In this document: positions 1 to 64,000 of the stretch, piece after piece
How positions within the stretch are numbered: the stretch's first letter is position 1
How the letters are laid out: every line of letters starts with the position of its first letter
Source: Cyanophora paradoxa CCMP329
Lineage: Eukaryota > Plantae > Glaucophyta
Length of the DNA stretch: 64,000 nt
Direction of reading: 5' to 3'
NCBI GenBank assembly: GCA_004431415.1
Contig: QPMI01000162.1
Span: 1-64,000, forward strand
Made by a program: the position numbers and the translations under genes
The notes under the pieces: model-generated
The model's database searches: none
What the model saw: the letters and a program-made list of their open reading frames with translations, nothing else
What the model was told of the DNA's origin: nothing

Positions 1-533
1 CGCGGGCCGCGCGCGGGCCCGGCCGCGCGGGCGGCGGGCGGAGGCGATTGCAATTGCGACCCTAGATGGTTCGCCCTCGGCTCCGTGACAGTGAGTCGCG
101 ACTCAGTGACTCTACGTATACCGGTGCGGCCGCCGGGCAGTATACGTATACGTACCGTCTCTCAGAGTGACAGAGTCTACGCCGGCTAGCTCGACGTGCG
201 AGTCGGTGCGACGTCGACTCTCTCGGACGCCGAGTACATGTACAGTGTACACTATAGGCTATAGCTATGTCCTATAGCTCTAGCTATAGGGCTTTCCATA
301 GCTAGAAAAAGGAGTATGTAGTTCGCTTATCAATCGGGGCACCCCCTTCCTTTCCCTTTCCCCGACCCTAGAATCTGACTTTCTCTCTATTCTTGTGTAA
401 TCAGAAAACCTCTTTACACGTTAAACAATCTGTAATAGAAGAACAAAAACGTAATAAAAGTACAAGGTTTTCAATTATCCGAAGAAGACTAGACTAGTGA
501 AATTAAAGGGAAAGGGAAAGATAGAACGAAAGC

Positions 534-1126
534 CTACATCATATCCTCGAATTGTTGCCGATCGTCCCGCTTGGTTCCTGGCGGGAGGAGTGTGATTTGA
601 GCACGAAATGGACTGGAGGGCGGGTCCCGAACCGCGGGCGCATCCTCGTCGGCCTCGTCGACGTCGGCCTCGTCGGCCTTGCGCTTGCGGCTGCTGGAGG
701 GCGAGGGATCGGGCGGCGTTGCTCCATCTTCTGCACGAGGATTAAGGTCGGGGCGCGAGGCACGGGTCGGCACTGCGCACCTTTCGGAGAGTCCACGGGC
801 GTGGCGACCGGTACGGGGGCTTGGCGGGCGCCCCTGCCTCGGCCGCGTGCGGCTCCGCGCGCGCGCCCCCGGATACGAGGTGCTTTCTTCGCGGGAGCGA
901 AGCTTTGGCGACCTCTAGGCTTCCGCGGGGCCGTTGCCGGGCGCCCCGCGGTCGCCGCCGATGCTGCGGGCGCCGATGCGGTCGCCGCCGATGCTGCGGG
1001 CGACGCGGGCGCCGACGCGGTCGCCGCCGATGCTGCGGGCGACGCGGGTGCCGACGCAGGCGCCGCGGCCTCCGCCGCGTCCTCGGAAGGCCTCCCTGCG
1101 CGCTTGCCCTGCGAAATGCTTCGCAC
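534..1126 (-). CDS. Ala/Pro-rich then basic low-complexity ORF, possibly the frameshifted C-terminal tail of the AAA+ gene
   Basis: ASAPASPAASAAT repeats followed by KKAPRIRGRARG. Lies just downstream of the AAA exons on the same strand and is followed by AT-rich UTR-like sequence. Confidence 0.35.
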
Positions 1127-1157
1127 TGCGCGATGGACCGGCCGTCCGGCGGCTCCT

Positions 1158-2440
1158 TTAACTCCCTCGGCGGACGGCCTGTTTCACGCTCTCGTAGTCG
1201 ATGTCCCTTTTCCTGTCGTCCTGATCAAGAAAGAACGGGGCACGCGATGGGCCCCGGCGACGGACCTGATGCTTCTGAGTTTTTCCCCGAAAATCTCTCG
1301 AAGACCTGGTACGTGAAGCCCCCGACATTTCGTCCGACGCGAGCTCGTCGAGGTTCACGTCGGCGAAGCACTCCTCGCGGAAGAGATGCTTGTTCGTCGG
1401 GGAGAGTTCCCGCCCCTGCCGCTTCTCGTTCTCCTTAAGGAGCGCCTTCTCGTGCTCGAACTTCATGATGGACTTGATGATCTCGCGGCGGAATTCGGCG
1501 TTGGGTGCGGGAAGGAAGATGCTGCGGAACGGGATTAAACGCGAAGGAATACGTGCAGGACGGCGTACTGCTTGCGGAAGCGACGAAAGAACTTGGCGTC
1601 CATGTCGAGCGGATAGTTGGTCGCGGCGATTACAATCGGACCGCGGCCGGGGTCGCCTGTGCGAACTCGCCGGTGCTCGACCTCGTTGTAGAGTTTGTCC
1701 ATCGCCGTCGCAAACTAACACCCTGTGAGTCGCGGGAGGCGTGCACGAGCACTCGAGCGTACCGTGTTCATGACCTGTTTCTGCAGTTCGTCCAACGACG
1801 CCTTGGAAGCTGGGACGGTCGCATCCACCTCGCTGGACCAAACGTTACCGAGAGCGCCATATTATGCATTGCAGGGAGCGAAAATATACGCACTCGCACA
1901 TTAAGATGACGTCCTGCACGTCGTAGGCGATGTCGAAGAACGCCTCGACGATCTTTGCGGCTTGCCCGTACTGCTGCAAGATCAGGGATGGAACGGGTGC
2001 GCGGGCGAACGGGCGAGCACATATTCGCTGATCTGCGACGGCTTGTACTCGAGGAAGCTGTAGCCGATGCGGCGAGCGAGCTCGCGCGCGAACTGTGACT
2101 TGCCTGTGCCCTGCGCAACGCGAATCAGAGAGCGCGAAGCGGGCCCCCGCGCGGAAGCACGGACCGGGCGGCCGAACAAGAGGACTCCAGTGGGCGAGAG
2201 ACGCTGAAGGGACGGCCACCCGTCCGCCGCCTCGTCTTCCGGGTCGGGTTCCAACCGTTTTGGACCGAGGGCTCCCTCGAGGTCTTCCATGTCCCCTCCG
2301 GAACGACTGGCGACGCAGAGTCGGATAAGGTTCATCGAGGCGCGGGCGACACGCTCGCACATAGGGTGCATGCTCTTGAGGCGCTCGTTGTCGATGAACG
2401 CGTTGCGGATGCCTTCGTGGACGCCGCCCTGAGCAGACGT
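1158..2440 (-). CDS. Classical-clade AAA+ ATPase (CDC48/spastin-like core), multi-exon; N-terminus unresolved
   Basis: After removing short introns (e.g. 2111-2164): Walker A GVLLFGRPGTGKS, Walker B VILMCDEVD, KQVMNTFATAMD, second region of homology IVIAATNYPLDMDAKFFRRF, then IFLPAPNAEFRREII and DVNLDELA. Confidence 0.85.
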
Positions 2441-2992
2441 CCGCCTTGCTCAACGCCGTTTCGAAGTCCACTTTTCTGTCGCGATCGGGAACGTGAGAAC
2501 GGTCGCCCCCGCCGCGAGGTGCGGTTAAGAGCACCGATCCATGTCGGGGGCGGGTCTCGGGCCATCGCGACCGCCATCGGGGTGCAGGTAGAGGGGTTGT
2601 TCGGATGGTAGATCGGATCTCGGGGTCGAGGAGGCATGACAGAAGGGCGTCGTCGCACGCAACCTTTTTCCGCCACGTGTGCTTCCAGCGACCTTCGGAC
2701 GGCTTGATGAGCTCATCTCCGCGCTCGCTTCTGCCGCCTACTCTCCTCGCTCTTCGACGCTCGATCGCCCTTGGGCGGGGCGGCGGGGCGCGGCCGCCGC
2801 GCCGGAGCCGTCGGCGCCGCGCCCGCCCCCGACGCGCGTGCTCCTCCACATCGAGACCGCTGCCAAGAGAGAAGTTGGGCGCGTTGAGCTTCTTCACGTG
2901 CGTTCGCGTCGTTTTCGGGCCATCATGAGCAGACAGGAAACGCCCGGAGCGCCGCGCCGATCTTGCGAATCCGCAGAAGCTGCGAGCGAGGG

Positions 2993-4306
2993 TCAGGGTG
3001 GCGCCCGCGCGACGAGCGGGATCGGGCGGACCACATCGACCAAATTCTTCTTCCCTTTTCGGTGTCGATGTGATCGACCGTCTTGTCGCGAAAGTCTTGG
3101 ACCGTCCCGACGTTTCGAGGGAGAGCATCTTCGCCCAGTCAGCTTGCCGTGTGGATCTTCATCGAAATCCGCGATCCTCTCCCCGACGAGGCCTCGAATC
3201 CGTTCGCTCAGGGTCTTGCTGCTGATCATGAACGACTCGACCGCTCGCCCGCCTTCTCCGCGCATCCTCCTCCATTATCCGCCGACCCTCGAAGTCGTAG
3301 AAAGGGCGACGTACTGCGACGAAAGAGCTCGTCGGCGGGCAAAGTGGGAATGGGATTGGGGGGCGTTGTACCTGGCAACCATCATGAAGGTCGCGGTGTT
3401 CTCCAGCTCGCCTGCCGTGAGGATGGAAGCTGCCGCCAACATGAACCGATCCAGCTCCCTGTACTTGCTCGGATCGTTCTTGATTTGCGAGATGAGATCC
3501 ACAGGTGCGGAGGAGGCGAGCCCGCGCATGGCGCGGACAGCTCGCCCGACGCGACGGGTTGACGCTGACAAAGGCGCTGTTGGAGGAGCTTTCGATCGCG
3601 TCCGCCACCACATTGCCCACTGGCGCGGCACCGTGCTCGACGGCAAGGTGCGGCCGGCGAATGCTGAGGTGGTCGAGGACGACCCGCCGAAAGCTGCCAA
3701 GCCAGCCATCCGCGAGATCTCGACGATGGCCTCCGCCTGCGCTCGACCGTCGCGTCGGCGTGACGCGTACGGCCCTTGCGCGGGCGGTCTGGATCGTCGT
3801 CCGAATCGTCGCCAGCTTCTTCGTCCTCCTCGTCCTCCTCGTTCTCCTCGTTTTCTTCTCCTCGGTCGCCGTCGCCGGCTTGCGTCGCCGGCCTTGCCGT
3901 CGCGCGTTCGCCTTCTTGGGACTCCTTTCTTCTGCTGGCGCTGCCCTTTCTTCGGCTTCTTTTCGCTCGCCTTGGCCGAGTCGAACACGCGCTTGAACAG
4001 GTCCACCGCTGGTTTGCTGCCGCTGCAGGCCTCCGGAAGCCCCGCAATGTCGTGGTACTTTGCACAGACGGAGCCTGTGTTCCCGAGATTGACGGCCTCG
4101 GGACTCCTCCGCATTCGCTGCGCGTCGAGCGGTTTACAACGAGACACTCTACACACTCGGTACGATGCGCACCACCCCGCAACCGCGTTCCTGTAGCTGC
4201 GGAAGCGCTCGTCCGAGATGAAGCACGGAAGACACAATCGGCGTCGTGCGCCGCAGTCGGGCTTGCAGAACGAGACCGGAGCAACACACCTGCTTACATA
4301 CGACAC
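2993..4306 (-). CDS. Hypothetical protein with Cys-rich N-terminus, Lys-rich and acidic tracts; disrupted by frameshifts or unresolved introns, possibly the N-terminal part of the AAA gene
   Basis: ORF 3275-4306 has CKPDC, CLPC and CASYRVC motifs and KKPKK. An acidic EENEENEEDEEDEE tract lies in another frame. Confidence 0.35.
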
Positions 4307-5280
4307 AATGACCTCCGCTGCGGATCGGCGTTAGCGGAGCAGGGCGCGCTCGTCAAAGCGCGCACCCGTCGGCTGGGGCGGCGGGGCGGCGTTCGGCGGC
4401 TCTGCGGGCCTCCGCTCCCGCCCGGCTGCATCCGCTACGCTTAACAGACTGCTCTGCGCGTGGAGCCGAGCTTTCACGGTACCCAGCCGCAACCGTGTAT
4501 CCCATCTGCTAAGACGCGTTCCAGCCGGTCTGCCGCGTTTTTTCGACCCTTTCGGGCATAGTTGACCCCCGGGCCCCTTTCCGACCGTAGCCCCGCATGT
4601 GGACGACAGCGCCGGCGAATTCGTGTGCGTTCGTTTCGTATGCAGCATGGCGCGCATGTCGGCGCGCCCTTGCGTGCCCTCGCGAGCGCGAACACGAGAG
4701 GTCGAGCGAACATCGTGCTCCACACCCCCCAGCCGTGCGTTACTGATACTCCTTGGCTCTCGAAAGATGACTCGCCATCCAACGTTAACACGTACAAAAG
4801 CTCTCTCGAACGCGCAAGAGTTCCTCGAAACCGGAGCAGTTAGTTGGCCATGGGGCCTCCTTTGCCCGCCCGCGTCCCCGCGGCCGTCACGGAGCCGCCC
4901 TGAATCCTTCTAAAGGCTCGACGCAGTCGTCCGCCGCCACTCTTGACGCGCTCGCGCAGATGCCGATCGGGCCCGCGGCGAAGACGATGCAATTGCAAGC
5001 CCTGCGACGCGGTTCGGCTCGTCGCTCCTCGCGCGACCTGCGCCGGGTCGGAGCGAGAGCTTATTATGCTTAGAAACAGGCCGCCGGGGCAGGTGGAGCT
5101 CTCAACGCGCACCTTGGGCGTCGTTCGTCCGCACCCCGGCCCGACGCCCGTTTCGTCTACCAGAGTCATCCCGCCGCGCAGATGGAGGTTATAATTGAGC
5201 TCGCGGAGTACGATGAAAACCGCCCATCGCCGCCCTCCGCCACTCGTCCCCTCACCCCCCCCCCCCCCCCCCCCCCCCGG

Positions 5281-5392
5281 CGGCCGTCACGGAGCGGCGG
5301 CGCGTTCGTCTAGGGCGGGGCGGCCGCGGCGCCGCCCGTACCCCCCTCGGCCGTCACGGAGCGGCGGCGATTCCGTCTAGGGCGCGGCCGGT
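5281..5392. repeat. 66-67-bp B-type tandem repeat, 2 copies
   Basis: Unit CGGCCGTCACGGAGCGGCGGCG..GTCTAGGGCG at 5281 and 5348. Confidence 0.9.
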
Positions 5393-5397
5393 CCGAC

Positions 5398-6633
5398 ATC
5401 TCTTTCCTTTGCACCCCCGGCGGCGCGAGGTGAGCCCCTCGCCCGCCGCCGGCGCCCCCCTAGAGGGAACTGACTCGGCTCCGTGACGGGCGGCGGGGGT
5501 AGGCCCGTGTCTGTTTCCTTCGTTCCCCCGGCGGCGCGGTGAGCTCTTCGCCCCCCGCCGGCGCCGCGCTAGAGGGAACTGACTCGGCTCCGTGACGGGC
5601 GGCGGGGGTAGGCCCTCATCTCTTTCCTTCGTACCCCCGGCGGCGCGGTGAGCCCCTCGCCCGACGCCGGCGCCCCCCTAGAGGGAACTGACTCGGCTCC
5701 GTGACGGGCGGCGGGGGTAGGCCCGCATCTCTTTCCTTCGTACCCCCGGCGGCGCGGTAAGCCCCTCGCCCGACGCCGGCGCCGCCCTAGAGGGAACTGA
5801 CTCGGCTCCGTGACGGGCGGCGGGGGTAGGCCCGCATCGCTTTCCTTCGTACCCCCGGCGGCGCGGTGAGCCCCTCGCCCGACGCCGGCGCCCCTCTAGA
5901 GGAAACTGAGTCGGCTCCGTGACGGGCGGCGGGGGTAGGCCCGCATCTCTTTCCTTCGTACCCCCGGCGGCGCGGTAAGCCCCTCGCCCGACGCCGGCGC
6001 CGCGCTAGAGGGAACTGACTCGGCTCCGTGACGGGCGGCGGGGGTAGGCCCGTGTCTCTCTCCTTCGTACCCCCGGCGGCGCGGTAAGCCCCTCGCCCGA
6101 CGCCGGCGCCGCGCTAGAGGGAACTGACTCGGCTCCGTGACGGGCGGCGGGGGTAGGCCCGTGTCTCTCTCCTTCGTACCCCCGGCGGCGCGGTAAGCCC
6201 CTCGCCCGACGCCGGCGCCGCGCTAGAGGGAACTGACTCGGCTCCGTGACGGGCGGCGGGGGTAGGCCCGTGTCTCTCTCCTTCGTACCCCGGCGGCGCG
6301 GTAAGCTCCTCGCCCGACGCCGGCGCCGCGCTAGAGGGAACTGACTCGGCTCCGTGACGGGCGGCGGGGGTAGGCCCGTGTCTCTCTCCTTCGTACCCCC
6401 GGCGGCGCGGTAAGCCCCTCGCCCGACGCCGGCGCCGCGCTAGAGGGAACTGACTCGGCTCCGTGACGGGCGGCGGGGGTAGGCCCGTGTCTCTCTCCTT
6501 CGTACCCCGGCGGCGCGGTAAGCTCCTCGCCCGACGCCGGCGCCGCGCTAGAGGGAACTGACTCGGCTCCGTGACGGCGGGGGTAGGCCCGTGTCTCTCT
6601 CCTTCGTACCCCCGGCGGCGCGGTAAGCTCCTC
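5398..6633. repeat. 109-bp A-type tandem array, about 11 copies
   Basis: TAGAGG(G/A)AACTGA.TCGGCTCCGTGAC anchors at 5461, 5570, 5679, 5788, 5897, 6006, 6115, 6224, 6332, 6441 and 6549. Confidence 0.97.
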
Positions 6634-6644
6634 GTGTCACCCAT

Positions 6645-6790
6645 ATCCCCTAAGTTGTCACTAAGATATATATAAAAAGCCGAATAGATAACGAGTACAA
6701 CTCTCATCCCCGCCCGCGCAGATGGAGGAGCCCACCGACTTCGCGGGGTACGAAGGAAAGAAGACAGAGCCCACCGCCGCCCTCCGCCGC
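6645..6790. promoter_or_regulatory. AT-rich spacer core between the A and B arrays, copy 1 (TATA-like or unwinding-element-like)
   Basis: AGTTGTCACTAAGATATATATAAAAAGCCGAATAGATAACGAGTACAACT, with imperfect inverted arms AGTTGT(C)ACT / AGTACAACT. A near-identical copy lies at ~9330-9475. Confidence 0.5.
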
Positions 6791-7060
6791 CCGTACCCCC
6801 CTCGGCCGTCACGGAGCGGCGGCGATTCCGTCTAGGGCGGGGCGGCCGCGGCGCCGCCCGTACCCCCCTCGGCCGTCACGGAGCGGCGGCGATTCCGTCT
6901 AGGGCGGGGCGGCCGCGGCGCCGCCCGTACCCCCTCGGCCGTCACGGAGCGGCGGCGATTCCGTCTAGGGCGGGGCGGACGCGGCGCCGCCCGTACCCCC
7001 TCGGCCGTCACGGAGCGGCGGCGATTCGGTGTAGGGCGCGGCCGGTCTCCTTCCTCGGCC
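6790..7060. repeat. 66-67-bp B-type tandem array, 4 copies
   Basis: Units start at 6803, 6870, 6936 and 7002. Confidence 0.95.
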
Positions 7061-7355
7061 GTGCACCGCCTCTACACCCTTCACGTTCAGCCTTTCCCGC
7101 AGTCACGTGCCCTCGTTCGCTTCCACATGCCCTCTACGACGCCTCTTCCGCCCCGTACCCCTCGATACCCCGGCCCGCCCGCCCAACTCCCGCCGTCGCT
7201 CGCGGATCGCGAGCCGACTGCGCGCGCTGTTCTCGAATATACGTGATTTGCGGATTCAAACGATACGCTGGACGCGTGGGGCGGGGAAGGCGCTTTCGCT
7301 CGAATTCAACTGACGGCGTGCTTAAAGGCGGAGCAGACGGTCCCTGGACGCACAT

Positions 7356-7852
7356 TTGCCATCGACCTCGACGATCATGGAGGCCTCTACCGTCGTTCAA
7401 AACGCCGCCCGTCGCATCTCCAGCGCCCTCGTCGCCGGTCGACCGATCGCCCTCGCGCTCCGGACTCCGACCCTGCTCAAGCGCGTCGCCGAGGTCGTCG
7501 AGCCCGCCGTCGCCAGCCTCCTCGTGCGCGCACACGTCGTCGTACTGCCGGAGCCGCGCGGCCACTGGCTCGTCCGCATCACCCCGCCCGGAGCTCAGGA
7601 GCCCGCCTCTTGGGGATCAGCGACCGAACTCCCCGCCTCCGAGAGCGCCGTCCTCGCCCTGCTCGCGGGATTGAGACCGTCGTCGCCCGCTTCGCGCGGG
7701 CCGAGGCGGACGAGCTCTCCGCAAAGATCCTCGCGGATCCGCGCATCGCGCACCTGCGGCGCCGCGTGGGCGTCACGCGCCAGGAGGTACCCGGAGCACC
7801 GAATTCGATCTTCTGTGTTTACGCGGTCGGCCGCGGCGCGAGCCGTAGTTGA
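7356..7852 (+). CDS. Small orphan protein between the two repeat modules, one apparent frameshift near 7670
   Basis: Protein-like MEASTVVQNAARRISSALVAGRPIALAL...LALLAG continues in another frame as IETVVARFARAEADELSAKILADPRIAHL. Confidence 0.4.
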
Positions 7853-8574
7853 CGCGTTCGTAGGCTCCGTACAGCTAGAAAACGCAGCGCTATAGCTGTA
7901 GCCACGCCGTGATGCAAATTTTAAGCTCGTCGACGTCTGTGATTCGTAAATGCGTACCCCAAATCCGCTGCTCATGGGAGCGAGCCGGGGCGAGCTTTGA
8001 GGCGAGCTGCGAGGCGCGTCGCTGTCTAGCGCTCGTTGCGGGCCTTGCGCTCGCACAGCGAGCGTCCAGCGGGCCAAATCGGCATGAGACCGGAACGTAT
8101 CGTTGCAGCGCCCCCAGCGCGACGCAGATGCGGCGGTTGGCGTGAGAGAGCCGCGGATCGGAGACCTCGGCGGCTCGGATCGCCTCGGCTTCGTGCCGGC
8201 GGATGTGGCGCGCGCCCGAGGTACTTGTAACCTTCGCCTCCGGCCGCAACAGCTTCCGGACGATAGATGGCGGAGGAATGGTGCGCCGTGCCATCGCGCC
8301 GCGCAGCGAGGTCGAGCGCCTTGATAGCTTACATCGCGCAGGCCTGGGTCGTTCGCGGCCGGCGCGGACGAGCTCGAGGCCCGGCGGCCGCGGCCTCGAT
8401 CGAGCGCCCGGAGGCTACGTGCGCGTTCTACCGACACGGCCCGAGCTCCGTGATAGGCGGCGTGGACCAACGCCGGACGGGCGCGCGGCCAACCTAAGCG
8501 GATCCGGAGTCGCGTTCGCGAGCTGTCGCCTTCGTTACGATAGGTGCGCCCGTTCCTCAGCGCCGGTGTCGCGT

Positions 8575-9318
8575 TAGAGGGAACCGACGCGGCTCCGTGA
8601 CGGGCGGCGGGGGTAGGTGCACCCCTCAGGGCCTCCTTCGTTCGTACCCCGCGTAGGCTATGAGCGCCGCGGCCGACGCCGGCGCCGCCCTAGAGGGAAC
8701 TGACGCGGCTCCGTGACGGGCGGCGGGGGTAGGCCCGCATCGCTTTCCTTCGTACCCCCGGCGGCGCGGTAAGCCCTTCGCCCGCCGCCGGCGCCGCCCT
8801 AGAGGGAACCGACTCGGCTCCGTGATGGGCGGCGGGGTAGGCCCGCATCGCTTTCCTTCGTACCCCCGGCGGCGCGGTAAGCCCTTCGCCCGCCGCCAGC
8901 GCCGCCCTAGAGGGAACTGACTCGGCTCCGTGACGGGCGGCGGGGTAGGCCCGCACCTCTTTCCTTCGTACCCCCCGCGGCGCGGTACGCCCCTCGCCCG
9001 ACGCCGGCGCCGCCCTAGAGGGAACTGACTCGGCTCCGTGACGGGCGGCGGGGGTAGGCCCGCATCGCTTTCCTTCGTACCCCCGGCGGCGCGGTAAGCT
9101 CCTCGCCCGACGCCGGCGCCGCCCTAGAGGGAACTGACTCGGATCCGTGACGGGCGGCGGGGGTAGGCCCGCATCTCTTTCCTTCGTTCCCCCCGCGGCG
9201 CGGTGAGCTCTTCACCCGCCGCCGGCGCCGCCCTAGAGGGAACTGGCTCGGCTCCGTGACGGCGGGGGTAGGCCCGTGTCTCTTTCCTTCGTACCCCCGG
9301 CGGCGCGGTAAGCTCCTC
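8575..9318. repeat. 109-bp A-type tandem array, 7 copies (first degenerate)
   Basis: Anchors at about 8575, 8691, 8800, 8908, 9016, 9125 and 9234. Confidence 0.95.
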
Positions 9319-9329
9319 GTGCTACCCAA

Positions 9330-9475
9330 ACCCCTGAAGTTGTCACTAAGATAAATATTAAAAGCCGAAAAGATAACGAGTACAACTCTCATCCCCGCCC
9401 GCGCAGATGGAGGAGCCCACCGACTTCACGGGGTACGAAGGAAAGAGGACGGAGCCCACCGCCGCCCTCCGCCGC
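9330..9475. promoter_or_regulatory. AT-rich spacer core, copy 2
   Basis: AGTTGTCACTAAGATAAATATTAAAAGCCGAAAAGATAACGAGTACAACTCTCATCCCCGCCCGCGCAGATGGAGG, a direct repeat of 6645-6790. Confidence 0.5.
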
Positions 9476-9479
9476 CCGT

Positions 9480-9735
9480 ACCCCCCCTCGGCCGTCACGG
9501 AGCGGCGGCGATTCCGTCTAGGGCGGGGCGGCCGCGGCGCCGCGCGTACCCCCCTCGGCCGTCACGGAGCGGCGGCGCCTCCGTCTAGGGCGGGGCGGCC
9601 GCGGCGCCGCGCGTACCCCCCTCGGCCGTCACGGAGCGGCGGCGCCTCCGTCTAGGGCGGGGCGGCCGCGGCGCCGCGCGTACCCCCCTCGGCCGTCACG
9701 GAGCGGCGGCGATTCCGTCTAGGGTGCGGCCGGTC
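9480..9735. repeat. 66-67-bp B-type tandem array, 4 copies
   Basis: Units start at 9488, 9556, 9623 and 9690. Confidence 0.95.
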
Positions 9736-9968
9736 TTCTCCCTCCACCGTGTACCCCCTCTTCGGCCATCGCGGTACTTCCTTCCCGCCATCGCAACGCA
9801 TATACCAAGCAATAACTCGCGTACACGCACAGGAGCGGGCGCTTTCCGCCGTCACAGAGCGGATGGGAATCCTCCAAGGCCCGGGTCGGCTCTGTCGAGC
9901 GCGTGAGCGAGCCATCTCCCGCCCCTAGGACAACTGCCCGTCGCTCCGTGACAATACCGATCCTTCGC

Positions 9969-12900
9969 TCAGGTACGCATCTTTGGCGGGCGACCGCGCC
10001 GCCGGGCAGGCTGGGCGCCGCGCCCAGCGCCGCCGCCGCGCGACGACGACGGAGACGAGGACGGTGTGGCAGGCGCCGGGAGGCCCAGCAGCCCCAGAAT
10101 GCGCTCGGGGCCGGTCCGGATCTCGACCGTGCCGTTCCGTCCCTCATACTCGACGGGATAAAGTGACGAAGGAAAGCTCCACTCGCGCGGTCCGCCCTCC
10201 TGGCTCGGCGCCCACGCGCCGCCGAAGCGCTTCAGCACCACGAAGCGCGACTCGTACTCGCCGCTCGGCAGGTCGATCGTCTGGACGAGGCGCGCGAACC
10301 ACACGCCGGGGAGCGGGCTCGCCGCGTGCGTCGCCAGCGCCGCCACCACCTGCCCCGCCGGGTACGGCGAGGCCGACCGCCAGTGCAGGTGGTAGAGGGG
10401 CGGCGCGGGGCCGGCGGCGGCGACGCCGACGGGGATGGGCTCCTGGGAGGCGGCGCCTCCGCGCCCGCGCGCGCGGCCGAGGCCGCGCCGGCCGCGCCCG
10501 CCGCGGAGGAGGCCGCGGAGCAGTAGTGCTCGTGGGCCCGCGCCCCGGCCGAGGTCTTAAACTCCTTGCGGTGCGTCAGGGCGGCGGCGCGCGGGGGCGG
10601 CGCGGGGCGGGGCGGGGCGGGCGGCTCACCCGATCGCAGGGCGCGCAGTACCTCTGCTCGGCGATGGCGAGCTCGCGCTCGAGGGTGTAGTCGGCGTCCC
10701 AGGCGCGCGGCCTCTCCGCCCCGTCCGCCGCCGCTTGGCCTCTTCGCTCCCGTTCGACGTGCCGCTCCCGCCCTCGCCGTCGTCCTCCGAGTACGAGCTG
10801 GAGCTCTCCGCGCCGCGCCCCGCGCGGGGACGCGCCGGGGCGGACGGCGGCGCGGGCAACGGCGCCGGCTCGTCGTCGGCGTCCTCCTCGGAGTCCCCGC
10901 CGTCGTCCCGCTCCGCCTCGGTCCCGCCGCCCGAGCTCCCGCCCGCCGCCGAGGGCGCGGGGATCCGGATGGCGGCGGCGGCGGCGGCGGCAGCGCCGGT
11001 GCCGGCGGGAGTTCGAGGCGGGGCGGCGACTCGGCGGAGGCGGCGCTCTCGCGGGCCCGGAGCCGCGCCTCGTCGTGCTTGACGGCGAGCTCCTCGAGGT
11101 ACGCCACCGCCGCCGCCGCCGTGCGCGCCCGCGCCGAGTAGTCGTAATTTTGCGTCGCCGTCAGCACCGAGTGGCCCAGGAGCTTGGCTGCGGGCGCGCG
11201 GGCGGGTGAGAGAGGCGGGGGGGGGGGGGGGGCGGGGGCGCTTCGGCGTACCCGTCCCGTCGACGACGGCGGCCGCGGTGTCGCCGGAGATGCGGTTCGC
11301 CGCGGCCTCGTCGCGCACGTGCGTCGTGATGATGGCCCGCATCGCCTGCGCCGTCACCGGTACCCCCGTCCACTTTTCCGTCACGCGCTTGACAAAGACG
11401 CTCCAGGCCGAGTCGGAGAGGGGCGCTCCCGAGGCGCTCGTGAAGAGCCAGCCCTCGTCCGCGCCCCCCGGCAGCGGCGGGAGGAGGAGGCGCCGGTACC
11501 GCTCGACGTACGAGGTGAGCGGCCGCTGCACAAACTCCGGGATCGGGTAGCTGATCGCCCCCGCAGTTTTCGCGGTCTTCGACGAGAGGACGGCCTCGCC
11601 CTGCCCCGCGTCCGCCCGCATCTGGGTGAGCGTGATTGTCCACGCGCCGCCGTCCCGCCGCAGCGTGTGGCCGATCCTGCGGGGGGCGCAGAGGGGCGGG
11701 ACGGGGCCCTCGCTCGGCGCGGGGCGACGGCGCGGCGCGGGGGGTACGGCACCTGAGGCGGCGGACGATGCCGACGCGCGAGGGCGTGGAGACGAGGAGG
11801 GAGAGGAGGACGCCCTCGCGGAGGGCGAGCGCCCTCTCGTACTCGAGCGGCGCCCGCTCCGCCGCCTCCAGCGCGTCCAGCCGCGCCGAGAGGAGCGCCT
11901 CGAACGGCACCCAGTTCGGTCCGCGCTGACGCCATTTCACGCCTTCGCGCTTCTCCTTTCTCAGCTGCGCGATCAGGTTCCGCAGCGGGCGCCCGTGGGG
12001 GCCCTCGGAGCCGGCGGCGGCGCCGGCCGTCCGCGCGTGGACAAAGGAGTGGGCCTGGAGGGCCGCCTGCGTGTACCCCGCCAAGGTGCCCGCCCGGACC
12101 CTGCGCTCGTCGCGGAGAAACGCGAGGAACCGCATCCACAGGTCGATAAAGTCGACGCGGGCGCCGGAGAAGAGGTCGAGCGTGAGAGCGCCGTCGATCT
12201 TCTCGCGGAGGGCGCAGTACCCCAGGAACCGGAGGAGCGTCGTCCGCTCGTTCGCCAGCGTCGTGGAGCGCTCGACGGCGGCGCCGGGGCGGTCGGGGTT
12301 GAGGAGGCGGGTGCGAAACTCTTCGTACGCGGCGAGCTGCGCCTTGAGCTCGCGCGACTGATCCTCCTCGCGCAGGCCGTACGGGGCGCCCCGCTCTGCC
12401 GGCTCGTCGCCCGCGGGGCCTTCGTCCTCCTCCTCGCCGTGCTCGTCGGCCGGGGGTACGGGCGGCGGGGGCGGCGAGGCCCCCGCCTCGGCGGACCCCT
12501 CGGGATCGGCGCCGCCCGAGTCCGACTCGGACTCGTCCGGCTCGGCGGGGGCGGGCGCCGGCGGGGCGCGGGCGCGCTTGGGGGGTACAGGGTCCCCGGC
12601 GGCGCCGAGCACCACGCGCTCGGGGTCCACGAGGGCGTCCACGTCAAAGAGCGTCGCCCCGCCGTGGTCCATGCTCTCCAGCATCCGCCGGTACGCCAGC
12701 CGCTTCTCGGCGATGAATTTCCCGTTGTCCTTTGCGATCTGATCCGCCATAGGGCCCCCGGGGCGGAAGAAGTGGATGGAGCCCTGCTCGAGCTCGTCCG
12801 ACCACGGAAAGCCCGTCGTCGCCTCGACGATCCCCACGTCCGCGATCCAGAGGACCCCTGCGCGGTGCGCGCGGCATGAGTTTGATCCCGTTACCCCCGC

Positions 12901-14376
12901 GGAATCGAACCGGGCCCCGCACAGATGCCGCACTGGAACCCGTCCCCCTGGAGGCGCCCACCGGCCGTCTCCTCGCGGTACGCGTGCGCGGGAAAGGCCG
13001 CCTGGGCGGCGTAGAGCAACCTGGCGTCGCAGGGCGCGCCGAGGCTGTCCCAGTACCGCGTCGTCCTGCGGGGGCGGCGCGATCGCGAGTGGCGCAGAGG
13101 ACGCGGGCTCGGGCGCGGGGGCGCGGGGCGCGGCGCCGTCGGACCTCGCGGCGCCGGAGAGCACGAGCAGCGTCCAGTGCCCGCCGCTGTTCCACGTCCG
13201 CTCCGCCCCGCGCCGCGCGATCGACGTCGAGACCGGGCAGAAGAGGGTACCCCCCCGCGCCACGAACCCCAGGGCCTTGCGCTGACGCCGCTCCTCGCCC
13301 GCCGCAGCGTAGCGCCGAAGGAGGCTCGTCAGAATCTCCACCGGCATGGGGTACAGGGCCCGCACGCGCGCGTTCTTGGCGCGGTGGAGCAAGAGGCTCA
13401 TCACGTTGGCGACGTGCGTGTCGGCGAGCCACTCGCGCGCGCCAAAGATACCGACCCTGGGTCCCGCAGGCGCCGGCGCGGGGGCCGCGGCGGCGACGGT
13501 GGCGGGGTCGGCGCCCTCTAGCACGAGCCGCTGGCGGCGAAAGTCGAGGTGGAGGTTCGGATCCCGGCCGGGGAGATCCTTCAGGAGGCTTTCGACGGCG
13601 ACGGCGCTGAGGAACGCCCAGCGGCGCGCCGAGCTCCGCGTTCGCTCCCCGTCGACCTCGGCGCCGATGCCGGCGTAGTAGGTGAGCGTCCTCGTGAGCA
13701 TGCCGAAGCGCTCGCGCCCGACGCTGAGCGTCGTAACGTTCCAGCGGTGCGGGCCGCCCGACGCGAGTTCCGGGAGGCGGCGCTCGATCTCCCGGCGGAG
13801 CGAGTTCGTGGCGCGCGAGGAGCCGTAGAGGAGCTCGGAGAGCGACGCCATGGGGACCCAGAGCTTCAGGTCCGGAGCCTCGATCCGGGTCGCCGGCAGG
13901 GCGTAGAGCCGCTCGCCGCCGACGCGCACGACGTACAGGTCGTAGCGGGAGAGGGCGCACAGGCGGCGGCGCTCGTTGGCGGCATAGAACGCGGTGGCAG
14001 CGGCGCGCTTCCGGGCCTCGTCGCTGTCCCGCCACGCCTGGTCGACGACCTCGAGCACGTACCTCATCGACAAGAGGCGCGGCGGGTCCTCGGGCGTGTA
14101 CTCGCCGCGCCGGACGGCCCCGAGGGTCTCCAGGAGGAGGATCGCGTGCTCGCTCGGCACGGGCCGCGCTGGGACGCCATAGCGCGCGGTGAGCACGTCC
14201 TGCACCTCGTCCTCGCCCTCGCCCTCGGCCAACGGCGGCTCGCCCAGGACGCGCGCGAGCTCGGCAGAGCAGACGGAGGGCCCGGCGTCGGACTTTAGCA
14301 CCACGAGCTGCGTCCGCCCCCACGGCCCGTCGAACTCGATCAGCTCGTACGCGTCGTGGACCGTCTGGAAGTACAT
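9969..14376 (-). CDS. Multidomain protein: possible Bro-N-like pair, Ulp1/C48-like cysteine protease, tyrosine recombinase, C2HC zinc finger, AT-hook (spliced)
   Basis: Introns 13066-13144, 12858-12922, 11677-11752 and 11188-11251 give a continuous frame. Protease motifs: EWLADTHV, GGHWTLLVL, RYWDSLG, QGDGFQCGIW. YR motifs: TPSRVGIVRRLR, SKTAKTAG, WLF, TAQAMRAI, AKLLGHSVLTATQNYD. The 3' part (CAPCDREFKTSAGARAHEHYC, RRRGRPPK) needs another intron and apparent frameshifts. Confidence 0.88.
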
Positions 14377-14609
14377 GGTCGCCGGCCGGGCCGTGCGGGC
14401 GGGCGACCCGGAGTGGGAGGGGCGAGGTGTTGGGATTCGACGTGCGGGGTGGGATCTATTTATGGGTTACCTCGCACCTTTAATCCTCGCGCTCGCGTCG
14501 CCGATGTTATCTTTAGTCCCTGCGCACAGGCCGCGCGCGGGCGGAAGGCCGACGGGAGCGGACGAGGCCGAATCGTATCCCCACGAGCCGAGGCCGCCAT
14601 CCCGCGACG

Positions 14610-14830
14610 TTGATCACGTACGCCCGCCCGGCTTCGTCCCCACCTACACCTTACCCCTCTGAAATTCGGCCAGGTTTGCCACCTAGGGGCGCCCGCCCTC
14701 GTCGCCCGCCTGCGTCGCGGCGGCGGCCGCCGCGCCCCGCCCCGCATTGACCACGTACGCCGGCCCGGCTTCGTCACCCCCACCCCCACCCCCGCCTTTG
14801 CTAATATTCGGCCAGGTCTTCCACCAAGGC
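14610..14830. repeat. Two ~80-bp direct repeats (period ~137) in the divergent intergenic region between the YR and Skp1-like genes
   Basis: TTGA(T/C)CACGTACGCC.GCCCGGCTTCGTC...ATTCGGCCAGGT occurs at ~14610 and ~14747. Confidence 0.7.
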
Positions 14831-15068
14831 GCTCGGCAACGCGCGGCGTCGGCGACTCATCACCGCCGCCCGCGGCGATGAGATCGGTGCGCCCCCGCCG
14901 GCTCGGGCTTCGGGGACGGCGCCGGGCGCCCTGCGACGCCGCGAGGCTCAGATCCGAACGCGGCGGCGCGGGAGGCGGAGGGCCGTCTGGAGCGGACGTG
15001 GCCGAACTCTCCCCAGAAATGCCTCCGATCTCGCTCCTCCTCGAGCTCGTCTTCGTCGGATGACAGCT

Positions 15069-15508
15069 ATGACACCGATGATCCTTCTCTGCTCCGACGG
15101 CGTCCATATCCCGTGCCCCGCGGCGCTCGCCGCCGACGCCCGCATCCTCTCCCTCGCCTCGAGCTGCTCCGACGCCGACGTGGCCCCGTCCCGCTCCCCT
15201 TCCGCTCCTCGCTCGTGTCGGCGGCCGGCGTCGCCCTCTCGCACCCCTCGCCCGCGGCGGCCGCCCTCGCCCCCGGGGCCTACCCCGACCCGCGGGCCGC
15301 CGCCTCGGCTCTCGTCTTCCTCGCCGAGCTCGCGATCCTCGCCGATTACCTCGACGCCCGGCGGCTCGAGCTGGCGTGCGCGGCGCTCGCCAGCAGCGCG
15401 TCCGAGCTCGCCATCAAGTCCGCCTGGGCCAAGGCGAGCGTCCGTCCGCCCCCGCCCCGCGGAAGCGCCCCTTTCAGGCTATCGGATCTTCTTAGGGACG
15501 TGTATTGA
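15069..15508 (+). CDS. Skp1/BTB(POZ)-like small protein with a frameshift near 15185
   Basis: N-terminal MILLCSDGVHIPC, VPLPFRS, and C-terminal LAELAILADYLDARRLELAC resemble the Skp1 motifs IxLxSSDG, IPLP and LFELILAANYLDI. Confidence 0.65.
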
Positions 15509-16429
15509 ACGGCCTCTCCGAGTACTGCGTGCACCGGCGTCTGCGGGGCCAGGGGTACAGATTTTGGGGACCCTTGGACCCCTCTCCGGGGACCTAGGGT
15601 TCGTTTTGAAACGAGGTCCGGGATCCGCACTAGCAATTTATTCGCGCTCTCCGGGCCCTCCCGAGCCCCTGCGACGCGTTTGTGCGGGGCCGACTTTTTG
15701 TTTAACGGGGTATTCGACGGTCCCTCAATCTGTATTGGATAATTTCGTGCTCCACTAATTATCAGCGTCCAGTGTTTTCCTATTACACGGTAGTGATGGC
15801 CCACTGATGGGCCAGTGATCATGATGGCCCAGTGATGGGCCACTGATGGTTCCACTGATTGGGTGATGATAGCTATAGATTTCCGGATCAGTCGATTTTC
15901 CGAGGAATTTCAAACTTCGAGGATTCTTATATATATGCCTATACTGGCCCTATAGTTGCCAACTTGCCATCTAGATTCAGAGTGATTCTAGAATCTAGAG
16001 CTGCGACGGCATAGGAGCTTTACTACTACGGAGCTTTGCATCTCGCACGCGTGTCGCGCGGGCTGTCCGCGGCCGACGGACCGGCGACGGATCAAGCCCC
16101 GGACTCCCGGCTCAAGTCCGACGGCCGCTGATCATGAGTGCGCGGGGGTCAGGGCCGGTCAGCCCGGTCAGGTCGCAAAATTGAAGTTTCTGCGGTGCCA
16201 GGCTGCCAGCTGCGCAGGCCTAGGCCGCCGCGGCTGGGTTATTGCAAGGGGGGAAAAGAAGACCGAAGGTCTTCCCCCCCTTGCTTCCCGTTCCCTCGCT
16301 TCAGCCAAAAGTTTTCTATGAGGCCGTTTTCGAGGGCCAGCTTGCAACGAAATTGTCGGTTATTCGCGATCCGATTGGCTCGGTGAACCGGTCAGCTCTC
16401 GACTTTCGAGCGTCGAATCGGAGGGGAAA

Positions 16430-16491
16430 AAGTGGTTTTCGAGGGGAAAACTAACTTCTCAAGTGGTTTTCGAGGGGAAAACTAACTTCTC
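16430..16491. repeat. 31-bp perfect tandem duplication
   Basis: AAGTGGTTTTCGAGGGGAAAACTAACTTCTC occurs twice. Confidence 0.85.
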
Positions 16492-17245
16492 TCTAACTCC
16501 GGTCTTCGAATTCCTTGCGCCGTTCTGCATGGAACCAGTTCTCCCTAGCTCTCTCCTCTACATTTCGGCTTCCTCGCAGTGCGTCGCGTACGCCTTGCTC
16601 TTCGTTGCGCGGTTCTGCATGGAACCACTTCTCTCTACGTACCTGTCAACGTCTCCTCTAGATTAGCTTGCAACGAAAAATGCGCCCCTGCCTAGCTGGG
16701 CCGCTGATCGTAGCCGAGGACAGGCCTTCGAGACCGTGCTCTTTCGCTGCGCTCGGGACGCCGCCGAATTCGAGCCTATATTGCAGAACCGCGTGCGGAG
16801 CTGCCCGCAGCCGAGCACGCCGGACGGGCCTGGCGCTCTTGTTGCGTTTGGCACCTGGCAAGCAGACCAGTTCGCGCGCTGCGCACGGCGCGCCGGTCGA
16901 CGCCGCTTGCAATTGTCTGCTCATTCAGGTTGAGGCTGCTGTCAGCGTCGGCGCTCCGACGTTAACGTTCGGCGTCCCGCGTTGCCGGGACGCCGAACGT
17001 TGCAACCTGCCGCGCGCGCTGGGCCGGGGTCGATCTACATCTGCCCCGTGCATGTTCGTGCCACTACTACTCTTTCATTAGATCCAGATTCCCCCCTTGC
17101 ACCCCCGGCGCGCCAAAACGCGGCCGGGCCACTAGTATATCGATCTACCGTGTAACACTTAATTAATGCGCCGGTAATTAATGCGTTTTTGGACCCGGAC
17201 CCCCAGTTTGGATAATAATGCGGTCCCGAATTAATGCGTTTTATA

Positions 17246-20200
17246 TTTGTTTTTGGTGAATTACCGGCCACAGTCTCTAGACACCAGCACTGCGGGGGCT
17301 GCCCAGGGGGCATAGAGACAAAATAGCAAAATAACTAAGACAAGAGCACGAAGAAAGATAAGACAAAGAGCCAAAATCGACAATAAAAAAGGAAAGACAC
17401 AGAGCTCGAGACAGATCGATTGCGAGAAGAGACGATAAATCGAGCAGATCTAGGGACAGAGGATAACTGACACGAAGAAGAGCCAGAGCTAGAGGATAAC
17501 TGACACGAAGAAGAGCCAGAGCTAGAGATACCATCAATATCAGAAGGAATTACATCACTAAGAAGCGGGGACAAAATTGAGAAAGATAAATAACAGGAAG
17601 AAGACAAGTAAGAGGAACAACAAGACGACATGGAGGCGGAGGCGAAGCAGGACGATGCGAAAGGGCAGAGCTACGGCACGAGGTCGAGGAGGACACAGGA
17701 GGCGGAGCAGGCGGATCAAGAGCAGGCAAAAGAACAGTCAAAGGAATCACTAAAGCCGGCCGGGGTCGAGGCGGGCAATCGAACTGCAAACGACGGCGAA
17801 CAACAGGTCGAGCACGAGGACTATAGCTAGTATTGAAACTAACTCTAGCATCAACACTACGATCAGAATCCGAACCAGACCGAACTAAACTAGAAGACGA
17901 AGAAGTACGCCGGCGCCGGCGGGATACGATCGCGACCAGCGAAGCAGAAGACAAGGACAAAGGCGGTAGTCCGGTATCAAGAACAAAGGCCGGAGGGTCC
18001 GGCCCGGCAAACCGCCGGGGGAAGTAGAAGGAGCCGCAGGCTCGGCAAGCCGGCGACGGGTACGACCACGAGTCCGGAAGGAGATCGGGGAAGCCGGTCC
18101 CGGAGCTGAGGGCCCAGGAGCAGAGCCAGGAGAAGGTAAGCCCGGCGAGAAATCTGACCCGGAGCCGGAACCCAGCGAACGACGACGACGAAGAGGCCCC
18201 GAGGAGCCACGACGGGGGAGCTACCGAGCAAAGTACTGACAGCCGGCGCCGAACACGGCGGCGGAGGTACCCCGCAGACAGTGGCAGGCGGAGAGTCCAG
18301 GGTCGATCGAGAGATCCGCCGACGGGAATGCGGCGGGGGCCGACGAGACGGAAGAGGCGAGGAGGGGCCGAGGAAGGGTCGGAGGCAGGGGAAGGGCCAC
18401 GAGCAGGTGACGGGGATCGCTGCCGGCGCCGAAGAGAGGGCAGCAAAGCAGGAGAAAGGTCGGGTGGCGCCGGAGCAGATGACACGGAGGTCATGGCCAT
18501 GGGCGGTGCAGAGAGAGACGAGCTCGAGGGCGCAAGGGCCCGACGAGGGCGCCGGCGGCGAATCTCACGAGCGCCAGGAAGCGGGATAGGACCCGCAGAT
18601 GGGACCCGAGGCGCCGAAGGGGGAGCAGGGAGCCGGAATGACGGGGAGATCGAAAAGAGGACAGTCTCGCCAACACTCGGAAGCGGGGCAGAGGCCGAGG
18701 ACCCGGAGCTCGAGGGGGGGAGGGAGGGCGGAGGAGGAGAGAGGAGGCGGCTATTCGAAGGGTATGGAGAATCGAGAGCGGAGGCGAGGGAGGCCGAAGT
18801 GATGGCGAGCTCTGGAGGCGAGGGGGCCTGCAAGCGGATCCGGGAAAGTGGATGCAGACGCAAAGAGACCGGGGACGTAGAGGCGGGAGGGGCATGCAAA
18901 AAGATAGTGCCGCCCAGCGTCACAGTTGCAGAAGCGGGGCAAGAAGGATGGGCTGAAGAGGGGGCTGAACCAGGAGGACGTCAGAAAGAGGGCCTCGCAG
19001 GGGCGGAAGTGGAGGAGCAAGGGGAAGAGGTAAGAAGGGGTATGGAGCTGCAAGATGACCAGGGACCTGCCGGGAACAGGCAAGTGAAGAGGCCCGTGAC
19101 AGCAAGTTGTAAGGAGGGAGGAGGCAGAGGCGGGGCCAGAGGGCCAAGGAGCACAGGGATCGGGACCGCAGGGAATGGGGGAAAGGAGCGTCGAGAGGGG
19201 CAGCGAGAGCAGGAATAGGAATGGGCCCAAGGGTCACTACAGGGGCCAGAGCAGGAGGGGACGGCGCAGGAGGCGGGCGACCACCAGGGATCCCCAACGG
19301 GACATTCCCACGAACGGCAAACTCCGCAGGATTCCGGAGGACAGAATCGATGTCACGCGAAGAGACGAGGTTGTCAGCACCGCCCGAAGAAGGAGCGCCG
19401 GACGAGTCAGAATCAGAGCTTGAACTAGAACGATGAGAACCGGTACCAGACTCTGAATCATGTGCGTCATCATCCGAGGCAGCCTGATCATCAGCGTCAG
19501 CAGCAGCCAAGCGAGCGCGCCGCTCCTCCAACAAGGCCGAAGCCTGCGAAAGGGTGAACTCGAGGTACGACATATTTCTGTCCCAGGCGGCAACAAGCGC
19601 GGCGCGGTTGTAAGAAGGCGCATCAATGTCAGCCTCCTCAAGATCGCACCGAGCGCGAGCAACCTGTTGGATGGAAAATACGCCAGCAAGGATCGCTCCA
19701 AGTGAGCGAAGGCAGAAGGCGGGGTTAACTTTACTGCGCAAAATGGGCCCAGATAAATCCGGAACCGAGAGGATGTGGAAGAGAGAGAGCTCAGGCACTG
19801 CGACCTCTTCACGCTCATCCGGTGGAAGAGTAGAAGCCCAGAAATTCAGGCGCTCACGAATGAAATCCCAGAACGAACGAGAAAGCGGGCACTCAGAGAA
19901 AACGTGCGCGTGAGAGCGAGCAGATCCGTCATTACAAACCCGACAGAAACGACGGCGGGGCGACTGTTGCTCGCCCAAACGATACAATTTGAAATGCAAA
20001 CGGTAAAGAGCATCGATCCAAAGCATCGGGAAACACTGAAGGACGACAAGATTAGGAAGACGGGACGGAGACAAGGCGCCGGGAAACCCCCACTTAGCAT
20101 CGGGCATCTGAGCGTGGCTAGACACATCGCGAAGCCGCTGGACCTCAAGGCAGTAGAAGCGACGAACAGAGGAGAGGCGGAGAGGGAGCATACGAGCGAA

Positions 20201-21846
20201 AGTGAACGCAAGATTATCAAGAGAAAGAAAGGCCGAAGGGCCTGCGCCAAGAACAAAAAGGCCAGGCAGGGTCCCGCGACGAAGAGAGAGGAAGACAGCG
20301 CTGAAGCAAACATGCAGCGGGAGCAAACGGGACAGAATTGAATTGGAGCTCGAGGATAGGCCCACAGGGTGGGAAGCCGCAGGGCGGCAAGGAACGCGCG
20401 GTATGTAGTCCAGCACCCGTGGAATTATCTGGTTATCGCGAACAGGGAAGGCAACAAAAGTACCACTTGGGCCTCGAAGGAGAGCAAACGAGGCGTCCGG
20501 TCCGGACCACCAGAGATGCTGAGGCGGCGATGCAGGGGCCTCGAGAACCTGGCGCCAAGTAGCCGGGAGCGCAGAACACAGACTAGGGAAAAAGGAGTGG
20601 AGGGCGGAGGAGGCAGCTGCTGGAGCCCGGAACCCCGGGCAGCACAATCCCAGATATCGCAGACCCGCAGCAAGCCGGACCGTGCACAGCGACTCCAGTC
20701 GACCTCGTCGCCGGGAGTACTGAACAGAGGATTGAAGAAAAGAGGTTGGGATAACACTTCGGGAGAGTTACGAGGTTGACACACGCCCTGGCGCTGAGCC
20801 CACTCGGAGAGAGTCCGCTTCCAAATAGGAGGCAAGTCAAGTCTGTCAAGTGGGAGGCGGAGCGAGACAAGGGCGGGGCCATAGGAAAAAGGTGCCAGCT
20901 GAGCGTCCAGTTTGCTCAAGAGGTACTCCTTCCAAGGAGCTGAACAAGAGGGGTCAGCGAGCAAGGCCACCCACTTCATTTTCAGCGATAACGAAAAAGC
21001 TCGAATATCCGGGCAGTTGAGACCACCTTGACGCCACGGCAGAGGAGAAATATACTTCGAAAGCTGCCCGCTCACGCCAGCAAAAGCGCGAAGCTTCTCT
21101 TGCCATGTCGAATACTGAGCATCAGGGGGTCAAGCAAATATAGAGCATAATGTAGGGACCAATAAATACAGCCCAGGCAAGGAGAACGCCGGAACGCATC
21201 GGCATGCGATAAGTCTTCGCTTGCTGGACACGGATATCAAGAGCAGCGGTCTTTTTCCGCCAGAACCGAGACAGATCGGGCTCTAGTGGAAAGCCCAGGT
21301 ATTTTCGAATTTTTTCAGCGGGAGGGAGATCCGTCACCTGAAGACGCCGCCAGGGGCAGTCCTCGACGCTAGGCCAGGCATGTGCGGGGATATCGCGGAG
21401 TGGAAGAAGGCTAGATTTCTCGAGATTAATAAGAGCTCCAGAGAGCCGGCAGTATTTATCAAAGCACTCTTTCCAGAAAGGCAATTCGGTAAAAGACGAG
21501 ATTAAAGGAACCGTGTCGTCTGCAAACTGGAGCACCTTGCAAAGAGAGCTAGAGGACAAGCGGACACCTCGTATACGAGCATCAGCATTAATCAAAAGGG
21601 CTAAAAGGTGTGTGCACAAATTATATAGATAGGGCGAAAGGGGGCCACCCTGACGTACACCGCATCGAATGGGGAAAGGGGCGGAGGTCCAGCCGTTAAT
21701 GTGAACAGAACCCTGCAGATCAGAGTAGAGCAGGCGGACCCACTTGATAAATTGGGACCCGAAACCGAACTGTTCGAGCGACCAGAAAAGGAAGCTCCAG
21801 TTAACGCGGTCATAGGCTTTTGAAAAATCAAGAAATCCGAAGCACA
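17246..21846 (-). mobile_element. 5'-truncated L1/Tx1-like non-LTR retrotransposon
   Basis: 10-bp TSD GCGTTTTATA (17236-17245 and 21847-21856), an A-rich tail at the left end, RT and zinc-finger coding sequence, and a long 3' region shared with 48719-50055. Confidence 0.93.
18920..21845 (-). pseudogene. LINE ORF2 remnant (RT C-terminal half plus zf-RVT-like region), frameshifted near 21120 and 20645
   Basis: FLDFSKAYDRVNWSFL, GVRQGGPLSPYLY, LQFADDT, KYLGFP, LPWRQGGLNCPDI, CRVC...HVFSEC. Confidence 0.92.
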
Positions 21847-21959
21847 GCGTTTTATAACTTTTGGGCTTGTATGGGGGGGGGGGGTATTTTACTGGAAATT
21901 AGAAAATTAGGCCTTAGGCTGCGGGCGGGCCTGCAGTACAAGCTAGCGCTGCCACGTAA

Positions 21960-23084
21960 TCATACGTCCTCGTTGCCGAACCCGTCCTCGCCGGACTCTG
22001 CCTCGTCGTCGTCCATGCTGTCCTTGTCGCTCTCGTCCGAGCTCTCAGCCGCGTCAGCCTCGGCCTCAGCGAACTCCTGGATGTCGCTCAGGCCGGTGTC
22101 GCTCACGTCGTCTTCGTCCTCGGGCTCGGCGGGCTCGGTCTCGGCCGCGGGCTCCGGCGTCTCGGCGTTAGCTGCGGCTGTTCCGGGCCACACAGCGTTG
22201 TAGAAGCCAGTCTTGCGCCAGCAGCCCTGCACCATCGGCCCGCGGTTCTCGTCGATGTCCTCCCAGATCTTGCTCAGCCATTCCACCGAGCGTTCGCGGC
22301 TTTCAGGGTTGATCTTCCCACCGTTCTCTTTTAAGAGGCTGCTCAACCCCTGGTCCACCAGAGCGCGCTTGACGGCCACCGAGGTTGTCATGATGTCAAC
22401 AGGCAGGCCGTGCTTAGCCGCCTTCGTGAAATAGTTCATCACGGCTTCCTCTACGACGGCTGGCAGCTCTGAGCGGCGGCCCCTACCCTTAGCTAAGTCG
22501 CCGAGCCGAACGGACGTGCCGCCAGCCTTGCGCGCTTTCACCAGCTGCCTCCGCCAGTCCTGAAGCGCGCGCTCCTTCGGCAGCGTCTCAGGCATTTCGT
22601 CCGGCTTAGGCAGGCGCACGCCGCCTGCCTCCTGGCTGAGCAGGGTCAAGAACTGCGAGTCGCGCGCCATGGCCAACAGCGGCCTGCGCTCGGCGATCGC
22701 TTGCCGGTTCTCTGTATAGATACGCTGCAGGCGATCCAGCTTCTTAAGAGCTAAGTTTGCGGCGCCCTGGTGAAAGACCAGAGCCGCGGCGAAGGACTTG
22801 AAGGCGGGCGAGGGCACGGAACGCTTCTGCGGCTGCGACGACTCGGCTGCCACCTCCTTCTGCTCCTCCTGCTTGCGCATATCGCTGGCTACGTTCCTGA
22901 AGAAGGCGGCTTGCTCAGGCGTGTCCGCGCGCGCATCGCTGAGTGCGCCGCGCGGCAAGCCCTTGACGCTCTTCTCCACAAGGAAGCCCCTGATGCCCTG
23001 CTGGAGCTTCGGCTGCTTCTCCTTGCCGAAGACGCCAGCCGCAGGCTCCTCGCCCGGCTGAGGGACGCCGCGCTTCGGAGGCAT
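21960..23084 (-). pseudogene. pogo-like transposase with CENP-B-type HTH and C-terminus but no DDE core
   Basis: GRRSELPAVVEEAVMNYF...GLPVD (HTH) is joined directly to VEWLSKIWEDI...VQGCWRKTGF and an acidic tail. Confidence 0.75.
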
Positions 23085-24782
23085 CACTGAAGGCCGACTA
23101 GTGCGGGTTCAACTCCGGCTAAGGGAACGCCAGCTTAATTAATGCGGTCCCGAATTAATGCGTTTTGCCAGCAAAAAACGCATTAATTTGGGACCGCATT
23201 ACTTAAGTGCGCGCATTACTTAAGTGTTACACGGTAGTCTGGGCGGCGCCGTCGATTTGCCGATGCCTCGAACTTCCGCGCCAGCAGACGTGCACGCGCT
23301 AGCCTGGCAGGCCTAGGACTGGCAGGAATGCATAACGAGCACAGATCCGACCATACATAGGAACCGTTTTCCGAGTTCAGAACGTCTACGAGCGCTAGCT
23401 CTAGGGTTCTTGCATATGAGGTATATACATATATATAGCTCTGGCCAACTAATTATAGAAGCGGAATCCCTGATCATGAAGCTTCTCCTCACGTCTCGGG
23501 GGCGCCGGCGCCGAGGAGGGTGCGGGCGCGGGCTGCGCGGGAGCGGGCCTTGGCGGCAATATTAATAATCGCCGGGGCCCCGGCGGCCTCCCCCTCCCCC
23601 GCCGCCTCCGCCTCCTCGAGGGACCTCTGCGCCGCGACGAGCGCCTCCTCCGCCCAGCGCCCTGCGCAGGGCCGTCTTGGGCTCAGGCTCAGGCTTGAAG
23701 CTTAGGGACAGCTTAAAGGCGTGAAGCTTAGGCTTGAAGCTTGGGCGAAGGCGCGAAACTTAGCTGAAGAGAGAGGCGGGGCCCGTGCATATGCTAGGGC
23801 CGTCGTCGCGCCATCCGGCGATCGTGAGGGGTTCTTTATGTTCAAAAAGGCACGCGCGTCTGTAATTATAATTATAGTATTTGGATTACGGGCTCCGCAC
23901 CGCCCAGCGCGATGTCGGCCTCCGCGATGTTCCCGCAGATGGCCGCCCGCAGAACATGGCCCTCGTGCTCCACCGGGCAGCACGCCAGCGCGACGGCTGC
24001 GGCGCGCGCGTGCGGGCGCCAAGTTCGAAACAGAGTCGAAGAGAGCGGATCCCGCGGCCCGGATCGGAGTAACTAAAATTATGCGGGCTAGCTATGGCGC
24101 GGGAACTAGCCACATATACTTCTGCAGCGATATATATATGCATAAGCTTAGGTTTTACGCGCACAGTAGAAGAGGGAAGCCCTGACAAAGTCCCGCATCT
24201 TGAAGAAGGCGTTCCCCACTTGCTGCGAGGTTGAAAGTCACCCCTCGAATTCGAAGGATTCGCTTTAGAATATATATATATAGAAACCAGATCGGCGGGC
24301 CTTGATGCTGTCTGCCTGGAACGAAGCGAAGCTGGGTCCTCGTCAGAGCCGTAATCAGAGCCAGCAGAAAATAAAAGCTTAAGAGCGCTAGGCGGGGCCG
24401 GGCGGTCCCGCAGGCCGAGAGTCCGCGCACGCGAATGCGTCCTCAGGCTTGAGGCTTAGAGACACGTACAGTTTGAAGAAGAAGAACGAGAAGCTAAGAA
24501 GAGACAGTGTTATTTACTATCTCCTTCATAAGAAGCTAAGAAGACACTGTTATTTTAAGACCAGAAGAGAGCTAAGAAGCTATTAAGCTTCTCCTTCTTA
24601 GCTAAGAATTAAGAATGTATAAGAGTCCGCGCACGCGACAGCGTCCTCGTTCAGCGGGGGGCACTGCGCCGGGAACGCGCCGCGCAGCCGCAGGAGGGCC
24701 GCAAGGGCGCCTGCGCGGCCGGGCAGGCGAGGGTCGGGTTGACTGGCGGAGCTCGAGGTGTGGGGGGTGGGGCGATTGCAAG

Positions 24783-27246
24783 CTAATTATAAGCTCGAGC
24801 CAGCGGACCGCCCTGGGCGCTCCCGACGGCGCCGGTGGGCACGTCCTCCTCCACGTCCTCCCACAGGTGGCCCCTCGCCAGCTGCGCAACTTCAATTTAC
24901 ATCGAATCCAGAGGGGAAATAGAGAGGAGAGGGGGGGGGGGGGGGGGGGGGGGGGCACCGCTTCGCTCTCGGCTCCTGCGAGCGCTTTTTTTCTGACGAA
25001 CTCCGAGCCCTTGTCGGCGACCTGCGGCGCGGGCCGGATTGGAAAGGGGGCGTCGAGGCAGAGCGCGCGGAGCGGAGCGGAGCGAGGGCGCAGCGCGCCT
25101 CGCGGAGGGCGGGGGCGTGGGGCAGGACGGCGCGGGCGCCCTCCGGAAAGGCGGCCAGGTGCGCGAGGCACCAGGCCAGCTCCTCGATTTGCTGCGCGCG
25201 TCTTGAGCGGACTTGCAATTCGAGGAACGAGGGGCGGGGCGGGGGCCGGGGCACCCTGCGTCTGGAGGCGTGGGCGCTCTCGATAAACTCCGGCTCGGGG
25301 CCGTCGTCCCGGTGCAGGCACATCCTGCGCGCGAAGCCGGGCCCAGGTGAGGCCGCGTGCGGCTCCAGGCTCGGAGGCAGGCGGGGGGAGGGGAGGGGGA
25401 GGGGAGGAGGGGGAATAGGGGGGGGGGATTAAGGGGGACGGGCGCACGCGGTGGCGCCCGGTACGGCGTTCTGCCGAGCGTCCAGCGGCTCGTTCAGGGC
25501 CCTGCCCGCGGGGTGCGCGTACACGTACGCGGATCTGATTAGAGGCGAGAGGATGCTGCGAGAGATTCGAAGGGGGCCAACCGGAGCATGCCGGCAGCGA
25601 TTTCGCCGGCGGGGTCCGGGGCGGCGGCGAGGAGGGCGGCGTGGGCCCCGCGGGCGGCGGCGACGCCGGCAGCGCGGCCCTCAGAGCCGGCGGGCACGGG
25701 CCGGCGGGCAGCGGCGCCCCCTCCCCCCCCCTCCTCCTCCGGGGCCGGGGCCGGAGGGGCCGAGTCGGCGAAGGGCGGGGCGAAGAGGAGGAAGCGAAGT
25801 GAGGCCGCCGCGAAGAACCCGCTCTCGTCCTCTGCCGTACGTACCCCTCGCGATCGTGCGCGGGGGGTACAAGGACCGGCGGGGGAAGGGTGGCCATGCG
25901 TCGCACCGGGGTACGCGCGCGGGAAGGGCTTGTTCGCGAGGGAGAGGAGGGCGGGGAGGAGGCCAGGGTGGCGCGCGAGGCGCAGCCGCAGCCGCCGGAT
26001 CGGGCTTGCCACCTTACAGATCTTCTGACGGGCTCGAGGCCCGGTCGACAAGGTGAGGGGGAAGGCGGAAGGGGGGTACGCGAACGAGGTAGATCGTGTG
26101 CGCGGCGACCTCGTGGGTGATGGCCGTCATGCTGAGGGGAGGGGGTACAAGTTACACGGAGAAAGGAGGGAGGGGGGGGAAGGGGGGGAGGAAGGGGGCG
26201 GCAAGGCGTGAGATTGCACCGCGGGGCGTAGCGCTTGACCAGCTCGGGGGGCGTCAGGGGGCCCCAGCAGAGGGCTTGGAGCTCGCCCTCGCTTCGATAG
26301 CCTGCCGGGAAGGGATGAGAGGGCCGAACGGCGTATGAGACGGCAGATTAATTGAAGGGAGGGGGGGAGGGGGGGGGGGGGCGCGAGGAATGGGGGTGAG
26401 CGGCGAGGCTATCGCGACGGGGGCGGACGGGGAGGTGGGGAGGCGGCCGGGCTGGGAAGGGGGAGGGGGGGGGAGGGGGGGGGATATCGATAGAGCAAAG
26501 CAGGGCGAAAAGCAAATCGAGGGGGCGGAGGTACCCTCGCTGAGCTCGGAGATGAACCGCTCCGGGCCGATGGAAAGCTGCTGGACGACGGCGCCCAGCA
26601 GGCCCCCGGCGGGGGGGTACAGCGTTTCGCGGAGGGGGAAGTCGGGGGTCTGGAGGGCGAGCATGCGGAGGGCCTGCATGCACTCGTATCTGAGCTTCGA
26701 GCCGCCGCCGCGCAGCGCTTCGGCAACCGCCGGCAGCAGGAGCGGCTCGTTCATCGCCTGGATCGAATTCAGCCGTGCACATGCATATGGCAGAAGCGCG
26801 GCGTGAGGAGCTCGAGCAGATCTAGACGCGCACCGCGGCGGCGGCGCCGTGATGCATGATGAGCGTTTGGAGCGCGCTGCATGCGTCGACGCTCACAAGC
26901 GTGTCCTTGCAGCGAGGCCCGATCAGCTGCGGATATCGATGCGAGTCGCTGGTTGATCCGGAGACACCAGAACGCGCACTGCGCGGGGCGCCTTGCCTTG
27001 GAAAGTAGTGTGAGCAACGGCGCCCCGACCGCGTTGTAGATTGTCCTTGCGGGCTCGGCGTTCTTTAGAGGCTGCAGCCACTGCGCGACGGAGAAAGCGA
27101 TTGCACGCGCAGTGAGCGCGCCGCGGCGCGCGCCGTCCGACGAATTGCGCGCGTGCCCGCATGATGACGCGGTCTGCCTCGGGGCTGGCGAGCTCCTCAC
27201 ACATTGGGGCCGCGCGCGCTTTCCGCGCCTTGGCGCCAAGCTTCAT
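24783..27246 (-). CDS. Host multi-exon gene, helical (ARM/HEAT-like) repeat protein
   Basis: Exon peptides EPLLLPAVAEALRGGGSKLRYECMQALRMLAL, GLLGAVVQQL and QIEELAWCLAHLAAFPEG are separated by short pyrimidine-rich introns. Confidence 0.5.
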
Positions 27247-27889
27247 GAAGCAATCGGGGCACAGCGGCGTGCTTTCCGGATTCGCACACGTTCCGGCCTT
27301 GCATTTCAACGACCCTGCGCATGCGGGCCGCTGGTCAGCGGCATAGGCGCCACGAAGGCGACCGCCGAACCTTCTAGCGACATGCGGGCGATGCGCTCTG
27401 GATCGAACATCGCTTGCTTCGAATTTGTTGCTCACGCGCGCCGCGCTCACACTCTGCAGCAGAGGGGGTAGCGCGCGCACTTCGTTCGCTGCGGCCCGAT
27501 CGCGGTGCACGTGCGAGATTTGATCGGATTTTTATTTCGGGCGCAAGCCGGGGCCGCGGCCGCGCCGTGCCGTTTTAATTTTATCATGAATTAGCGTTTA
27601 AAATTTATTTAACGTGAAGGCTAAGGGAACGGCGGTCCGCGGCTACGCTCTCGTACAAGCCGGCGCCAGCGACGTCGCAGCAGCCAGCGAGGGGATCATC
27701 GGATCGCCGGAGCCTGTTTCCGTCTGATTCAAATGGTAATATATATCAGGCGGCATGCGCAGCGCTAGCAGGCTTAAATCAGGCGGAGTCATGATCATCA
27801 GCCTGACTCCCGCCAGATCTTTAATCAGGCTCAGCGGTTAGCCTGCAGCTGATGAGAAATCAGGCTAGCGTGCACGTGATTTCTACTTA

Positions 27890-28600
27890 CCCCTGGCTTC
27901 GGCCAACCCCATGGCTTCGGCCGCCCCCCGGGCCTCGGCCCCCCACCCTAACCCGATTGACCCCTCCCGACCCCTCGCGGCCCGCCTCGCCTCCGCACTC
28001 CCAGCTCTCTGCGCCGCCTGTCAGTGCCCACGCTCTCTCCACTCTGCCGTCCCGGCACCTCTCCCCGCCTTGCCCCGCATCCGCTGCCCGCCCCAGGCTG
28101 CTGCCTCTGCCCACTCCCTCTCCTTCCTCATATCTTCCTCCTACCATCTTCTTCACCTCGACAAAACGGGACACCGATTAATCGGGGTCCTGGGGCGCAG
28201 GTGAGGAGGAGGGAGGAGGCGGAGTGCGGAGGAGGAGGGGTGGCGGAGCGGCGGCAAGGGAGAGCGGCGGACTGCGAGACATTTCACTTCCAGGGTTCAT
28301 GAGGGATATCGATGGAGGAGTTGATCAAGGGGTGGGCGCGCGGGTCTGGTTACGGCTATCACCGAAAACCATGGCTCCCCCACTCAGGCGAACCTCCCAT
28401 ATTGAGCGACCCATGGCCGGCACCTAGCTAGCACCTTCGGCTAGATAGTTGACCGGTCGGAAGGGCACGTCACGTAGAACATTGATACATGTGCCGTGGT
28501 GTATCAATGCGATTTTTTTGCAAAAGTGGACGTCGCATTGATACACAACGGCACATGTATCCGTGGTGTATCAATGCGACGTCCACTTTTGCTAAAAAAA
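27890..28600. mobile_element. Non-coding insertion flanked by a 19-bp direct repeat, ending in a long hairpin and A7
   Basis: TGCACGTGATTTCTACTTA at 27871-27889 and 28601-28619. A 27-bp perfect stem pairs 28520-28546 with 28566-28592. Confidence 0.65.
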
Positions 28601-29025
28601 TGCACGTGATTTCTACTTAGGCTGGCCATGGATAACAGCCAGCCACAGCTGGCTGGAGTCAGCTAGTCAGCTGCAGGCCTAGGCTGAGTCAGGCTGTGCG
28701 CGCCAGCACATATATTCATAGAGGCGTCGAACCTCGCACTGTTATAATCATATAGTCACATATGAGAAGCACTGTTCTACATCTAAACATGCAGACTTGC
28801 ACTGAAATTTGAAAGCGGTGGCCGCCGGCCATCGGAAAGGGAAAATTCAAAGGAGCGCGGCGTCCCACTAGTTCTGCGGCTGGCCATGGGCCGAAGTCTA
28901 TCTAGTGCTAGTCGACGTCTATCTAGTGCTAGCTATAGTGCGAGCCCACAGAGCTAGATCGAAACATAATTAAAATATGTAGAATGAGCTAATGAAATTC
29001 GTGGATGCGCATATCATGCATATTA

Positions 29026-31297
29026 TCACGAAGAAATTCTGCGGGCGTCAAAATTAAAGCCGACTCCGTGCCGGCTCTCATGAAAAGGACTTGCGAATTC
29101 AAAGTGGGCGGTGGCGGATCGGGGAGAGAGATCTACAGCGGCTGAAGCCGCGACCACGGCCGGCGGGGCGGGAGGCCCTCGGACCGGGAGCGGGGCAGAA
29201 GGAGAAGGCCGTGGAGGCGGTTCTCGAGGGCGGCACGTTGCAGGCCCACCGCCCCGTACGCGTGGCTGGAGGACGAGGAGCCGGCCGCGGGGGAGCCGGC
29301 TGCCAGTTCCGAGGGCAGCGCGCTCGTGCTCGAGTTCGGAGGGTGTTCGAATTCGAGAGATCGCGAACGAGTGGCGCCGGGAGTAACGGTCGGCTGGAGC
29401 TGGTGCTCTCCTAGGATGCGGGGTACCCCCCGCGGGGTGCAGGCCCCGCGGGGTACGTCTGCGCCGATTGCGAGCGGCGTGGTGATCGTGAGGTCGGGCG
29501 GGAATGGACAATCGATATCGAGTGGCGCTAGCACACGGGCACGATTAGGACCGCGCACCGAATACGGGGCGCAGGCGAATACCGCCGGGGGGAGGCTTGC
29601 GGGTTGCTTCGATTCCTTGCAATTGTCTTGTATCTGGAGAAGAATCGAATGCGGGCCACGGCGGACAGCTCGTCGTGATCGTCTGATCGCGCGAGGGGGG
29701 TACCGGTGGGTTCGAGGATCGCGAATGGCTTTGAAAGAGCAGGGAATACGAAAGATCCCGCAGCGAGGGCAAACCTGGACGAGGCAGAAGAGGAATGCAG
29801 TGCAAAGGTCGTCGGGAAGGCCGGCGCCGGCCGCGATGCAGCGGATGGAGAGTTGGAGGGACGGCGTGGCCGCGGCGACGCCGGCCCAGCGGCGGGCGAG
29901 GCCGACGAGTGAGGCCTTGAAATCCTTGCGCGTCATCGCGCCTTGGTTGTGCGAGTCCGCCGACCAGTTGGCCCTCGCGAGATCTCTCTCGCGAGGCAGA
30001 GACCAGGTGTTCGCGTCGTCGACGGCCCGATGCAAAATGCTGTGGAACGTCTGCGCCGTGCCATCGATATCGATTGCAGACGGATAAATTTGATCAGTCG
30101 CGGCCGAATGAAACGGAAAGGTGCATCTTATTTGAGAGGGGTACTACGGCCGGGTCTGGGGTGTTGGCACCTCGTATTGGGGAAATCCGATAGATATAGA
30201 GGGCGAGCCGCGCTCGATCGCGAGTCCCGCGTTTTGGAGTTTCAGAGCCGCCTCAATAACACGGCCCACACCGCGCGCCGCGACCACATTCTGATTCGCC
30301 ACCCGATCGGAGTTCAACGGCTGTTGCAATTGATTACGATCATGAGCATCTGAACTCGCGATTGCCTGAACTGCCCTCCACAACTGCACACGTAGATGCG
30401 TAGTCAGAGTTGGAGATGAATTCAAGAGCAAATAAGATACGATGATCATGTTTTATTTTGTTTGAAGCGCGACGTGCAATCGAAGATCGACCGATCGTAA
30501 TTGGTGAGAGGCGTGTACTTCTATAATTATGTACGGACCATATCGACAAGGTGACGGCAGACGGCGGGAAGGCCGTGGAAACACTCGGCTTGCAATTGTT
30601 GAGGTTGGCTGGCCATGGAGCTCGGACGCACAGGCAGAGGCAACGAGCGATGGCCATGGAAAGCGACGGACGCCATCGCGGAGCTTGGCTTGTTGGAGGG
30701 CTCGTCTTGCAATTGTAGGCAATTGGAAACGCTAGCGTTGCTCACATATGCATGGGTCGCAGTCGCAGCTGCCTCGCCCTCCGCGCAATCCGTTGCAATT
30801 GTCGGCGTCGGCCGCGGGCTTGGGCCCGAGATCGCGATCGATATCGTGGTCTCCATGGCCATGCTCGCGATCGGCGCGTCCAACTCGCGACCGCCGTCCT
30901 CGAGCTCGTCGCTCGAGAGGCGCCGTGGCCGCCGCCACGTGCACGGGGGCCGCCGTGCGACGCCGACGCCGACGTCGACGGCGACCCGACGCAGCGCCTC
31001 CGCGTCCATTGACCGCGGCCGCCCGCAGCACGATTCTGGCCATGGCTTCGAATTCGGATCTGCGCCGGCCGCGGCGAGAGATCTAGAGCTTGAAGCCGTG
31101 GTCAGCTGCAGCTTCCACGATCGCGATCCGCTCGACGGGATCGGAGGCTTCGAGCACGGCCTCGACTGAAGAAACCGAGACACGCGATCGTCGACGTCGG
31201 CGTCGGCGTCGCCATCGATATCGCTGTCGTCATCACGAGCCACGGCCATGCTGCGCAGATCAAGGGCTTCGCAGATCCAGGGAGAAATGGCCTCCAT
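29026..31297 (-). CDS. Probable multi-exon hypothetical gene (possibly degenerate EF-hand-like region)
   Basis: Protein-like segment ERDLARANWSADSHNQGAMTRKDFKASLVGLARRW...LCTAFLFCLVQ. Exon structure not resolved. Confidence 0.3.
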
Positions 31298-33507
31298 CGA
31301 TGAATATCAAAGTATACGTATACGTATTCTAATTCGAATGCGTATACGTATAAGTATACGTATACGTATACGTATATACGTAGCTGGAGCCGCTAGGCTA
31401 CAGTTCTTGCAAATTAAAATCGTGTTGCACGAGTCATCGTGAATCGATAGCTATATAGCTAGCTTCAAGGCTTAGACACTGTGACCGTCGGACAGTTACC
31501 TAGCTAAAGATAATCATATGCATTATGGGCACTGCATGCCGCATGTATGTACGTATACATATACGTACGCGTACCGCGGTATACGTATACGTACAGCAGC
31601 CTTCTAAAGAATACGAACGTATACCTCGAAGAACTACACTTTCACACGCCCGCGCGCAGTCTGCGGCGCAGTCGACGTACGTCCGACGGTCGTTCTCCGA
31701 CTTGGCAACTACGTATACCGGTAGCTAAAGAACTCGACGTCGACCACCGTCGCAATCGATACCTGTATCCGAATCTGCAAGCCGCTCAGCGGCTAGCGCT
31801 AGCGCTGATCATGTGATCATGAGCCCGTATGTATACGTAGGCAACCGTTGAACTAAGTAACTGTCACAGTCACTGAGTGTACATCACCACGGTGTCAATG
31901 TGACTCTGTGGGACGCCGGCGCCGCGCCACTGCGCATGCAGCGTGCCCAATGATGGCCCCAATCGCGCGGTCACTCAGATCAGTGATGTCCATCGCATGA
32001 TTCATGATAACGATTAATTCGAATTCTGATTCTAGACTCTAGATCAGAGAGTCACTGTCAGTCTGTCACTCACTAGACTCCAGCCTGAGACTCTGGCTGA
32101 GAGACTGGGACCAGACGGTCCAGACGTCACCAGAGTCGAGTGACCATGCAGACTCGTGTGACCAGAGTCCAGTTGCAAATTGCGATTGAGTCCGGGAAAC
32201 GGCCCAGTGACTTCGAAGTTCGCGATTCAATGATTGGAACTTCGGATTCGTTCGGAACTTGGACGGTACTATACCGGTACGTAATACGTATACGTACGAC
32301 TCGGGACTCGGGAGTCGGTACGAGTACGTATACTGTAAAACGTGAAATCTCCGGCGGCACTTAATATTCGGCGCTATTCGGCATAGGCTCACGGCGCCGA
32401 ATATTTGAAACTGCAAGAACTGTGCAGAAGTATGGCAAAAGAGGGATCAATGTACCCGCCGCCTAGGCGGACTGGCTGTGTTGCAAATTTGCAATCATCG
32501 TATTAATCAGCCGATTCGGAGGTCCCGCCGTCCCGGTCCTCCCGCCGCAGGGGCGCGGTCCGGCTGCCTGCTGCCTTTCTGCCTATTTCAAGTCTGCCTC
32601 TGCCCCGGATACGTGAAATTTCAAGTTAAGTCTGCCTCTGCCTATTTCTGCCTTGCCTAGGTCGGTCCAGGTTGTCAACCTAGGCCCTGAGGCAAGGCAA
32701 GAAGCTTCGCGAAGTCGGCCGTTGCACAGTGCTGCTCTTGGTTCCCGGCAGCATCTGCACGCATTTGGGCGCGCGGCGCCGAGCTTCTAGAAAGTTCGCA
32801 AGCTGGCGATGTCGGCTGCCCGGCCGAGCTGGGCGACGAGCTCAACGCGCACAGGTCGGCTGAAGCATCATCGCATGGCATGCTGATCACTTCGCCGTCG
32901 CGTTTACGGAGCGAGCGTGCATCAGTTACGCCGTAGGCGCGATGCGTTGGATGCAGGTCGGAAAAAAAGTCTGCCTCGGTCTGCTAGGGGGGGCCTCGGC
33001 GCGACCTAGGCAGCCGAGGCAGAAAAAGGCAAGGCAAGGCAGGTGCCGGTCCGGGGTTTCAAGTCGAGGCAGATCGAGGCAGGCCGGTCCAGAGCCTATT
33101 TTCAAGTTAAATTCTGCAGGCAGACTTGACGGACCAATCAGAATTACGTCTCTGCCTCTGCCTCGGACGCCGGACCGTGCCCCAGGGCCCAGGCTCCCGG
33201 ACCTCCCGCCGCGCGAGTCCCGCGCGGCCGAGGGAGGATGATCCGAGGATCATCGCGATCGAACTTCCGAGCCTCGGACTCCGGGAGTTCGGAACTTTCG
33301 GAATTCGGATCCGGAGTCTGCCAGGCTGGACTCCGGCCGGGACGCTGCGGCCCTGCGGGACTCGGGAGGCTGACTCACTGATCATGAGTCCGACGGTCAG
33401 TGACCGGATCCGGACTCCGGAGTCCGGAGCCTCCAACTAGGCTCCAAGCTTAAGCTTAAGTCTCCGTCGACTCTCCGACTCGGCGACTCGACTCGATCCG
33501 AGCGCTA

Positions 33508-33758
33508 CCGTAATACACAATATTATGTCATGCAAATTTATGTCGTTTTAAAACCCGAGCCTTCTCTATGCGAAATATGACGTCCCCAAATTATGTCGGC
33601 ATGAACTTTTCAGGCTTGTATGGGGCGGTAAAAGTGGGGGGATACTTCATTGCGCGCCCCATCATGACGTCCCCAAATTATGTCGTTTTGTCAAGTTTTA
33701 GGCGACATAATTTCGGGACGACAGAATAAAGTACAGACCTTAATATTCTGCATTACGG
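33508..33758. mobile_element. MITE with pogo-like CCGT termini
   Basis: TA|CCGTAATACACAATATTA ... TAATATTCTGCATTACGG|TA, with internal repeats TGACGTCCCCAAATTATGTCG (two copies) and an inverted CGACATAATTT. Confidence 0.85.
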
Positions 33759-34828
33759 TAGCGCCGGCCGCCCCGGCCCGCCGCGCCCGGCCGCCGGCCC
33801 GGCCGGGCGCCGCCGGGCCGGGGCCGCCCGGCCGCCCGGGCCCCGGGCCGGGGGCCGGCGGGGCCCGGGCCCCGGCCGCGGGGGCCGGCCGGGGGCCCGG
33901 CCCGGCCGGGCCGCCCGGAGGCCGGGGGCCGGCGGGGGCCGCGGCCGGGCCCGGCGGCCGGGCCGCCGGGCCGGCGAATCACTGAGTCATAATACTGTCA
34001 TATGCATGATTCATGAATCGGCGGCGATATATAAATCGATCGGAACCGGGATCGCTACTATTCGCTAGCGCAACTTGCGGCGAAGTCCAGCAGAACGTTT
34101 CGATCACACAAACTTTGAAATCAATTCCTGGCGGTGATGAACAACGATTAGTCAAGGTTACGAGTGAACCGATTGGGCTAGATTATAGCCTAGATACTAT
34201 GAAATAGATGAATGTGATGGAAACTTTAACCGTTGCACGTGACTTTGAGTCCGTAATTGAAAAAGGGGAAATTGGGGAATTTGAACGGTTGAACGGAACA
34301 ACTTGCAATTGAACCGGCCGGCAGCGATTGTTACAACTCAGTTGAACTCACAATGAATTTATAGCACTTCGAACTTCGAAGAAAATGCGGTTGCCCCGAT
34401 GACGCGATCGCGGGTTGCAAAAGGCTTGTAATCATTGTGGTACTGATTATAACCCCTGAACCGTAACAACTACTAGTAGTCGGGAGTACTAGTCAGCGGC
34501 GCGGAGGGGGCGGGAGGGGGGGCGGGATGGGTGGCGGAGGGGCCGGGGGGGCGGGAGGCAGGGCGGCGCGGGAGGGGCCGGCCGGGCCCGGGGGAGGGGG
34601 ATCGGAATTCGAAGGGGAGCTAGGGGGAATTCGATCTTGAGGCCTTGCGCATGCATATGCAGAAAGAATTCGCACTGCGGCGCCGGCAGCGATGGCGCAA
34701 CCGCAGCAGCAGCTGTACGAGCAATACTATATATATATACTATATATGATATCACAGTCTGCAGCAGAGGGGGTAGTGCACGCACTTCGTTCGCTGCGCC
34801 TGAGCAACGGGGTGGTCAAGTGGCAGCC

Positions 34829-35943
34829 ATGGCGTACGTATACCAGCAGCCCCAGACTTACGAGCAGTATTACCCGGGCGCGCCTGCAGCACCGCGTGCG
34901 CCAATCGCGACTCGGCGGCGTTTTCGCGCGCGGGTCGTGGCAGAATCGCGCCTCGAGCTCAGCTGCAGATTTCGAGCAGGTCAGGCGGCGTCTTCCCAGG
35001 GCGTCTACAGCTACGGGACGCCTTACAGCGTCCGCCGCCAATTCTGCTTGCAATTGCGTTTTAAGAGGCGCTCGCACGCTTCTTATACACGCGCGCAGCA
35101 GCAAACGATCTACGGGCGCCCTGCGGGCGCCTACGAGCACGGTGCGCTCCAGTTTCCTCGCCTTCAACGCATCGCCCGCGTTGAGGAGCCGCGATCGCGA
35201 AATTCGACGAGTTCATGCTCACGGGAGCATCGGATTCCGACCACCGCGCGCGCGCAGGCCCGAGCCCGTACACGAGGACGGTGCAGACAACTACGCAGAC
35301 TTCCACGTACGGCCCCGCGCGCGGATACGGGGCGCAGTACGGCCAGGTGCTTTTTCGCGGTGTTTCCAGTTCAGCTGCTGCGCGCGGCCTCGCGATCGAT
35401 CTCTCGCGACATCGATATCTTTCTCATGATTGTGATCATGATCAGATCCCTGCGGGCGGATCGTACTCGCACGGCCCCTACAGCTACTACCAGGTCGTCG
35501 CCCTGCCCGCGCGCGATCGATATATATCCCCTCCCGCGAAATCCGCGATTTCGACGCCCGGGGCGAGATTCGAATTTGATTCCGCAGGACCCGTACTACA
35601 GCGGGGCGCCGGCGCCGCTCCCGCAGGGGCACCGCCACGGCTCGCACGTGAAGCCGGGCCTCAGCGGGGCGGCCGTCGGCGGCATCTTCGGCGGCATCCC
35701 GGGCGCCCTCATCGGCGCGCGCCCGCGCGCCGGATCGAATTCGACGCCCGCCGGATCGGTTTTGACGCTTTTAAATTTTCGGCGCAGGCGGCGTGGCGGG
35801 GGACCTGGGGGGGCGCTGGCACGCCTCGCGCTCCCACGGGGAGGACCCCTACAAGCGCCGCTACTAGCTATAGTTGCGACGACCTCGTCATTCGATCTGG
35901 AGCCGCCTGGGCCCGCGAGTCCCCGGAGTTCCGCGGCGTGTAA
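34829..35943 (+). CDS. Small multi-exon Tyr/Gln/Gly-rich protein with a glycine-zipper-like C-terminus
   Basis: MAYVYQQPQTYEQYYP..., GYGAQYGQ, DPYYSG, GLSGAAVGGIFGGIPGALIG. A TATA-like tract lies at ~34728-34747. Confidence 0.6.
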
Positions 35944-36177
35944 ATAAATTTAAATGCCGCGATGATTCTGCTGTATATAATGCCACCCGGAAGCGCCCCT
36001 GCAAGCTGCACAGCCAACTGTGGCCTAGTAGGACATGCCGATCGCGATGACATGCCAAGTTCCGCGGCGCCGGCGTGTAAATAAATGGCATGACTTTCAG
36101 TGATGATTCCGCTCCCGAGACATTGCGGGGGCGGGGGAGAGCCCTTCGGCTCGCAGTTCCGGTCGCGGGGTACGGGA

Positions 36178-39100
36178 TCACGGGTTGACGTCCTCCACTC
36201 GGCTCCGCTTCCGATCCCTGCGGGGCGATTTCTCGTCAGCCCATCGCAAGGCCAGATGATCGACGGGGCAAATCGATGTCGGGGCGGCGCACGGGGCAGC
36301 GTCCGCCGGGTCGGGCGTGGGCGGGAGGGGCGCCGCCGCGGCCGATCCCAGCTTCATCTCGATGAAGAACCTGTGCAGGGGGGTAGACGAATCAAACGGC
36401 AAAGGGGGACGGAGGGGGAGGGGGGTACGGCTCACTCCTCGAGGGTCTTGACGGCGACACCGGGCGAGGGCACGGCGGCGCGGGCCTGCGGGCCGTTCAG
36501 GTGGGTACACTCGCACGGGGCGGCGCGGGCAGGGAGGGGGGTACCGCGGTGAGGGCGGTGTCGCGGGCGGACGCGTCCTGCACCACGGCGAAGGCGCTGT
36601 GCTCGTCCTGCGACGAAGATCGTATCCGAAGGAGTCAGGATCAGGAGGGCGGGAGAAGACGGAGGGAAGGGGGGGGGGGAAGGGGTAGAGGGATTCGCAC
36701 GATGCGCATGATGCGGACGGAAGCACCGGACTCGGAGAAGAGCTGCGGGGGGCGTCAACGACGGGGGGAGGGGGGGGGGGGAAGAGAGAGAGGAGGGGGG
36801 TACCTGGACGACGTCGCCGTTCGTGTAGTCCGAGGGGAGGCCCCCCACGTGGAGTACCCCGCCCTTCTCCAGAAGCTGGTCATCTCCTGCGGACGAAGCG
36901 AGCTGTAGAGATGTAGAGAGAGGCGGGAAGAGAGGGGGGGGGGAGAGCAGAGGGGTACCGGCGAGGTTCATTGCGAAGAGGGAGCGGATGAGGTTCAGCC
37001 GGTTCTCGGCCGCCTGATGAGATGGGTAAGGGAAAGTCAGCCGAACGAGAACGGGGGGTACAGGCGCACCGCGCGGAACTCCTCGGGGGCGAACTCGGCC
37101 GAGAGCTTCGCGAACACCGTACCCGTCATGAAGGCGTCGTACCTGGGATGGGCGGAGCGGGGGGTACTCAGCTTCGGCAGAGCTCCATTTTCTTTCAAAG
37201 CGGAGAGAACAAACGGGTACCCGGCCTCGTGGGGGAGGGCGGCGGCGGCGGCGTTGGGCTCTGCCGGAGACCCGTCGGCGCAGAGGTAGCGGTCGAAGCC
37301 GGGCGCGAGCCGGACGAGGGCCTACCCCGCCCGCCCCGCCCCAGACCCCGGTCAGCTCCAAGCCCGATCTATGAAAGCTATAGCTTGTCTCAGGCATCCC
37401 CCTAAGCGTTCCAGTCGCCAGATTGTAGACTTTGATTGTCTTCTTCTTTTCCCCAAGTTTAGATCCGCACCGTGGTGGAGCCCCGGACGGTGTCGTGGAG
37501 ATCGCCCAGCGATGTGCCTGCCCCAGGAAGGAAGGCCGGGGGGGCGGCGGCGTCATGATCAGGGAACTAAGGGGGCGGAAAGGATTTGCGCGGGATTCGA
37601 ACCGGAGCGGAAGCGCGCCGGCTGCGCCGCGAAGAGGTCCGACGTCGCTATGAACTTCGTGTCGTACACCTGGAGGGGGTACGGGGTAAGAAGCAAAAGG
37701 AAGGGTAGAGAGGAAAGGGGGGCAGGTGGGGCATGCCTGGGGGAAGAGCGAGTTAAGGGACGCCTTGAAGGCCGGCAGCTCCTCCGGCAGCGGGCCCTGG
37801 GTACAGATCGATCAGCGACGGAGGGTGGGGGTACGCTCTTCATGTACCCCCCTCACCTCGAAGTGGGAGTACAGGAACAGAAGGTCGTAGAGGCAGTTGT
37901 GGCCGATGAGGGGTAGACGGGAGGCCGCCAGGGCGCTGGATAGGAGGGGTACGGGACGGAACGTCGACGTCAGCGCTTCCGACGGCGAGCTCCGTTCGCA
38001 TCTTGGAAAACAAAAAGAAGCGGCGCACGTGAAGATGCGGCGGAAGCCCCGGCGGGCGTCGAACTCGCGCTGCCGCTCCTCTTCCTAGGAGGCGCGGCTC
38101 GTGATCAGCTCTATGCTCTTGAGCTTGTCGAGAAGGCGAGCGAGCTGGGTCGGGCGGGACGAGGCGGCGGGCACCTCGCGGCGGGCCCGCTCGGCCTTCT
38201 CCTCGTCGGTGAGGCGAAGCACGGCGATCTAAGAGAGAGCGCGCGCGTGAGAAGGAGAGCTAAGAGAGCGCAGGGAAAGCTTAAACGGGGCGCGCCTGCT
38301 TGCGAGAGGGGTTGTTGGGATCCGGGGCCCGCGACTCGGCGATCGTGTCGGGGTCCACCTCCCGCAGCGCCTGCGCCCGGCCCCGCCCCGCCCGGGGCGG
38401 CGCGTCAGGACCCGGATCTAAATATTGAAGGAGGGCAGCTAGGCGGTTGAAGCTTGGGGGGCCCGCCCGGCCCCGCCCGGGGCGGCGCGTTAGGCCCCGG
38501 ATTTAGATATAGAAGGGGTAGAGAGGAATCTAGGGATCCAAGGAATCGGGGCGAGGGTCGATCTAGAACTGCGAGGGATCCGGCGCGCCCCTCCGGGGCG
38601 ACCGAGCAGGGCCCCTTCCTTCGCGCTTCGCTCGCACCTAATATAGAAGGGGGAGAGAGGACCCGGATCTAAATATAGAAGGGGGAAAGAAGGGGAATCG
38701 GAGCGAGGGTCGACCTAGGAATGCGAGGGATCCGGGGCATCGGAGCAGGGCCCCTTCGTTCGCACTTCGTTCGCGCCTCGCTCGCACCTGGTAGAGGGCG
38801 GCGCGGAGGAAGGCGTTGCACTCCGGGAAGACCATCTCCCGGGGGTTCACCGGCGCCGCGGGCGAGGCCGAGGCGGGGGCGGCATCGCCGGCATCCGAGG
38901 CCGCCTCCGGGGGCGGCGGGGGGGGCGGCTCGGGGGGCGGGGCCCCGGACTCGAGGGCCGCGACCTGCTCCCGCCACGCCTTGTAGTCTGCGGCGGAGGG
39001 AGGGGCGTCAGCGTTGCGGAAACGAGGGAAGGCACTAAGCTCAAGAATCTAGTGAGCACTCCGGTGAGATAAGAACGGCTGCGCTTGTGGGGCGCGGCCC

Positions 39101-40636
39101 TGCCCACCGGCAAGGCACTTGTCAAGGAACTGCTGGTCGGTGGGGCGCGTCAGCACCACCGGCCGCCGGTTCGCCGTGTAGTCCGCCTGCGGTCGATCGA
39201 CGGCGAGGGAGGGGCCGCTCAGAGACTCAAGGGCCGCTCAGAGGGGAGGGGCGGGCGGGCGCGGGGGCCGGGCGCGCCCAGAGGTGCTTGCGCAGGGCCT
39301 CCTCGCCGGGACGATCCACGTACGGCACGCCCTGCCAGAGGGGGAGGGGGGGGGGGAGGGGGGGGGCGGAGGAATCAGAGGGGTACGCGCAGTGCGCGCT
39401 GGCCGTAGGCCTAGAAAGCAAGGATAGGAAGCGGGGGCGGGGCGGGGCGCGGGAAGAGTCGCCTTCTAGGCTCCTCTGGACGGGCGGACGGGCGGGGGTG
39501 GGGGGGAGGGGGGGTGCGGGGGGGTACGGGCGCACGTCGTACATCCACCTGTTGAAGTCCATCTTGTAGCGCTTGTTGAACTCGATGGCCCCTGTCTCCA
39601 GCACGAGCTTCGGGTTCCGGCCCCCGAACTGCGGGCAAGGTCCAGGGCGGCCCGGGCGGGCGGGACGGGGCGGGAATGGGCGGGCGGGGGGTACGGGTAC
39701 GGGCGCACCTCCTCGGGGAATACGAAGAAGTTGTAGGGGCGGGCAACGAAGGCGCGCCGCGGGGCGGGCGGGGCGGGCGGCGCGGCCTCCCCGCCCTCCG
39801 AGGCCGGGGCCGGGGCCGGGGTCGGGGGCACGGGCTCCTCGTGGAAGAGGCACACGCCGACCTGGGCGAATGCCTCGAGTCAAGCTTGAGCAGGCGCGAG
39901 CCGTGCAAGGGACGCTGGCGCTTCCCGAGGCCAAAGCTTAAGTGTCCTACAGCTATAGCTAAGCTTTTCTAAGCAGGAAACCGCGCGGAAAAGGGGACCC
40001 GCACCTGAATGATCGCGTACGTACTCGCCACCTGCGCGAGCGTGCGCCGTGCGGTGAGCCACAGCGCAAGCGGGCGTCGCACGCAGGCGGGCGCCATCCA
40101 GCGGCCGGGGCCTGAGCGGGGCGGGCGCGTCCCCGGCGCGCGGAGCGGACCTGGCGGTTCTTCCTGTAGCGCGCGGCGGTCGAGTCGTCCACAACCTCCT
40201 CGCCCGCCTTCGTCAGCGGCCGGATCCCCTGCGCTCCACCGCTCGCGCAAGCCGGAAGGGCTCCCGGCGGCGCGGGGCGCGCCGCGGGCGCACTGTCATC
40301 TCCTCGTCGATCGCTACGAAGGTCGCACTCGGCAGCAGCGACTCGATCTGCGTGCGCGCGCGTCGTGCCGGCTCATGATCAGCGCTCCTGTCATGGCTCC
40401 GCAGCTGCGGCCCGCGGGGGAGACCCCACCTCGCGAGCGACGCTCTCGAAGTTGTGCTTGGTCACGTCCATCGCTTGCGCTGGCGTAGCGAAGAAGGATC
40501 TGCGCGGGCGGCTGGCGAGGGCGGCTGACGCGGGCCTTCGCCTGGCGGCTGTGGGGAGCCTGAAGCCGAAGAAGCTGGTGCTGCAGCTGCCGACGACCCG
40601 CCTGCTAACGTGCAGCAGGCCGGTGCAAGCAAACAT
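36178..40636 (-). CDS. PARN: Poly(A)-specific ribonuclease (PARN, CAF1 family DEDD exonuclease), multi-exon
   Basis: MDVTKHNFE, FVAIDEEMT, FVARPYNFFVFP, MDFNRWMYD(G)VPY, CNAFLRAALYQ, IGHNCLYDLLFLYSHF, VYDTKFIA, HEAGYDAFMTGTVF. Confidence 0.9.
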
Positions 40637-40836
40637 CCGCCGACGGGTACGTGTATACAGCAGCGACGCGCGGTCGATGGGCCGGTCGAGGGGGGCGGCG
40701 AGGTCGACAGACCCGCGGCCGAGGTGCGCGAGTCGCTTTGCCGCAGGCGCCGCAGCGCCGCAGCCCGCCCCAGCCCTGACTTCAAATGCCGCCGCCGCCA
40801 GGATCCTCATCTCGCCGCGCCGCTATTCTGGAATCT

Positions 40837-41684
40837 ATGACCAGTTCTGCATTGCACACTCACAGGATGACGTCGCCCTCCGAGAAGCGATCGGTGCGTC
40901 CCGCGCGCGCGGGAGAGCGAGCGAACTTGAACGGCCGGGGCGTGGCTGAGGGCGGCGTGCGGCGGCGCGCGAGCCTCCGACGGCCTCTCACGACATCCGT
41001 CTCGTGCAGCGTGCCTGGAGGCCGAGGAGGGCCACGCGGATGCCTTCGTCGCGCAGTGCAGTCGGAAGATGAAAGAGGCGCTCGCGGGGCGCGCCCCAGA
41101 GGTGCTCGTCGGCGCAGTGGATTCCTTCGGGTGCGGCGACCGCCCGCTCGCTCGCCCGCCGACGCCGACGCCTGCGGGCCGGGCGGAGCAGGACGCTCTC
41201 GGACTCCGTCTTCCCGACGCACAAGGCGATGGCTGTGACGGAGACGTGCCGCCGCATCTGCGAGGCCGTCGCAAGGGTCGTGGAGGAGCGGCAGCGCAGC
41301 ACCGGCGCCGCCGCCGCCGCCGCCGCACCCCCCTTTGCGCAGGAGCCGCCGGCGCCCCCGCCGCCCGACTGGCCGTCGACGCCCCCGCGGCAAGTGCGGG
41401 AGTCGCCCGTCAGGTGGGCTCAAAGCCTTCGCTCGCGGGCGCCGGGGGCCGCCCGCCCACGCCTCTTTCGCCGCAGCCGTTCGAGCAGCGGCTCGACGGA
41501 GGCGGGGGCCCCCGGGGAAGTCCACCTCGATGACCACTACTTTAGGCCTGTACCCCCTCCCACCCCAGCCCCCTCGTCCTCTGACTTGCGCCGCAGCGTG
41601 CGGAAGCCGAGGCGGCACACGGTGGCCGGGCCCGCGGATGGGGCGGATGCCCCGCGGCCGCCCCCAGGCCGCGCGTCCGAGGGC

Positions 41685-41715
<31 letters not shown>

Positions 41716-42904
41716 ACGGAAAGCACGAGGGGCCGCGGGCGTACGGGGCGGATCGGGAGCCGCCGGCAGCGGAGGCGAACGTGGCTCCGAACGGAGGAAC
41801 CCCGAAGGCGAACGGGGCCCTGAACGGGAACGCGGCGGCGGCGGCGGCGGCGCCCCACGAGCCGCCGAAGACTCCGGAGCGGAAGCAGTCGCCGGAGCCG
41901 GCGACGCCGGAGGCCGCGGCGTGGACGCCGGGCGGGGCGGGGCGGGGGCGGCGCGACGCCCTCCCGCCTTCTCTTCTCCGCCTGCGCCGCGGCGGCGGTG
42001 GCCGCCGCCGCGACGGGCGCCGCCGCGGCCGGCGTCGCCGCAGCCGTCGCCGTCGCCGCGACGCAGGTCCGTCCGCCCGCGGCTTCGGATCCGGCTCGCC
42101 CCGCTCCCTTCCCTCTGACCCTTCCGCGCAGTTCGTGGCCTCGGTCCGGTCCCCCTCCGAAAAGGCAGGCGCCCGCCTGCCGCCCCCGTCCCCCTCCCAG
42201 CGCCGCTGCACCGCCGAGGTCCGTCCGCCGCCTCGAATCCCCGCCGGCCCTCTTCGCCTGCCCTGACGCGGTACCCCCCTCCCAAGGACGAGGAGGCCGC
42301 TCAGTTCGAGGGGCAGGCGGCCCGCTGCGTCACCAGCGACGACCTGGTAGCCCCCGCTTTTCTATGTTTCAGTACCCCCAGTCCTGACCGCTGCCCCTCA
42401 AACCAGGTACCCCTTCTCGCGCTCGCCATCGTCCGCGCCGGCGCCGTCCGCTGCCGGAACCTGCGCGCCCAGGCGAAAGATCCTGAACCCCATCCGCGGC
42501 CCCGTACCCCCTGACCCCGTCCTCCCCCCCAGCTGGCGTACGTGCAGCATTTTCTGGCCGAGGCCGATCTCTGCGGTACCCCCCCTCGCCGCCCCTGCTC
42601 TACGTACCCCTCTCACCCCCGGGGTACAGGGCAACACGGGTTCTGCCTGGCGACGCTGGAGGGGGCCATCGCGTGCCTGATGGTGGGCTCGGCTCCGCTC
42701 GGGTCCCTCTCTCGCCTTCGCGCGCCGCTCCTGAGTTGGCGTACCCAGGCTGCGTACCACCAAGTCCTGGAGAGGAGGGGCGAGGCTTCGCCCAAGTCGG
42801 AGTTAGAGGCGGCGCCAAGGGGCGGGGCGCCGACGGTGGCGGCCGTCCCCGCAGCGTCGGGGGCGCCGGCAGCAGCTGCAGGATTGAGGCCAGGCCGAGG
42901 GTAG
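40837..42904 (+). CDS. VPS9-domain (Rab5-type GEF) protein with a long low-complexity insertion
   Basis: PTHKAMAVTETCRRI, then after a Pro/Ala-rich stretch VTSDDL-VPFLALAIVRA and HFLAEADLC-GQHGFCLATLEGAI, matching the VPS9 motifs ADDLLP and GExGYxLTT. Confidence 0.7.
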
Positions 42905-43528
42905 TCTCTTTTGACTAGCATAATCGATCTTTCTACTAGTTAGGATGCTCACCTAGACAGGCCTTCTTTCAATGTTGCATGCGCAGCTCGATCTAGATCT
43001 AGATAATGCTGACGCAGTGCTGATATCGATTCTACGGCATCGAGGCCCCGAGGCGGCGATCGCTTGCGTACACATCTAGATCTACAGGAAGATCTTGCAA
43101 TCGAAAGCTGGCCGAGTCGCGAAGCTTTAAGCTGCGGCGTTCACGTTAACGTTCGCCGAGTACTAGTGCGCGCACCGGCGCCCGGCGCCGGCTGCTCGGC
43201 GGCGGCGTCTTCGACGATGTGCGCGAACGCCATGCGCTTTGTCCAGTGTCGACGTCGACGTCGAACAAAGCTAGCGACGCCAGCCCAAGCCCAGCCGGGC
43301 CAGCCGCTGGTGGGGGGTACAGACCTCGACTAGCGAGCGCAACAGCATTTCGGCCGGGAGAGCGGAGCGGGGCTTTGCAGCCGCGTAGTTTGCCCTTAGC
43401 TAACGACTTAATCCGGATTCTGTACCTTCTGGGCGCCCCGCCTGCACTCCGAAGTCGGTACACGGTGCACGGAGTCGGCGACGTGGCAGGCGCTGTAGGC
43501 GCGCAGAGCTGGCTGGACCGGTGCCTGC

Positions 43529-46500
43529 ATGCCCATCCCGGCGGCTTGTACGACCCCGCTTGCTGACCGCAGGAGTCCGCAGGTGCAGCCCGACATTCGG
43601 GGCGGCAGGCGCAGCTGGCTGCTCAACAACCTGCTAGCGACGCACGCGGCAGGAAAGCAGTTTGATCAGCCGATCCCTCCGCGGCCGCTCCGGCCTCCCG
43701 GGGCGGCCGCGGCCGCGCCCCACCCACCACCCGTCCCGTCGCCGCCGCCGCCGCACGAATCGGACCATGAGGCAACGCGCGGCGAGGGAGGCTCGCCGTA
43801 CTTCGTGCTGGGCCGCACGCCGTCCAAGGAGCAGCTGCGGGACGCGGGCGTGGTCAAGGTGAAAGGCAGCGACTGGCACGCGGAGGTGGAGCGTGCGGCT
43901 CGGGACTTGAAGAAGACAGTGAAGAGCCTCGCGCAGCCGGCGGCCGCCCCGGCGGGCGCCGGGGATGGCCAGCTCGCCAACCCGATCAGCTTCTCGCTCA
44001 GCACGATCGTGCAATCGGTGCGGGAGAACAGCGCGGCGCTGACGCACCTCAGCCTCCGTGGGCACTGCGTCGGCAGCTCCGTGCGTCCGTCCCTCCTCTA
44101 AGCTGCTCTTTGCGCGCTGCCTTGCGAGCCGGGGCGCAGGGCTGCGCCGAGCTGTGCCGCGCGCTGCGGAACAACACGCACGTGACGTCGGTCGACCTCT
44201 ACTGGAACGGGATCGGACCCGAGGGCTGCGAGGCGCTCGGGGAGCTCCTCCGAATGAACAGTACCCTCACCCAGCTCGACCTCCGCCTGAACTCCATCGG
44301 CGACAAGTCAGATGTACCCCGCTCTTTTTTGAGGACCGTACCCCCTGACGCCGCGCAGGGGTACAATCATCCTGGCCGAGGCCCTGAAGGTCAACCGCTC
44401 CATCCACACGATCTACCTGGGGAGAAACAGGTACCCCCGGGGCTCCCACCCCCCTGCCCTCGACTGCTCCGCCGAGTACCCCCCGCCGCAGCATCGGCCC
44501 GCGGGGGGCGCACGCCCTGGTGGAGATGTTGAAGGTAAACCCCGGACTTACAACCGTGTACCTCGGCCGCAACGTCATCGGTACCCCCCCCAGCGGCTCC
44601 ATCCCCCTCCCCTCTTCTGACCTCTACCCCCCCTCCCCCCCAATTCAACAGGGCTGGAGTTCCAGCGCGCGATTGATAAGATCCTCGCGGAGAACCGATC
44701 CCGGATGTCCGCCGTGCAGGAGGCCGCCCGCAGGGAGGCCGCGGAGCGGTGCGGCGTACCCCCAACCCCTCCCGCTCCGAATCTCACCGTACCCCCCTCC
44801 CGCAGGGCAATGGAGATGCGGGTGCAGGCCTGCGCGCGGCGGTGAGGCCGGGCAGACGCGGCCCCGCCGCGCCGGCTGCGGATCGCCCGCTGATGACTTT
44901 GTTCGCAGGTCGGTGCTGCGCCACTACTTCGTTCGCGCGGCGCACTACGCCGAGCGGCGCCGCCGCAAGGTGCGCGCGGGATCCTAAGCTTAAAGACTTC
45001 GGAGAGGCCTGGAGCGGGCGGGCTCTGACCGGGGCGCCCGGCAGCGGGAAGCGTGGGCGCTGGCAGTGGAGCACGCGCGGCGGGCGGCGGCGCGCGCGGC
45101 CCTCTGGCGCTGGGTGCACCTCCGCACCGCAGCACTGCTAAAGGTCCGCCGGGGAGGGGGGTAGGGCAGGGGAAGGACGAAAGGATAGAGGGAGGGCAGG
45201 GGAAGGCAAAGGATCAGCCCGTGCCCGCTCTCTCTTCCGGCTGGAGCATATTGCTCTACTGCGCCTGCGCTATCGAGCGGCCTGTTGACGCGCCGCCGCC
45301 GTCGGCGCAGGCGGAAAAGGCGGCGCGGGCGGAGGCCGTGGCGAGGCTCCGGCGGCTCCGGCGGGCGCAGGCGGCCTGGCGCCACTTCGTCACCCTCCGC
45401 CGCGCCAAGCGCAGCAAGGTCCGTCAAGGTCCGTCCAAGAGCGGAGCGGAAGCTCACGGGTGCTTGCGCCGCGTCGTCGCAGGAGGCGGCCTGCGACCGG
45501 CACGCGGCGCGGGCGGCGCTGCGGCGGGCGGCGCGGGCCTGGCGCGCCGGCGCCGCGCTGGTCAAGGCGCGCCGCGGCGGGCGGAGGCGGCGGCCGAGAT
45601 GGGGCGCCGCCGCCTCATGCGAGCCGTCCTCGTCGTGTGCCACAACTTCGTCCTGTGCGCGCCCGCCCGCCCCCTCTTTTTTTGAAAGAATCTAGAGACG
45701 GAGCTAGCTAGCTAGCACCTTAAGCGGACAAGGCATTCCACGTCGCCCCGTCGCCCGCCCCGCTCCGCCCCGCCTGACGACGCGCTCGGCGGATTGCAGC
45801 GTCCGCCGGGAGGAGAAGCGGAAGCTGGCGGTCGCCCTCAGATTCTGGGAGCGCCACGCCAAGGCCCGCTCCCTCTCCTCACTGCGCGACGCGGGGCGCG
45901 GCGCGGCGGCGCGGCGCGGGGCGGCGGCGCGCCTGGTCGAGGTCGCCTACCGGGCGGCGCTCCCGCACTGGCTGGACCGGTGGCTCGCGGCCTGCCGGCG
46001 CTCCCGCCGCGTGAAGGACTTCGTGAAGGCCGCGAACGGGCGGCGGCGGGCGGCGGCGCTGGCGGCGTGGCGCGCGGCGGCGGCGCGCTCGAGGAGGCGG
46101 CGGGAGGCCGGCCGGCGCGTGGCGCGGGCCGGGATGCGCCAGTGGTGGGGCGCCTGGCGCCAGCACGCGGCGGAGGGGCACGAGCGCGAGCGGTGCGGCC
46201 CGGCCCGGCCCAATTCCCCGTACCCCCAATACTTCGTTCGCGACTCACCGGTACGCAGAGAGCTGGAGTCGCTGAGGGCGGAGCGGTGGGCCCCCGGCGA
46301 GGCGCTCAGGCGGCAGGCGGCGCTCTGGCCCTCATGCGGGCGGCCGTGGCGCGGCGCGCGGCGGCGCGGCTCCGGCGGCTGCGGGAGCGCGCGGCCCTGT
46401 GCTTCCGGGCCTGGCAGGGCCGTGCGCCGCTCTTCTTGGCTAACTCTTCCCCGCGCTGACTCTCGCGAGGCAGGCGCGGGCGGGCGGCTCGAATCCGGGC

Positions 46501-48135
46501 GTACATCGCCCAGCGCGACGCGGCGCGGCGGGAGGCGGCGCTCCGCGGGCGCTCGGCGCCTGGGGCGGCCGCGCCGCCCTCCTGAGGCGCGCGGCGGCGC
46601 TGCGGGCCCGCGTGCTCGCTTCGGCTGCGCGGCGCGGGCTCGCGGCCTGCCTGGCGTCGCTGCGCGGGGCGGCGGCGGCGGCGCGGGCGACGCGGGCGCG
46701 GGCGGCGGAGGAGCGGGCGCGGGAGGAGGCGAAGGAGGCGGAGGAGCGGGCCAGGAAGGAGGAGGCGGACCGCCGGCGCGAGGAGCTCGAGAAGAGGCGC
46801 CAGGTCCGTTCATCCGCCAGCCAGTCGGTCCTCTTTAAAGCATCGGAGAGATAGCAGAAAGCTCGCCTCTTCCACCGATTGAGCTTTAGAGAAAGGGCAG
46901 ACCGGTTCTGACGGGCGGGGCCCCGGGGCGCAGGAGCAAGAGAAGAGGAGGAAAGAAGAGGCGAAGCGCAAGGAGGAGGAGGAAGCACGCCGGAAGGAGG
47001 AAGAAGCGCGCCGAAAGGAGGAGGCGCGCCCCCTCCCTCCACCGCTTCGGCGTACCCCCTTTGCTCACGGCGTACCCCCCGCAGGAGAGGAAGCGGAAGG
47101 AGGATGAGATCGCGGCGAGGCGAAGGGCGGTCGAGGAGAAGCGGTGCGCCGCCGCTGTACCCCCCCCCTCCTTCTCGAGCCTCCGCTTCATGCGCTAAGC
47201 CCTTTCCGCAGCGCGCAGCAGCAGCGGGCGGAGGCGGAGCGAAAGGAGAGGGGCGCCGCGGCGGCGGTCGCGGCGGGCGCGGCGGCGCCTCCCCGGCGCC
47301 CCACGGGGCCCCCGCAGGCGGCCCGCCGCCGCCGCCCCCGCGGCCAAGGCCGCCCCGCAGGCCTCGGCCGCGACGCGCCTGCCGCCGATGCCCCCGGCCC
47401 GCAGCAAGTCGATCGCGGCCGGCGGCCGGCCGCCCCCCGCCACCACGCAGCGGGCCGGGCTCCCCCGGAGCAGCACATCCATCGCGCCGGCGCCGCCGCC
47501 CCGCCTCCCGTCCCCGCCCTCCACCGGCTCGGCCGTCGCGACGAACGGCGGCGCCAGCCCCCCTCTACCCCCCTCCCGCCCCGGATCCGCCCCCGTTTCC
47601 AGCCGCGGCGTCCCCGCCCCGCCCCTCGCACCCCCTCCCAACCTCAACCTGGGTGCGACCCTGTACCCCCAGGATCCTCCCCCCCCTAAACGGCCTCGCC
47701 AGGCGCTATCCTTGCGGATCGTTCCATAACGATCGACGTTCTCCTCGCCAAAGTAAGGCAGGCCTGCGGCCCGACGGTGCGCCGCAGCCTTCTCTCCCCG
47801 TCTCAGTTCTCCGTGCCTTCTTAGCGTACCCCCACGGCAGCCGATGGAAATGCGGTACCGGAACGTCCGCGGCGAGATGTGCACGATGCGAACGCAGGCG
47901 CGCCTCCCCGTACCTCCGGATTCGAAGAAGCCAAAGCAGTTCTGACGCCCCCCTGCAGAAGGACCTTGACGATGCTCTGCACATTCTGGACTCTCAGGTG
48001 AGCGGAGGGTACGGGCTGGGGTTTCGGGGCGCGAACCCGCGAGGCTGACCGGGCTGACTCCGCGCGCAGGGCTCAAACAACCTTCACATCTACCTGCGGC
48101 CGGCCCCGCCCCAGCTACAGCCCGGCCGCGCGTAG
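43529..48135 (+). CDS. RNI-like leucine-rich-repeat protein with Trp/Arg-rich (Sfi1-like) helical repeats and a charged coiled-coil
   Basis: LRRs NTHVTSVDLYWNGIGPEGCEALGELL, NSTLTQLDLRLNSIGDK, NRSIHTIYLGRN and NPGLTTVYLGRN, followed by WRHF, FWERH and WWGAWR segments. Many short introns. Confidence 0.75.
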
Positions 48136-48718
48136 AGTGGCGCGGCCGCGCTGGCGCACGTTGGATAGCAAATGCGCGCCCGCTTCACTTTTGATCGCGC
48201 CTGGTGTCACTGATCAATTGACTTGGTGAACGCTTGCACGTGTAGACTCACTGTAGAGACGCCGGGCCGTCCCGGACTCGCGATCGGGATGCTTGCGCAT
48301 GCGTGCGCATATGCATATGCATGCAGGGCCCGGGGCCCGCGCGCGTCCGTCCCGGGTGTCAACGTTAACGTTAACGTTACGTATACGACGTGCACGTGCT
48401 CGCGCGCGATCCGATGATCGTGCGCGCCGGCGCGCGCGCGCCGGATAGATGCGCGCGAGCGCCGCATCGATATCTCGATCTATCTCGATATCTCTCTATC
48501 TGCATCAGATCTAGACTGCATATGCATGCGCCTCATATTGCAAAGCGCGCCCGCGGCCCCGCCGGCGCCGCCGCCCAGCGCCTGGCCGCGCATGCCGCGG
48601 TCCTAGATCTGCATAAGACCGCGGCTGATCGCGCACGCCGCGGCGCGTAAGAGCTCAGCGGCTCGAGCTCGGCCGCGGCGAGCATACGTATACGCATGCG
48701 CATACGAGCTTATATATT

Positions 48719-50055
48719 GCCCTCGTCAGGCCCTTGCGCACTCGAGCTCGTCTCTCTCTGCGCCGCCCATGACCCCCGTGTCATCTGATCCGGCGCCACC
48801 TGACCTTTCTCCTGCTTCGCTGCCCTCTCTTCGGCGCCGGCAGCGATCCCCGTCACCTGTTCGCGGCCCTTCCCCTGCCTCCGGATCCGACCCTTCCTCG
48901 GCTCCCTCCTCGCCTCTTCCGTCTCGTAGGCCTCCGCCGCGTTCCCGTCGGCGGATCTCTCGATCGACCCTGGACTCTCCGCCTGCCACTGTCTGCGGGG
49001 TACCTCCGCCACCGTGTTCGGCGCCGGCTGTCAGTACTTTGCTCGGTAGCTCCCCCGTCGTGGCTCCTCGGGGCCTCTTCGTCGTCGTCGTTCGCTGGGT
49101 TCCGGCTCCGGGTCAGATTTCTCGCCGGGCTTACCTTCTAGATCTCCTGGCTCTGCTCCTGGGCCCTCAGCTCCGGACCGGCTTCCCCGATCTCCTCCCG
49201 GACTCGTGGTCGTACCCGTCGCCGGCTTGCCGTGCCTGCGTCTCCTTCTACTTCCCTCCGGCGGTTTGCCGGGCCGGACCCTCCGGCCTTTGTTCTTGAT
49301 ACCGGACCGCCGCCTTTGCCTTCGTCTTCTGCTTCGCTGGTCGTATCCCGCCGGCGCCGGCGTACTTCGTCTTATAGTTTAGTTCGGTCTAGTTCGGATT
49401 CTGATCGTAGTGCTGATGCTAGAGTTAGTTTCAATACTAGCTATAGTCCTCGTGCTCGACCTGTTGTTCGCCGTCGTTTGCAGTTCGACTGCCCGCCTCG
49501 ACCCCGGCCGGCTTTAGTGATTCCTTTGACTGTCCTTTTGCCTGCTCTTGATCCGCCTGCTCCGCCTCCTGTGTCCTCCTCGACCTCGTGCCGTAGCTCT
49601 GCCCTTTCGCGTCGTCCTGCTTCGCCTCCGCCTCCGCGTCGTCTTGTTGTTCCTCTTACTTGTCTGCTTCCTGTTATTTATCTTTCTCAAATTTGTCCTC
49701 CGCTTCTTAGTGATGTAATTCCTTCCGATATTGATGGTATCTCTAGCTCTGGCTCTTCTTCGTGTCAGTCATCCTCTGTCCCTAGATCTGCTCGATTTCT
49801 CGTCTCTTCTCGATCTGTCTCGAGCTCCGTGTCTTTTCTTTTTTATTGTCGATTTTGGCTCTTTATCTTATCTTTTTTTTTTTTGAGAGACTACGGTGGG
49901 GCGAACCCCCCGTAGGTAGTGATATTAAAGACAACAAAGCAATCTTTCTTCGTGCTCTTGTCTTAGTTATTTTGCTTTTTTGTCTTTATGCCCCCTGGGC
50001 AGCCCCCGCAGTGCTGGTGTCTAGAGACTGTGGCCGGTAATTTACCAAAAAAAAA
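48719..50055 (+). mobile_element. Second, more truncated copy of the L1-like LINE (3' region only)
   Basis: Reverse-complement match to ~17250-18550. Ends in CTAGAGACTGTGGCCGGTAATTTACC plus an A-run. Confidence 0.92.
49876..49940 (-). mobile_element. ~65-bp poly(A)-tailed retro-insertion inside the LINE copy
   Basis: Absent from the first LINE copy. Flanked by a duplicated ATCTTT, with a T-run and the hairpin CTACGGTGGGG-CGAA-CCCCCCGTAG. Confidence 0.7.
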
Positions 50056-50063
50056 TATTTTTA

Positions 50064-50236
50064 GGATTGGCCGCTGCAGCGGCCAAAACTTGCCCCCCCT
50101 TCGGGGGATACGGTCGACTTGCGGGAAAAAAGGATTGGCCGCTGCAGCGGCCAAAACTTGCCCCCCCTTCGGGGGATACGGTCGACTTGCGGGAAAAAAG
50201 GATTGGCCGCTGCAGCGGCCAAAACTTGCCCCCCCC
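50064..50236. repeat. 68-bp tandem repeat (~2.5 copies) containing a 20-bp perfect palindrome
   Basis: TTGGCCGCTGCAGCGGCCAA in units starting at 50065, 50133 and 50201. Confidence 0.92.
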
Positions 50237-51994
50237 CGCCCCCCGGAGGGTACGGTGTACTGGCGGCAGCACCAAGAGCCGACATCGACGTCGACAGCTG
50301 CTCCGCTGCACCCGTGCGTCTCGCGTATCAGCAGCAAGTGTAGCTAAGCAACTTCGGTCCAGCAGCGCCGCTGAGTCCTCAAAGCCTAGAGCCTCCGAGA
50401 GTTGGTCGAAGCCCGCGGCTCGACGGGCCGCCGCGTTCGAACGCACCGGGAGCTTCTCCGAAGCGATGTTCTTGGGCTCGAGGGGCGGGCCACGAAGCTT
50501 CCCCGACGGCGTGATCCTCGTCGAGCTTCTCGAGGTCGGATCCGGGCAGGCCGCCCACAGCCGCGCGTGCCGCGCCGCTCCTTTACTCAGCGATCCGATC
50601 GCAGGCGAAAGATACGCGCGGCGCGGCTGTCACGGCGCAGTGCCTGCTGGCGGATTTGCCGCCGCAGCCGCTCGTCCAGAAGGGCCCGGCGGTTGGCTTC
50701 CCCATCTCCGGCGATGCCGCACGCAACAGGCCGCCTACGGTCATCGTCGGCGTGCGCACGCGCCCTGCCTCGTCGGAGGCCGCGGGCCTGGCGCCTTCGC
50801 CACGCCTGCAGCTGCGGGGCAGCTGCGGGGCCTAGAACCGCTCCATCGCATTCCTATCATGCGCACGGGCGCGCTTCCTCAGGTCGCTGACTCTCCGCGC
50901 GCGCTTGCTCAGGTCGCGGGTTACCCCAACGTGCGCGTCCCGCACCCGCCCGCCCGCCCCGCGCCCTCGCCTCCCTCCCTCCCGACGCCGACCGGCACAG
51001 GTGGGGTACGACCTCACGAACGTGATGGATCCCCCGCACACGGCGCCCCCCCCCCCCTCCCCCCCCCTACCCCTTCTCTCTTCCTGATCGCATGCACGTG
51101 ATCCCCGCAGGCTGAGACGGCGCTTCCGGTCGTCAGCCGCTCGAAGGGTCTCTCGAGTATCCTCTACGTCCGATTCTCCTTCTCCCCCGCAGGCGGCTGG
51201 CCCCCGGGCTCGGCCCCCGGCCGCCGGCCCCCGTCCCCGCCCCTGTACCCCGTGGGGGGCCCCATGGAGGATCCCGGGCCTGCGCAGTACACCCTCCTAC
51301 CCCGCGGCAACTCGCCCCCTCCCTCCCCCCGCACCCACCTCGGCCGCTCCGCCGCGGCGGGGCCCCGGCTCGGCACCGGTACCCCCGCCGCCCCCAGCCC
51401 CCCCTCCTTCGCCTCCTCGGTCTTCGCCTGCGTACCCGTCTGCGGAGCGTGGTTCTTCGGCGGGGACGGCGTAGGGCCCCTCCCGCGCCGGGACGCGAAG
51501 CTGAAGCCGGGGACCTGCGGCTCGTTTCTGGACACCTGCGCCCCGGGGACGGGGCTGGGCCCCGCGGCCGACCGCCTGACGCGCATGTAGCCCTCCCTTC
51601 TTTCCCCCCCCCCCGGCCCCATTTGATTCACGCCCCCCGTCTTTTCTGCTCCCGCCGCGCATGTGTTTTTGAGAAGATACGTGATCTTTCGATCGATATC
51701 CGATCGCGAGCTGGCGCAGCGGGAGCTTGGGGGCTCGAGAGGGCGAAAACATTAATATTACGAGACGTTTGAGTTCTCTGCGCAATGATTATCTAATCTA
51801 GACCTTATCTTGAGGTGAATCTATGGGTAGTAAAGTAGATTTACTGAGGTTAGCGAGCCGGCTGTTCGATCGCGAACCCCGATTTCGCAGTCTAAACTTC
51901 AAGTCCCGAATTTGATTCAAGTAGTCAACTTGTACTAGCGTACCCATACACGTTTTCGCACGCAAGCGCGGCGCTCGAGCCGCCTCAATTTGAG

Positions 51995-52832
51995 CCGGCC
52001 CCCCGGGCCCCGCGGCGGGCGCCGCCGGCGCCGTCTCTCGCGCTGAGCTCGCGGGTCGACCCCGCCCTTCTGGAGGTGCCGCTGCCGCCTCCCCGCGCCC
52101 TCGCCCCGCCGCCCCCGGGCCCCGCGGCGGGCGCCGCCGGCGCCGTCTCTCGCGCTGAGCTCGCGGGTCGACCCCGCCCTTCTGGAGGTGCCGCTGCCGC
52201 CTCCCCGCGCCCTCGCCCCGCCGGCCCCCGGGCCCCGCGGCGGGCGCCGCCGGCGCCGTCTCTCGCGCTGAGCTCGCGGGTCGACCCCGCCCTTCTGGAG
52301 GTGCCGCTGCCGCCTCCCCGCGCCCTCGCCCGCCGGCCCCCGGGCCCCGCGGCGGGCGCCGCCGGCGCCGTCTCTCGCGCTGAGCTCGCGGGTCGACCCG
52401 CCCTTCTGGAGGTGCCGCTGCCGCCTCCCCGCGCCCTCGCCCCGTCGGCCCCCGGGCCCCGCGGCGGGCGCCGCCGGCGCGTTTCTCGCGCTGAGCTTGC
52501 GGGTCGACCCCGCCTTCTGGAGGTGCCGCTGCCGCCTCCCGCGCCCCGCCCTGCCGGCCCCCGGCCCCGCGCGGGCGCCGCCGGCGCCGTCTCTCGCGCT
52601 GAGCTCGCGGTCGACCCCGCCCTTCTGGAGGTGCCGCTGCCGCCTCCCGCGCCATCGCCCGCCGGCCCCCGGCCCGCGGCAGGCGCCGCCGGCGCCGTCT
52701 CTCGCGCCGAGCTCGCGGGTCGACCCCGCCCTTCTGGAGGTGCCGCTGCCGCCTCCCCGCGCCCTCGCCCCGCCGGCCCCCGGGCCCCGCGGCGGGCGCC
52801 GCCAGCGCCGTTTCTCGCGCGGAGCTCGCGGG
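51995..52832. repeat. ~112-bp GC-rich tandem repeat, ~7.5 copies, directly upstream of the DIRS/Ngaro RT
   Basis: GTCGACCC...CTTCTGGAGGTGCCGCTGCCGCCTCCC anchors at 52055, 52167, 52280, 52392, 52503, 52610 and 52719. Confidence 0.95.
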
Positions 52833-52899
52833 CAGCGTGTCGGGCCTTCCGGACGCCGGGCCGCGCCTCCTTGCCGGGGCAGGGCGCCGCCGCCGCCGC

Positions 52900-53624
52900 C
52901 GCCCTTCTCCATTGAGGTCCCGGACTTCGATGTCGACGAGCTCCTCCCAGGCGTCCCACCCGCCTCGCCCCACGCCCGTGCGGGCCGATCGCATCGCCGC
53001 AGCCTGGAGGGCCACCCCGATCCCTCCCTTGCCGCCCGCCTCGCACACGGGTTCGCCCACGGCTTCCCGCTACAGTACCGCGGCCCTTGCTTCTCTGCAA
53101 TTTCCCGCCCCGAGCCCTCTGCCCTTGAGCACATCGACGTAGTGCGGCAGGACGTCGAGAAGGAGATCGCCATGGGGCGGGTCGCCGGCCCGTTCCCGTC
53201 TCCTCCCCTTGCCCCCTTCGTTGCGTCCCCGGTCGGCGCCATTCCGAAGAAGCGTTCGACCAAGTGGCGCCGAATTCACAACCTTTCGTACCCCAAGCAT
53301 CGCGGCCCGTCAGTCAACAGCGGCATCGACCCTGACGAGCTACAATACCAGAATACGAAGGTCAGCATGCGCAGAGCGATTGAGCTTCTGATTCAGCTCG
53401 GCTGCGGCGCCGAGATGGCTAAGGCGGATATCGAGTCTGCTTTTCGCCTGCTGGCGGTACGGCGGAAGGACTGGTGGCTCCTCGGCTTCGCCCTCCCCTC
53501 CCGCTCCAATCCCACCATCCTCGAATTTTTCATCGACCTCTGCCTCCCCTTCGGTGCCCGCTCCTCCCCTCGCATTTTCGAGGACCTTGGCCAGGCCCTC
53601 GATTTTGCCCTCCGCCGCCGTGGG
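52900..53624 (+). mobile_element. DIRS-group (Ngaro-like) retrotransposon RT fragment, cut off by a Gypsy insertion
   Basis: GHPD...HGF, EIAMGRVAGPF, PVGAIPKK, RRIHNLSYP, SVNSGI, KADIESAFR, LPFGARSSPRIF. The frame ends at the LTR, before YxDD. Confidence 0.88.
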
Positions 53625-53880
53625 TGTCGGATGGGAAGAAGCCCACCCGGTACGCCCTGCGCGGTCTAGCGCAGGCGGTGGTGATAGCAGGAAGCACAAG
53701 TGGTCTATTCACAAGTGTACCCGTACAGGGACGGCGTACCCCTCAGATGGGGCCGCGCCCGGCGCTAAGTCACAACACAGAGAGCACTACAAGCTAGAAG
53801 CTTACTAGCGCTAGACTAAGGCTAGAGGCTAACCATAGACTACCAGCTAGCCTAGTCCGAGGGCATCGCGGCATGCGACA
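53625..53880 (-). repeat. 3' LTR (256 bp)
   Basis: TGTCGGATG...CATGCGACA terminal inverted repeat. The adjacent minus-strand purine-rich tract AGAGTGAGGAGT (53881-53892) is the PPT. Confidence 0.85.
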
Positions 53881-54654
53881 ACTCCTCACTCTGCATACGA
53901 TGCGTCCGCGCATCGGACCGCGCCAAGCTCGTCAGCACGCGCAGCGGGTCTCCCAAATCGCGGCGGCGACGGAGCAGGAGCTCCACTCGAGGAAGATAGG
54001 TCATCACCAGCAACCAGCAGCACCAGGTCGACGAAGTCGGGTAGATAATAAGGGTAGAGGTAGCAGGATCCGATACCGGAAATGCATGTACCTAGGCAAC
54101 CCTGGCAAAGCTCGAAAAGTGCTGAAAAGCATAGACTCGAAACCCGTGGGCTGGCCCAAAACTCGCTCCGTACGGCGAGCACCGCAGGAGAGGGGCACGG
54201 ATGGGAAGTTTCACCGCCTCGGAAGAAAACGCGAGGAGGTATCCGGGCCACCATCAGGCCAACGAAAGAGCGGGGCACGATAGAGTGAGCCGCCGACTAC
54301 ACGCCTTTCTGGGGCCGTGCACCAACGAAGCCCCACTCTACCACTCCTCTGAGCTCTAGGGCCCGCACTCCAGAAAAGGGAACGAAAGTCTTCATGGAGC
54401 CAGCACGCCACCGACCCACGCTTGGCCCGACAAGACAGCGCAAGTGTGATCGGCCGACGTCTCCAAGAGAGGACAAGGCTGAGGCAAAGCTGGCAAAGAA
54501 ATCTGCCCTCAAGCATCTTCCACCAAGACCACATCTTCGGAGTCGCCCGAGGCCATCTGCTCCAGATCCTCGGCGCCGACGTCAGGACAGAGTTTGAGTC
54601 TTGATTTGGTTGAGAAGAACTTGCTGATCCATCCACGGGTCCTCGGAATTCACT

Positions 54655-55599
54655 TTACGCGGCCGGCCCAAGCGGGACGAGCTTGCGACTCAGAGAGGCG
54701 CGGCCGGAAAGGAAGCATGCAGTCGATGTGGCGACCGTCTCGCGGAGAGGTCGAACCCGCGTGTCGCTCATGGTCGAATAGGGTTTAGCCGATCCCTTCA
54801 CGGTGTAGGTGTAACCGCCCGGGTTAACGCCAGTAACCGTGTAAGGTCCGACCCATGAATTGTACAACCCCTTGTCATGGTCGCCCATCCAGCACAACAC
54901 CTTGTCGCCGACCTGGAAGCGACGGCGATGCGGAGGATCACCCGTGCGAGCTACCATGCGATTCCGATAGAACCGCCGGTATTCGCGCGAGGCGGCATCG
55001 ACGCTGGCCGCTGCCCTTGTCATGGCGAGGAGGTAGTCGGCTGGATGCGTATGGTCGGGACTCGCGAAGCGGACACCTGCACCGAAGCGCACTTCACAAG
55101 GAAGGTGCACGTCAACGCCACGGTGTAAAACCATCGGTGAGAAACCGGTGGCGGAGTGCACGGTGGTCCGCAAAGCGAGGACGATGTCCGCGTTGTACAA
55201 GGGCCAATCGGAAAGAGGCCGCTTGTGCTCGCGACACATCGCGTAGGCGAGAGTTTTGTAAACGCCGCCGAGGCGCTCGGCGCCGCCGTTGGTGGCGTGG
55301 TGATAAGCGGCAGCGTGCACAAAGCGCGTGCCCTTCTCTTTGAAGAACTCGTTCCACAGGCCCCCAACCAATTGAGAGCCGCGGTCCGTGAGAATGCGCG
55401 CAGGCACGCCCTCATGCATATAGAAATCGATCGCGGTGGCGAGCAAGGCCTCGCCCGAGACGCGGGCCAGTGGATAGATGTAGCAGAACTTGGTATACGC
55501 GTCGACGTACGCGATGATGTACCGCAATCCGTCTTCGTGCATATCCAAGTGGAAGATATCCACCTGCCACAGATCGCCTCGGCCCGAAGGCTGTATCAC
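54655..55599 (-). CDS. Gypsy integrase core and GPY/F module (frameshifted from the upstream HHCC)
   Basis: WQVDIF, VDAYTKF, ILTDRGSQL, YHHATNGGAER, TGFSP, WVGPYTV. Confidence 0.92.
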   Translation of the reverse strand: MIQPSGRGDLWQVDIFHLDMHEDGLRYIIAYVDAYTKFCYIYPLARVSGEALLATAIDFYMHEGVPARILTDRGSQLVGGLWNEFFKEKGTRFVHAAAYHHATNGGAERLGGVYKTLAYAMCREHKRPLSDWPLYNADIVLALRTTVHSATGFSPMVLHRGVDVHLPCEVRFGAGVRFASPDHTHPADYLLAMTRAAASVDAASREYRRFYRNRMVARTGDPPHRRRFQVGDKVLCWMGDHDKGLYNSWVGPYTVTGVNPGGYTYTVKGSAKPYSTMSDTRVRPLRETVATSTACFLSGRASLSRKLVPLGPAA

Positions 55600-55621
55600 T
55601 TGAATAGCGGTACGGCGGGCT

Positions 55622-58600
55622 TTACTGCCTTCGCGAACTGGCAGTGGGGCACGATCGCACGAAGCGAGCGATCGAGGCGTACATGCCTGGCCACCAGAAT
55701 CGTTGGGAAATCCGACGCGCGATCACGGGGGCGCCACGGTGGGCCCAGCCCTCATGATAGGCGTACAGAACTCGATCGATCCAGGCGTCCGGCAGCACTG
55801 GTAAGAATCGGCCGGCAGGCACCAGCGGGTTACGTTCGATGACGCCATCTTCGGCGAGGCTGAAGTCGGCGGCCAATCGCACGAAACGCTCCTGGGCCCG
55901 CAAGCAATGTGCGCAGGAAGGGGAGCAAGGGTCCGCCCCTCGCTTGTCGCCACGCGAGCACCGAGTCGGGTTCTCACCCTTCTCAAAGTAACCCAAGAGC
56001 TTCTTGCAGAAAGAGTCTTCCCTTTGGGCGGCAAGCAGGCGCTCTCGTCTCTCGAGCGGGAACATGCGACGCAGCGAGCCGGGGAGGGCACCATCGATCG
56101 CCGACGAAGGCCCACAGGCCCAGGCGTCAAGGACCGTGTCCACGAAGACCGGCTTGCACGGCGGGCGTACTTCGCGACCTCTGGGGTCGAGCTCGATCCA
56201 CCGTCGCGGAGCGAGAGTCTCTGCGGCGACTACCTCGGGGCCCGGAGCCCGAGGAGCTGGCGACGGCTCGCCCCCACGGCGGCGCGGCGGCTTCGGAGGA
56301 TCGGGCATGGTAGGCTGCACTCGCATCTGGTTCCGCGCCGTCTCAGGAGAGAGCGAGCGGCGGCGAGAGGGTCCTGGAGGCGGCTCGCTCTCGGAGGGCT
56401 CAGGCTCCCAATCCAAGTGGATTGGCACCGGCGCCTCGCTCTGATCAGCTGGGGAACGCCAGTGGCGGGTATTGTGCTCGTTTCGCGGCTGACGTCTCAT
56501 GGCTGGACCGCGGGGAAGGACACCGGAGGGGTGCACGGGACGAGGCTCGGCGAAGCCCCGGCGGTCCCATCGGCGCGGGCCTGTCTCGGCGCGCGGCGGC
56601 AGTTTGCCCAGGAGAGCCAACGGGAATCCGTCGGCGTCGCACTCAGCGTCCGGTTCAGCCTCAGGCGAGACTTCCGACTCTGAATCAGCCGCCGCGGCCT
56701 CGGCGTGTGCACTCTCGAGCAATGCCGGCGGCGCGCCGTCCTCATTGTCGGCGGGGGCGTCCGGCATGTCCACGTCGGAATCCGAGCCGGCCCCAGGGCC
56801 AGTAGCGGGGCGACGGTCTCGCTTCGCAGGCGGCGGGGACGGCGACTCGGGTGCACGAGGCGCGAAGCGCTCGGGTACGGCCCTCGCCCTCTTCCTTGAC
56901 TCGTCGTCGCTGGCGGTAGCGGACGCCTTGGCCTCGGCATAGCCCGCAGAGGCGGCGAGCTTAGCAAGCTCGCGGGGCCCTCGGCGGCGGCTGGCCGGCG
57001 CGGGTGCAGGCTCGGGGGGCCGCGACTCCTCCTCTGCATTAGAGGAGCGGCCCACCGGTTCCGCAGGTACGGCTGCTGGGCTCGGCTCGTCGACAGGCGG
57101 GCGGCCACGCCGGCGGCCCGAACGATCGAGGCCCGCAGGCACCGCGCCCTGGAAGCCGGCGGAGTCGGCGAGCTTCCGCAGGGCTCGCTCTGTCGGGCCC
57201 AACTGCACGCGGAAGATGCCGAGGGGTACGTCGGGGTCCTCGGGCTCGGCGCCCACGGCCTGCTGGGGAACGCCAAAGCCCTCGGCTCCCTTGTAGGCCG
57301 CAGGCGTCGAGGAAGAGCCATCGGCGCCGCCGGGCTGCCAGACGGGGTGGTCCTTATAATTAGGGAGGCGCGAACACGCGTCAGGGCCGCCGTTCTGTTT
57401 GCCCGGGCGATAGACAATATCAAAATCGTAAGCCTGCAGGAGCAGGGACCAGCGGCCTAGCCGACCCGTCGTCGGATCGAGGCTTTTCAACCACTGGAGG
57501 GCGTGGTGGTCGGTTCGGACCAGGAACTGGGGCCCGCCTAGCAGATAGTGGCGCCAATACTTGATGGCCCACACGACGGCGAGACACTCGAGTTCCGTGG
57601 CCGAGTAGTTCATCTCAGCCGGCAGCAAAGTGCGGCTGATAAAGGCAAGGGGGCGCTCGACGCCGTCCTTGTCCGTCTGGCTCAGAATCGCGCCGATTGC
57701 GTACGTACTGGCGTCCGTCTGGAGTATGAAGGGCTTCGAGAAATCCGGGAACCGCAATATGATATCGCGACCCAGCAGTTCTTTCAGCTCCTTAAAGGCA
57801 CGGTCGGCGGCACCGCCCTCAGGCCAACTCCAGACGGCGTCCTTCAATAGAAGGCGCTGCATAGCGTAAACCACTTTGGAGAAGTTCTCAACAAAGCGGC
57901 GGTAGTAACCGGCGAGGCCCAGGAACGAGCGGAGCTCGTCCGCGTTCTTAGGCGTCTGCCAGTCCGAGATCACCTTGGTCTTCGCGGGGTCCTGCCGGAT
58001 CCCCTCGGCGGAGATGCGGTGGCCTAGAAGGTCGATTTCTGGCACGCAGAAGCGGCACTTCGACGGCTTCAGGCGCAAGTTCGCCTTGGAGATCGTTTCG
58101 AAAAGCGCCTTCAAGTCCAAGAGGTGCTGATCGATCGACGGCGAGAACACCGTGATGTCATCAATGTAGGCCACGACACAGGTCGTCAGGAGAGGGCCCA
58201 AGATCGCGGTGATCGCACGAGAGAAGGCCGCAGGGCCATTGGTCACCCCGAACGGGGTCACGCGCCACTGGAAGTGACCCCAGGGGACGACGAATGCAGT
58301 GTACGCGCGCGAGCCGGGGTGGAGAGGGAGCTGCCAGAAGCCGGCGGTAGCATCCGCCGTCGAGAAGACCATCGAGCCGCGCAGGCGCTCGAGCTGGTCG
58401 TCGATGCGGGGCAGCGGGAATACGTCGCGCTCCGTGATCTGATTCAGCCTTCTGTAATCTACGCAGAAGCGCCAGGTGCCGTCCTTCTTCGGAGCGAGCA
58501 CCACTGGCGATCCGTACGCAGCTTGCGAGGGCTCGATCAGACCCAGCTCGAGGAGCTTCTGAATTTCTTTGCGAGCGTGCTCTTCAGCGTGGGGGTTCAT

Positions 58601-59503
58601 GCGCCGTGGAGGCGTGAACACAGGGAGGCGGCTCGTGAGCCGGATCACATGCTCGTAATAGAGCAGGTTGCTAGTGCCTTCCTTCGCTTCAACTTTGTCT
58701 GCAAAGACGTCTTTGTAGCGCCGAAGCAGCGCGTGGAGTTCGGCTTTCTGTTCCGTCGTGATTGACGGGTGAGAGCCTAGCTCAGGAATTTTCTTCAACA
58801 GCTCTTGCCACTCCTCCTCTGCATTAGGCACCGTCCCCGGTGCCGCGTCCGTCGATTTCTCGGGGGCGGGTGCGGGGCGATCGGCGAGGGAGGCAGTGAC
58901 GACCGAGGGCGGGGGCCGGGCCGGGGGTGTCGGCGGCGGCGCAGCAGCGGGTGACGGCGCGGCGTCAGGTGAGGCCTTGCGGACTGTCATCACATCATGT
59001 AACGAGCGGACGGCGCGCAGGATGTCGGCTTCCCCAGCCTCTGTGAGCTTGGGGAAGGTCCCGCGCAGCGTTGCGCCCGCGGGCACGGCCACGGCTTCGA
59101 CCGCGTCGGCAAATTCGGTTGCCGGCGGGCCCGAGATCGGTACTGTTGTCGGAGATGCGCTTCCCTGGGACGCGCCGTCGAGGGCAGAGGCGTCGTCGAA
59201 ACTAATAAGGCTCATAGCGTCCGTCTCTTGCCACGGCCGGTCATAGACATCGAACGGCATTGCGCCGAACGCGACAACGAGATCATCGGCGTCGTAGAGC
59301 GGCGCGCGGGTCGGGCCCGGAGGGCCAGGCACAGGTAGAGCAGCGGTGGCTGCCCGTGCTTCTTCAGCTGCAGTTACTACGGCGCGCAGCGAGGTGATGA
59401 TCTTTTCGACATCTTTGGCAGGCTCGTAAGCCGCCCCAAGCATGCGCGCTTTTCTATTGAAGTGGCGAAGTCCCGTGCGGCGTTTAGCCGGCACAATTCG
59501 CAT
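55622..59503 (-). CDS. Gypsy pol: reverse transcriptase, RNase H, long low-complexity linker, integrase HHCC
   Basis: KKDGTWRFCVDYRRLN, PFGVTNGPAAF, YIDD, LQTDAS, ELECLAVVWA, TDHHAL, YHEGWAH...FWWPGM...C. Confidence 0.95.
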   Translation of the reverse strand: MRIVPAKRRTGLRHFNRKARMLGAAYEPAKDVEKIITSLRAVVTAAEEARAATAALPVPGPPGPTRAPLYDADDLVVAFGAMPFDVYDRPWQETDAMSLISFDDASALDGASQGSASPTTVPISGPPATEFADAVEAVAVPAGATLRGTFPKLTEAGEADILRAVRSLHDVMTVRKASPDAAPSPAAAPPPTPPARPPPSVVTASLADRPAPAPEKSTDAAPGTVPNAEEEWQELLKKIPELGSHPSITTEQKAELHALLRRYKDVFADKVEAKEGTSNLLYYEHVIRLTSRLPVFTPPRRMNPHAEEHARKEIQKLLELGLIEPSQAAYGSPVVLAPKKDGTWRFCVDYRRLNQITERDVFPLPRIDDQLERLRGSMVFSTADATAGFWQLPLHPGSRAYTAFVVPWGHFQWRVTPFGVTNGPAAFSRAITAILGPLLTTCVVAYIDDITVFSPSIDQHLLDLKALFETISKANLRLKPSKCRFCVPEIDLLGHRISAEGIRQDPAKTKVISDWQTPKNADELRSFLGLAGYYRRFVENFSKVVYAMQRLLLKDAVWSWPEGGAADRAFKELKELLGRDIILRFPDFSKPFILQTDASTYAIGAILSQTDKDGVERPLAFISRTLLPAEMNYSATELECLAVVWAIKYWRHYLLGGPQFLVRTDHHALQWLKSLDPTTGRLGRWSLLLQAYDFDIVYRPGKQNGGPDACSRLPNYKDHPVWQPGGADGSSSTPAAYKGAEGFGVPQQAVGAEPEDPDVPLGIFRVQLGPTERALRKLADSAGFQGAVPAGLDRSGRRRGRPPVDEPSPAAVPAEPVGRSSNAEEESRPPEPAPAPASRRRGPRELAKLAASAGYAEAKASATASDDESRKRARAVPERFAPRAPESPSPPPAKRDRRPATGPGAGSDSDVDMPDAPADNEDGAPPALLESAHAEAAAADSESEVSPEAEPDAECDADGFPLALLGKLPPRAETGPRRWDRRGFAEPRPVHPSGVLPRGPAMRRQPRNEHNTRHWRSPADQSEAPVPIHLDWEPEPSESEPPPGPSRRRSLSPETARNQMRVQPTMPDPPKPPRRRGGEPSPAPRAPGPEVVAAETLAPRRWIELDPRGREVRPPCKPVFVDTVLDAWACGPSSAIDGALPGSLRRMFPLERRERLLAAQREDSFCKKLLGYFEKGENPTRCSRGDKRGADPCSPSCAHCLRAQERFVRLAADFSLAEDGVIERNPLVPAGRFLPVLPDAWIDRVLYAYHEGWAHRGAPVIARRISQRFWWPGMYASIARFVRSCPTASSRRQ

Positions 59504-59823
59504 GCGGCGAATTAAAAGATCAGTCAGATCTTTGGGACTGGTGGAATTTGCTCAGGCTCATACAAGAAATCACCAGGGGGCAAAGCCACTGCCTCGGCGA
59601 CTGCTACTACTGAACCTAAGGGAGGGTAACTGGCTGGCGTCCGGGTTACACAGCCGCACGTGGAACATTTTGTTCCCGGGTTGTTGTGCAGCTGGAAGGG
59701 CAGAGTACGCCCAAGCTTGAGGCGACTCCGGCGAGGGCTCGACGTAGAGGTGCGGCAACTCACGCGTTGCCGGGCCCTGCCCATTGAGCGTACATGGGAC
59801 GAGGGCCTCTCCGACGGGGAGCT

Positions 59824-60260
59824 TTACAGGTCCGAGCACGCGGACCAGGATCCCAAGCTGGTCCGGAGCCGAAAAGGGACGACAACCTCACGGTAGTGGC
59901 TGTCGCGGGCGCGGAGGCACCAGCCCGACAGCGTAGTGTCGATCTGGCCGTGGATGGCCTGGATGGCATCCAGGCCGAGAAGAATGTCGGGCTCGGGGCC
60001 CATGACGCCGCGCGGGACGACGAAAACACGACGGCAGAAACGGAGAGTCCCGAGGATGAAAACTACGTCGGCGCGACGGCAACGGATTTTGTCGCGGTCC
60101 ATGAAGCCACGAACTACGGTGTGGCCTCGACGTAATTGACTTCGTCGGGCGGCAGGCGATCGAGGACTTCCTGCGGACGACGGTGCCTTGGGCGCCCGTG
60201 TCGATGACGATGCGGACAGGCCGCTCGGCGCCCGACCGTCCGTTGGGAGTCGCATCGCGA
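59824..60260 (-). CDS. Retroviral-type aspartic protease (frameshifted)
   Basis: VRIVIDTGAQGTVV, and ILLGLDAI in the adjacent frame. Confidence 0.8.
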
Positions 60261-60499
60261 TGCAGCCTGGGATTTGCAGTGTTTTTGGCCGGAAGAACTC
60301 GAGCGTTTTGTCGCGAGGCCAGCCGGTGCGGGCCTTGCGGACGTAGTACTCGGGTTCCGGCGGGGCGGGCGTCCCGCGAGGTCGGGCTGCCCGCTTCAGA
60401 GCTCGGCGAGGACGGCGCGAGTTGCGAGCGCTGCGCGGCGCGCGATCCGCTGCTGCTCCGCCTGCTCCTCCGCGGGGACGGGCGCGAGCGTTTACGCCG

Positions 60500-63400
60500 G
60501 CTCGGGCCGTGACGGTTTGCATAAATCAACTCGTCGGCGGGCGGGTCGTAGCCCGCGCGCGTGCCCAGCGGAGTGTCCTCTGCCGGCCGAGGGAGGGCAG
60601 CGGTGGGGCGGTTCTTGGCGCTCAGCGCGTGACCGACAGGGACCATCGCCTCCTCGTCCGAGCTGATGCCCTCGGGGTAGATGATGGCCTCAGCCTCAAG
60701 GGCCGTTTTCGGGGGGAACGCGGTCGGAGTCGACCCTGAGAACCACTCACGGGCGAGGCGTGGCGGGGCTTTGTAGCCCTGCTTGTGCAGCGTGAGCCCG
60801 TAGCGGGTCATGATCGACTGGTGCGCAGCGCGGAGCGCCGGCGACAGCTCGGACGGCTTGACCGTCAGCATGAGGGCCGGGTTCGCCAGCCAGTTGAAAA
60901 CTGTGACCGTGGAGCGGGGCCCCAGCTGGTTGAGAAGGCGGCGCGCCCAGGCCGGAGCCTGCTCGCGCTGAGCTGCCGGGCGGGTTGCTCCTGTGCCGGC
61001 GAGCTAGCGGCGGGGCGAGGGCGCCGGTCCTGGCGCGGCGGGGGACCGCTGGGGCGGCCCTCTCGACGAGCAGGACGGGCTCTCGGACGCTGACGCAGGG
61101 CGCAGCACTGCGCTCTTCGACTGCGGTGGCGCCCAGGGCTGCGCCGCTCGGGGAAACGTGCAGGTGCGCGGGCAGGTCGCCGTGAACTCGCGCCGCGCGA
61201 ATGGGCTCGGCAGTCTCAGCTGCTTTGCGCACCATCCGAACGACTCGCGATCCGGTCGCCTCTGCCTCGCGGGCATGGATTTCGCGAAGCTCCCGTTGCC
61301 GCTCGCGTTCCAGCTGGGTGCGGAACTCACGAGTGACGTCGAGAGTGCGCCGGAGCGACTCGAGCTCGTTGCGAGGGCCCGTCGGAAGGGTCGACAGGAG
61401 GGACGTAACCGTGCCCTCGGGGAGAGTGATCTCCATGGAAATGTTTTGTTTCAGAGCCCGGCTCAGGAGCTCGAGCATTTGACAGCATCTTCTGTGGGCC
61501 TCTTTCCAATTGTCCTGCGGCGCCGCGTTGCCGCCCTTCATTCGGCGGTACACGTCGTGCGCGGTGGCCACCCGGCGGTCAACCGTGTACACCCAGTTCC
61601 GAAGATTCTGGAGTCCGGTGTCTCGCAGGCCCGGGTCGCGGCAAGCCGCGCACTCTTGTGCAAAGACCAGAAGGCCGAGAGTGGCGATGTTGGCCGCAGG
61701 GTCAAAAGAGGAAATCGACGCAGAAGGCCTGGCTTTCTTTTTCTCAGCGGTCTGCGACGTCGGCTGACCGGCCTGGGAGGAGGAGGCGCTACCCTCCGCA
61801 GTGGCAGCGTGCGACCCCGTCGCACCCTGCTCAGACTGCCCCCCAGGCCCGCTCAGAAAGGGCTGCTTCCCTTCTCGGCGGCCCGCAAGCGCTCAAGCTC
61901 GGCCCGTTCCGTGGCGCTAGCGGCTCGGAAGAGCTCTGCGCCGCGGGCGTGGCGGGAGCCGAGCCCAGCCCCACGCGGGCGCCATCGCGTACGTGCCGGC
62001 CCCGTGGCCGCCGTAGGAAGAGCGCGCTGTGGCCTGGTCCAGCTGGCGCAGCAGCGAGGCACGCAACGTGTCTGTCGTGTACTGCGCGCGCTTCTTTGCG
62101 TCCAGCTGGTGCGTAGCCTCGGCGTACGTCTTTTCCCACAGCGCGGTGTAGGCCTCGCGGGCCGTCGGGTTCTGGTAAACGCGAGACGCGTCGCGGACGT
62201 GCTCGTCGTACCCGGCCTCTTCGGCGCCCTTGGGCGGCGTCGGCGGGCGGCCCTTTCCCTTCCTGGGGCTGCGGCGACTGTCCCGGCGGCGGTCGCGCGA
62301 CCGGGAACGCGATCGTGAACGCGTTCGGCTGCGACGGTCCCGCGAGCTGCGGCGCGGGCTGCGGCTCGAACGGTCCCGGGAGGGGCTGCGCCGGGAGCGC
62401 GAGGGGCTCCTGCGGTCGTGGCGGCTTCGCGAGCTGCTCCGGCGGCGCTCAGGGAGCGGTGCGGCTGCGACGGTCGTCGCGGTCGCGGGACCGGCTGCGC
62501 CGGGAGTACTTCGATTGGGCCCGGAGGAGCGGGCCGGCGAGCGTGAGCGGCGCTTTGAGGGTGCCCGTGAGGACTCCCTGTCGCGTTCACGGGTCGCCGG
62601 CGGGCCGTAGTCTGGCTCGTGCTACTGCGCGGCGAGCGTTGGCCTTCTGTGACCGAGGCCGATCAGGCGTGCGCCGGGCGCGGCGGGCCATCGGCGTCTG
62701 CTCGCGTGGGGAGGGGACCGCGGCGGTGCTGCGGAACAGGCGGTGTGGTCGGGGAGGCTGCCCGGACTGCCACTGCCCGGACTGCCACTGCTGTCCTGGC
62801 GGCCCGGGGGCCAGGGCTGGGGCCGGGCTGCCAGGCTGACCCTGGAACCCTGGTTGGGCCGCCACCCTGGTAACCTCCGGACCCTGCCAGCCGCCACGGC
62901 CGCGCCAGCCGCCGCCACGCCAGCCGCCGCCACCGCCGCGCCAGCCGCCACGGCCGCGCGAGTCGCCTCCGCCTCGGCCGCCACGGCCACCATGCCACCG
63001 TGGGCGCAGCGTGGGCGGGGTCTGTCCGGCCTGCTGAGGGGCGCTCGAGCTCGAGGCCGCAGCCGGGGCAACGGCCTGTGCTTCCGCGGGGGCGGGGCCC
63101 TCGTTTTCGAGCGGCGTGACGCCCGTCTTTGCATCATCGACCAGTGCCGGCGGGGGAACGAAGTGTGTCCCCGCCCACGAGGTGCGCACGTCGGCGTCGT
63201 AGATCGGCTGATACGGCGTGCGGACCAGGTGGGCCTCGTCAGGGCTTTGCGCCTTGCCGCGCAGCTTCATGACCGGAGCGGCGTTCTTCTGCGTGGTGAC
63301 GGCGTCCCACATGAGCGCTGGTGAGAGAGCGTCGTTCTCCCATTCCGGGGACTTCAGGGCCTCCCAGTCGATCCTCGAGTCGCCGACGTGCCCAATCACA

Positions 63401-64000
63401 TGCACGTACTCGGCGTACAGAGTGCGCAGGATTCCCTCGAAGTTCTCTCTCACGCCGAAGGCTGTGCCCGTGAACACGAAGCCGTGGGGAAATTCTCGGG
63501 TGGCTCCAGAGCTCATTGGCGGCTCGAGCGGCCTCGGTGTCGGGGAGCACAGTCGGCTTCCAGGTGCCGGCGACCTTGGTCACTGGCCAGTGATCCTCCT
63601 CGCCAGCCATAGGCGGGGAGGCAAGCTCGAGGCGCTGGTACCCGAGTCCCTGCGGCGTCTGAGCGAGGTAGTCGCGCAGGGCGCTCGCTACGACGCCCTC
63701 GTGCGTCGAGCGGTCCGTCGCCCGCTTCAGGTGGTACTCCAGAACGTCACAGAGCGTCTCGCTCTGGACCGCGTTGAGCGGCGCCCGGCCGTCCTTCCGG
63801 CGCGGCAGCAGCGGGATCCCGGAGTGCTGGTGGCCCTGGAGAACGGCCAGGAGGATGCGCGAGCAGATGGCCAGGCGGCCCTCGTAGTCGGGTACTACTT
63901 TACCCTGCTCGTACTTCCAAGCAAGCGTCGGCGCCCATCGGCGTACGTCGGGCGTGCATCGCGGGCTCCCTTTTCCTTGTCGGGTTTGGACGGCGGCGGT
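60500..64000 (-). pseudogene. Long gag-like ORF region, multiply frameshifted, with RGG/GWRG and RS-dipeptide tracts
   Basis: Protein-like ORFs 60747-61592 and 62587-63516 lie upstream of the protease. GGRGGGGDSRGRGGWRGG and RSRSRSRDRRR segments. Confidence 0.6.

Follow-up and report, generated by a model that had tools for sequence, protein, structure and literature searches.

A likely tyrosine-recombinase DNA transposon of an apparently undescribed lineage, with putative cargo genes, in the glaucophyte Cyanophora paradoxa

A block of about 15 kb near the start of the window (the whole 64,000-nucleotide stretch analysed here, positions 1 to 64,000 of contig QPMI01000162.1 of Cyanophora paradoxa CCMP329) carries a tyrosine recombinase (YR) fused to a protease, an ATPase gene, a BTB-like open reading frame (ORF) and repeat arrays (Table 1). 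This YR-bearing block is likely a YR DNA transposon whose lineage appears to be undescribed, and not a new class of element. With little better than even confidence, we further read it as a recently duplicated copy of a Crypton-like transposon, cut out as a circle and re-inserted by its YR, with the ATPase and BTB-like genes as cargo. The 'new class' of the original prediction is overstated, because Crypton denotes any eukaryotic DNA transposon with a YR only, a polyphyletic assemblage in which a C48 peptidase is a known optional gene (according to PMC13465315 and PMC3212892), because YR together with C48 protease has been published for oomycete Cryptons (PMC3212892), and because Ulp1 domains are common in transposons. 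The block is Crypton-like in this broad sense, with a eukaryotic YR that has its catalytic residues, no RT or DDE among the ORFs of 500-15800, and a dispersed multi-copy family. What looks undescribed, as judged by sequence comparison, is the YR lineage, which misses the CryptonA/F and Starship Pfam families and aligns over its full length with metagenomic YRs. No description of it was found in the literature searched (Repbase and the 2020 Kojima review lay outside that search), and the gene-order table of one supplement gave no matches.

Table 1. Features of the block and its surroundings (window positions).
Feature	Position	Strand	Basis or remark
Solo 28-bp motif, beyond 3' end of ATPase gene	62-89	+	0 mismatches; in two runs, a DNA unitig begins at position 65
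Candidate left boundary: the read graph branches at 310-312, at the end of palindrome-rich DNA that looks host-like	305-312		Unitigs 65-339 and 312-824 in X1 and X2
Spliced ~1,000-aa ATPase gene: Cys-rich N-terminus, acidic linker, helical region, single classical AAA domain	539-4431	-	Models P0007-P0010; frameshifted in window by assembly gaps
Solo 28-bp motif upstream of ATPase gene	4886-4913	-	Motif scan
Incomplete module lacking the AT-rich core: two 67-bp units and the right-hand portion of the spacer	5165-5390	-	Repeat comparison
109-bp array 1, 11.4 units, motif facing core	5399-6634	+	Repeat and motif scans
AT-rich core 1 and spacer, bracketed by 40-nt imperfect inverted repeat	6635-6784		Composition, repeat scans
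66-bp array 1, 3.9 units, motif facing core	6785-7042	-	Repeat and motif scans
Putative orphan ORF, possibly frameshifted	7377-7895	+	No family match; exact product not in protein collection
Putative orphan ORF	7890-8294	-	No family match; ORF listing
109-bp array 2, 5.9 units (~7 with degenerate units)	8543-9319	+	Repeat and motif scans
AT-rich core 2 and spacer, 94% like core 1	9320-9469		Sequence comparison
67-bp array 2, 3.8 units	9470-9724	-	Repeat and motif scans
Two degenerate motifs, back to back, just past YR stop codon	9851-9952		Motif scan
YR fusion gene	9969-14373	-	P0001 mapping, intron sequences, paralog alignments
Zinc-finger-like motif, conserved C-terminal domain, AT-hook-like tail (by-eye labels)	9972-10722	-	Weak zf-C2H2_jaz, E 0.04; 55-59% identity to P0005
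YR core-binding and catalytic domains	11030-12410	-	Integrase-model matches, located residues, alignment to metagenomic YRs
Spliced transcript, antisense over 5' half of YR gene into BTB-like ORF	12375-15491	+	One 2,425-nt contig, present in both X15 and X16
Clan-CE (Ulp1/SENP/NEDD8-protease-like) cysteine protease domain, catalytic residues intact	12850-13440	-	Profile and fold matches
N-terminal region; first ~130 aa predicted Bro-N/Dachshund-Ski-like DNA-binding fold	13500-14373	-	AF2 of paralog P0006, pLDDT ~80; Foldseek matches all E>1e-3
BTB/POZ-like ORF ('Skp1-like'), split in window by one-base assembly gap near 15183	15060-15508	+	Read contigs; Atlas BTB lead
Candidate right boundary	15739-15740		Shared unitig 12359-15739 ends, lower-depth unitig 15710-16268 begins (X1 and X2)

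The gene at the centre of this reading is the one the original prediction had described as a spliced YR with recognisable catalytic motifs fused to a Ulp1-type protease, and that description was confirmed. The exons of gene model P0001 agree with the window at 98-100%, and introns lie at 13144-13066, 12922-12858, 11752-11677 and 11251-11188, with more in the 3' part; no sense-strand YR splicing appeared among the 15 of 148 joints listed. The catalytic residues of the YR were located (Arg819/Lys860/Arg940/His974/Tyr983), its matches to integrase models being weak throughout (Pfam E 0.02; PHROG E 4e-4; XerC/XerD E 0.005-0.008). The protease has the set His400/Asp417/Gln450/Cys456, and a profile of six copies matched clan-CE proteases in the PDB (E 3e-6). 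Structure modelling predicts a Bro-N-like domain in the N-terminal ~130 aa.

The YR belongs to a family of 10 gene models on nine contigs labelled Cyanophora paradoxa, four of them nearly identical and the others diverging down to 29-36% identity. Across these models the first catalytic Arg is kept in 10/10, Lys in 9/10, and the second Arg and the His-Tyr pair each in 8/10, as are the protease His (7/10), Asp (9/10) and Gln-Cys (9/10). Because the species is reported to be haploid (PMC6704402), the sequence variants are not alleles. One model, P0012, extends from the YR into a WD40 gene and has a translated repeat ahead of the YR. Another candidate relative, P0015, was a spurious match to a Pedobacter surface protein and is excluded from all counts.

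Beyond Cyanophora, metagenomic YRs (P0021, P0024, P0027, L001-L003) and a Fabomonas fragment (P0018) resemble the window YR over the whole core-binding and catalytic region; homology to the metagenomic YRs is full-length (probability 99.9%, E 2e-32). Like the window YR, these relatives have an N-terminal domain plus acidic linker, for which homology to the window's own N-terminal domain was not significant (probability 0.1%); unlike the window element, they show no protease insert or ATPase, and a six-frame reading of three metagenomic loci gave no protease or ATPase ORF. No relatives were found in the prokaryote genomes and phages searched. The YR tree comprised 20 rows with long branches, leaving out reference families of polinton-like viruses, Cryptons and DIRS.

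The predicted AAA+ ATPase was borne out as to its AAA domain (PF00004, 81-83 bits), whereas 'Cdc48-like' reduces to 'classical AAA'. Its best PDB matches are AFG2/VAT/Cdc48 and its best NCBIfam match is CdvC, followed by CDC48, but the CDC48 model scores it at 63 bits against a cut-off of 803, and the single AAA domain departs from the N domain and two AAA rings of Cdc48/p97. ORFs in 2600-4330 that had been taken for orphans are parts of this one gene, while those in 7043-8540 are indeed without family match; five window ORFs had no exact sequence match in the protein collection. The gene has eight minus-strand splice joints, seen in RNA-type runs only (none of the runs that contain the stretch is registered as RNA), and the many single-base gaps across it in the window are absent from DNA runs (among 12 of 64 rows listed).

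A search for other loci with the same genes had been suggested as a check. The family proved to be multi-copy, and on each of the three contigs with young YR copies an ATPase gene lies 3-8 gene numbers away from them (ATPase models g2896, g505/g517 and g23679 beside YR models g2900, g513 and g23672/g23682). From this linkage we infer that the ATPase moves with the YR in the 15-kb block. On a rather unlikely reading, mobility is confined to the ~6.4-kb YR/BTB segment (~9350-15739) and to small non-autonomous repeat units, with the ATPase a neighbour co-copied by segmental duplication or by ectopic recombination between arrays. Such a history would suit the two contigs on which copies cluster in pairs, the tandem duplication of the module itself, and the apparent absence of the ATPase beside both metagenomic relatives and diverged YR paralogs (none on the six contigs with diverged YRs, in a weak search with four matches among 2,973 candidates). 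It fits poorly with a second ATPase type that is only 86% identical to the first yet likewise stands beside a YR, with the 4/4 close ATPase relatives found, all on YR contigs, and with motif copies on both sides of the ATPase gene. Under the Crypton-like reading, the ATPase looks like cargo of this subfamily, not a core gene of the YR lineage.

The motif in question is 28 bp long, and its 30 copies in the window all fall within 62-9722 (0.03 expected). The predicted duplicated repeat module was confirmed, 5865-7073 matching 8543-9761 at 90%; the arrays lie mid-block rather than at the ends, and the YR, too, is internal. No Rfam family matched in 1-17500. An iterated motif facing an AT-rich core recalls an origin or partition locus, and the block might be an integrating nuclear plasmid, by analogy with the 2-micron plasmid, whose YR would amplify or resolve circles. 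This idea gains from the tandem repeats that accompany two further members of the family (one of 98 bp at the L001 edge, and that of P0012), but the block has no replication protein, its contig depths are just a few times those of the flanks, and unrelated ~110-bp arrays occur elsewhere in the window; we hold this reading to be very improbable.

The 'Skp1-like' gene is retained here as a BTB-like ORF: ESM Atlas BTB/POZ clusters matched at a score of 0.90 (128-137 of 256 features), a lead only, and the sequence thus hints weakly at a BTB/POZ protein, whereas neither half matched Pfam or PDB (the halves were scanned separately, the window splitting the protein) and the predicted fold of one half was two helices with no match. 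For the transcript that runs into it antisense to the YR gene, plus-strand GT-AG solutions exist at 5/5 gaps and minus-strand solutions at 0/4 tested. A long antisense ORF was not established, every frame having exonic stops somewhere and two gaps having several splice solutions.

The comparison of copies drew on gene models and on read contigs, the latter leaving out the arrays and orphan ORFs (5250-9740). The sharp ends that had been predicted find partial agreement, with read-graph branches close to both proposed positions (15739 and ~310). At the right, depths of 337 and 224 (X1, X2) up to 15739 fall to 131 and 82, contig depth not being copy number; at the left, where an RNA-type contig also ends at 312, depths either side of 310 are similar (170 vs 202; 100 vs 129). 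Because of this similarity, and because the motif recurs at 62-89, an end further left is possible, and the missing step at 310 counts in favour of the shorter YR/BTB unit. A similarity between the left end and the core of the module was rejected, since three other places in the window score higher. The two branches share no convincing terminal word, the TATGG word of CryptonS termini is absent at the right one (15739 being a candidate end only), and neither an empty site nor a circle junction nor a direct repeat at the termini appeared in the gene models and read contigs.

As predicted, no RT, DDE transposase, capsid or pPolB was matched among the ORFs scanned in 500-15800, which holds for the element only if its left end is inside the window; the RT and integrase matches of the window lie outside the block (21.1-21.9 kb and 54.6-59.6 kb). 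The lack of a capsid, packaging ATPase or polymerase match bears on whether the block derives, as a domesticated fragment, from a polinton-like or a giant virus, which we consider very unlikely. YR, Bro-N, Ulp1, AAA and BTB genes are all known in large DNA viruses, the fold matches include giant-virus Ulp1-like proteases and Bro proteins (all E>=1e-3), polinton-like viruses and phaeoviruses use YRs, and insertions of polinton-like and giant viruses are reported from Cyanophora paradoxa. The genes of the block, however, are intron-rich with host-like GC, and no relatives turned up in viral contigs (four protein scans and one motif scan) or in phages, these scans being weak because near-exact peptides are needed.

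As a Crypton-like transposon, the 15-kb block is predicted to be excised as a circle by the fused YR and then re-inserted elsewhere, the YR recombining, by analogy with Cryptons and Starships, short homologies at the element ends. The Bro-N-like domain may bind the 28-bp motif, making the inward-facing arrays accessory binding sites or a control region; the protease could remove SUMO, NEDD8 or ubiquitin from the YR itself or from chromatin close by; the ATPase might extract bound proteins and, with the protease, ease recombination or silencing; and the antisense transcript may dampen YR expression. That all accessory genes relate to ubiquitin/SUMO proteostasis is a weaker case than first stated, given a single-domain ATPase nearest to CdvC in NCBIfam and a BTB lead in place of Skp1. 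It is doubtful to go as far as calling the block the first analogue of Starships outside fungi. On that view it would be an autonomous cargo element that forms circles and belongs to a new YR superfamily of algae and other protists; the Cyanophora branch would be equipped specifically against silencing, with a protease that strips modifiers, a segregase and a cullin-type adaptor, and the iterated arrays would be its origin or partition site.

DNA transposons with a YR are a polyphyletic group, and sampling of them is poor except in fungi, oomycetes, animals and Chlamydomonas. A separate YR lineage whose young copies are transcribed, in an alga that is haploid and can be cultured, is a tractable test system. 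It makes two points addressable, namely whether cargo of several genes is moved by YR elements of eukaryotes other than fungi, and what role is played by the Ulp1-type proteases that transposons have repeatedly captured.

Among known elements, Cryptons with a C48 peptidase (CryptonF-2_PS and some CryptonS, as given in PMC3212892) are alike in having the YR as sole mobility enzyme, a Ulp1-family protease and introns, with no RT and no TIRs seen. The window element differs in its Bro-N-like N-terminus, zinc-finger-like tail, 15-kb size, ATPase gene and internal motif arrays, and the terminal 4-6-bp direct repeats of Cryptons, which match the target, have no convincing counterpart at its candidate ends. 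The CryptonF domains GCR1_C and NDC10_II had no match in six proteins (E<=1) or four more (E<=0.1), nor did the DUF3504 YR of CryptonA/Glomhopper in the YR proteins. Like Starships (PMC10104507), the window element is a YR element that appears to have spliced genes as cargo, but the leading gene of Starships is a DUF3435 captain, whereas the window YR is internal and without DUF3435 match, in a putatively mobile element that is far smaller and resides in an alga rather than a fungus. DIRS/Ngaro/VIPER elements combine YR with RT/RNase H, neither of which ORF scans found in the block. YR-encoding polinton-like viruses and phaeoviruses (described in PMC4642659, PMC12220804 and PMC13236599) share a phage-integrase-like YR, as well as a common gene pool for the Bro-N and protease folds; the block, in contrast, has no capsid (divergent capsids can escape Pfam/PHROG), packaging ATPase, polymerase or TIRs, and its intron-rich genes include an ATPase of classical AAA type. 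Finally, Ginger1, Mutator and Helitron elements with Ulp1/OTU domains, which a 2010 proposal linked to the ubiquitin pathway (PMC2836005), also fuse a ubiquitin-like protease to a mobility enzyme, the window element doing so with a YR instead of DDE or HUH chemistry.

The YR fusion gene lies in DNA that is GC-rich, intron-rich and eukaryotic in character, and its exons match gene model P0001, labelled Cyanophora paradoxa like its paralogs, at 98-100%. When the first 874 codons served as query, six of the 7,996 candidates scored were matches, every one from C. paradoxa (four nearly identical models spread over three contigs, plus two at 43-48%). The catalytic exon, run through a full HMMER search, gave 13 matches at E<=0.001: six family models (four of them new), one Fabomonas fragment, one metagenomic YR, four integrase-like proteins and a surface protein rejected as spurious. 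Together these searches place 10 models on nine contigs of this species, described as probably haploid (PMC6704402). Both the YR residues (Arg 10/10, Lys 9/10, second Arg 8/10, His-Tyr 8/10) and those of the protease (His 7/10, Asp 9/10, Gln-Cys 9/10) recur across models, and in an alignment judged by eye the missing motifs are confined to models that look truncated or mis-spliced. A six-sequence profile matches clan-CE proteases at E 3e-6; these kept residues, this profile and the P0001 exons bear out the spliced YR-Ulp1 fusion of the original prediction. As judged from sequence the protease is of clan CE, and the predicted fold does not single out a substrate, because its top-ranked matches (NopD, NEDD8 protease, SENPs) all have E >0.001. 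The first ~130 residues, for which a confident predicted fold was obtained with a paralog, weakly resemble Bro-N and Dachshund/Ski DNA-binding domains. The gene model P0012 is chimeric: it starts with a translated tandem repeat of ~1,000 residues (period 93 aa), continues into a family YR and then into a WD40 gene, which suggests a family YR inserted beside or inside a host gene.

Features in and around the candidate element
Feature	Position	Strand	Remarks
ATPase gene	4431-539	minus	single gene, from splice joints and whole sister models
Cys-rich ATPase N-terminus	4080-4330	minus	RING-like pattern by eye; no Pfam match
YR fusion gene	14373-9969	minus	canonical introns
BTB-like ORF	15060-15508		split in window by one-base gap
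Short terminal word	15783-15793; 17146-17156; 23227-23237		
Very high-copy repeats	16214-17200		summed contig depth >10,000 in parts
LINE	17243-23108		frameshifted; RT at 21128-21898
Leucine-rich-repeat ORF	43771-44529		probably a host gene
Second copy of LINE 3' part	48719-50058		inverted; 1.2 kb, 91% identical
68-bp x2.5 tandem array	50063-50235		unrelated to element's arrays
112-bp x7.5 tandem array	51994-52832		unrelated to element's arrays
LTR-retrotransposon pol	54658-59551		RT, RNase H, integrase

The predicted classical AAA+ ATPase proved to be one spliced gene with a single PF00004 domain, its Walker A/B, pore loop and arginine finger intact by eye and its top matches being AFG2, VAT and Cdc48 in PDB and CdvC in NCBIfam. 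Eight splice joints on the minus strand are seen in RNA-type runs but in none of the DNA runs (15 of 21 joints listed), the frameshifts in the window fall at single-base gaps without counterpart in DNA runs, and sister models are intact and full-length. All four close relatives among 2,973 candidates (one a second type, 86% identical) sit on the three contigs where the YR copies are young, at a distance of 3-8 gene numbers from a YR model; this weak search found none on the six where the YRs are diverged. The expected linkage at other loci holds for YR and ATPase on the young-copy contigs. Overall we regard the block as a real, young, multi-copy YR element, most likely working like a Crypton with cargo and predicted to be mobile; a small YR element with a duplicated neighbour is less likely.

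The oriented repeat arrays were also confirmed. A 28-bp bipartite motif is common to the 109-bp and 66/67-bp arrays in opposite orientation, in both pointing toward the AT-rich core, and solo copies flank the ATPase gene on both sides. The motif has 30 occurrences in 62-9722 (0.03 expected), with none in the other 54 kb of the window and none near the element's right end. A plasmid-like replicon is the least probable reading. Tandem arrays of similar unit size are found beyond the element too, namely the unrelated 112-bp and 68-bp arrays elsewhere in the window.

At the right, two DNA runs give a single unitig up to 15739 and a lower-depth unitig onward to 16268, making 15739 a candidate sharp end. 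At the left, a branch of the read graph lies at 310-312, the point at which host-like DNA ends, with depths alike on either side and a further break at 65; the element may extend beyond the window's start. Neither an empty site nor a circle or terminal repeat was found. The short terminal word, which looks like the end of what we take to be a TIR transposon family, has one copy at which DNA ends, 54 bases to the right of 15739 and lacking a partner end in the window, and two forming an inverted pair around a 6.1-kb stretch with a LINE.

Of the claimed Skp1-like gene the ORF stands, its identity going no further than a BTB/POZ lead in Atlas at 0.90, a score attained by 4-10 of 100 shuffled proteins; neither of its halves matched anything in Pfam, PDB or fold searches. 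A 2,425-nt contig spanning 12375-15491, recovered from two RNA-type runs, each of a different study, retains YR intron 1 and leaves out five stretches. Because these have plus-strand GT-AG solutions (5/5) and not minus-strand ones (0/4 tested), the last gap taking four introns that total the 246 bases the contig demands, this is a spliced transcript antisense over the 5' half of the YR gene, ending in the BTB-like ORF. Overlapping transcripts being common in C. paradoxa (PMC6704402), we go no further than to infer that it may regulate the YR gene.

Integrase models match the element YR weakly, and domain-model searches of the family proteins gave no match to DUF3504, DUF3435, NDC10_II or GCR1_C. 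Its clear relatives are unnamed metagenomic YRs, whose profile aligns with the family over 374 columns (probability 99.9%); three metagenomic loci reach 128-226 bits with a profile built without them. In their proteins the YR is preceded by an N-terminal domain and an acidic linker, and six-frame reading revealed no protease or ATPase at these loci. One locus (L003, an 8-kb contig) carries two convergent family YR genes, 603-2162 (+) and 4194-8215 (-), the second with a Cys-rich tail, and another (L001) starts inside a 98-bp tandem repeat. The YR tree was built without reference families, CryptonS and viral YRs among those absent.

We found no published description of this YR family in the literature within reach, which excludes Repbase and subscription journals. 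A new class, as originally claimed, is nevertheless not warranted, because Crypton covers any eukaryotic YR DNA transposon, is polyphyletic and may include a C48 peptidase gene (PMC13465315, PMC3212892). Capsid and packaging genes are what define PLVs (PMC4642659), and both are absent here in the ORF scans of 500-15800. A viral relic is improbable. Ginger, Mutator and Helitron elements repeatedly carry Ulp1/OTU domains, for which a ubiquitin role has already been proposed (PMC2836005). Further related literature is PMC12220804, PMC12344493, PMC12721341, PMC13236599, PMC10288648 and PMC12130899. As comparisons for the favoured Crypton-like element with cargo, active Cryptons insert via short homology (PMC9977147), and Starships have their cargo moved by a YR (PMC10104507).

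Follow-up and report, generated by a model that had tools for sequence, protein, structure and literature searches.

The yeast 2-micron plasmid is a nuclear, multi-copy element with a tyrosine recombinase (YR), FLP, a tandem repeat locus, STB, and small accessory genes, and CryptonF-1_cRei of Chlamydomonas is an active CryptonF. An excerpt of PMC3212892 describes Cryptons as having neither terminal inverted nor long direct repeats and reports a C48/Ulp1 peptidase gene in some Cryptons of oomycetes. In phage lambda, according to a passage of bioRxiv 2023.11.06.565760, Int binds arm sites through an N-terminal domain, and five of these sites lie around the core. Excerpts of further sources report a circular intermediate for Starships (bioRxiv 10.64898/2026.09.21.753150), describe phaeovirus ends as an inverted repeat with imperfect direct repeats (PMC13236599) and mention a Polinton-like virus (PLV) of Cyanophora paradoxa and giant-virus insertions (PMC12220804, PMC12344493).

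Genes and copies of the repeated unit

We analysed a 64-kb stretch of DNA (hereafter the window) whose proteins match Cyanophora paradoxa gene models. It includes a multi-copy unit containing an AAA ATPase, repeat arrays, two small ORFs and a spliced YR, with the following genes.

539..4431, minus strand: spliced gene for a classical AAA ATPase (PF00004, E 1e-22; ~1050 aa in other copies; 3 near-identical models)
7377..7852, plus strand: ORF-A, 158 aa (5 gene models)
7890..8294, minus strand: ORF-B, 134 aa, a putative gene convergent with ORF-A; no Pfam family
9969..14376, minus strand: spliced YR gene, ~1280-aa protein
15060..15505, plus strand: small ORF divergent from the YR gene, inside the multi-copy stretch (one contig spans 12359-15739)

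All four near-identical YR models, which are distributed over 3 contigs (11 YR models on 10 contigs overall), have ORF-A at most 1-2 gene numbers away, the AAA models (3/3) are situated 2 gene numbers from an ORF-A copy, and the gene order AAA, ORF-A, YR recurs among the copies. Two contigs carry two ORF-A copies each, 10 and 12 gene numbers apart, apparently as tandem copies; contig depth was not taken as copy number, and ~6-7 gene models per unit fall beyond the window. Against the mobile-element reading proposed below, one of the five ORF-A models (g503) has no adjacent YR match, and the contig bearing two YR copies yielded no AAA match; the repeated unit could also be a passive segmental duplication.

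The YR protein comprises a predicted Dachshund/Bro-N-like N-terminal domain, a Ulp1/C48-like protease with the motifs H, D and QxDxxQCG, the YR domain, a zinc finger and a C-terminal domain. The catalytic R-K-R-H-Y columns are conserved in 43 full-domain rows, the first His of HxxR is substituted throughout the family, and the family profile matches an archaeal XerC/XerA-like YR (E 5e-6). In a predicted model, the N-terminal stretch 7-117 is similar in fold to Dachshund/Ski (Z 8.8, rmsd 3.2, 95 aligned) and to viral Bro-N (best E 1.3e-3), fold matches that miss E 0.001 in a model built from 7 sequences with a mean pLDDT of 58.6. Pfam at E ≤1 returns only weak Phage_integrase, Phage_int_SAM_1, Peptidase_C48 and zinc-finger matches for five full YR proteins, and 27 relatives behave alike. 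A quick tree of 43 rows that included no named Crypton references groups all 7 Cyanophora rows together (SH-aLRT 99). The literature searched contains no description of this family in Cyanophora; supplementary tables of transposable elements or viral inserts, or Repbase entries, may list the element.

ORF-A has no match in Pfam, and its single-sequence model (pLDDT 57.6) has no Foldseek hit with E under 0.16. Its frame break at 7666, where an extra G is present at full depth in both DNA runs examined, is likely an assembly error. The ORF at 15060, perhaps Skp1/BTB-like as judged by eye alone, gave no match in Pfam and PDB searches.

Like Cryptons, the unit is eukaryotic and multi-copy, with an intron-containing YR and no reverse transcriptase (RT) in view (none in 1-16 kb, part of the unit lying beyond the window), and the YR catalytic residues together with multiple genomic copies agree with a Crypton in the broad sense. 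Unlike in Cryptons, the protease motifs form part of the YR protein itself, as does the predicted N-terminal domain, and the unit bears long inverted arrays, an AAA ATPase and small ORFs. Furthermore, the GCR1_C and DUF3504 domains of CryptonF and CryptonA, as well as DUF3435 of Starships, have no match in the five full YR proteins (Pfam, E up to 1) and the 27 relatives. Starships are likewise large YR elements carrying several other genes, but the Cyanophora unit is not fungal and its YR is not shown as the first gene at an end. Phaeoviruses and YR-encoding PLV share with the unit that they are algal integrated elements with a YR, whereas the ORFs scanned in the visible 16 kb (~6-7 models per unit lie beyond the window) include no capsid, packaging ATPase or polymerase gene, the genes are intron-rich and searches of IMG/VR with the YR family gave 2 weak loci (35% over 60 aa) with one alignment and 0 with another. 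In contrast to DIRS and Ngaro elements, neither RT and RNase H beside the YR nor split direct or inverted terminal repeats were found, the nearest RT matches (21.1-21.9 kb and 55.6-59.5 kb) lying outside the repeated unit.

Repeat arrays and their boxes

The arrays share a 28-bp box, CTAGANGGAA-N8-GCTCCGTGAC, with 30 matches at ≤3 mismatches in the 64-kb window against a mean of 0.02 and a maximum of 1 in 100 shuffles. All matches fall within 62-9952 and none elsewhere in the 64 kb; including degenerate boxes, the window holds 32 copies of the motif, arranged as follows.

62..89, plus strand: solo box, complete, with 2 mismatches; lies downstream of the AAA gene at a distance of ~450 bp
4886..4913, minus strand: solo box, complete, with 2 mismatches; lies upstream of the AAA start at a distance of ~450 bp
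5166..5285, no strand: right half of a third, decayed core module (67/90 identical to 6704-6797; 22/60 leftward)
5286..5393, minus strand: B2 array, 2 boxes (5286-5313, 5353-5380), 67-bp period
5399..6633, plus strand: A11 array, 11 boxes (5460..6548), 108-109-bp period
6634..6724, no strand: core 1, 91 bp between inverted A-like tails
6725..7047, minus strand: inverted A-like tail and first B4 array, 4 boxes (6808-7034), 66-67-bp unit
8574..9318, plus strand: A7 array, boxes 8574..9233
9319..9409, no strand: core 2
9410..9735, minus strand: inverted A-like tail and second B4 array, 4 boxes (9494-9722)
9851..9878, minus strand: degenerate solo box, weaker but whole
9925..9952, plus strand: degenerate solo box, weaker but whole, just beyond the YR stop codon

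Recomputed unit counts agree with the order given in the first-pass annotation, B2-A11-core-B4-two ORFs-A7-core-B4, the two ORFs occupying 1.5 kb between the first B4 and A7. The solo half-sites that it placed at ~80 and ~4885 are in fact the whole boxes at 62-89 and 4886-4913, and the one at ~9942 belongs to the weaker whole box at 9925-9952, near a second weak one at 9851-9878. Seven further positions (8445, 18106, 49824, 50638, 56212, 58429 and 63755) match the right block at 1 mismatch without the left block and were dropped. The window contains no tRNA or Rfam families. Attachment sites folding as attC-like single-strand hairpins were also considered and rejected, the DNA folding z of units, boxes and cores being -1.6 to +1.3.

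The proposed linkage of the arrays to the YR gene is borne out by the adjacency of YR models and ORF-A in all four cases and by model g23681, the neighbour of YR g23682 at another locus, which reads through A units, a core and one B unit with variant residues. Since the arrays lie within a recurring, multi-copy YR-bearing unit and repeat read-through stands beside another YR, they are not a free satellite unlinked to the gene. Among more distant sequences, the box is missing from all 82 related loci, so comparative support is limited to the Cyanophora genome; an exact box scan of IMG/VR gave 0 matches, and the repeat read-through of paralog P0016 has no tblastn match to the A/B arrays, with just 48 nt of its unit deducible and no box therein.

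Anatomy of the box

Homology between A and B units exceeds 28 bp, with ~46 bp in common (CGCC...box...GGNCGNNGGGGGTA), and next to each core, on its B side, the A tail recurs in inverted, decayed form (local score 77; maxima in shuffles 53 and 45). Given the homology of A and B, a module amounts to a single imperfect inverted repeat centred on a 91-bp core. The earlier observation of one box with a differing 8-nt middle holds: A and B mismatch at 5/8 middle and 4/38 flank positions (p=0.004, with bounds chosen after inspection). Across six contexts, column identity is 0.63 in the left block, 0.41 in the middle, 0.97 in the right block and 0.45 and 0.35 in the flanks, where only the left-block excess is unbiased because the solo sites were chosen by their right block. 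The expectation that arms are conserved over spacers is supported across contexts; within the A arrays alone the excess is not significant, arms having changed at 3/20 and the remaining positions at 22/81 (p=0.39, computed without the two outermost units). Variation is not wholly uniform along the unit, the A, B and solo boxes varying unevenly along the box.

These comparisons bear on whether the arrays are a neutral, element-internal satellite, in which an inverted duplication gave A and B, unequal crossing-over amplified them and the common blocks reflect descent only. The shared ~46 bp and inverted tail, the within-A comparison, the lack of a folding signal and the unrelated repeats borne by distant relatives are all compatible with such a history. 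We nevertheless consider it quite unlikely, as both blocks recur at fixed spacing in four solo boxes with unrelated flanks, and the two outermost A7 units retain the box and a 14-bp tail while their remainder has drifted (changes over all units: 4/34 against 53/75). Moreover, a sequence variant of the 62..89 site, present in 4/4 DNA runs, is identical over 65-94, diverges past 115 and is unalignable over 116-300.

The box had also been likened to loxP- and FRT-type crossover sites, which an excerpt of PMC3212892 describes as two inverted 11-13-bp repeats flanking 6-8 bp. The ACGGA/TCCGT pair noted in B is present, but its dyad is no better than chance: inverted arms match at 6/11 in A and B, which 48-49% of random window sites equal, and at 4-5/11 and in other registers in the four solo boxes, with 48-96% of random sites as good across all box classes. 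As loxP/FRT-type sites need inverted 11-13-bp repeats and the box arms match at only 4-6/11, the box is not of this type. A looser version, in which the box is a YR crossover site with an asymmetric core and a 7-8-bp overlap and in which units expand or are excised by recombination between same-spacer sites, would suit the 28-29-bp size, the 7-8-bp middle that varies more than either block, the best A/B dyad register (11-7-11, with ANGGARY in both arms) and the degeneracy that YR core arms may show (a passage of bioRxiv 2023.11.06.565760). It strikes us as improbable given the chance-level arms and because each solo box has its own middle and hence no same-spacer partner. The box is a directional two-block motif, and the solo boxes have no dyad.

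Core modules and a proposed attP-like organisation

Both cores contain a 9-bp inverted repeat (6653-6662 / 6694-6702 in core 1, 9338-9347 / 9379-9387 in core 2), matched in 3/200 and 1/200 shuffles, respectively, which in core 1 brackets 31 bp of 74% AT. The duplicated AT-rich core reported earlier is real, although its AT-richness is modest, the best 40-mer having 75% AT (top 0.15% of window 40-mers). Over the AT-rich 31 bp the cores differ at 3 positions, all A-T swaps, with the central 8 bp untouched; in core 1 these 8 bp (6675-6682) are a candidate exchange region. An inner 11-8-11 register is common to both cores, its arms matching at 7/11 and 6/11, a chance level (576 and 977 of 1000 shuffles). 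As the proposed origin-like or att-like geometry had it, A boxes (plus) on the left converge with B boxes (minus) on the right, 233-234 bp apart over each core.

The half module at 5166 breaks at most ~10 bp from the AT-rich edge of the core, just after the position of the small inverted repeat, and unrelated DNA joins there. The DNA to its left is itself multi-copy; 5166 is therefore not a present-day boundary with varied flanks.

Like the modules, lambda attP has a core flanked on either side by directional repeated sites, and lambda, mv4 and Tn916-family integrases share with the Cyanophora YR an extra N-terminal DNA-binding domain, predicted in the latter. In contrast to lambda, the modules have 15 (11+4) and 11 sites rather than about five, in GC-rich 67/109-bp units, a 7-bp overlap between inverted core sites is unproven in their core, and the system is eukaryotic and spliced. 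We tentatively propose that a large Crypton-like element carries an attP-like core here, flanked by arrays of arm-type binding sites, a reading to which we give a probability of roughly 40%. In its favour are the confinement of the box to 62-9952, the recurring gene order, the repeat read-through in g23681, the blocks conserved across contexts, the 42-bp difference between A and B periods, the conserved YR catalytic columns, the predicted N-terminal domain and the breakpoint of the half module near the AT-rich edge. The arrays would be cis-acting parts of a multi-copy YR-encoding segment, likely a mobile element, and the 28-bp box is predicted to be a directional arm-type site rather than a cut site, bound by a protein of the element and most plausibly by the YR through its own N-terminal DNA-binding domain. 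Any cutting is predicted in the core and not in the motif. The module may act like an expanded lambda attP or a junction of joined ends: the YR would load onto the A and B arrays alike, and strands would be exchanged within or next to the AT-rich core. Between the two cores, the 2.7-kb segment B4-ORF-A/ORF-B-A7 could excise as a small unit, and an old exchange of this kind could have left the half module at 5166 as a scar; for the arrays to grow, unequal crossing-over alone would suffice. Against this reading, no A-type array closes the YR side over the next 54 kb, and the window showed no element end, empty site or circle.

Convergent or phased sites comparable to these occur in iteron origins, herpes oriS and EBV oriP, baculovirus hr arrays and the yeast 2-micron STB repeats. 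A locus serving an episomal or amplifying form as origin, partition site or enhancer, with phased directional sites converging on an easily melted AT-rich centre, would account for phased direct repeats beside an AT-rich element, as at iteron-type origins, and for the conserved helical offset (A and B units differ by 109 - 67 = 42 bp, four helical turns). The AT content preserved by the A-T swaps (3/3), the bracketing 9-bp inverted repeat, the solo boxes scattered across intergenic DNA of the unit, the two small ORFs adjoining the arrays and the apparent tandem copies fit as well. The 2-micron plasmid resembles the unit in being multi-copy with a YR, tandem repeats and small accessory genes, although the Cyanophora box has no FRT-like palindrome and no sequence similarity was found. 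We regard such a locus as somewhat unlikely, given that the unit's ATPase is a classical PF00004 protein and that none of the 102 window ORFs scanned (~6-7 models per unit lie beyond the window) is a Rep, primase, polymerase or SF3 helicase; no initiator gene was recognised in the window.

Alternatively, the arrays might be promoters or enhancers for the convergent ORF-A and ORF-B or for other unit genes, with the core as TATA region. Each array lies 280-340 bp from the start of a small ORF, core 1 contains TATATAAAAAG, and in the distant relative L009 each arm of a long inverted repeat holds one gene along with three repeats of 68 bp and TATA-rich sequence. We give this little credence, as core 2 is without that TATA string, the second B4 array abuts the 3' end of the YR gene and the divergent promoter region between the YR gene and the 15060 ORF is devoid of boxes.

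Discussion

Taken further, the proposed attP-like reading would describe a nuclear element of eukaryotes whose recombination resembles that of phage lambda or an ICE. Its two-site integrase, spliced and fused to a SUMO protease, would represent an unclassified YR family, and the element would have amplified arm-site arrays, exchange at an AT-rich core, tandem concatemers and a small satellite cassette with shared ends; as a whole, we hold this picture to be doubtful.

Crypton-like elements have been described as being without recognisable terminal structure, which raises the question of how their recombinases find the ends. The YR family of the Cyanophora unit comprises at least 354 clusters at 50% identity yet barely matches Pfam. 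With 32 copies of a 28-bp motif, a delimited core and a YR that has a further, candidate DNA-binding domain, all in a cultured alga, the unit makes this question directly testable.

Arrays of a directional two-block box

TRF and motif scans of the window returned the repeat map of the first-pass annotation with its copy numbers, the 109-bp A unit (plus strand) occurring in 11 and 7 copies and the 66-67-bp B unit (minus strand) in 2, 4 and 4. The shared 28-bp box, CTAGANGGAA-N8-GCTCCGTGAC, has 30 window matches at ≤3 mismatches (shuffle mean 0.02). A weight matrix from these sites adds boxes at 9851-9878 and 9925-9952, giving a total of 32, all inside 62-9952, and no other position in the 64 kb scores over 10 bits; supposed solo half-sites turned out in the motif scan to be complete boxes. 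Other tandem arrays, of a 68-bp unit (2.5 copies, 50063-50235) and a 112-bp unit (7.5 copies, 51994-52832), are unrelated and lack the box.

The expectation that arms are kept over spacers held across six independent contexts, with column identities of 0.63 (left block), 0.41 (middle), 0.97 (right block, inflated because solo sites were chosen by it) and 0.45/0.35 (flanks), and between A and B, which differ at 5/8 middle and 4/38 flank positions (p=0.004). It did not hold within A once the two outermost units were excluded (arms versus rest 3/20 versus 22/81, p=0.39); adding a 14-bp tail post hoc gave 3/34 versus 25/75 (p=0.008), and all units gave 4/34 versus 53/75, so that the result inside the A arrays is mixed. 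Contigs from 4/4 DNA runs carry a second variant at box 62-89, identical over 65-94 and diverging after 115, and this shared stretch may be a modest footprint on the box. The proposed inverted arms were not borne out, as their 6/11 matches are equalled by 48% of random sites, and the solo boxes score 4-5/11 in registers other than those of A/B. Tyrosine recombinase (YR) crossover sites, as described in the available part of PMC3212892, place 6-8 bp between two inverted 11-13-bp repeats, whereas the box arms reach only 6/11 or 4-5/11; with its symmetry at chance, the box is improbable as a crossover site and reads as a directional two-block site. DNA folding of the units was no better than in shuffles.

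An inverted module around an AT-rich core

The innermost A unit aligns with the reverse complement of the B side over ~95-115 bp (score 77 versus shuffle maxima of 53 and 45), and A and B therefore descended from one inverted duplication, the B unit being shorter by 42 bp, or four helical turns. Between the two sides lie 91 bp in which a 9-bp inverted repeat encloses 31 bp with 74% AT; this repeat is matched by 3/200 shuffles for core 1 and 1/200 for core 2. Over the AT-rich 31 bp the cores differ by three A-T swaps, with the central 8 bp identical; an inner 11-8-11 register scores top in both, yet not above chance. A third module starts abruptly at 5166, one base beyond the expected end of the small inverted repeat. 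That arrays and core form an origin, partition or enhancer locus is a possibility we rate as rather unlikely.

The arrays belong to a multi-copy unit

The genes and modules concerned are as follows.

539-4431 (-), spliced AAA ATPase gene, left of the arrays
5166-5285, decayed right half-module
6634-6724, core 1
7377-7852 (+), ORF-A, between the arrays
9319-9409, core 2
9969-14376 (-), spliced YR gene, right of the arrays
15060-15505 (+), 15060 ORF

Promoter arrays are conceivable but a poor candidate. The window ORF scan marks the DNA as eukaryotic, with an RT-bearing region (21 kb), a pol of LTR type (54.6-59.5 kb) and an LRR match, and exon searches match gene models with Cyanophora paradoxa accessions. 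Unit copies were traced by gene-model numbers and by contigs aligned to the window. Co-occurrence of arrays with the YR, which the first-pass annotation had proposed to test, was upheld: ORF-A copies (g2898, g515, g23671, g23681) lie 1-2 gene numbers from each of the four near-identical YR models (g2900, g513, g23672, g23682), and model g23681 runs on at its tail through A units, the core and one B unit, with variant residues, so arrays are also present beside another YR copy. AAA models g2896, g517 and g505 each lie two numbers from ORF-A; a fifth ORF-A copy, g503, has no YR match beside it, and no AAA model was found on g23672's contig. On two contigs ORF-A copies lie 10 and 12 gene numbers apart, which suggests tandem units, each of which would hold 6-7 further genes. 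Seven more, diverged YR models lie on seven other contigs. Aligned contigs carry variant letters along the entire 1-15.7 kb and include a variant B-to-A junction; one terminates at 15739. The recurring neighbourhood and the g23681 read-through link the satellite to the element. A neutral internal satellite is, in our estimate, a distinctly unlikely account, for which the within-A comparison that excludes the two outermost units speaks. The arrays are real, element-linked and probably functional.

Relative to the window, contigs carry full-depth single-base insertions at 2290, 4099, 4277, 4285 and 7666; several seeming frameshifts of the AAA gene and of ORF-A are therefore likely to be errors of the assembly. 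Short inverted termini starting TACCGTGTAA (17146-17242 and 23134-23237) bracket an RT-bearing insert, with a similar end at 15783 near the stop of a multi-copy contig, and likely represent a TA-targeting MITE family. Inverted copies of the RT-bearing element's 3' part (17243-18550 and 48719-50058) are 91-97% identical and 30 kb apart. Nested inverted repeats occur at 28475-28604, and the long, ORF-poor stretch 31300-34000 abounds in short palindromes, among them GTATAC runs and GC-only repeats (33764-33975).

The recombinase and its relatives

The YR gene is 98-100% identical per exon to model P0004 and carries the motifs SRV, KTAK, AMR, GHS and NYDY; 43 full-domain relatives keep R, K, R, H and Y, and the family profile (27 sequences) matches an archaeal XerC-like recombinase (E 5e-6). 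Models of the N-terminal domain resemble Dachshund/Ski (Z 8.8) and Bro-N (E 1.3e-3), likenesses that are suggestive, not firm. Ulp1/C48-like motifs lie upstream of the YR domain (Pfam E 0.035, in one paralog only). SUMO directs control of yeast Flp, and a fused SUMO protease could analogously protect the YR against such control. Putative RNA runs X15 and X17 (two studies) each gave one contig across 12375-15491 that covers the 5' portion of the YR gene as well as the 15060 ORF and skips ~426 and ~303 bases, more than modelled YR introns there account for. In the diverged paralog P0016 (g17614), ~1080 N-terminal residues are translated through a ~140-bp tandem array immediately upstream of the YR, which has no match to the A/B arrays.

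A YR-domain HMM found at least 354 clusters (E ≤0.001); the 20 examined included 6 Cyanophora, 1 Botryococcus, 1 Nematostella and 1 bacterial MAG. A distant subfamily has 80 metagenome loci, most short, and the box was found in 0/82 relative loci. An ORF scan covered 75 ORFs of long loci and gave the neighbours listed here.

Neighbours of YR relatives in long loci
L037, 268-8000: D5-type helicase domain, two methylases, DnaJ
L034, 12288-18568: telomere resolvase, DEAD helicase
L009: pogo-type DDE

The first two suggest that part of the family resides in virus- or linear-plasmid-like hosts. The start of the L009 YR lies on the inner border of a long inverted repeat (≥3.1 kb; arms 4323-7460 and 16078-19215, 100% identical), inside which are a TATA-rich stretch, a 68-bp repeat in three copies and a two-block motif that recurs. 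This plan parallels the C. paradoxa unit, although the inverted repeat may be an assembly artefact. The other arm holds the start of a small convergent gene resembling, by eye, the YR N-terminal domain alone. The distant relatives L009, L018 (6846-7025) and L004 (1804-2225) share a two-block motif that recurs upstream of their YR. Telomere-like CCCTAA runs lie near the YR in 5/82 loci (L013, L025, L063, L065, L066).

A possible attachment-site mechanism

Sequence, geometry, linkage and catalytic residues are established, and the mechanism proposed here is inferred beyond them. The lambda-type attP plan, set out in the accessible part of bioRxiv 2023.11.06.565760, combines a YR that has an additional N-terminal domain for DNA binding with directional sites flanking a central core, and the unit, with its predicted N-terminal domain, would match it. 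The arrays may accordingly be arm-type sites around an attP-like or joined-ends core, a tentative reading to which we give a probability of about 0.4. Counting against it, the analysis met neither an element end nor an empty site or a circle, and within the window the YR side is not closed by any A-type array. In addition, the DNA to the left of 5166 is itself multi-copy, and a unit can be duplicated without being mobile. The attP-like and the origin, partition or enhancer readings are compatible and non-exclusive.

Pfam searches returned none of the domains that mark CryptonF, CryptonA or Starships (GCR1_C, DUF3504, DUF3435). Polinton-like or viral identity is possible, because the unit extends beyond the window and such inserts are mentioned for C. 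paradoxa in parts of PMC12220804 and PMC12344493. Full-text searches, covering few subscription papers and neither Repbase nor supplements, returned no account of this element and none of such arrays in a Crypton. C48 peptidases are established cargo of oomycete Cryptons in the available text of PMC3212892, whereas the C. paradoxa YR has C48-like motifs in the same protein. Cryptons in the broad sense are eukaryotic YR DNA elements (PMC13465315, PMC3212892 and PMC9977147, in the parts available), and by analogy the unit would work like a Crypton in that sense.

Follow-up and report, generated by a model that had tools for sequence, protein, structure and literature searches.

Related mobile elements

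The closest systems described so far are the Cryptons of oomycetes. According to the available text of Kojima and Jurka 2011 (PMC3212892), CryptonF-2_PS and CryptonS carry a peptidase related to C48/Ulp1, so that a recombinase and an Ulp1-like protease within one transposon have already been published. The first-pass annotation of the locus studied here did not mention this precedent, nor the multicopy state, ORF2 and antisense transcript presented below. Ulp1 or OTU domains are also found in Ginger1 and Mutator transposases, and a role in transposition has been proposed for them (Bao et al. 2010, PMC2836005, available sections). In algae, recombinases of Polinton-like viruses and phaeoviruses have been proposed to integrate circular DNA into the host genome; the accessible parts of these papers describe no fusion with a protease (PMC4642659, PMC12220804, PMC13236599).

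We have analysed a window of 64,000 nt from the glaucophyte alga Cyanophora paradoxa CCMP329 (contig QPMI01000162.1). It contains a gene on the minus strand, at positions 9969–14376 with its ATG at 14376, which is predicted to join both enzymes in a single chain. Like the oomycete Cryptons, it would be part of a DNA element of eukaryotes that lacks reverse transcriptase and combines a tyrosine recombinase with a peptidase related to C48/Ulp1. However, in the available text (PMC3212892) the CryptonS peptidase is an additional protein, whereas here it is in frame and N-terminal to the recombinase; CryptonF has a GCR1_C domain, which we have not detected. The families of CryptonF, CryptonA and Starship (GCR1_C, DUF3504 and DUF3435) gave no match on models P0001–P0004 up to E 10, a search in which the HMMER filters drop weak matches. 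The Gln at the His-II position, ORF2, the repeat cassettes and the spliced antisense RNA are further differences from oomycete Cryptons.

Ginger1 and Mutator share with our gene an Ulp1/OTU protease fused to a mobility enzyme and interchangeable between families, as well as 1–4 introns. They differ by their DDE integrase, terminal inverted repeats and C-terminal protease, in contrast to the tyrosine recombinase and N-terminal protease found here (PMC2836005, available sections). The algal viruses resemble it in supplying the best viral fold matches; unlike them, our locus has predicted spliceosomal introns, no relative among the viral contigs scanned and no detected capsid, ATPase or polymerase. 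In the literature searched, with subscription journals and Repbase reports outside its scope, no recombinase-protease element of Cyanophora is described. The available parts of PMC9940879, PMC12477816 and PMC13465315 (Crypton definition) gave no closer match. The element would be a variant of the recombinase DNA transposons, Crypton-like in its working.

The recombinase-protease gene

After removal of four minus-strand GT-AG introns, a single frame is obtained with a CE-clan protease followed by a tyrosine recombinase. Exon 1 (13145–14376) contains the ATG, an N-terminal region of about 290 aa and the first half of the protease with its His (GHW at 13182, His codon 13179–13177). Predicted intron 1 (13066–13144, 79 nt) has a donor and an acceptor within the top 4% of candidate sites, and its removal restores collinearity. 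Exon 2 (12923–13065) has the protease Asp (WDS, 13052) and the Gln and Cys (QGDGFQCG, 12950). It is followed by predicted intron 2 (12858–12922, 65 nt) and by exon 3 (11753–12857), which has the protease tail, a low-complexity linker, the core-binding domain of the recombinase and its Arg-I (PSRVG, 11784). Predicted intron 3 (11677–11752, 76 nt) precedes exon 4 (11252–11676), with the recombinase Lys (SKTAKT, 11582) and QxxR (QAMR, 11348). After predicted intron 4 (11188–11251, 64 nt) comes exon 5 (10630–11187), with the His (LGH, 11179), the Tyr (QNYDY, 11152), an acidic linker and the first half of a zinc finger. All these exons and introns are on the minus strand. The first-pass annotation had claimed that splicing of four introns restores the catalytic motifs, and we have confirmed each of them in its place, in one frame.

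Across each of the four junctions the spliced protein aligns collinearly with its relatives, and if any single intron is kept the catalytic motifs downstream are lost. GC3 of the sense frame is 0.93–0.96 in exons 1–4. None of the four introns appears among the 15 contig joints listed of a total of 113. A piece of an RNA-like contig, 13032–13245, passes intron 1 unspliced, as it is expected if the contig derives from the opposite strand. Pfam gave no match on single exons or on the unspliced frame, and a single-sequence AlphaFold model of the unspliced recombinase frame is uninformative (pLDDT 44). The N-terminal region has two modules; Bro-N is its nearest named cluster (Atlas score 0.86), which is a weak lead. 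A comparison of this region with the N-domain of marine relatives gave hhalign E 0.009 and a probability of 4%.

The predicted protease has His, Asp, Gln and Cys in the order of the CE clan. Pfam PF02902 (peptidase C48) has no match on P0001–P0004; its cut-off is passed by a relative, P0121, and the match of P0144 is weak. We modelled P0005, a paralogue with 60% identity. Its residues 255–416 match CE-clan proteases with Z 6–7.9 (best match rmsd 3.3, 130 aligned), values which are middling, in a low-confidence region of a model with mean pLDDT 65.8. DeSUMOylases, deneddylases and deubiquitinases are tied among these matches. On motifs and modelled fold, the protease belongs to the CE clan; the earlier name Ulp1-like is correct at that level, while neither Pfam nor the tied folds carry it to the level of C48 or SUMO. 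The predicted protease likely strips ubiquitin-type tags.

In the recombinase the catalytic residues are R819, K860, Q937xxR940, H974 and Y983. The corresponding columns are conserved among relatives: R in 74, K in 73, R in 74, H in 74 and Y in 72 of the 74 representatives, out of 153, which cover all six positions. The His-II column is variable in the same 74 (K30, H21, S7, N7, Q5), so that QxxR appears to be tolerated. The P0005 model matches XerH (Z 13.5, rmsd 4.7, 281 aligned) and Cre (Z 12.0, rmsd 4.9, 274 aligned). Our protein shares with XerH, Cre and lambda Int the core-binding and catalytic fold, the R-K-R-H-Y set and a His-to-Tyr spacing of 9; it differs by its low identity (12–19%), Gln/Lys at His-II and additional protease and nuclear DNA-binding modules. 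Phage_integrase matches P0001–P0003 under its cut-off (E 0.02) and phrog_1 has a match with E 4e-4. ResT/TelK has no Pfam match, and the fold of P0005 is less similar to TelA (Z 6.4) than to XerH. With this predicted catalytic set and modelled fold, the domain belongs to the tyrosine recombinase superfamily.

A metagenomic sequence, P0022, has the same collinear fusion: a single unbroken alignment (E 2e-30, 25% identity over 638 columns) covers both the protease and the recombinase. We found no locus for it. The fusion proposed in the first-pass annotation is supported by motifs, family alignment, the P0005 folds and this distant relative; the structure prediction suggested there for C48 and integrase folds recovered CE-clan and recombinase folds, with the paralogue P0005 as the protein modelled.

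The tail of the gene is less regular. The frame is demonstrably intact only down to about 10962, so the earlier claim of an intact frame across four introns is valid to that point. Further on, GC3 marks frame switches at ~10960, 10718, 10630–10565 and ~10516. The third is a predicted fifth intron (10565–10629, minus strand, 65 nt), with a strong donor and a weak AAG acceptor, which splits the zinc finger; models P0001 and P0003 splice it and P0004 reads through. The other three are single-base switches in homopolymer runs. Models P0001 and P0004 continue across each of them and P0003 across two, and contigs carry one base more at 10516/10517 and at 10718. These features indicate that the three switches are probably assembly errors. 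Extra introns were considered instead, with no candidate near 10420–10516 and, near 10960 and 10720, only weak acceptors rich in purines, so single-base errors are preferred.

The last exon (9969–10564, minus strand) contains the second half of the zinc finger, the switch near 10516, a domain of ~100 aa, RRGRPP and the stop. The zinc finger has the pattern C-x2-C...H-x3-C, with a zf-C2H2_jaz match under the cut-off (E 0.04). We take the RRGRPP near the C-terminus to be an AT-hook-like motif. A Tudor-like identity of the ~100-aa domain was unsupported (hhalign E 0.08). Both the zinc finger and the AT-hook, which had been included in the fusion, are out of frame when only four introns are removed, and reaching them requires the fifth intron and the three switches.

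Copies, ORF2 and repeats

The gene is found in four copies, 98–100% identical over the query, in three contigs; diverged paralogues are also present in the same genome. It travels with a second gene, ORF2 (15069–15508, plus strand), whose models are numbered beside the recombinase models in three of the four near-identical copies. In the window the frame of ORF2 switches near 15190, unlike in P0293 and P0294, where it is unbroken. ORF2 may be Skp1/BTB-like; Pfam, PDB sequences and NCBIfam gave no supporting match.

On the other side of the gene there is a repeat cassette (8673–9724), formed by a 109-bp array, an AT-rich linker and a 67-bp array. Both arrays have the motif YRTCACGGAGC-N14-TAG, which points away from the linker on either side. 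A second cassette (5399–7042) is 91% identical to the first over about 1.2 kb, and we infer that it is also part of the element. Structured RNA or DNA hairpins were rejected for these repeats, with positive z-scores and only two Rfam matches, both below threshold. A sigma-70 scan was disregarded as irrelevant to the host.

The recombinase unit lacks a reverse transcriptase, as in Cryptons. Matches to this enzyme in the window are only at 21125 and 55625, in neighbouring genes of LINE and LTR type, and there are none among the ORFs scanned from 1161 to 15909; the RT/RNase H beside the recombinase of DIRS, Ngaro and VIPER was not found. Cryptons are characterised by terminal direct repeats of 4–6 bp and lack terminal inverted repeats; around the window copy, too, we detected no inverted repeat of this kind. 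Nor did we find element ends, target duplications or empty sites, since the comparison of flanks gave only short GC-rich matches. A neighbouring AAA gene could not be linked to the AAA gene beside the marine locus L038 (E 6.3).

A domesticated host family, in which a chromatin protein with protease and recombinase domains has expanded through segmental duplication, could also give several diverged paralogues with host-type introns and codon bias, and domesticated Crypton genes are known. We consider it very improbable: the near-identical copies are dispersed with a linked ORF2 in a repeat-rich setting, the family is patchily distributed, and the catalytic set is intact, whereas domesticated DUF3504 genes have mostly lost it (PMC3212892, available text).

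A spliced antisense transcript

In contigs that are likely RNA, the opposite strand of the gene is spliced. A transcript on the plus strand (12045–15115) has 12 contig-backed GT-AG introns of 55–69 nt, which span 12086–14673. All 12 short joints among the 15 listed are plus-strand GT-AG, compared with a chance of 1.2% per joint. This splicing is found in three of three RNA-like runs from two studies and is absent from the DNA run X1; the runs, none of which is recorded as RNA, are presumed to be so, and contigs carry no information on strand, start or level. One of the plus-strand introns (12865–12924) overlaps predicted sense intron 2 almost exactly. The transcript would extend upstream over 9700–12044 on the plus strand, where contig pieces from slightly diverged copies end at plus-strand splice signals (9833, 9973, 10188 and 10639). 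It likely starts at the last 67-bp repeat. One contig extends from the antisense region into ORF2, which does not prove that both genes are in one transcript.

Ahead of the entry into ORF2 the longest antisense ATG ORF has 237 aa. A long overlapping protein gene was rejected, as the longest ATG ORFs have 237 and 200 aa and the codon pattern mirrors the sense frame. Compared with synonymous shuffles, the excess of antisense splice sites is marginal (matched by 13, 14 and 49 of 300), so antisense splicing may be incidental.

These data could be explained quite differently if the sense gene were a silent relic, with the ORF2 mRNA as the functional product and its long, cryptically spliced leader crossing the gene by chance. 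The exclusive plus-strand splicing, the contig which reaches ORF2 and the frame switches in the tail of the window copy fit this explanation. It is nevertheless quite unlikely, given the high sense GC3, the 15 of 22 coding variants which are synonymous in the sense frame, and the conservation of all catalytic positions. Moreover, at least 11 ATGs lie upstream of the ORF2 start, so that its translation from the antisense leader would be hindered. Synonymous variants and four near-identical copies also agree with the recent function suggested in the first-pass annotation, but sense-strand splicing is unseen among the listed joints. Multiple copies together with splicing of the opposite strand suggest a jumping element, likely silenced by its own antisense RNA.

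Distant relatives

The marine relatives have no CE-clan protease. Some have an OTU-like domain instead, with an invariant G-D-C and a near-invariant late His in 13 sequences and no profile match; it may be an OTU protease. Two of their loci, L003 and L032, lie on 23-kb contigs with long terminal inverted repeats symmetric about the contig centre. L032 also has a ResT/TelK domain (E 6e-15) and a helicase, L003 a weak primase match. The distribution of the family is patchy in a quick tree, built with 69 of 148 recombinase-bearing representatives and without Crypton sequences; no identified Crypton is among the matches either.

These two loci give some support to the virus-derived origin proposed earlier, in which our gene would be the intronized integrase module of an endogenous virus with a DNA genome, or of a linear element that replicates itself (of Polinton, phaeovirus or plasmid type), with structural genes lost or apart and the protease as a viral deconjugase. 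In the viral fold search the best matches are proteins of giant viruses of algae, from Pyramimonas orientalis virus (E 7e-5) and Tetraselmis virus 1 (E 9e-5); together with the Bro-N lead and the proposed integration of phaeoviruses by a tyrosine recombinase (PMC13236599, available text), they make this origin plausible. We think it unlikely, however. Relatives are absent from viral contigs in five of five scans and from phage records. Capsid, packaging ATPase and DNA polymerase families are absent from the 63 ORFs of the window and from 81 ORFs of the marine loci, in Pfam searches which divergent capsids escape. Inverted repeats of at least 60 nt are found in only 6 of 80 marine loci and are absent around the window copy; the other marine neighbours look cellular (SET, Clp protease, RING, ERCC4).

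Proposed mechanism and significance

We consider it probable that the gene belongs to a DNA transposon of the tyrosine-recombinase type, present in several copies in a glaucophyte alga, with a CE-clan protease fused to the recombinase and likely silenced by a spliced antisense RNA. The N-terminal modules, zinc finger and AT-hook would bind the element ends and chromatin. The recombinase may excise the element as a circle, to be reinserted at short microhomologies, as proposed for Cryptons. At the site of reaction, the protease could act on chromatin or repair proteins, or on the recombinase of its own chain, and take SUMO, NEDD8 or ubiquitin off them, following the proposals for Ginger and Mutator transposases fused to Ulp1/OTU. 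The antisense RNA would have its promoter in the 67-bp array; it would prevent expression of the sense gene, and ORF2 may be part of it as well. Intron gain likely took place once the lineage was already in this host.

A wider reading is rather unlikely: the element would belong to a superfamily of eukaryotic tyrosine-recombinase elements that is so far undescribed, separate from Cryptons and present in glaucophytes, haptophytes and other protists. This superfamily would bridge linear replicons that lack introns and end in long inverted repeats (with primase, helicase and telomere resolvase) and intron-rich chromosomal transposons, and would have swappable CE-clan or OTU-like deconjugases on the recombinase. 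In Cyanophora it would be governed by an element-encoded, selected antisense RNA of ~5 kb with multiple introns, doubling as the mRNA of a Skp1-like accessory gene.

To our knowledge, eukaryotic recombinase DNA transposons are poorly sampled beyond fungi, oomycetes and animals. The element described here bears on why mobile elements repeatedly gain SUMO/ubiquitin proteases. The role of the protease is directly testable, as the two enzymes are in one chain, the alga is culturable and its copies are young, and there are relatives with a different protease or none. Genome annotation should beware of such dense antisense splicing, since the RNA evidence would favour the wrong strand in this locus. 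The splicing is also a candidate switch for self-regulation, and the marine relatives hint at an unexplored class of linear elements.

Gene structure and copies

We are inclined to see in this locus a multicopy tyrosine-recombinase DNA transposon with a protease fused to the recombinase, which is likely silenced by a spliced antisense RNA. Its architecture, catalytic residues, copies, linked gene, repeats and plus-strand splicing are observed features. The gene starts with an ATG at 14376 on the minus strand, and its frame is coding-like (GC3 0.93–0.96) after removal of four GT-AG introns predicted on that strand, at 13144–13066, 12922–12858, 11752–11677 and 11251–11188. The protease and recombinase motifs located in the first-pass annotation are all found in their places once these introns are removed: His400, Asp417, Gln450 and Cys456 in the protease, Arg819, Lys860, Gln937xxArg940, His974 and Tyr983 in the recombinase. 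When any single intron is kept the motifs downstream are lost. The spliced protein is collinear with its relatives at all four junctions, and of their eight splice sites six are within the top 4% of candidates, as scored by a matrix trained on contig-backed introns of the opposite (plus) strand. The frame, previously described as intact across the four introns, is so through the catalytic domains but not in the tail as assembled. The zinc finger and AT-hook attributed to the fusion are reached through a predicted fifth intron (10629–10565, minus strand) and three frame switches, near 10960, 10718 and 10516. These are likely assembly errors, since they lie in homopolymer runs, gene models of other copies read through them and, at two of the three, contigs contain one base more.

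A search with the N-terminal part of the recombinase gave, among 7,988 scored candidates, four proteins with 98–100% identity on three contigs, labelled as Cyanophora paradoxa gene models. One of them (P0002) equals the spliced window protein across the first 1,020 residues and has the same four introns, in a gene-predictor model which is not RNA proof. Diverged paralogues (43–71% identity) are also labelled C. paradoxa. The spliced coding region has 22 variants among 40 of the 75 variant rows, 15 of them synonymous and 17 in third position. Beside this set of copies, a domesticated host gene appears very improbable.

Probable antisense RNA

Contigs from one DNA-like and three RNA-like runs were compared with the locus; the RNA-like class is a guess, none being annotated as RNA. 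Of the 15 joints listed out of 113, 12 are short skips; each of the three RNA-like runs (from two studies) has them, and the DNA-like run has none of them. All 12 are plus-strand GT-AG, 55–69 nt long, which has a chance of 1.2% per joint. The four minus-strand introns proposed earlier are missing from these 15 joints, and an RNA-like contig passes unspliced through intron 1. The RNA over the recombinase gene is thus probably antisense; its ATG-led frames are short, reaching 237 aa at the longest. Contig pieces end at 9833, 9973, 10188 and 10639, coinciding with plus-strand splice signals, which suggests that this RNA would cover the entire gene, starting at the 67-bp array described below. The antisense splicing may be selected or incidental: out of 300 synonymous shuffles, 13, 14 and 49 reached the observed antisense site counts at the three thresholds used, the training set being small and imperfect. 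Within 12858–12924 a contig-backed antisense intron nearly coincides with predicted sense intron 2, and within 10565–10639 an inferred one with the fifth, so that each stretch would be spliced out of sense and antisense RNA alike.

At its other end the RNA-like contig extends to about 15050–15115, into the adjoining ORF2 (15069–15508, plus strand), whose models are numbered beside those of the recombinase in three of the four near-identical copies. We take ORF2 to resemble Skp1/BTB, for which no supporting profile match was found. The sense gene might be a relic beneath the leader of ORF2; next to its coding-like frame we consider this improbable.

Repeats and neighbourhood

Downstream of the recombinase gene there are two cassettes (8673..9724 and 5399..7042), each with a 109-bp array, an AT-rich linker and a 67-bp array. 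They share an 11-mer, followed by TAG at fixed spacing, which has 31 occurrences with at most one mismatch against 1.2 expected; 30 of them are in 80–9953. A small ORF between the cassettes (7326–7892, plus strand) has no family match. No element ends were found around the window copy. The block of repeats and genes is flanked, in AT-rich stretches, by two palindromes (279–306 and 15970–15999), whose 11-bp arms are separated by spacers of 6 or 8 bp. Their sequences differ; they are shaped like recombinase sites, possibly by chance. An intron-containing, apparently frameshifted AAA ATPase gene (1161–3158, minus strand; weak Pfam AAA match, E 0.03) has a GC content below that of the element and copies of the repeat motif on both sides (80–90 and 4885–4895).

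Farther away there are two inverted copies of about 1.3 kb with about 95% identity (17243–18550 and 48719–50058), the left one downstream of a LINE-type RT ORF (21125–21898). Gypsy-type LTR retrotransposon ORFs (RT, RNase H, integrase) occupy 54658–61000 on the minus strand. A coding-like ORF of 382 aa (21963–23108, minus strand, GC3 0.82) has no significant Pfam match; presumably it resembles a pogo-type DNA-binding region.

Predicted folds

Folds were studied in a model of the paralogue P0005, 60% identical to the window protein, built from a 103-row alignment. Its mean pLDDT is 65.8, mostly above 85 in the recombinase and mixed in the protease. Residues 565–906 match XerH (Z 13.5, rmsd 4.7, 281 aligned), as well as Cre and the integron and Tn1549 integrases. 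Residues 255–416 match CE-clan proteases (best Z 7.9, rmsd 3.3, 130 aligned). Both expected folds are thus predicted in this paralogue, the protease at clan level: the Z scores of SENP, NEDD8 protease, bacterial deubiquitinases and the ASFV protease differ by about 2 at most, and the substrate is not readable from these matches. The N-terminal 290 residues give a weak Bro-N lead (score 0.86).

Of 153 representatives, 74 extend over all six recombinase columns; in these the His-II column is variable (K 30, H 21, S 7, N 7, Q 5, R 2) and the other five are conserved in 72–74. The QxxR of the window recombinase is thus no sign of decay.

The recombinase family

Without a profile, a search of 1.84 billion representatives found 228 matches at E ≤ 0.001, of which the best 150 are listed. 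Domains were counted with locally built profiles, which seed sequences match by construction. Among 325 sequences with any domain match, CE protease and recombinase are together in 11 (nine from Cyanophora and two metagenomic, P0022 and P0069), 18 have a different domain behind the recombinase, OTU-like by its motifs, and none has both CE and OTU-like domains. This exchange within the family would be easier to reconcile with a deconjugase than with a protease for capsid maturation. A single alignment of P0002 with P0022 extends over the protease, the linker and the recombinase (25%, 638 columns, E 2e-30), and the fusion is therefore old. A quick tree was built from 69 of the 148 recombinase-bearing representatives, with a midpoint root only and no Crypton sequence. 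In it the Cyanophora and P0022 clades branch first within a group of 52 rows (support 99), and the CE domain is absent from the rest of this group. Labels name Prymnesium polylepis for one marine-type fragment, and Botryococcus and Gefionella for more distant relatives. Chromodomains are fused behind the recombinase in P0088 (Gefionella, two), P0022, P0069 and P0018, which suggests chromatin-guided targeting.

An endogenous virus or a linear replicon is an unlikely source of the element, though a less remote one than the relic or the host gene. The viral fold search is headed by algal giant-virus proteins, and some of the 80 marine loci have uninterrupted ORFs of 1,300 aa. Inverted repeats of at least 60 nt are present in six of these loci, and two (L003 and L032) are symmetric about the contig centre. 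No relatives were found in five viral-contig scans, nor in the prokaryote genomes and phage records searched.

L032 (1–20847 of a 23-kb contig) is a candidate linear replicon: its inverted repeats lie symmetrically around the contig centre, and it has tandem repeats of 170–180 bp. It encodes a family recombinase with the OTU-like domain, a ResT/TelK telomere resolvase (E 6e-15), a helicase, an HNH protein and possibly a stand-alone protease. L003 has perfect inverted arms of 5 kb or longer (2394–7460 and 16078–21144), which hold a primase/helicase-like ORF (weak PHROG match) and repeats of 181 bp that contain a palindromic motif; the arms enclose a recombinase gene and a DDE transposase insertion. 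Six of the 80 loci have recombinase matches on both strands (L011, L018, L019, L039, L040, L069); L018 and L039 have two convergent recombinase genes with two small shared ORFs between them. Near family recombinase genes, five of the loci (L010, L055, L066, L067, L068) have stretches of TTAGGG-type telomeric repeats.

Comparison with known elements

Zisupton, cited in the first-pass annotation, is a precedent for a Ulp1 domain in a transposon. According to the accessible part of their description, CryptonF-2_PS and some CryptonS also have a recombinase and a C48 peptidase (fused or separate in CryptonF-2_PS) within one element, a pairing in common with ours (PMC3212892). Ginger1 is already published, in the portion available, as a DNA transposon with introns and protease fusions (PMC2836005). 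We do not file the window element as a Crypton, since Pfam detected no GCR1_C, DUF3504 or DUF3435 on the four near-identical proteins, its ends are undefined and the tree includes no Crypton sequence.

In the transposon that we favour, working would be Crypton-like: from recombinase chemistry and the Crypton model, as far as its source is accessible, the element would be excised as a circle and reinserted at microhomology (PMC3212892). By analogy with Ginger1 and Mutator, in the part of the source available, the tethered protease might strip ubiquitin-family tags at the reaction site, easing repair or escaping silencing (PMC2836005). The repeat array would drive the antisense RNA which keeps the element off. 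The literature consulted, partly as excerpts and exclusive of Repbase and subscription papers, gave no description of a Cyanophora recombinase-protease element. The domain pairing alone would not make it novel; its lineage, swappable proteases and antisense architecture would.
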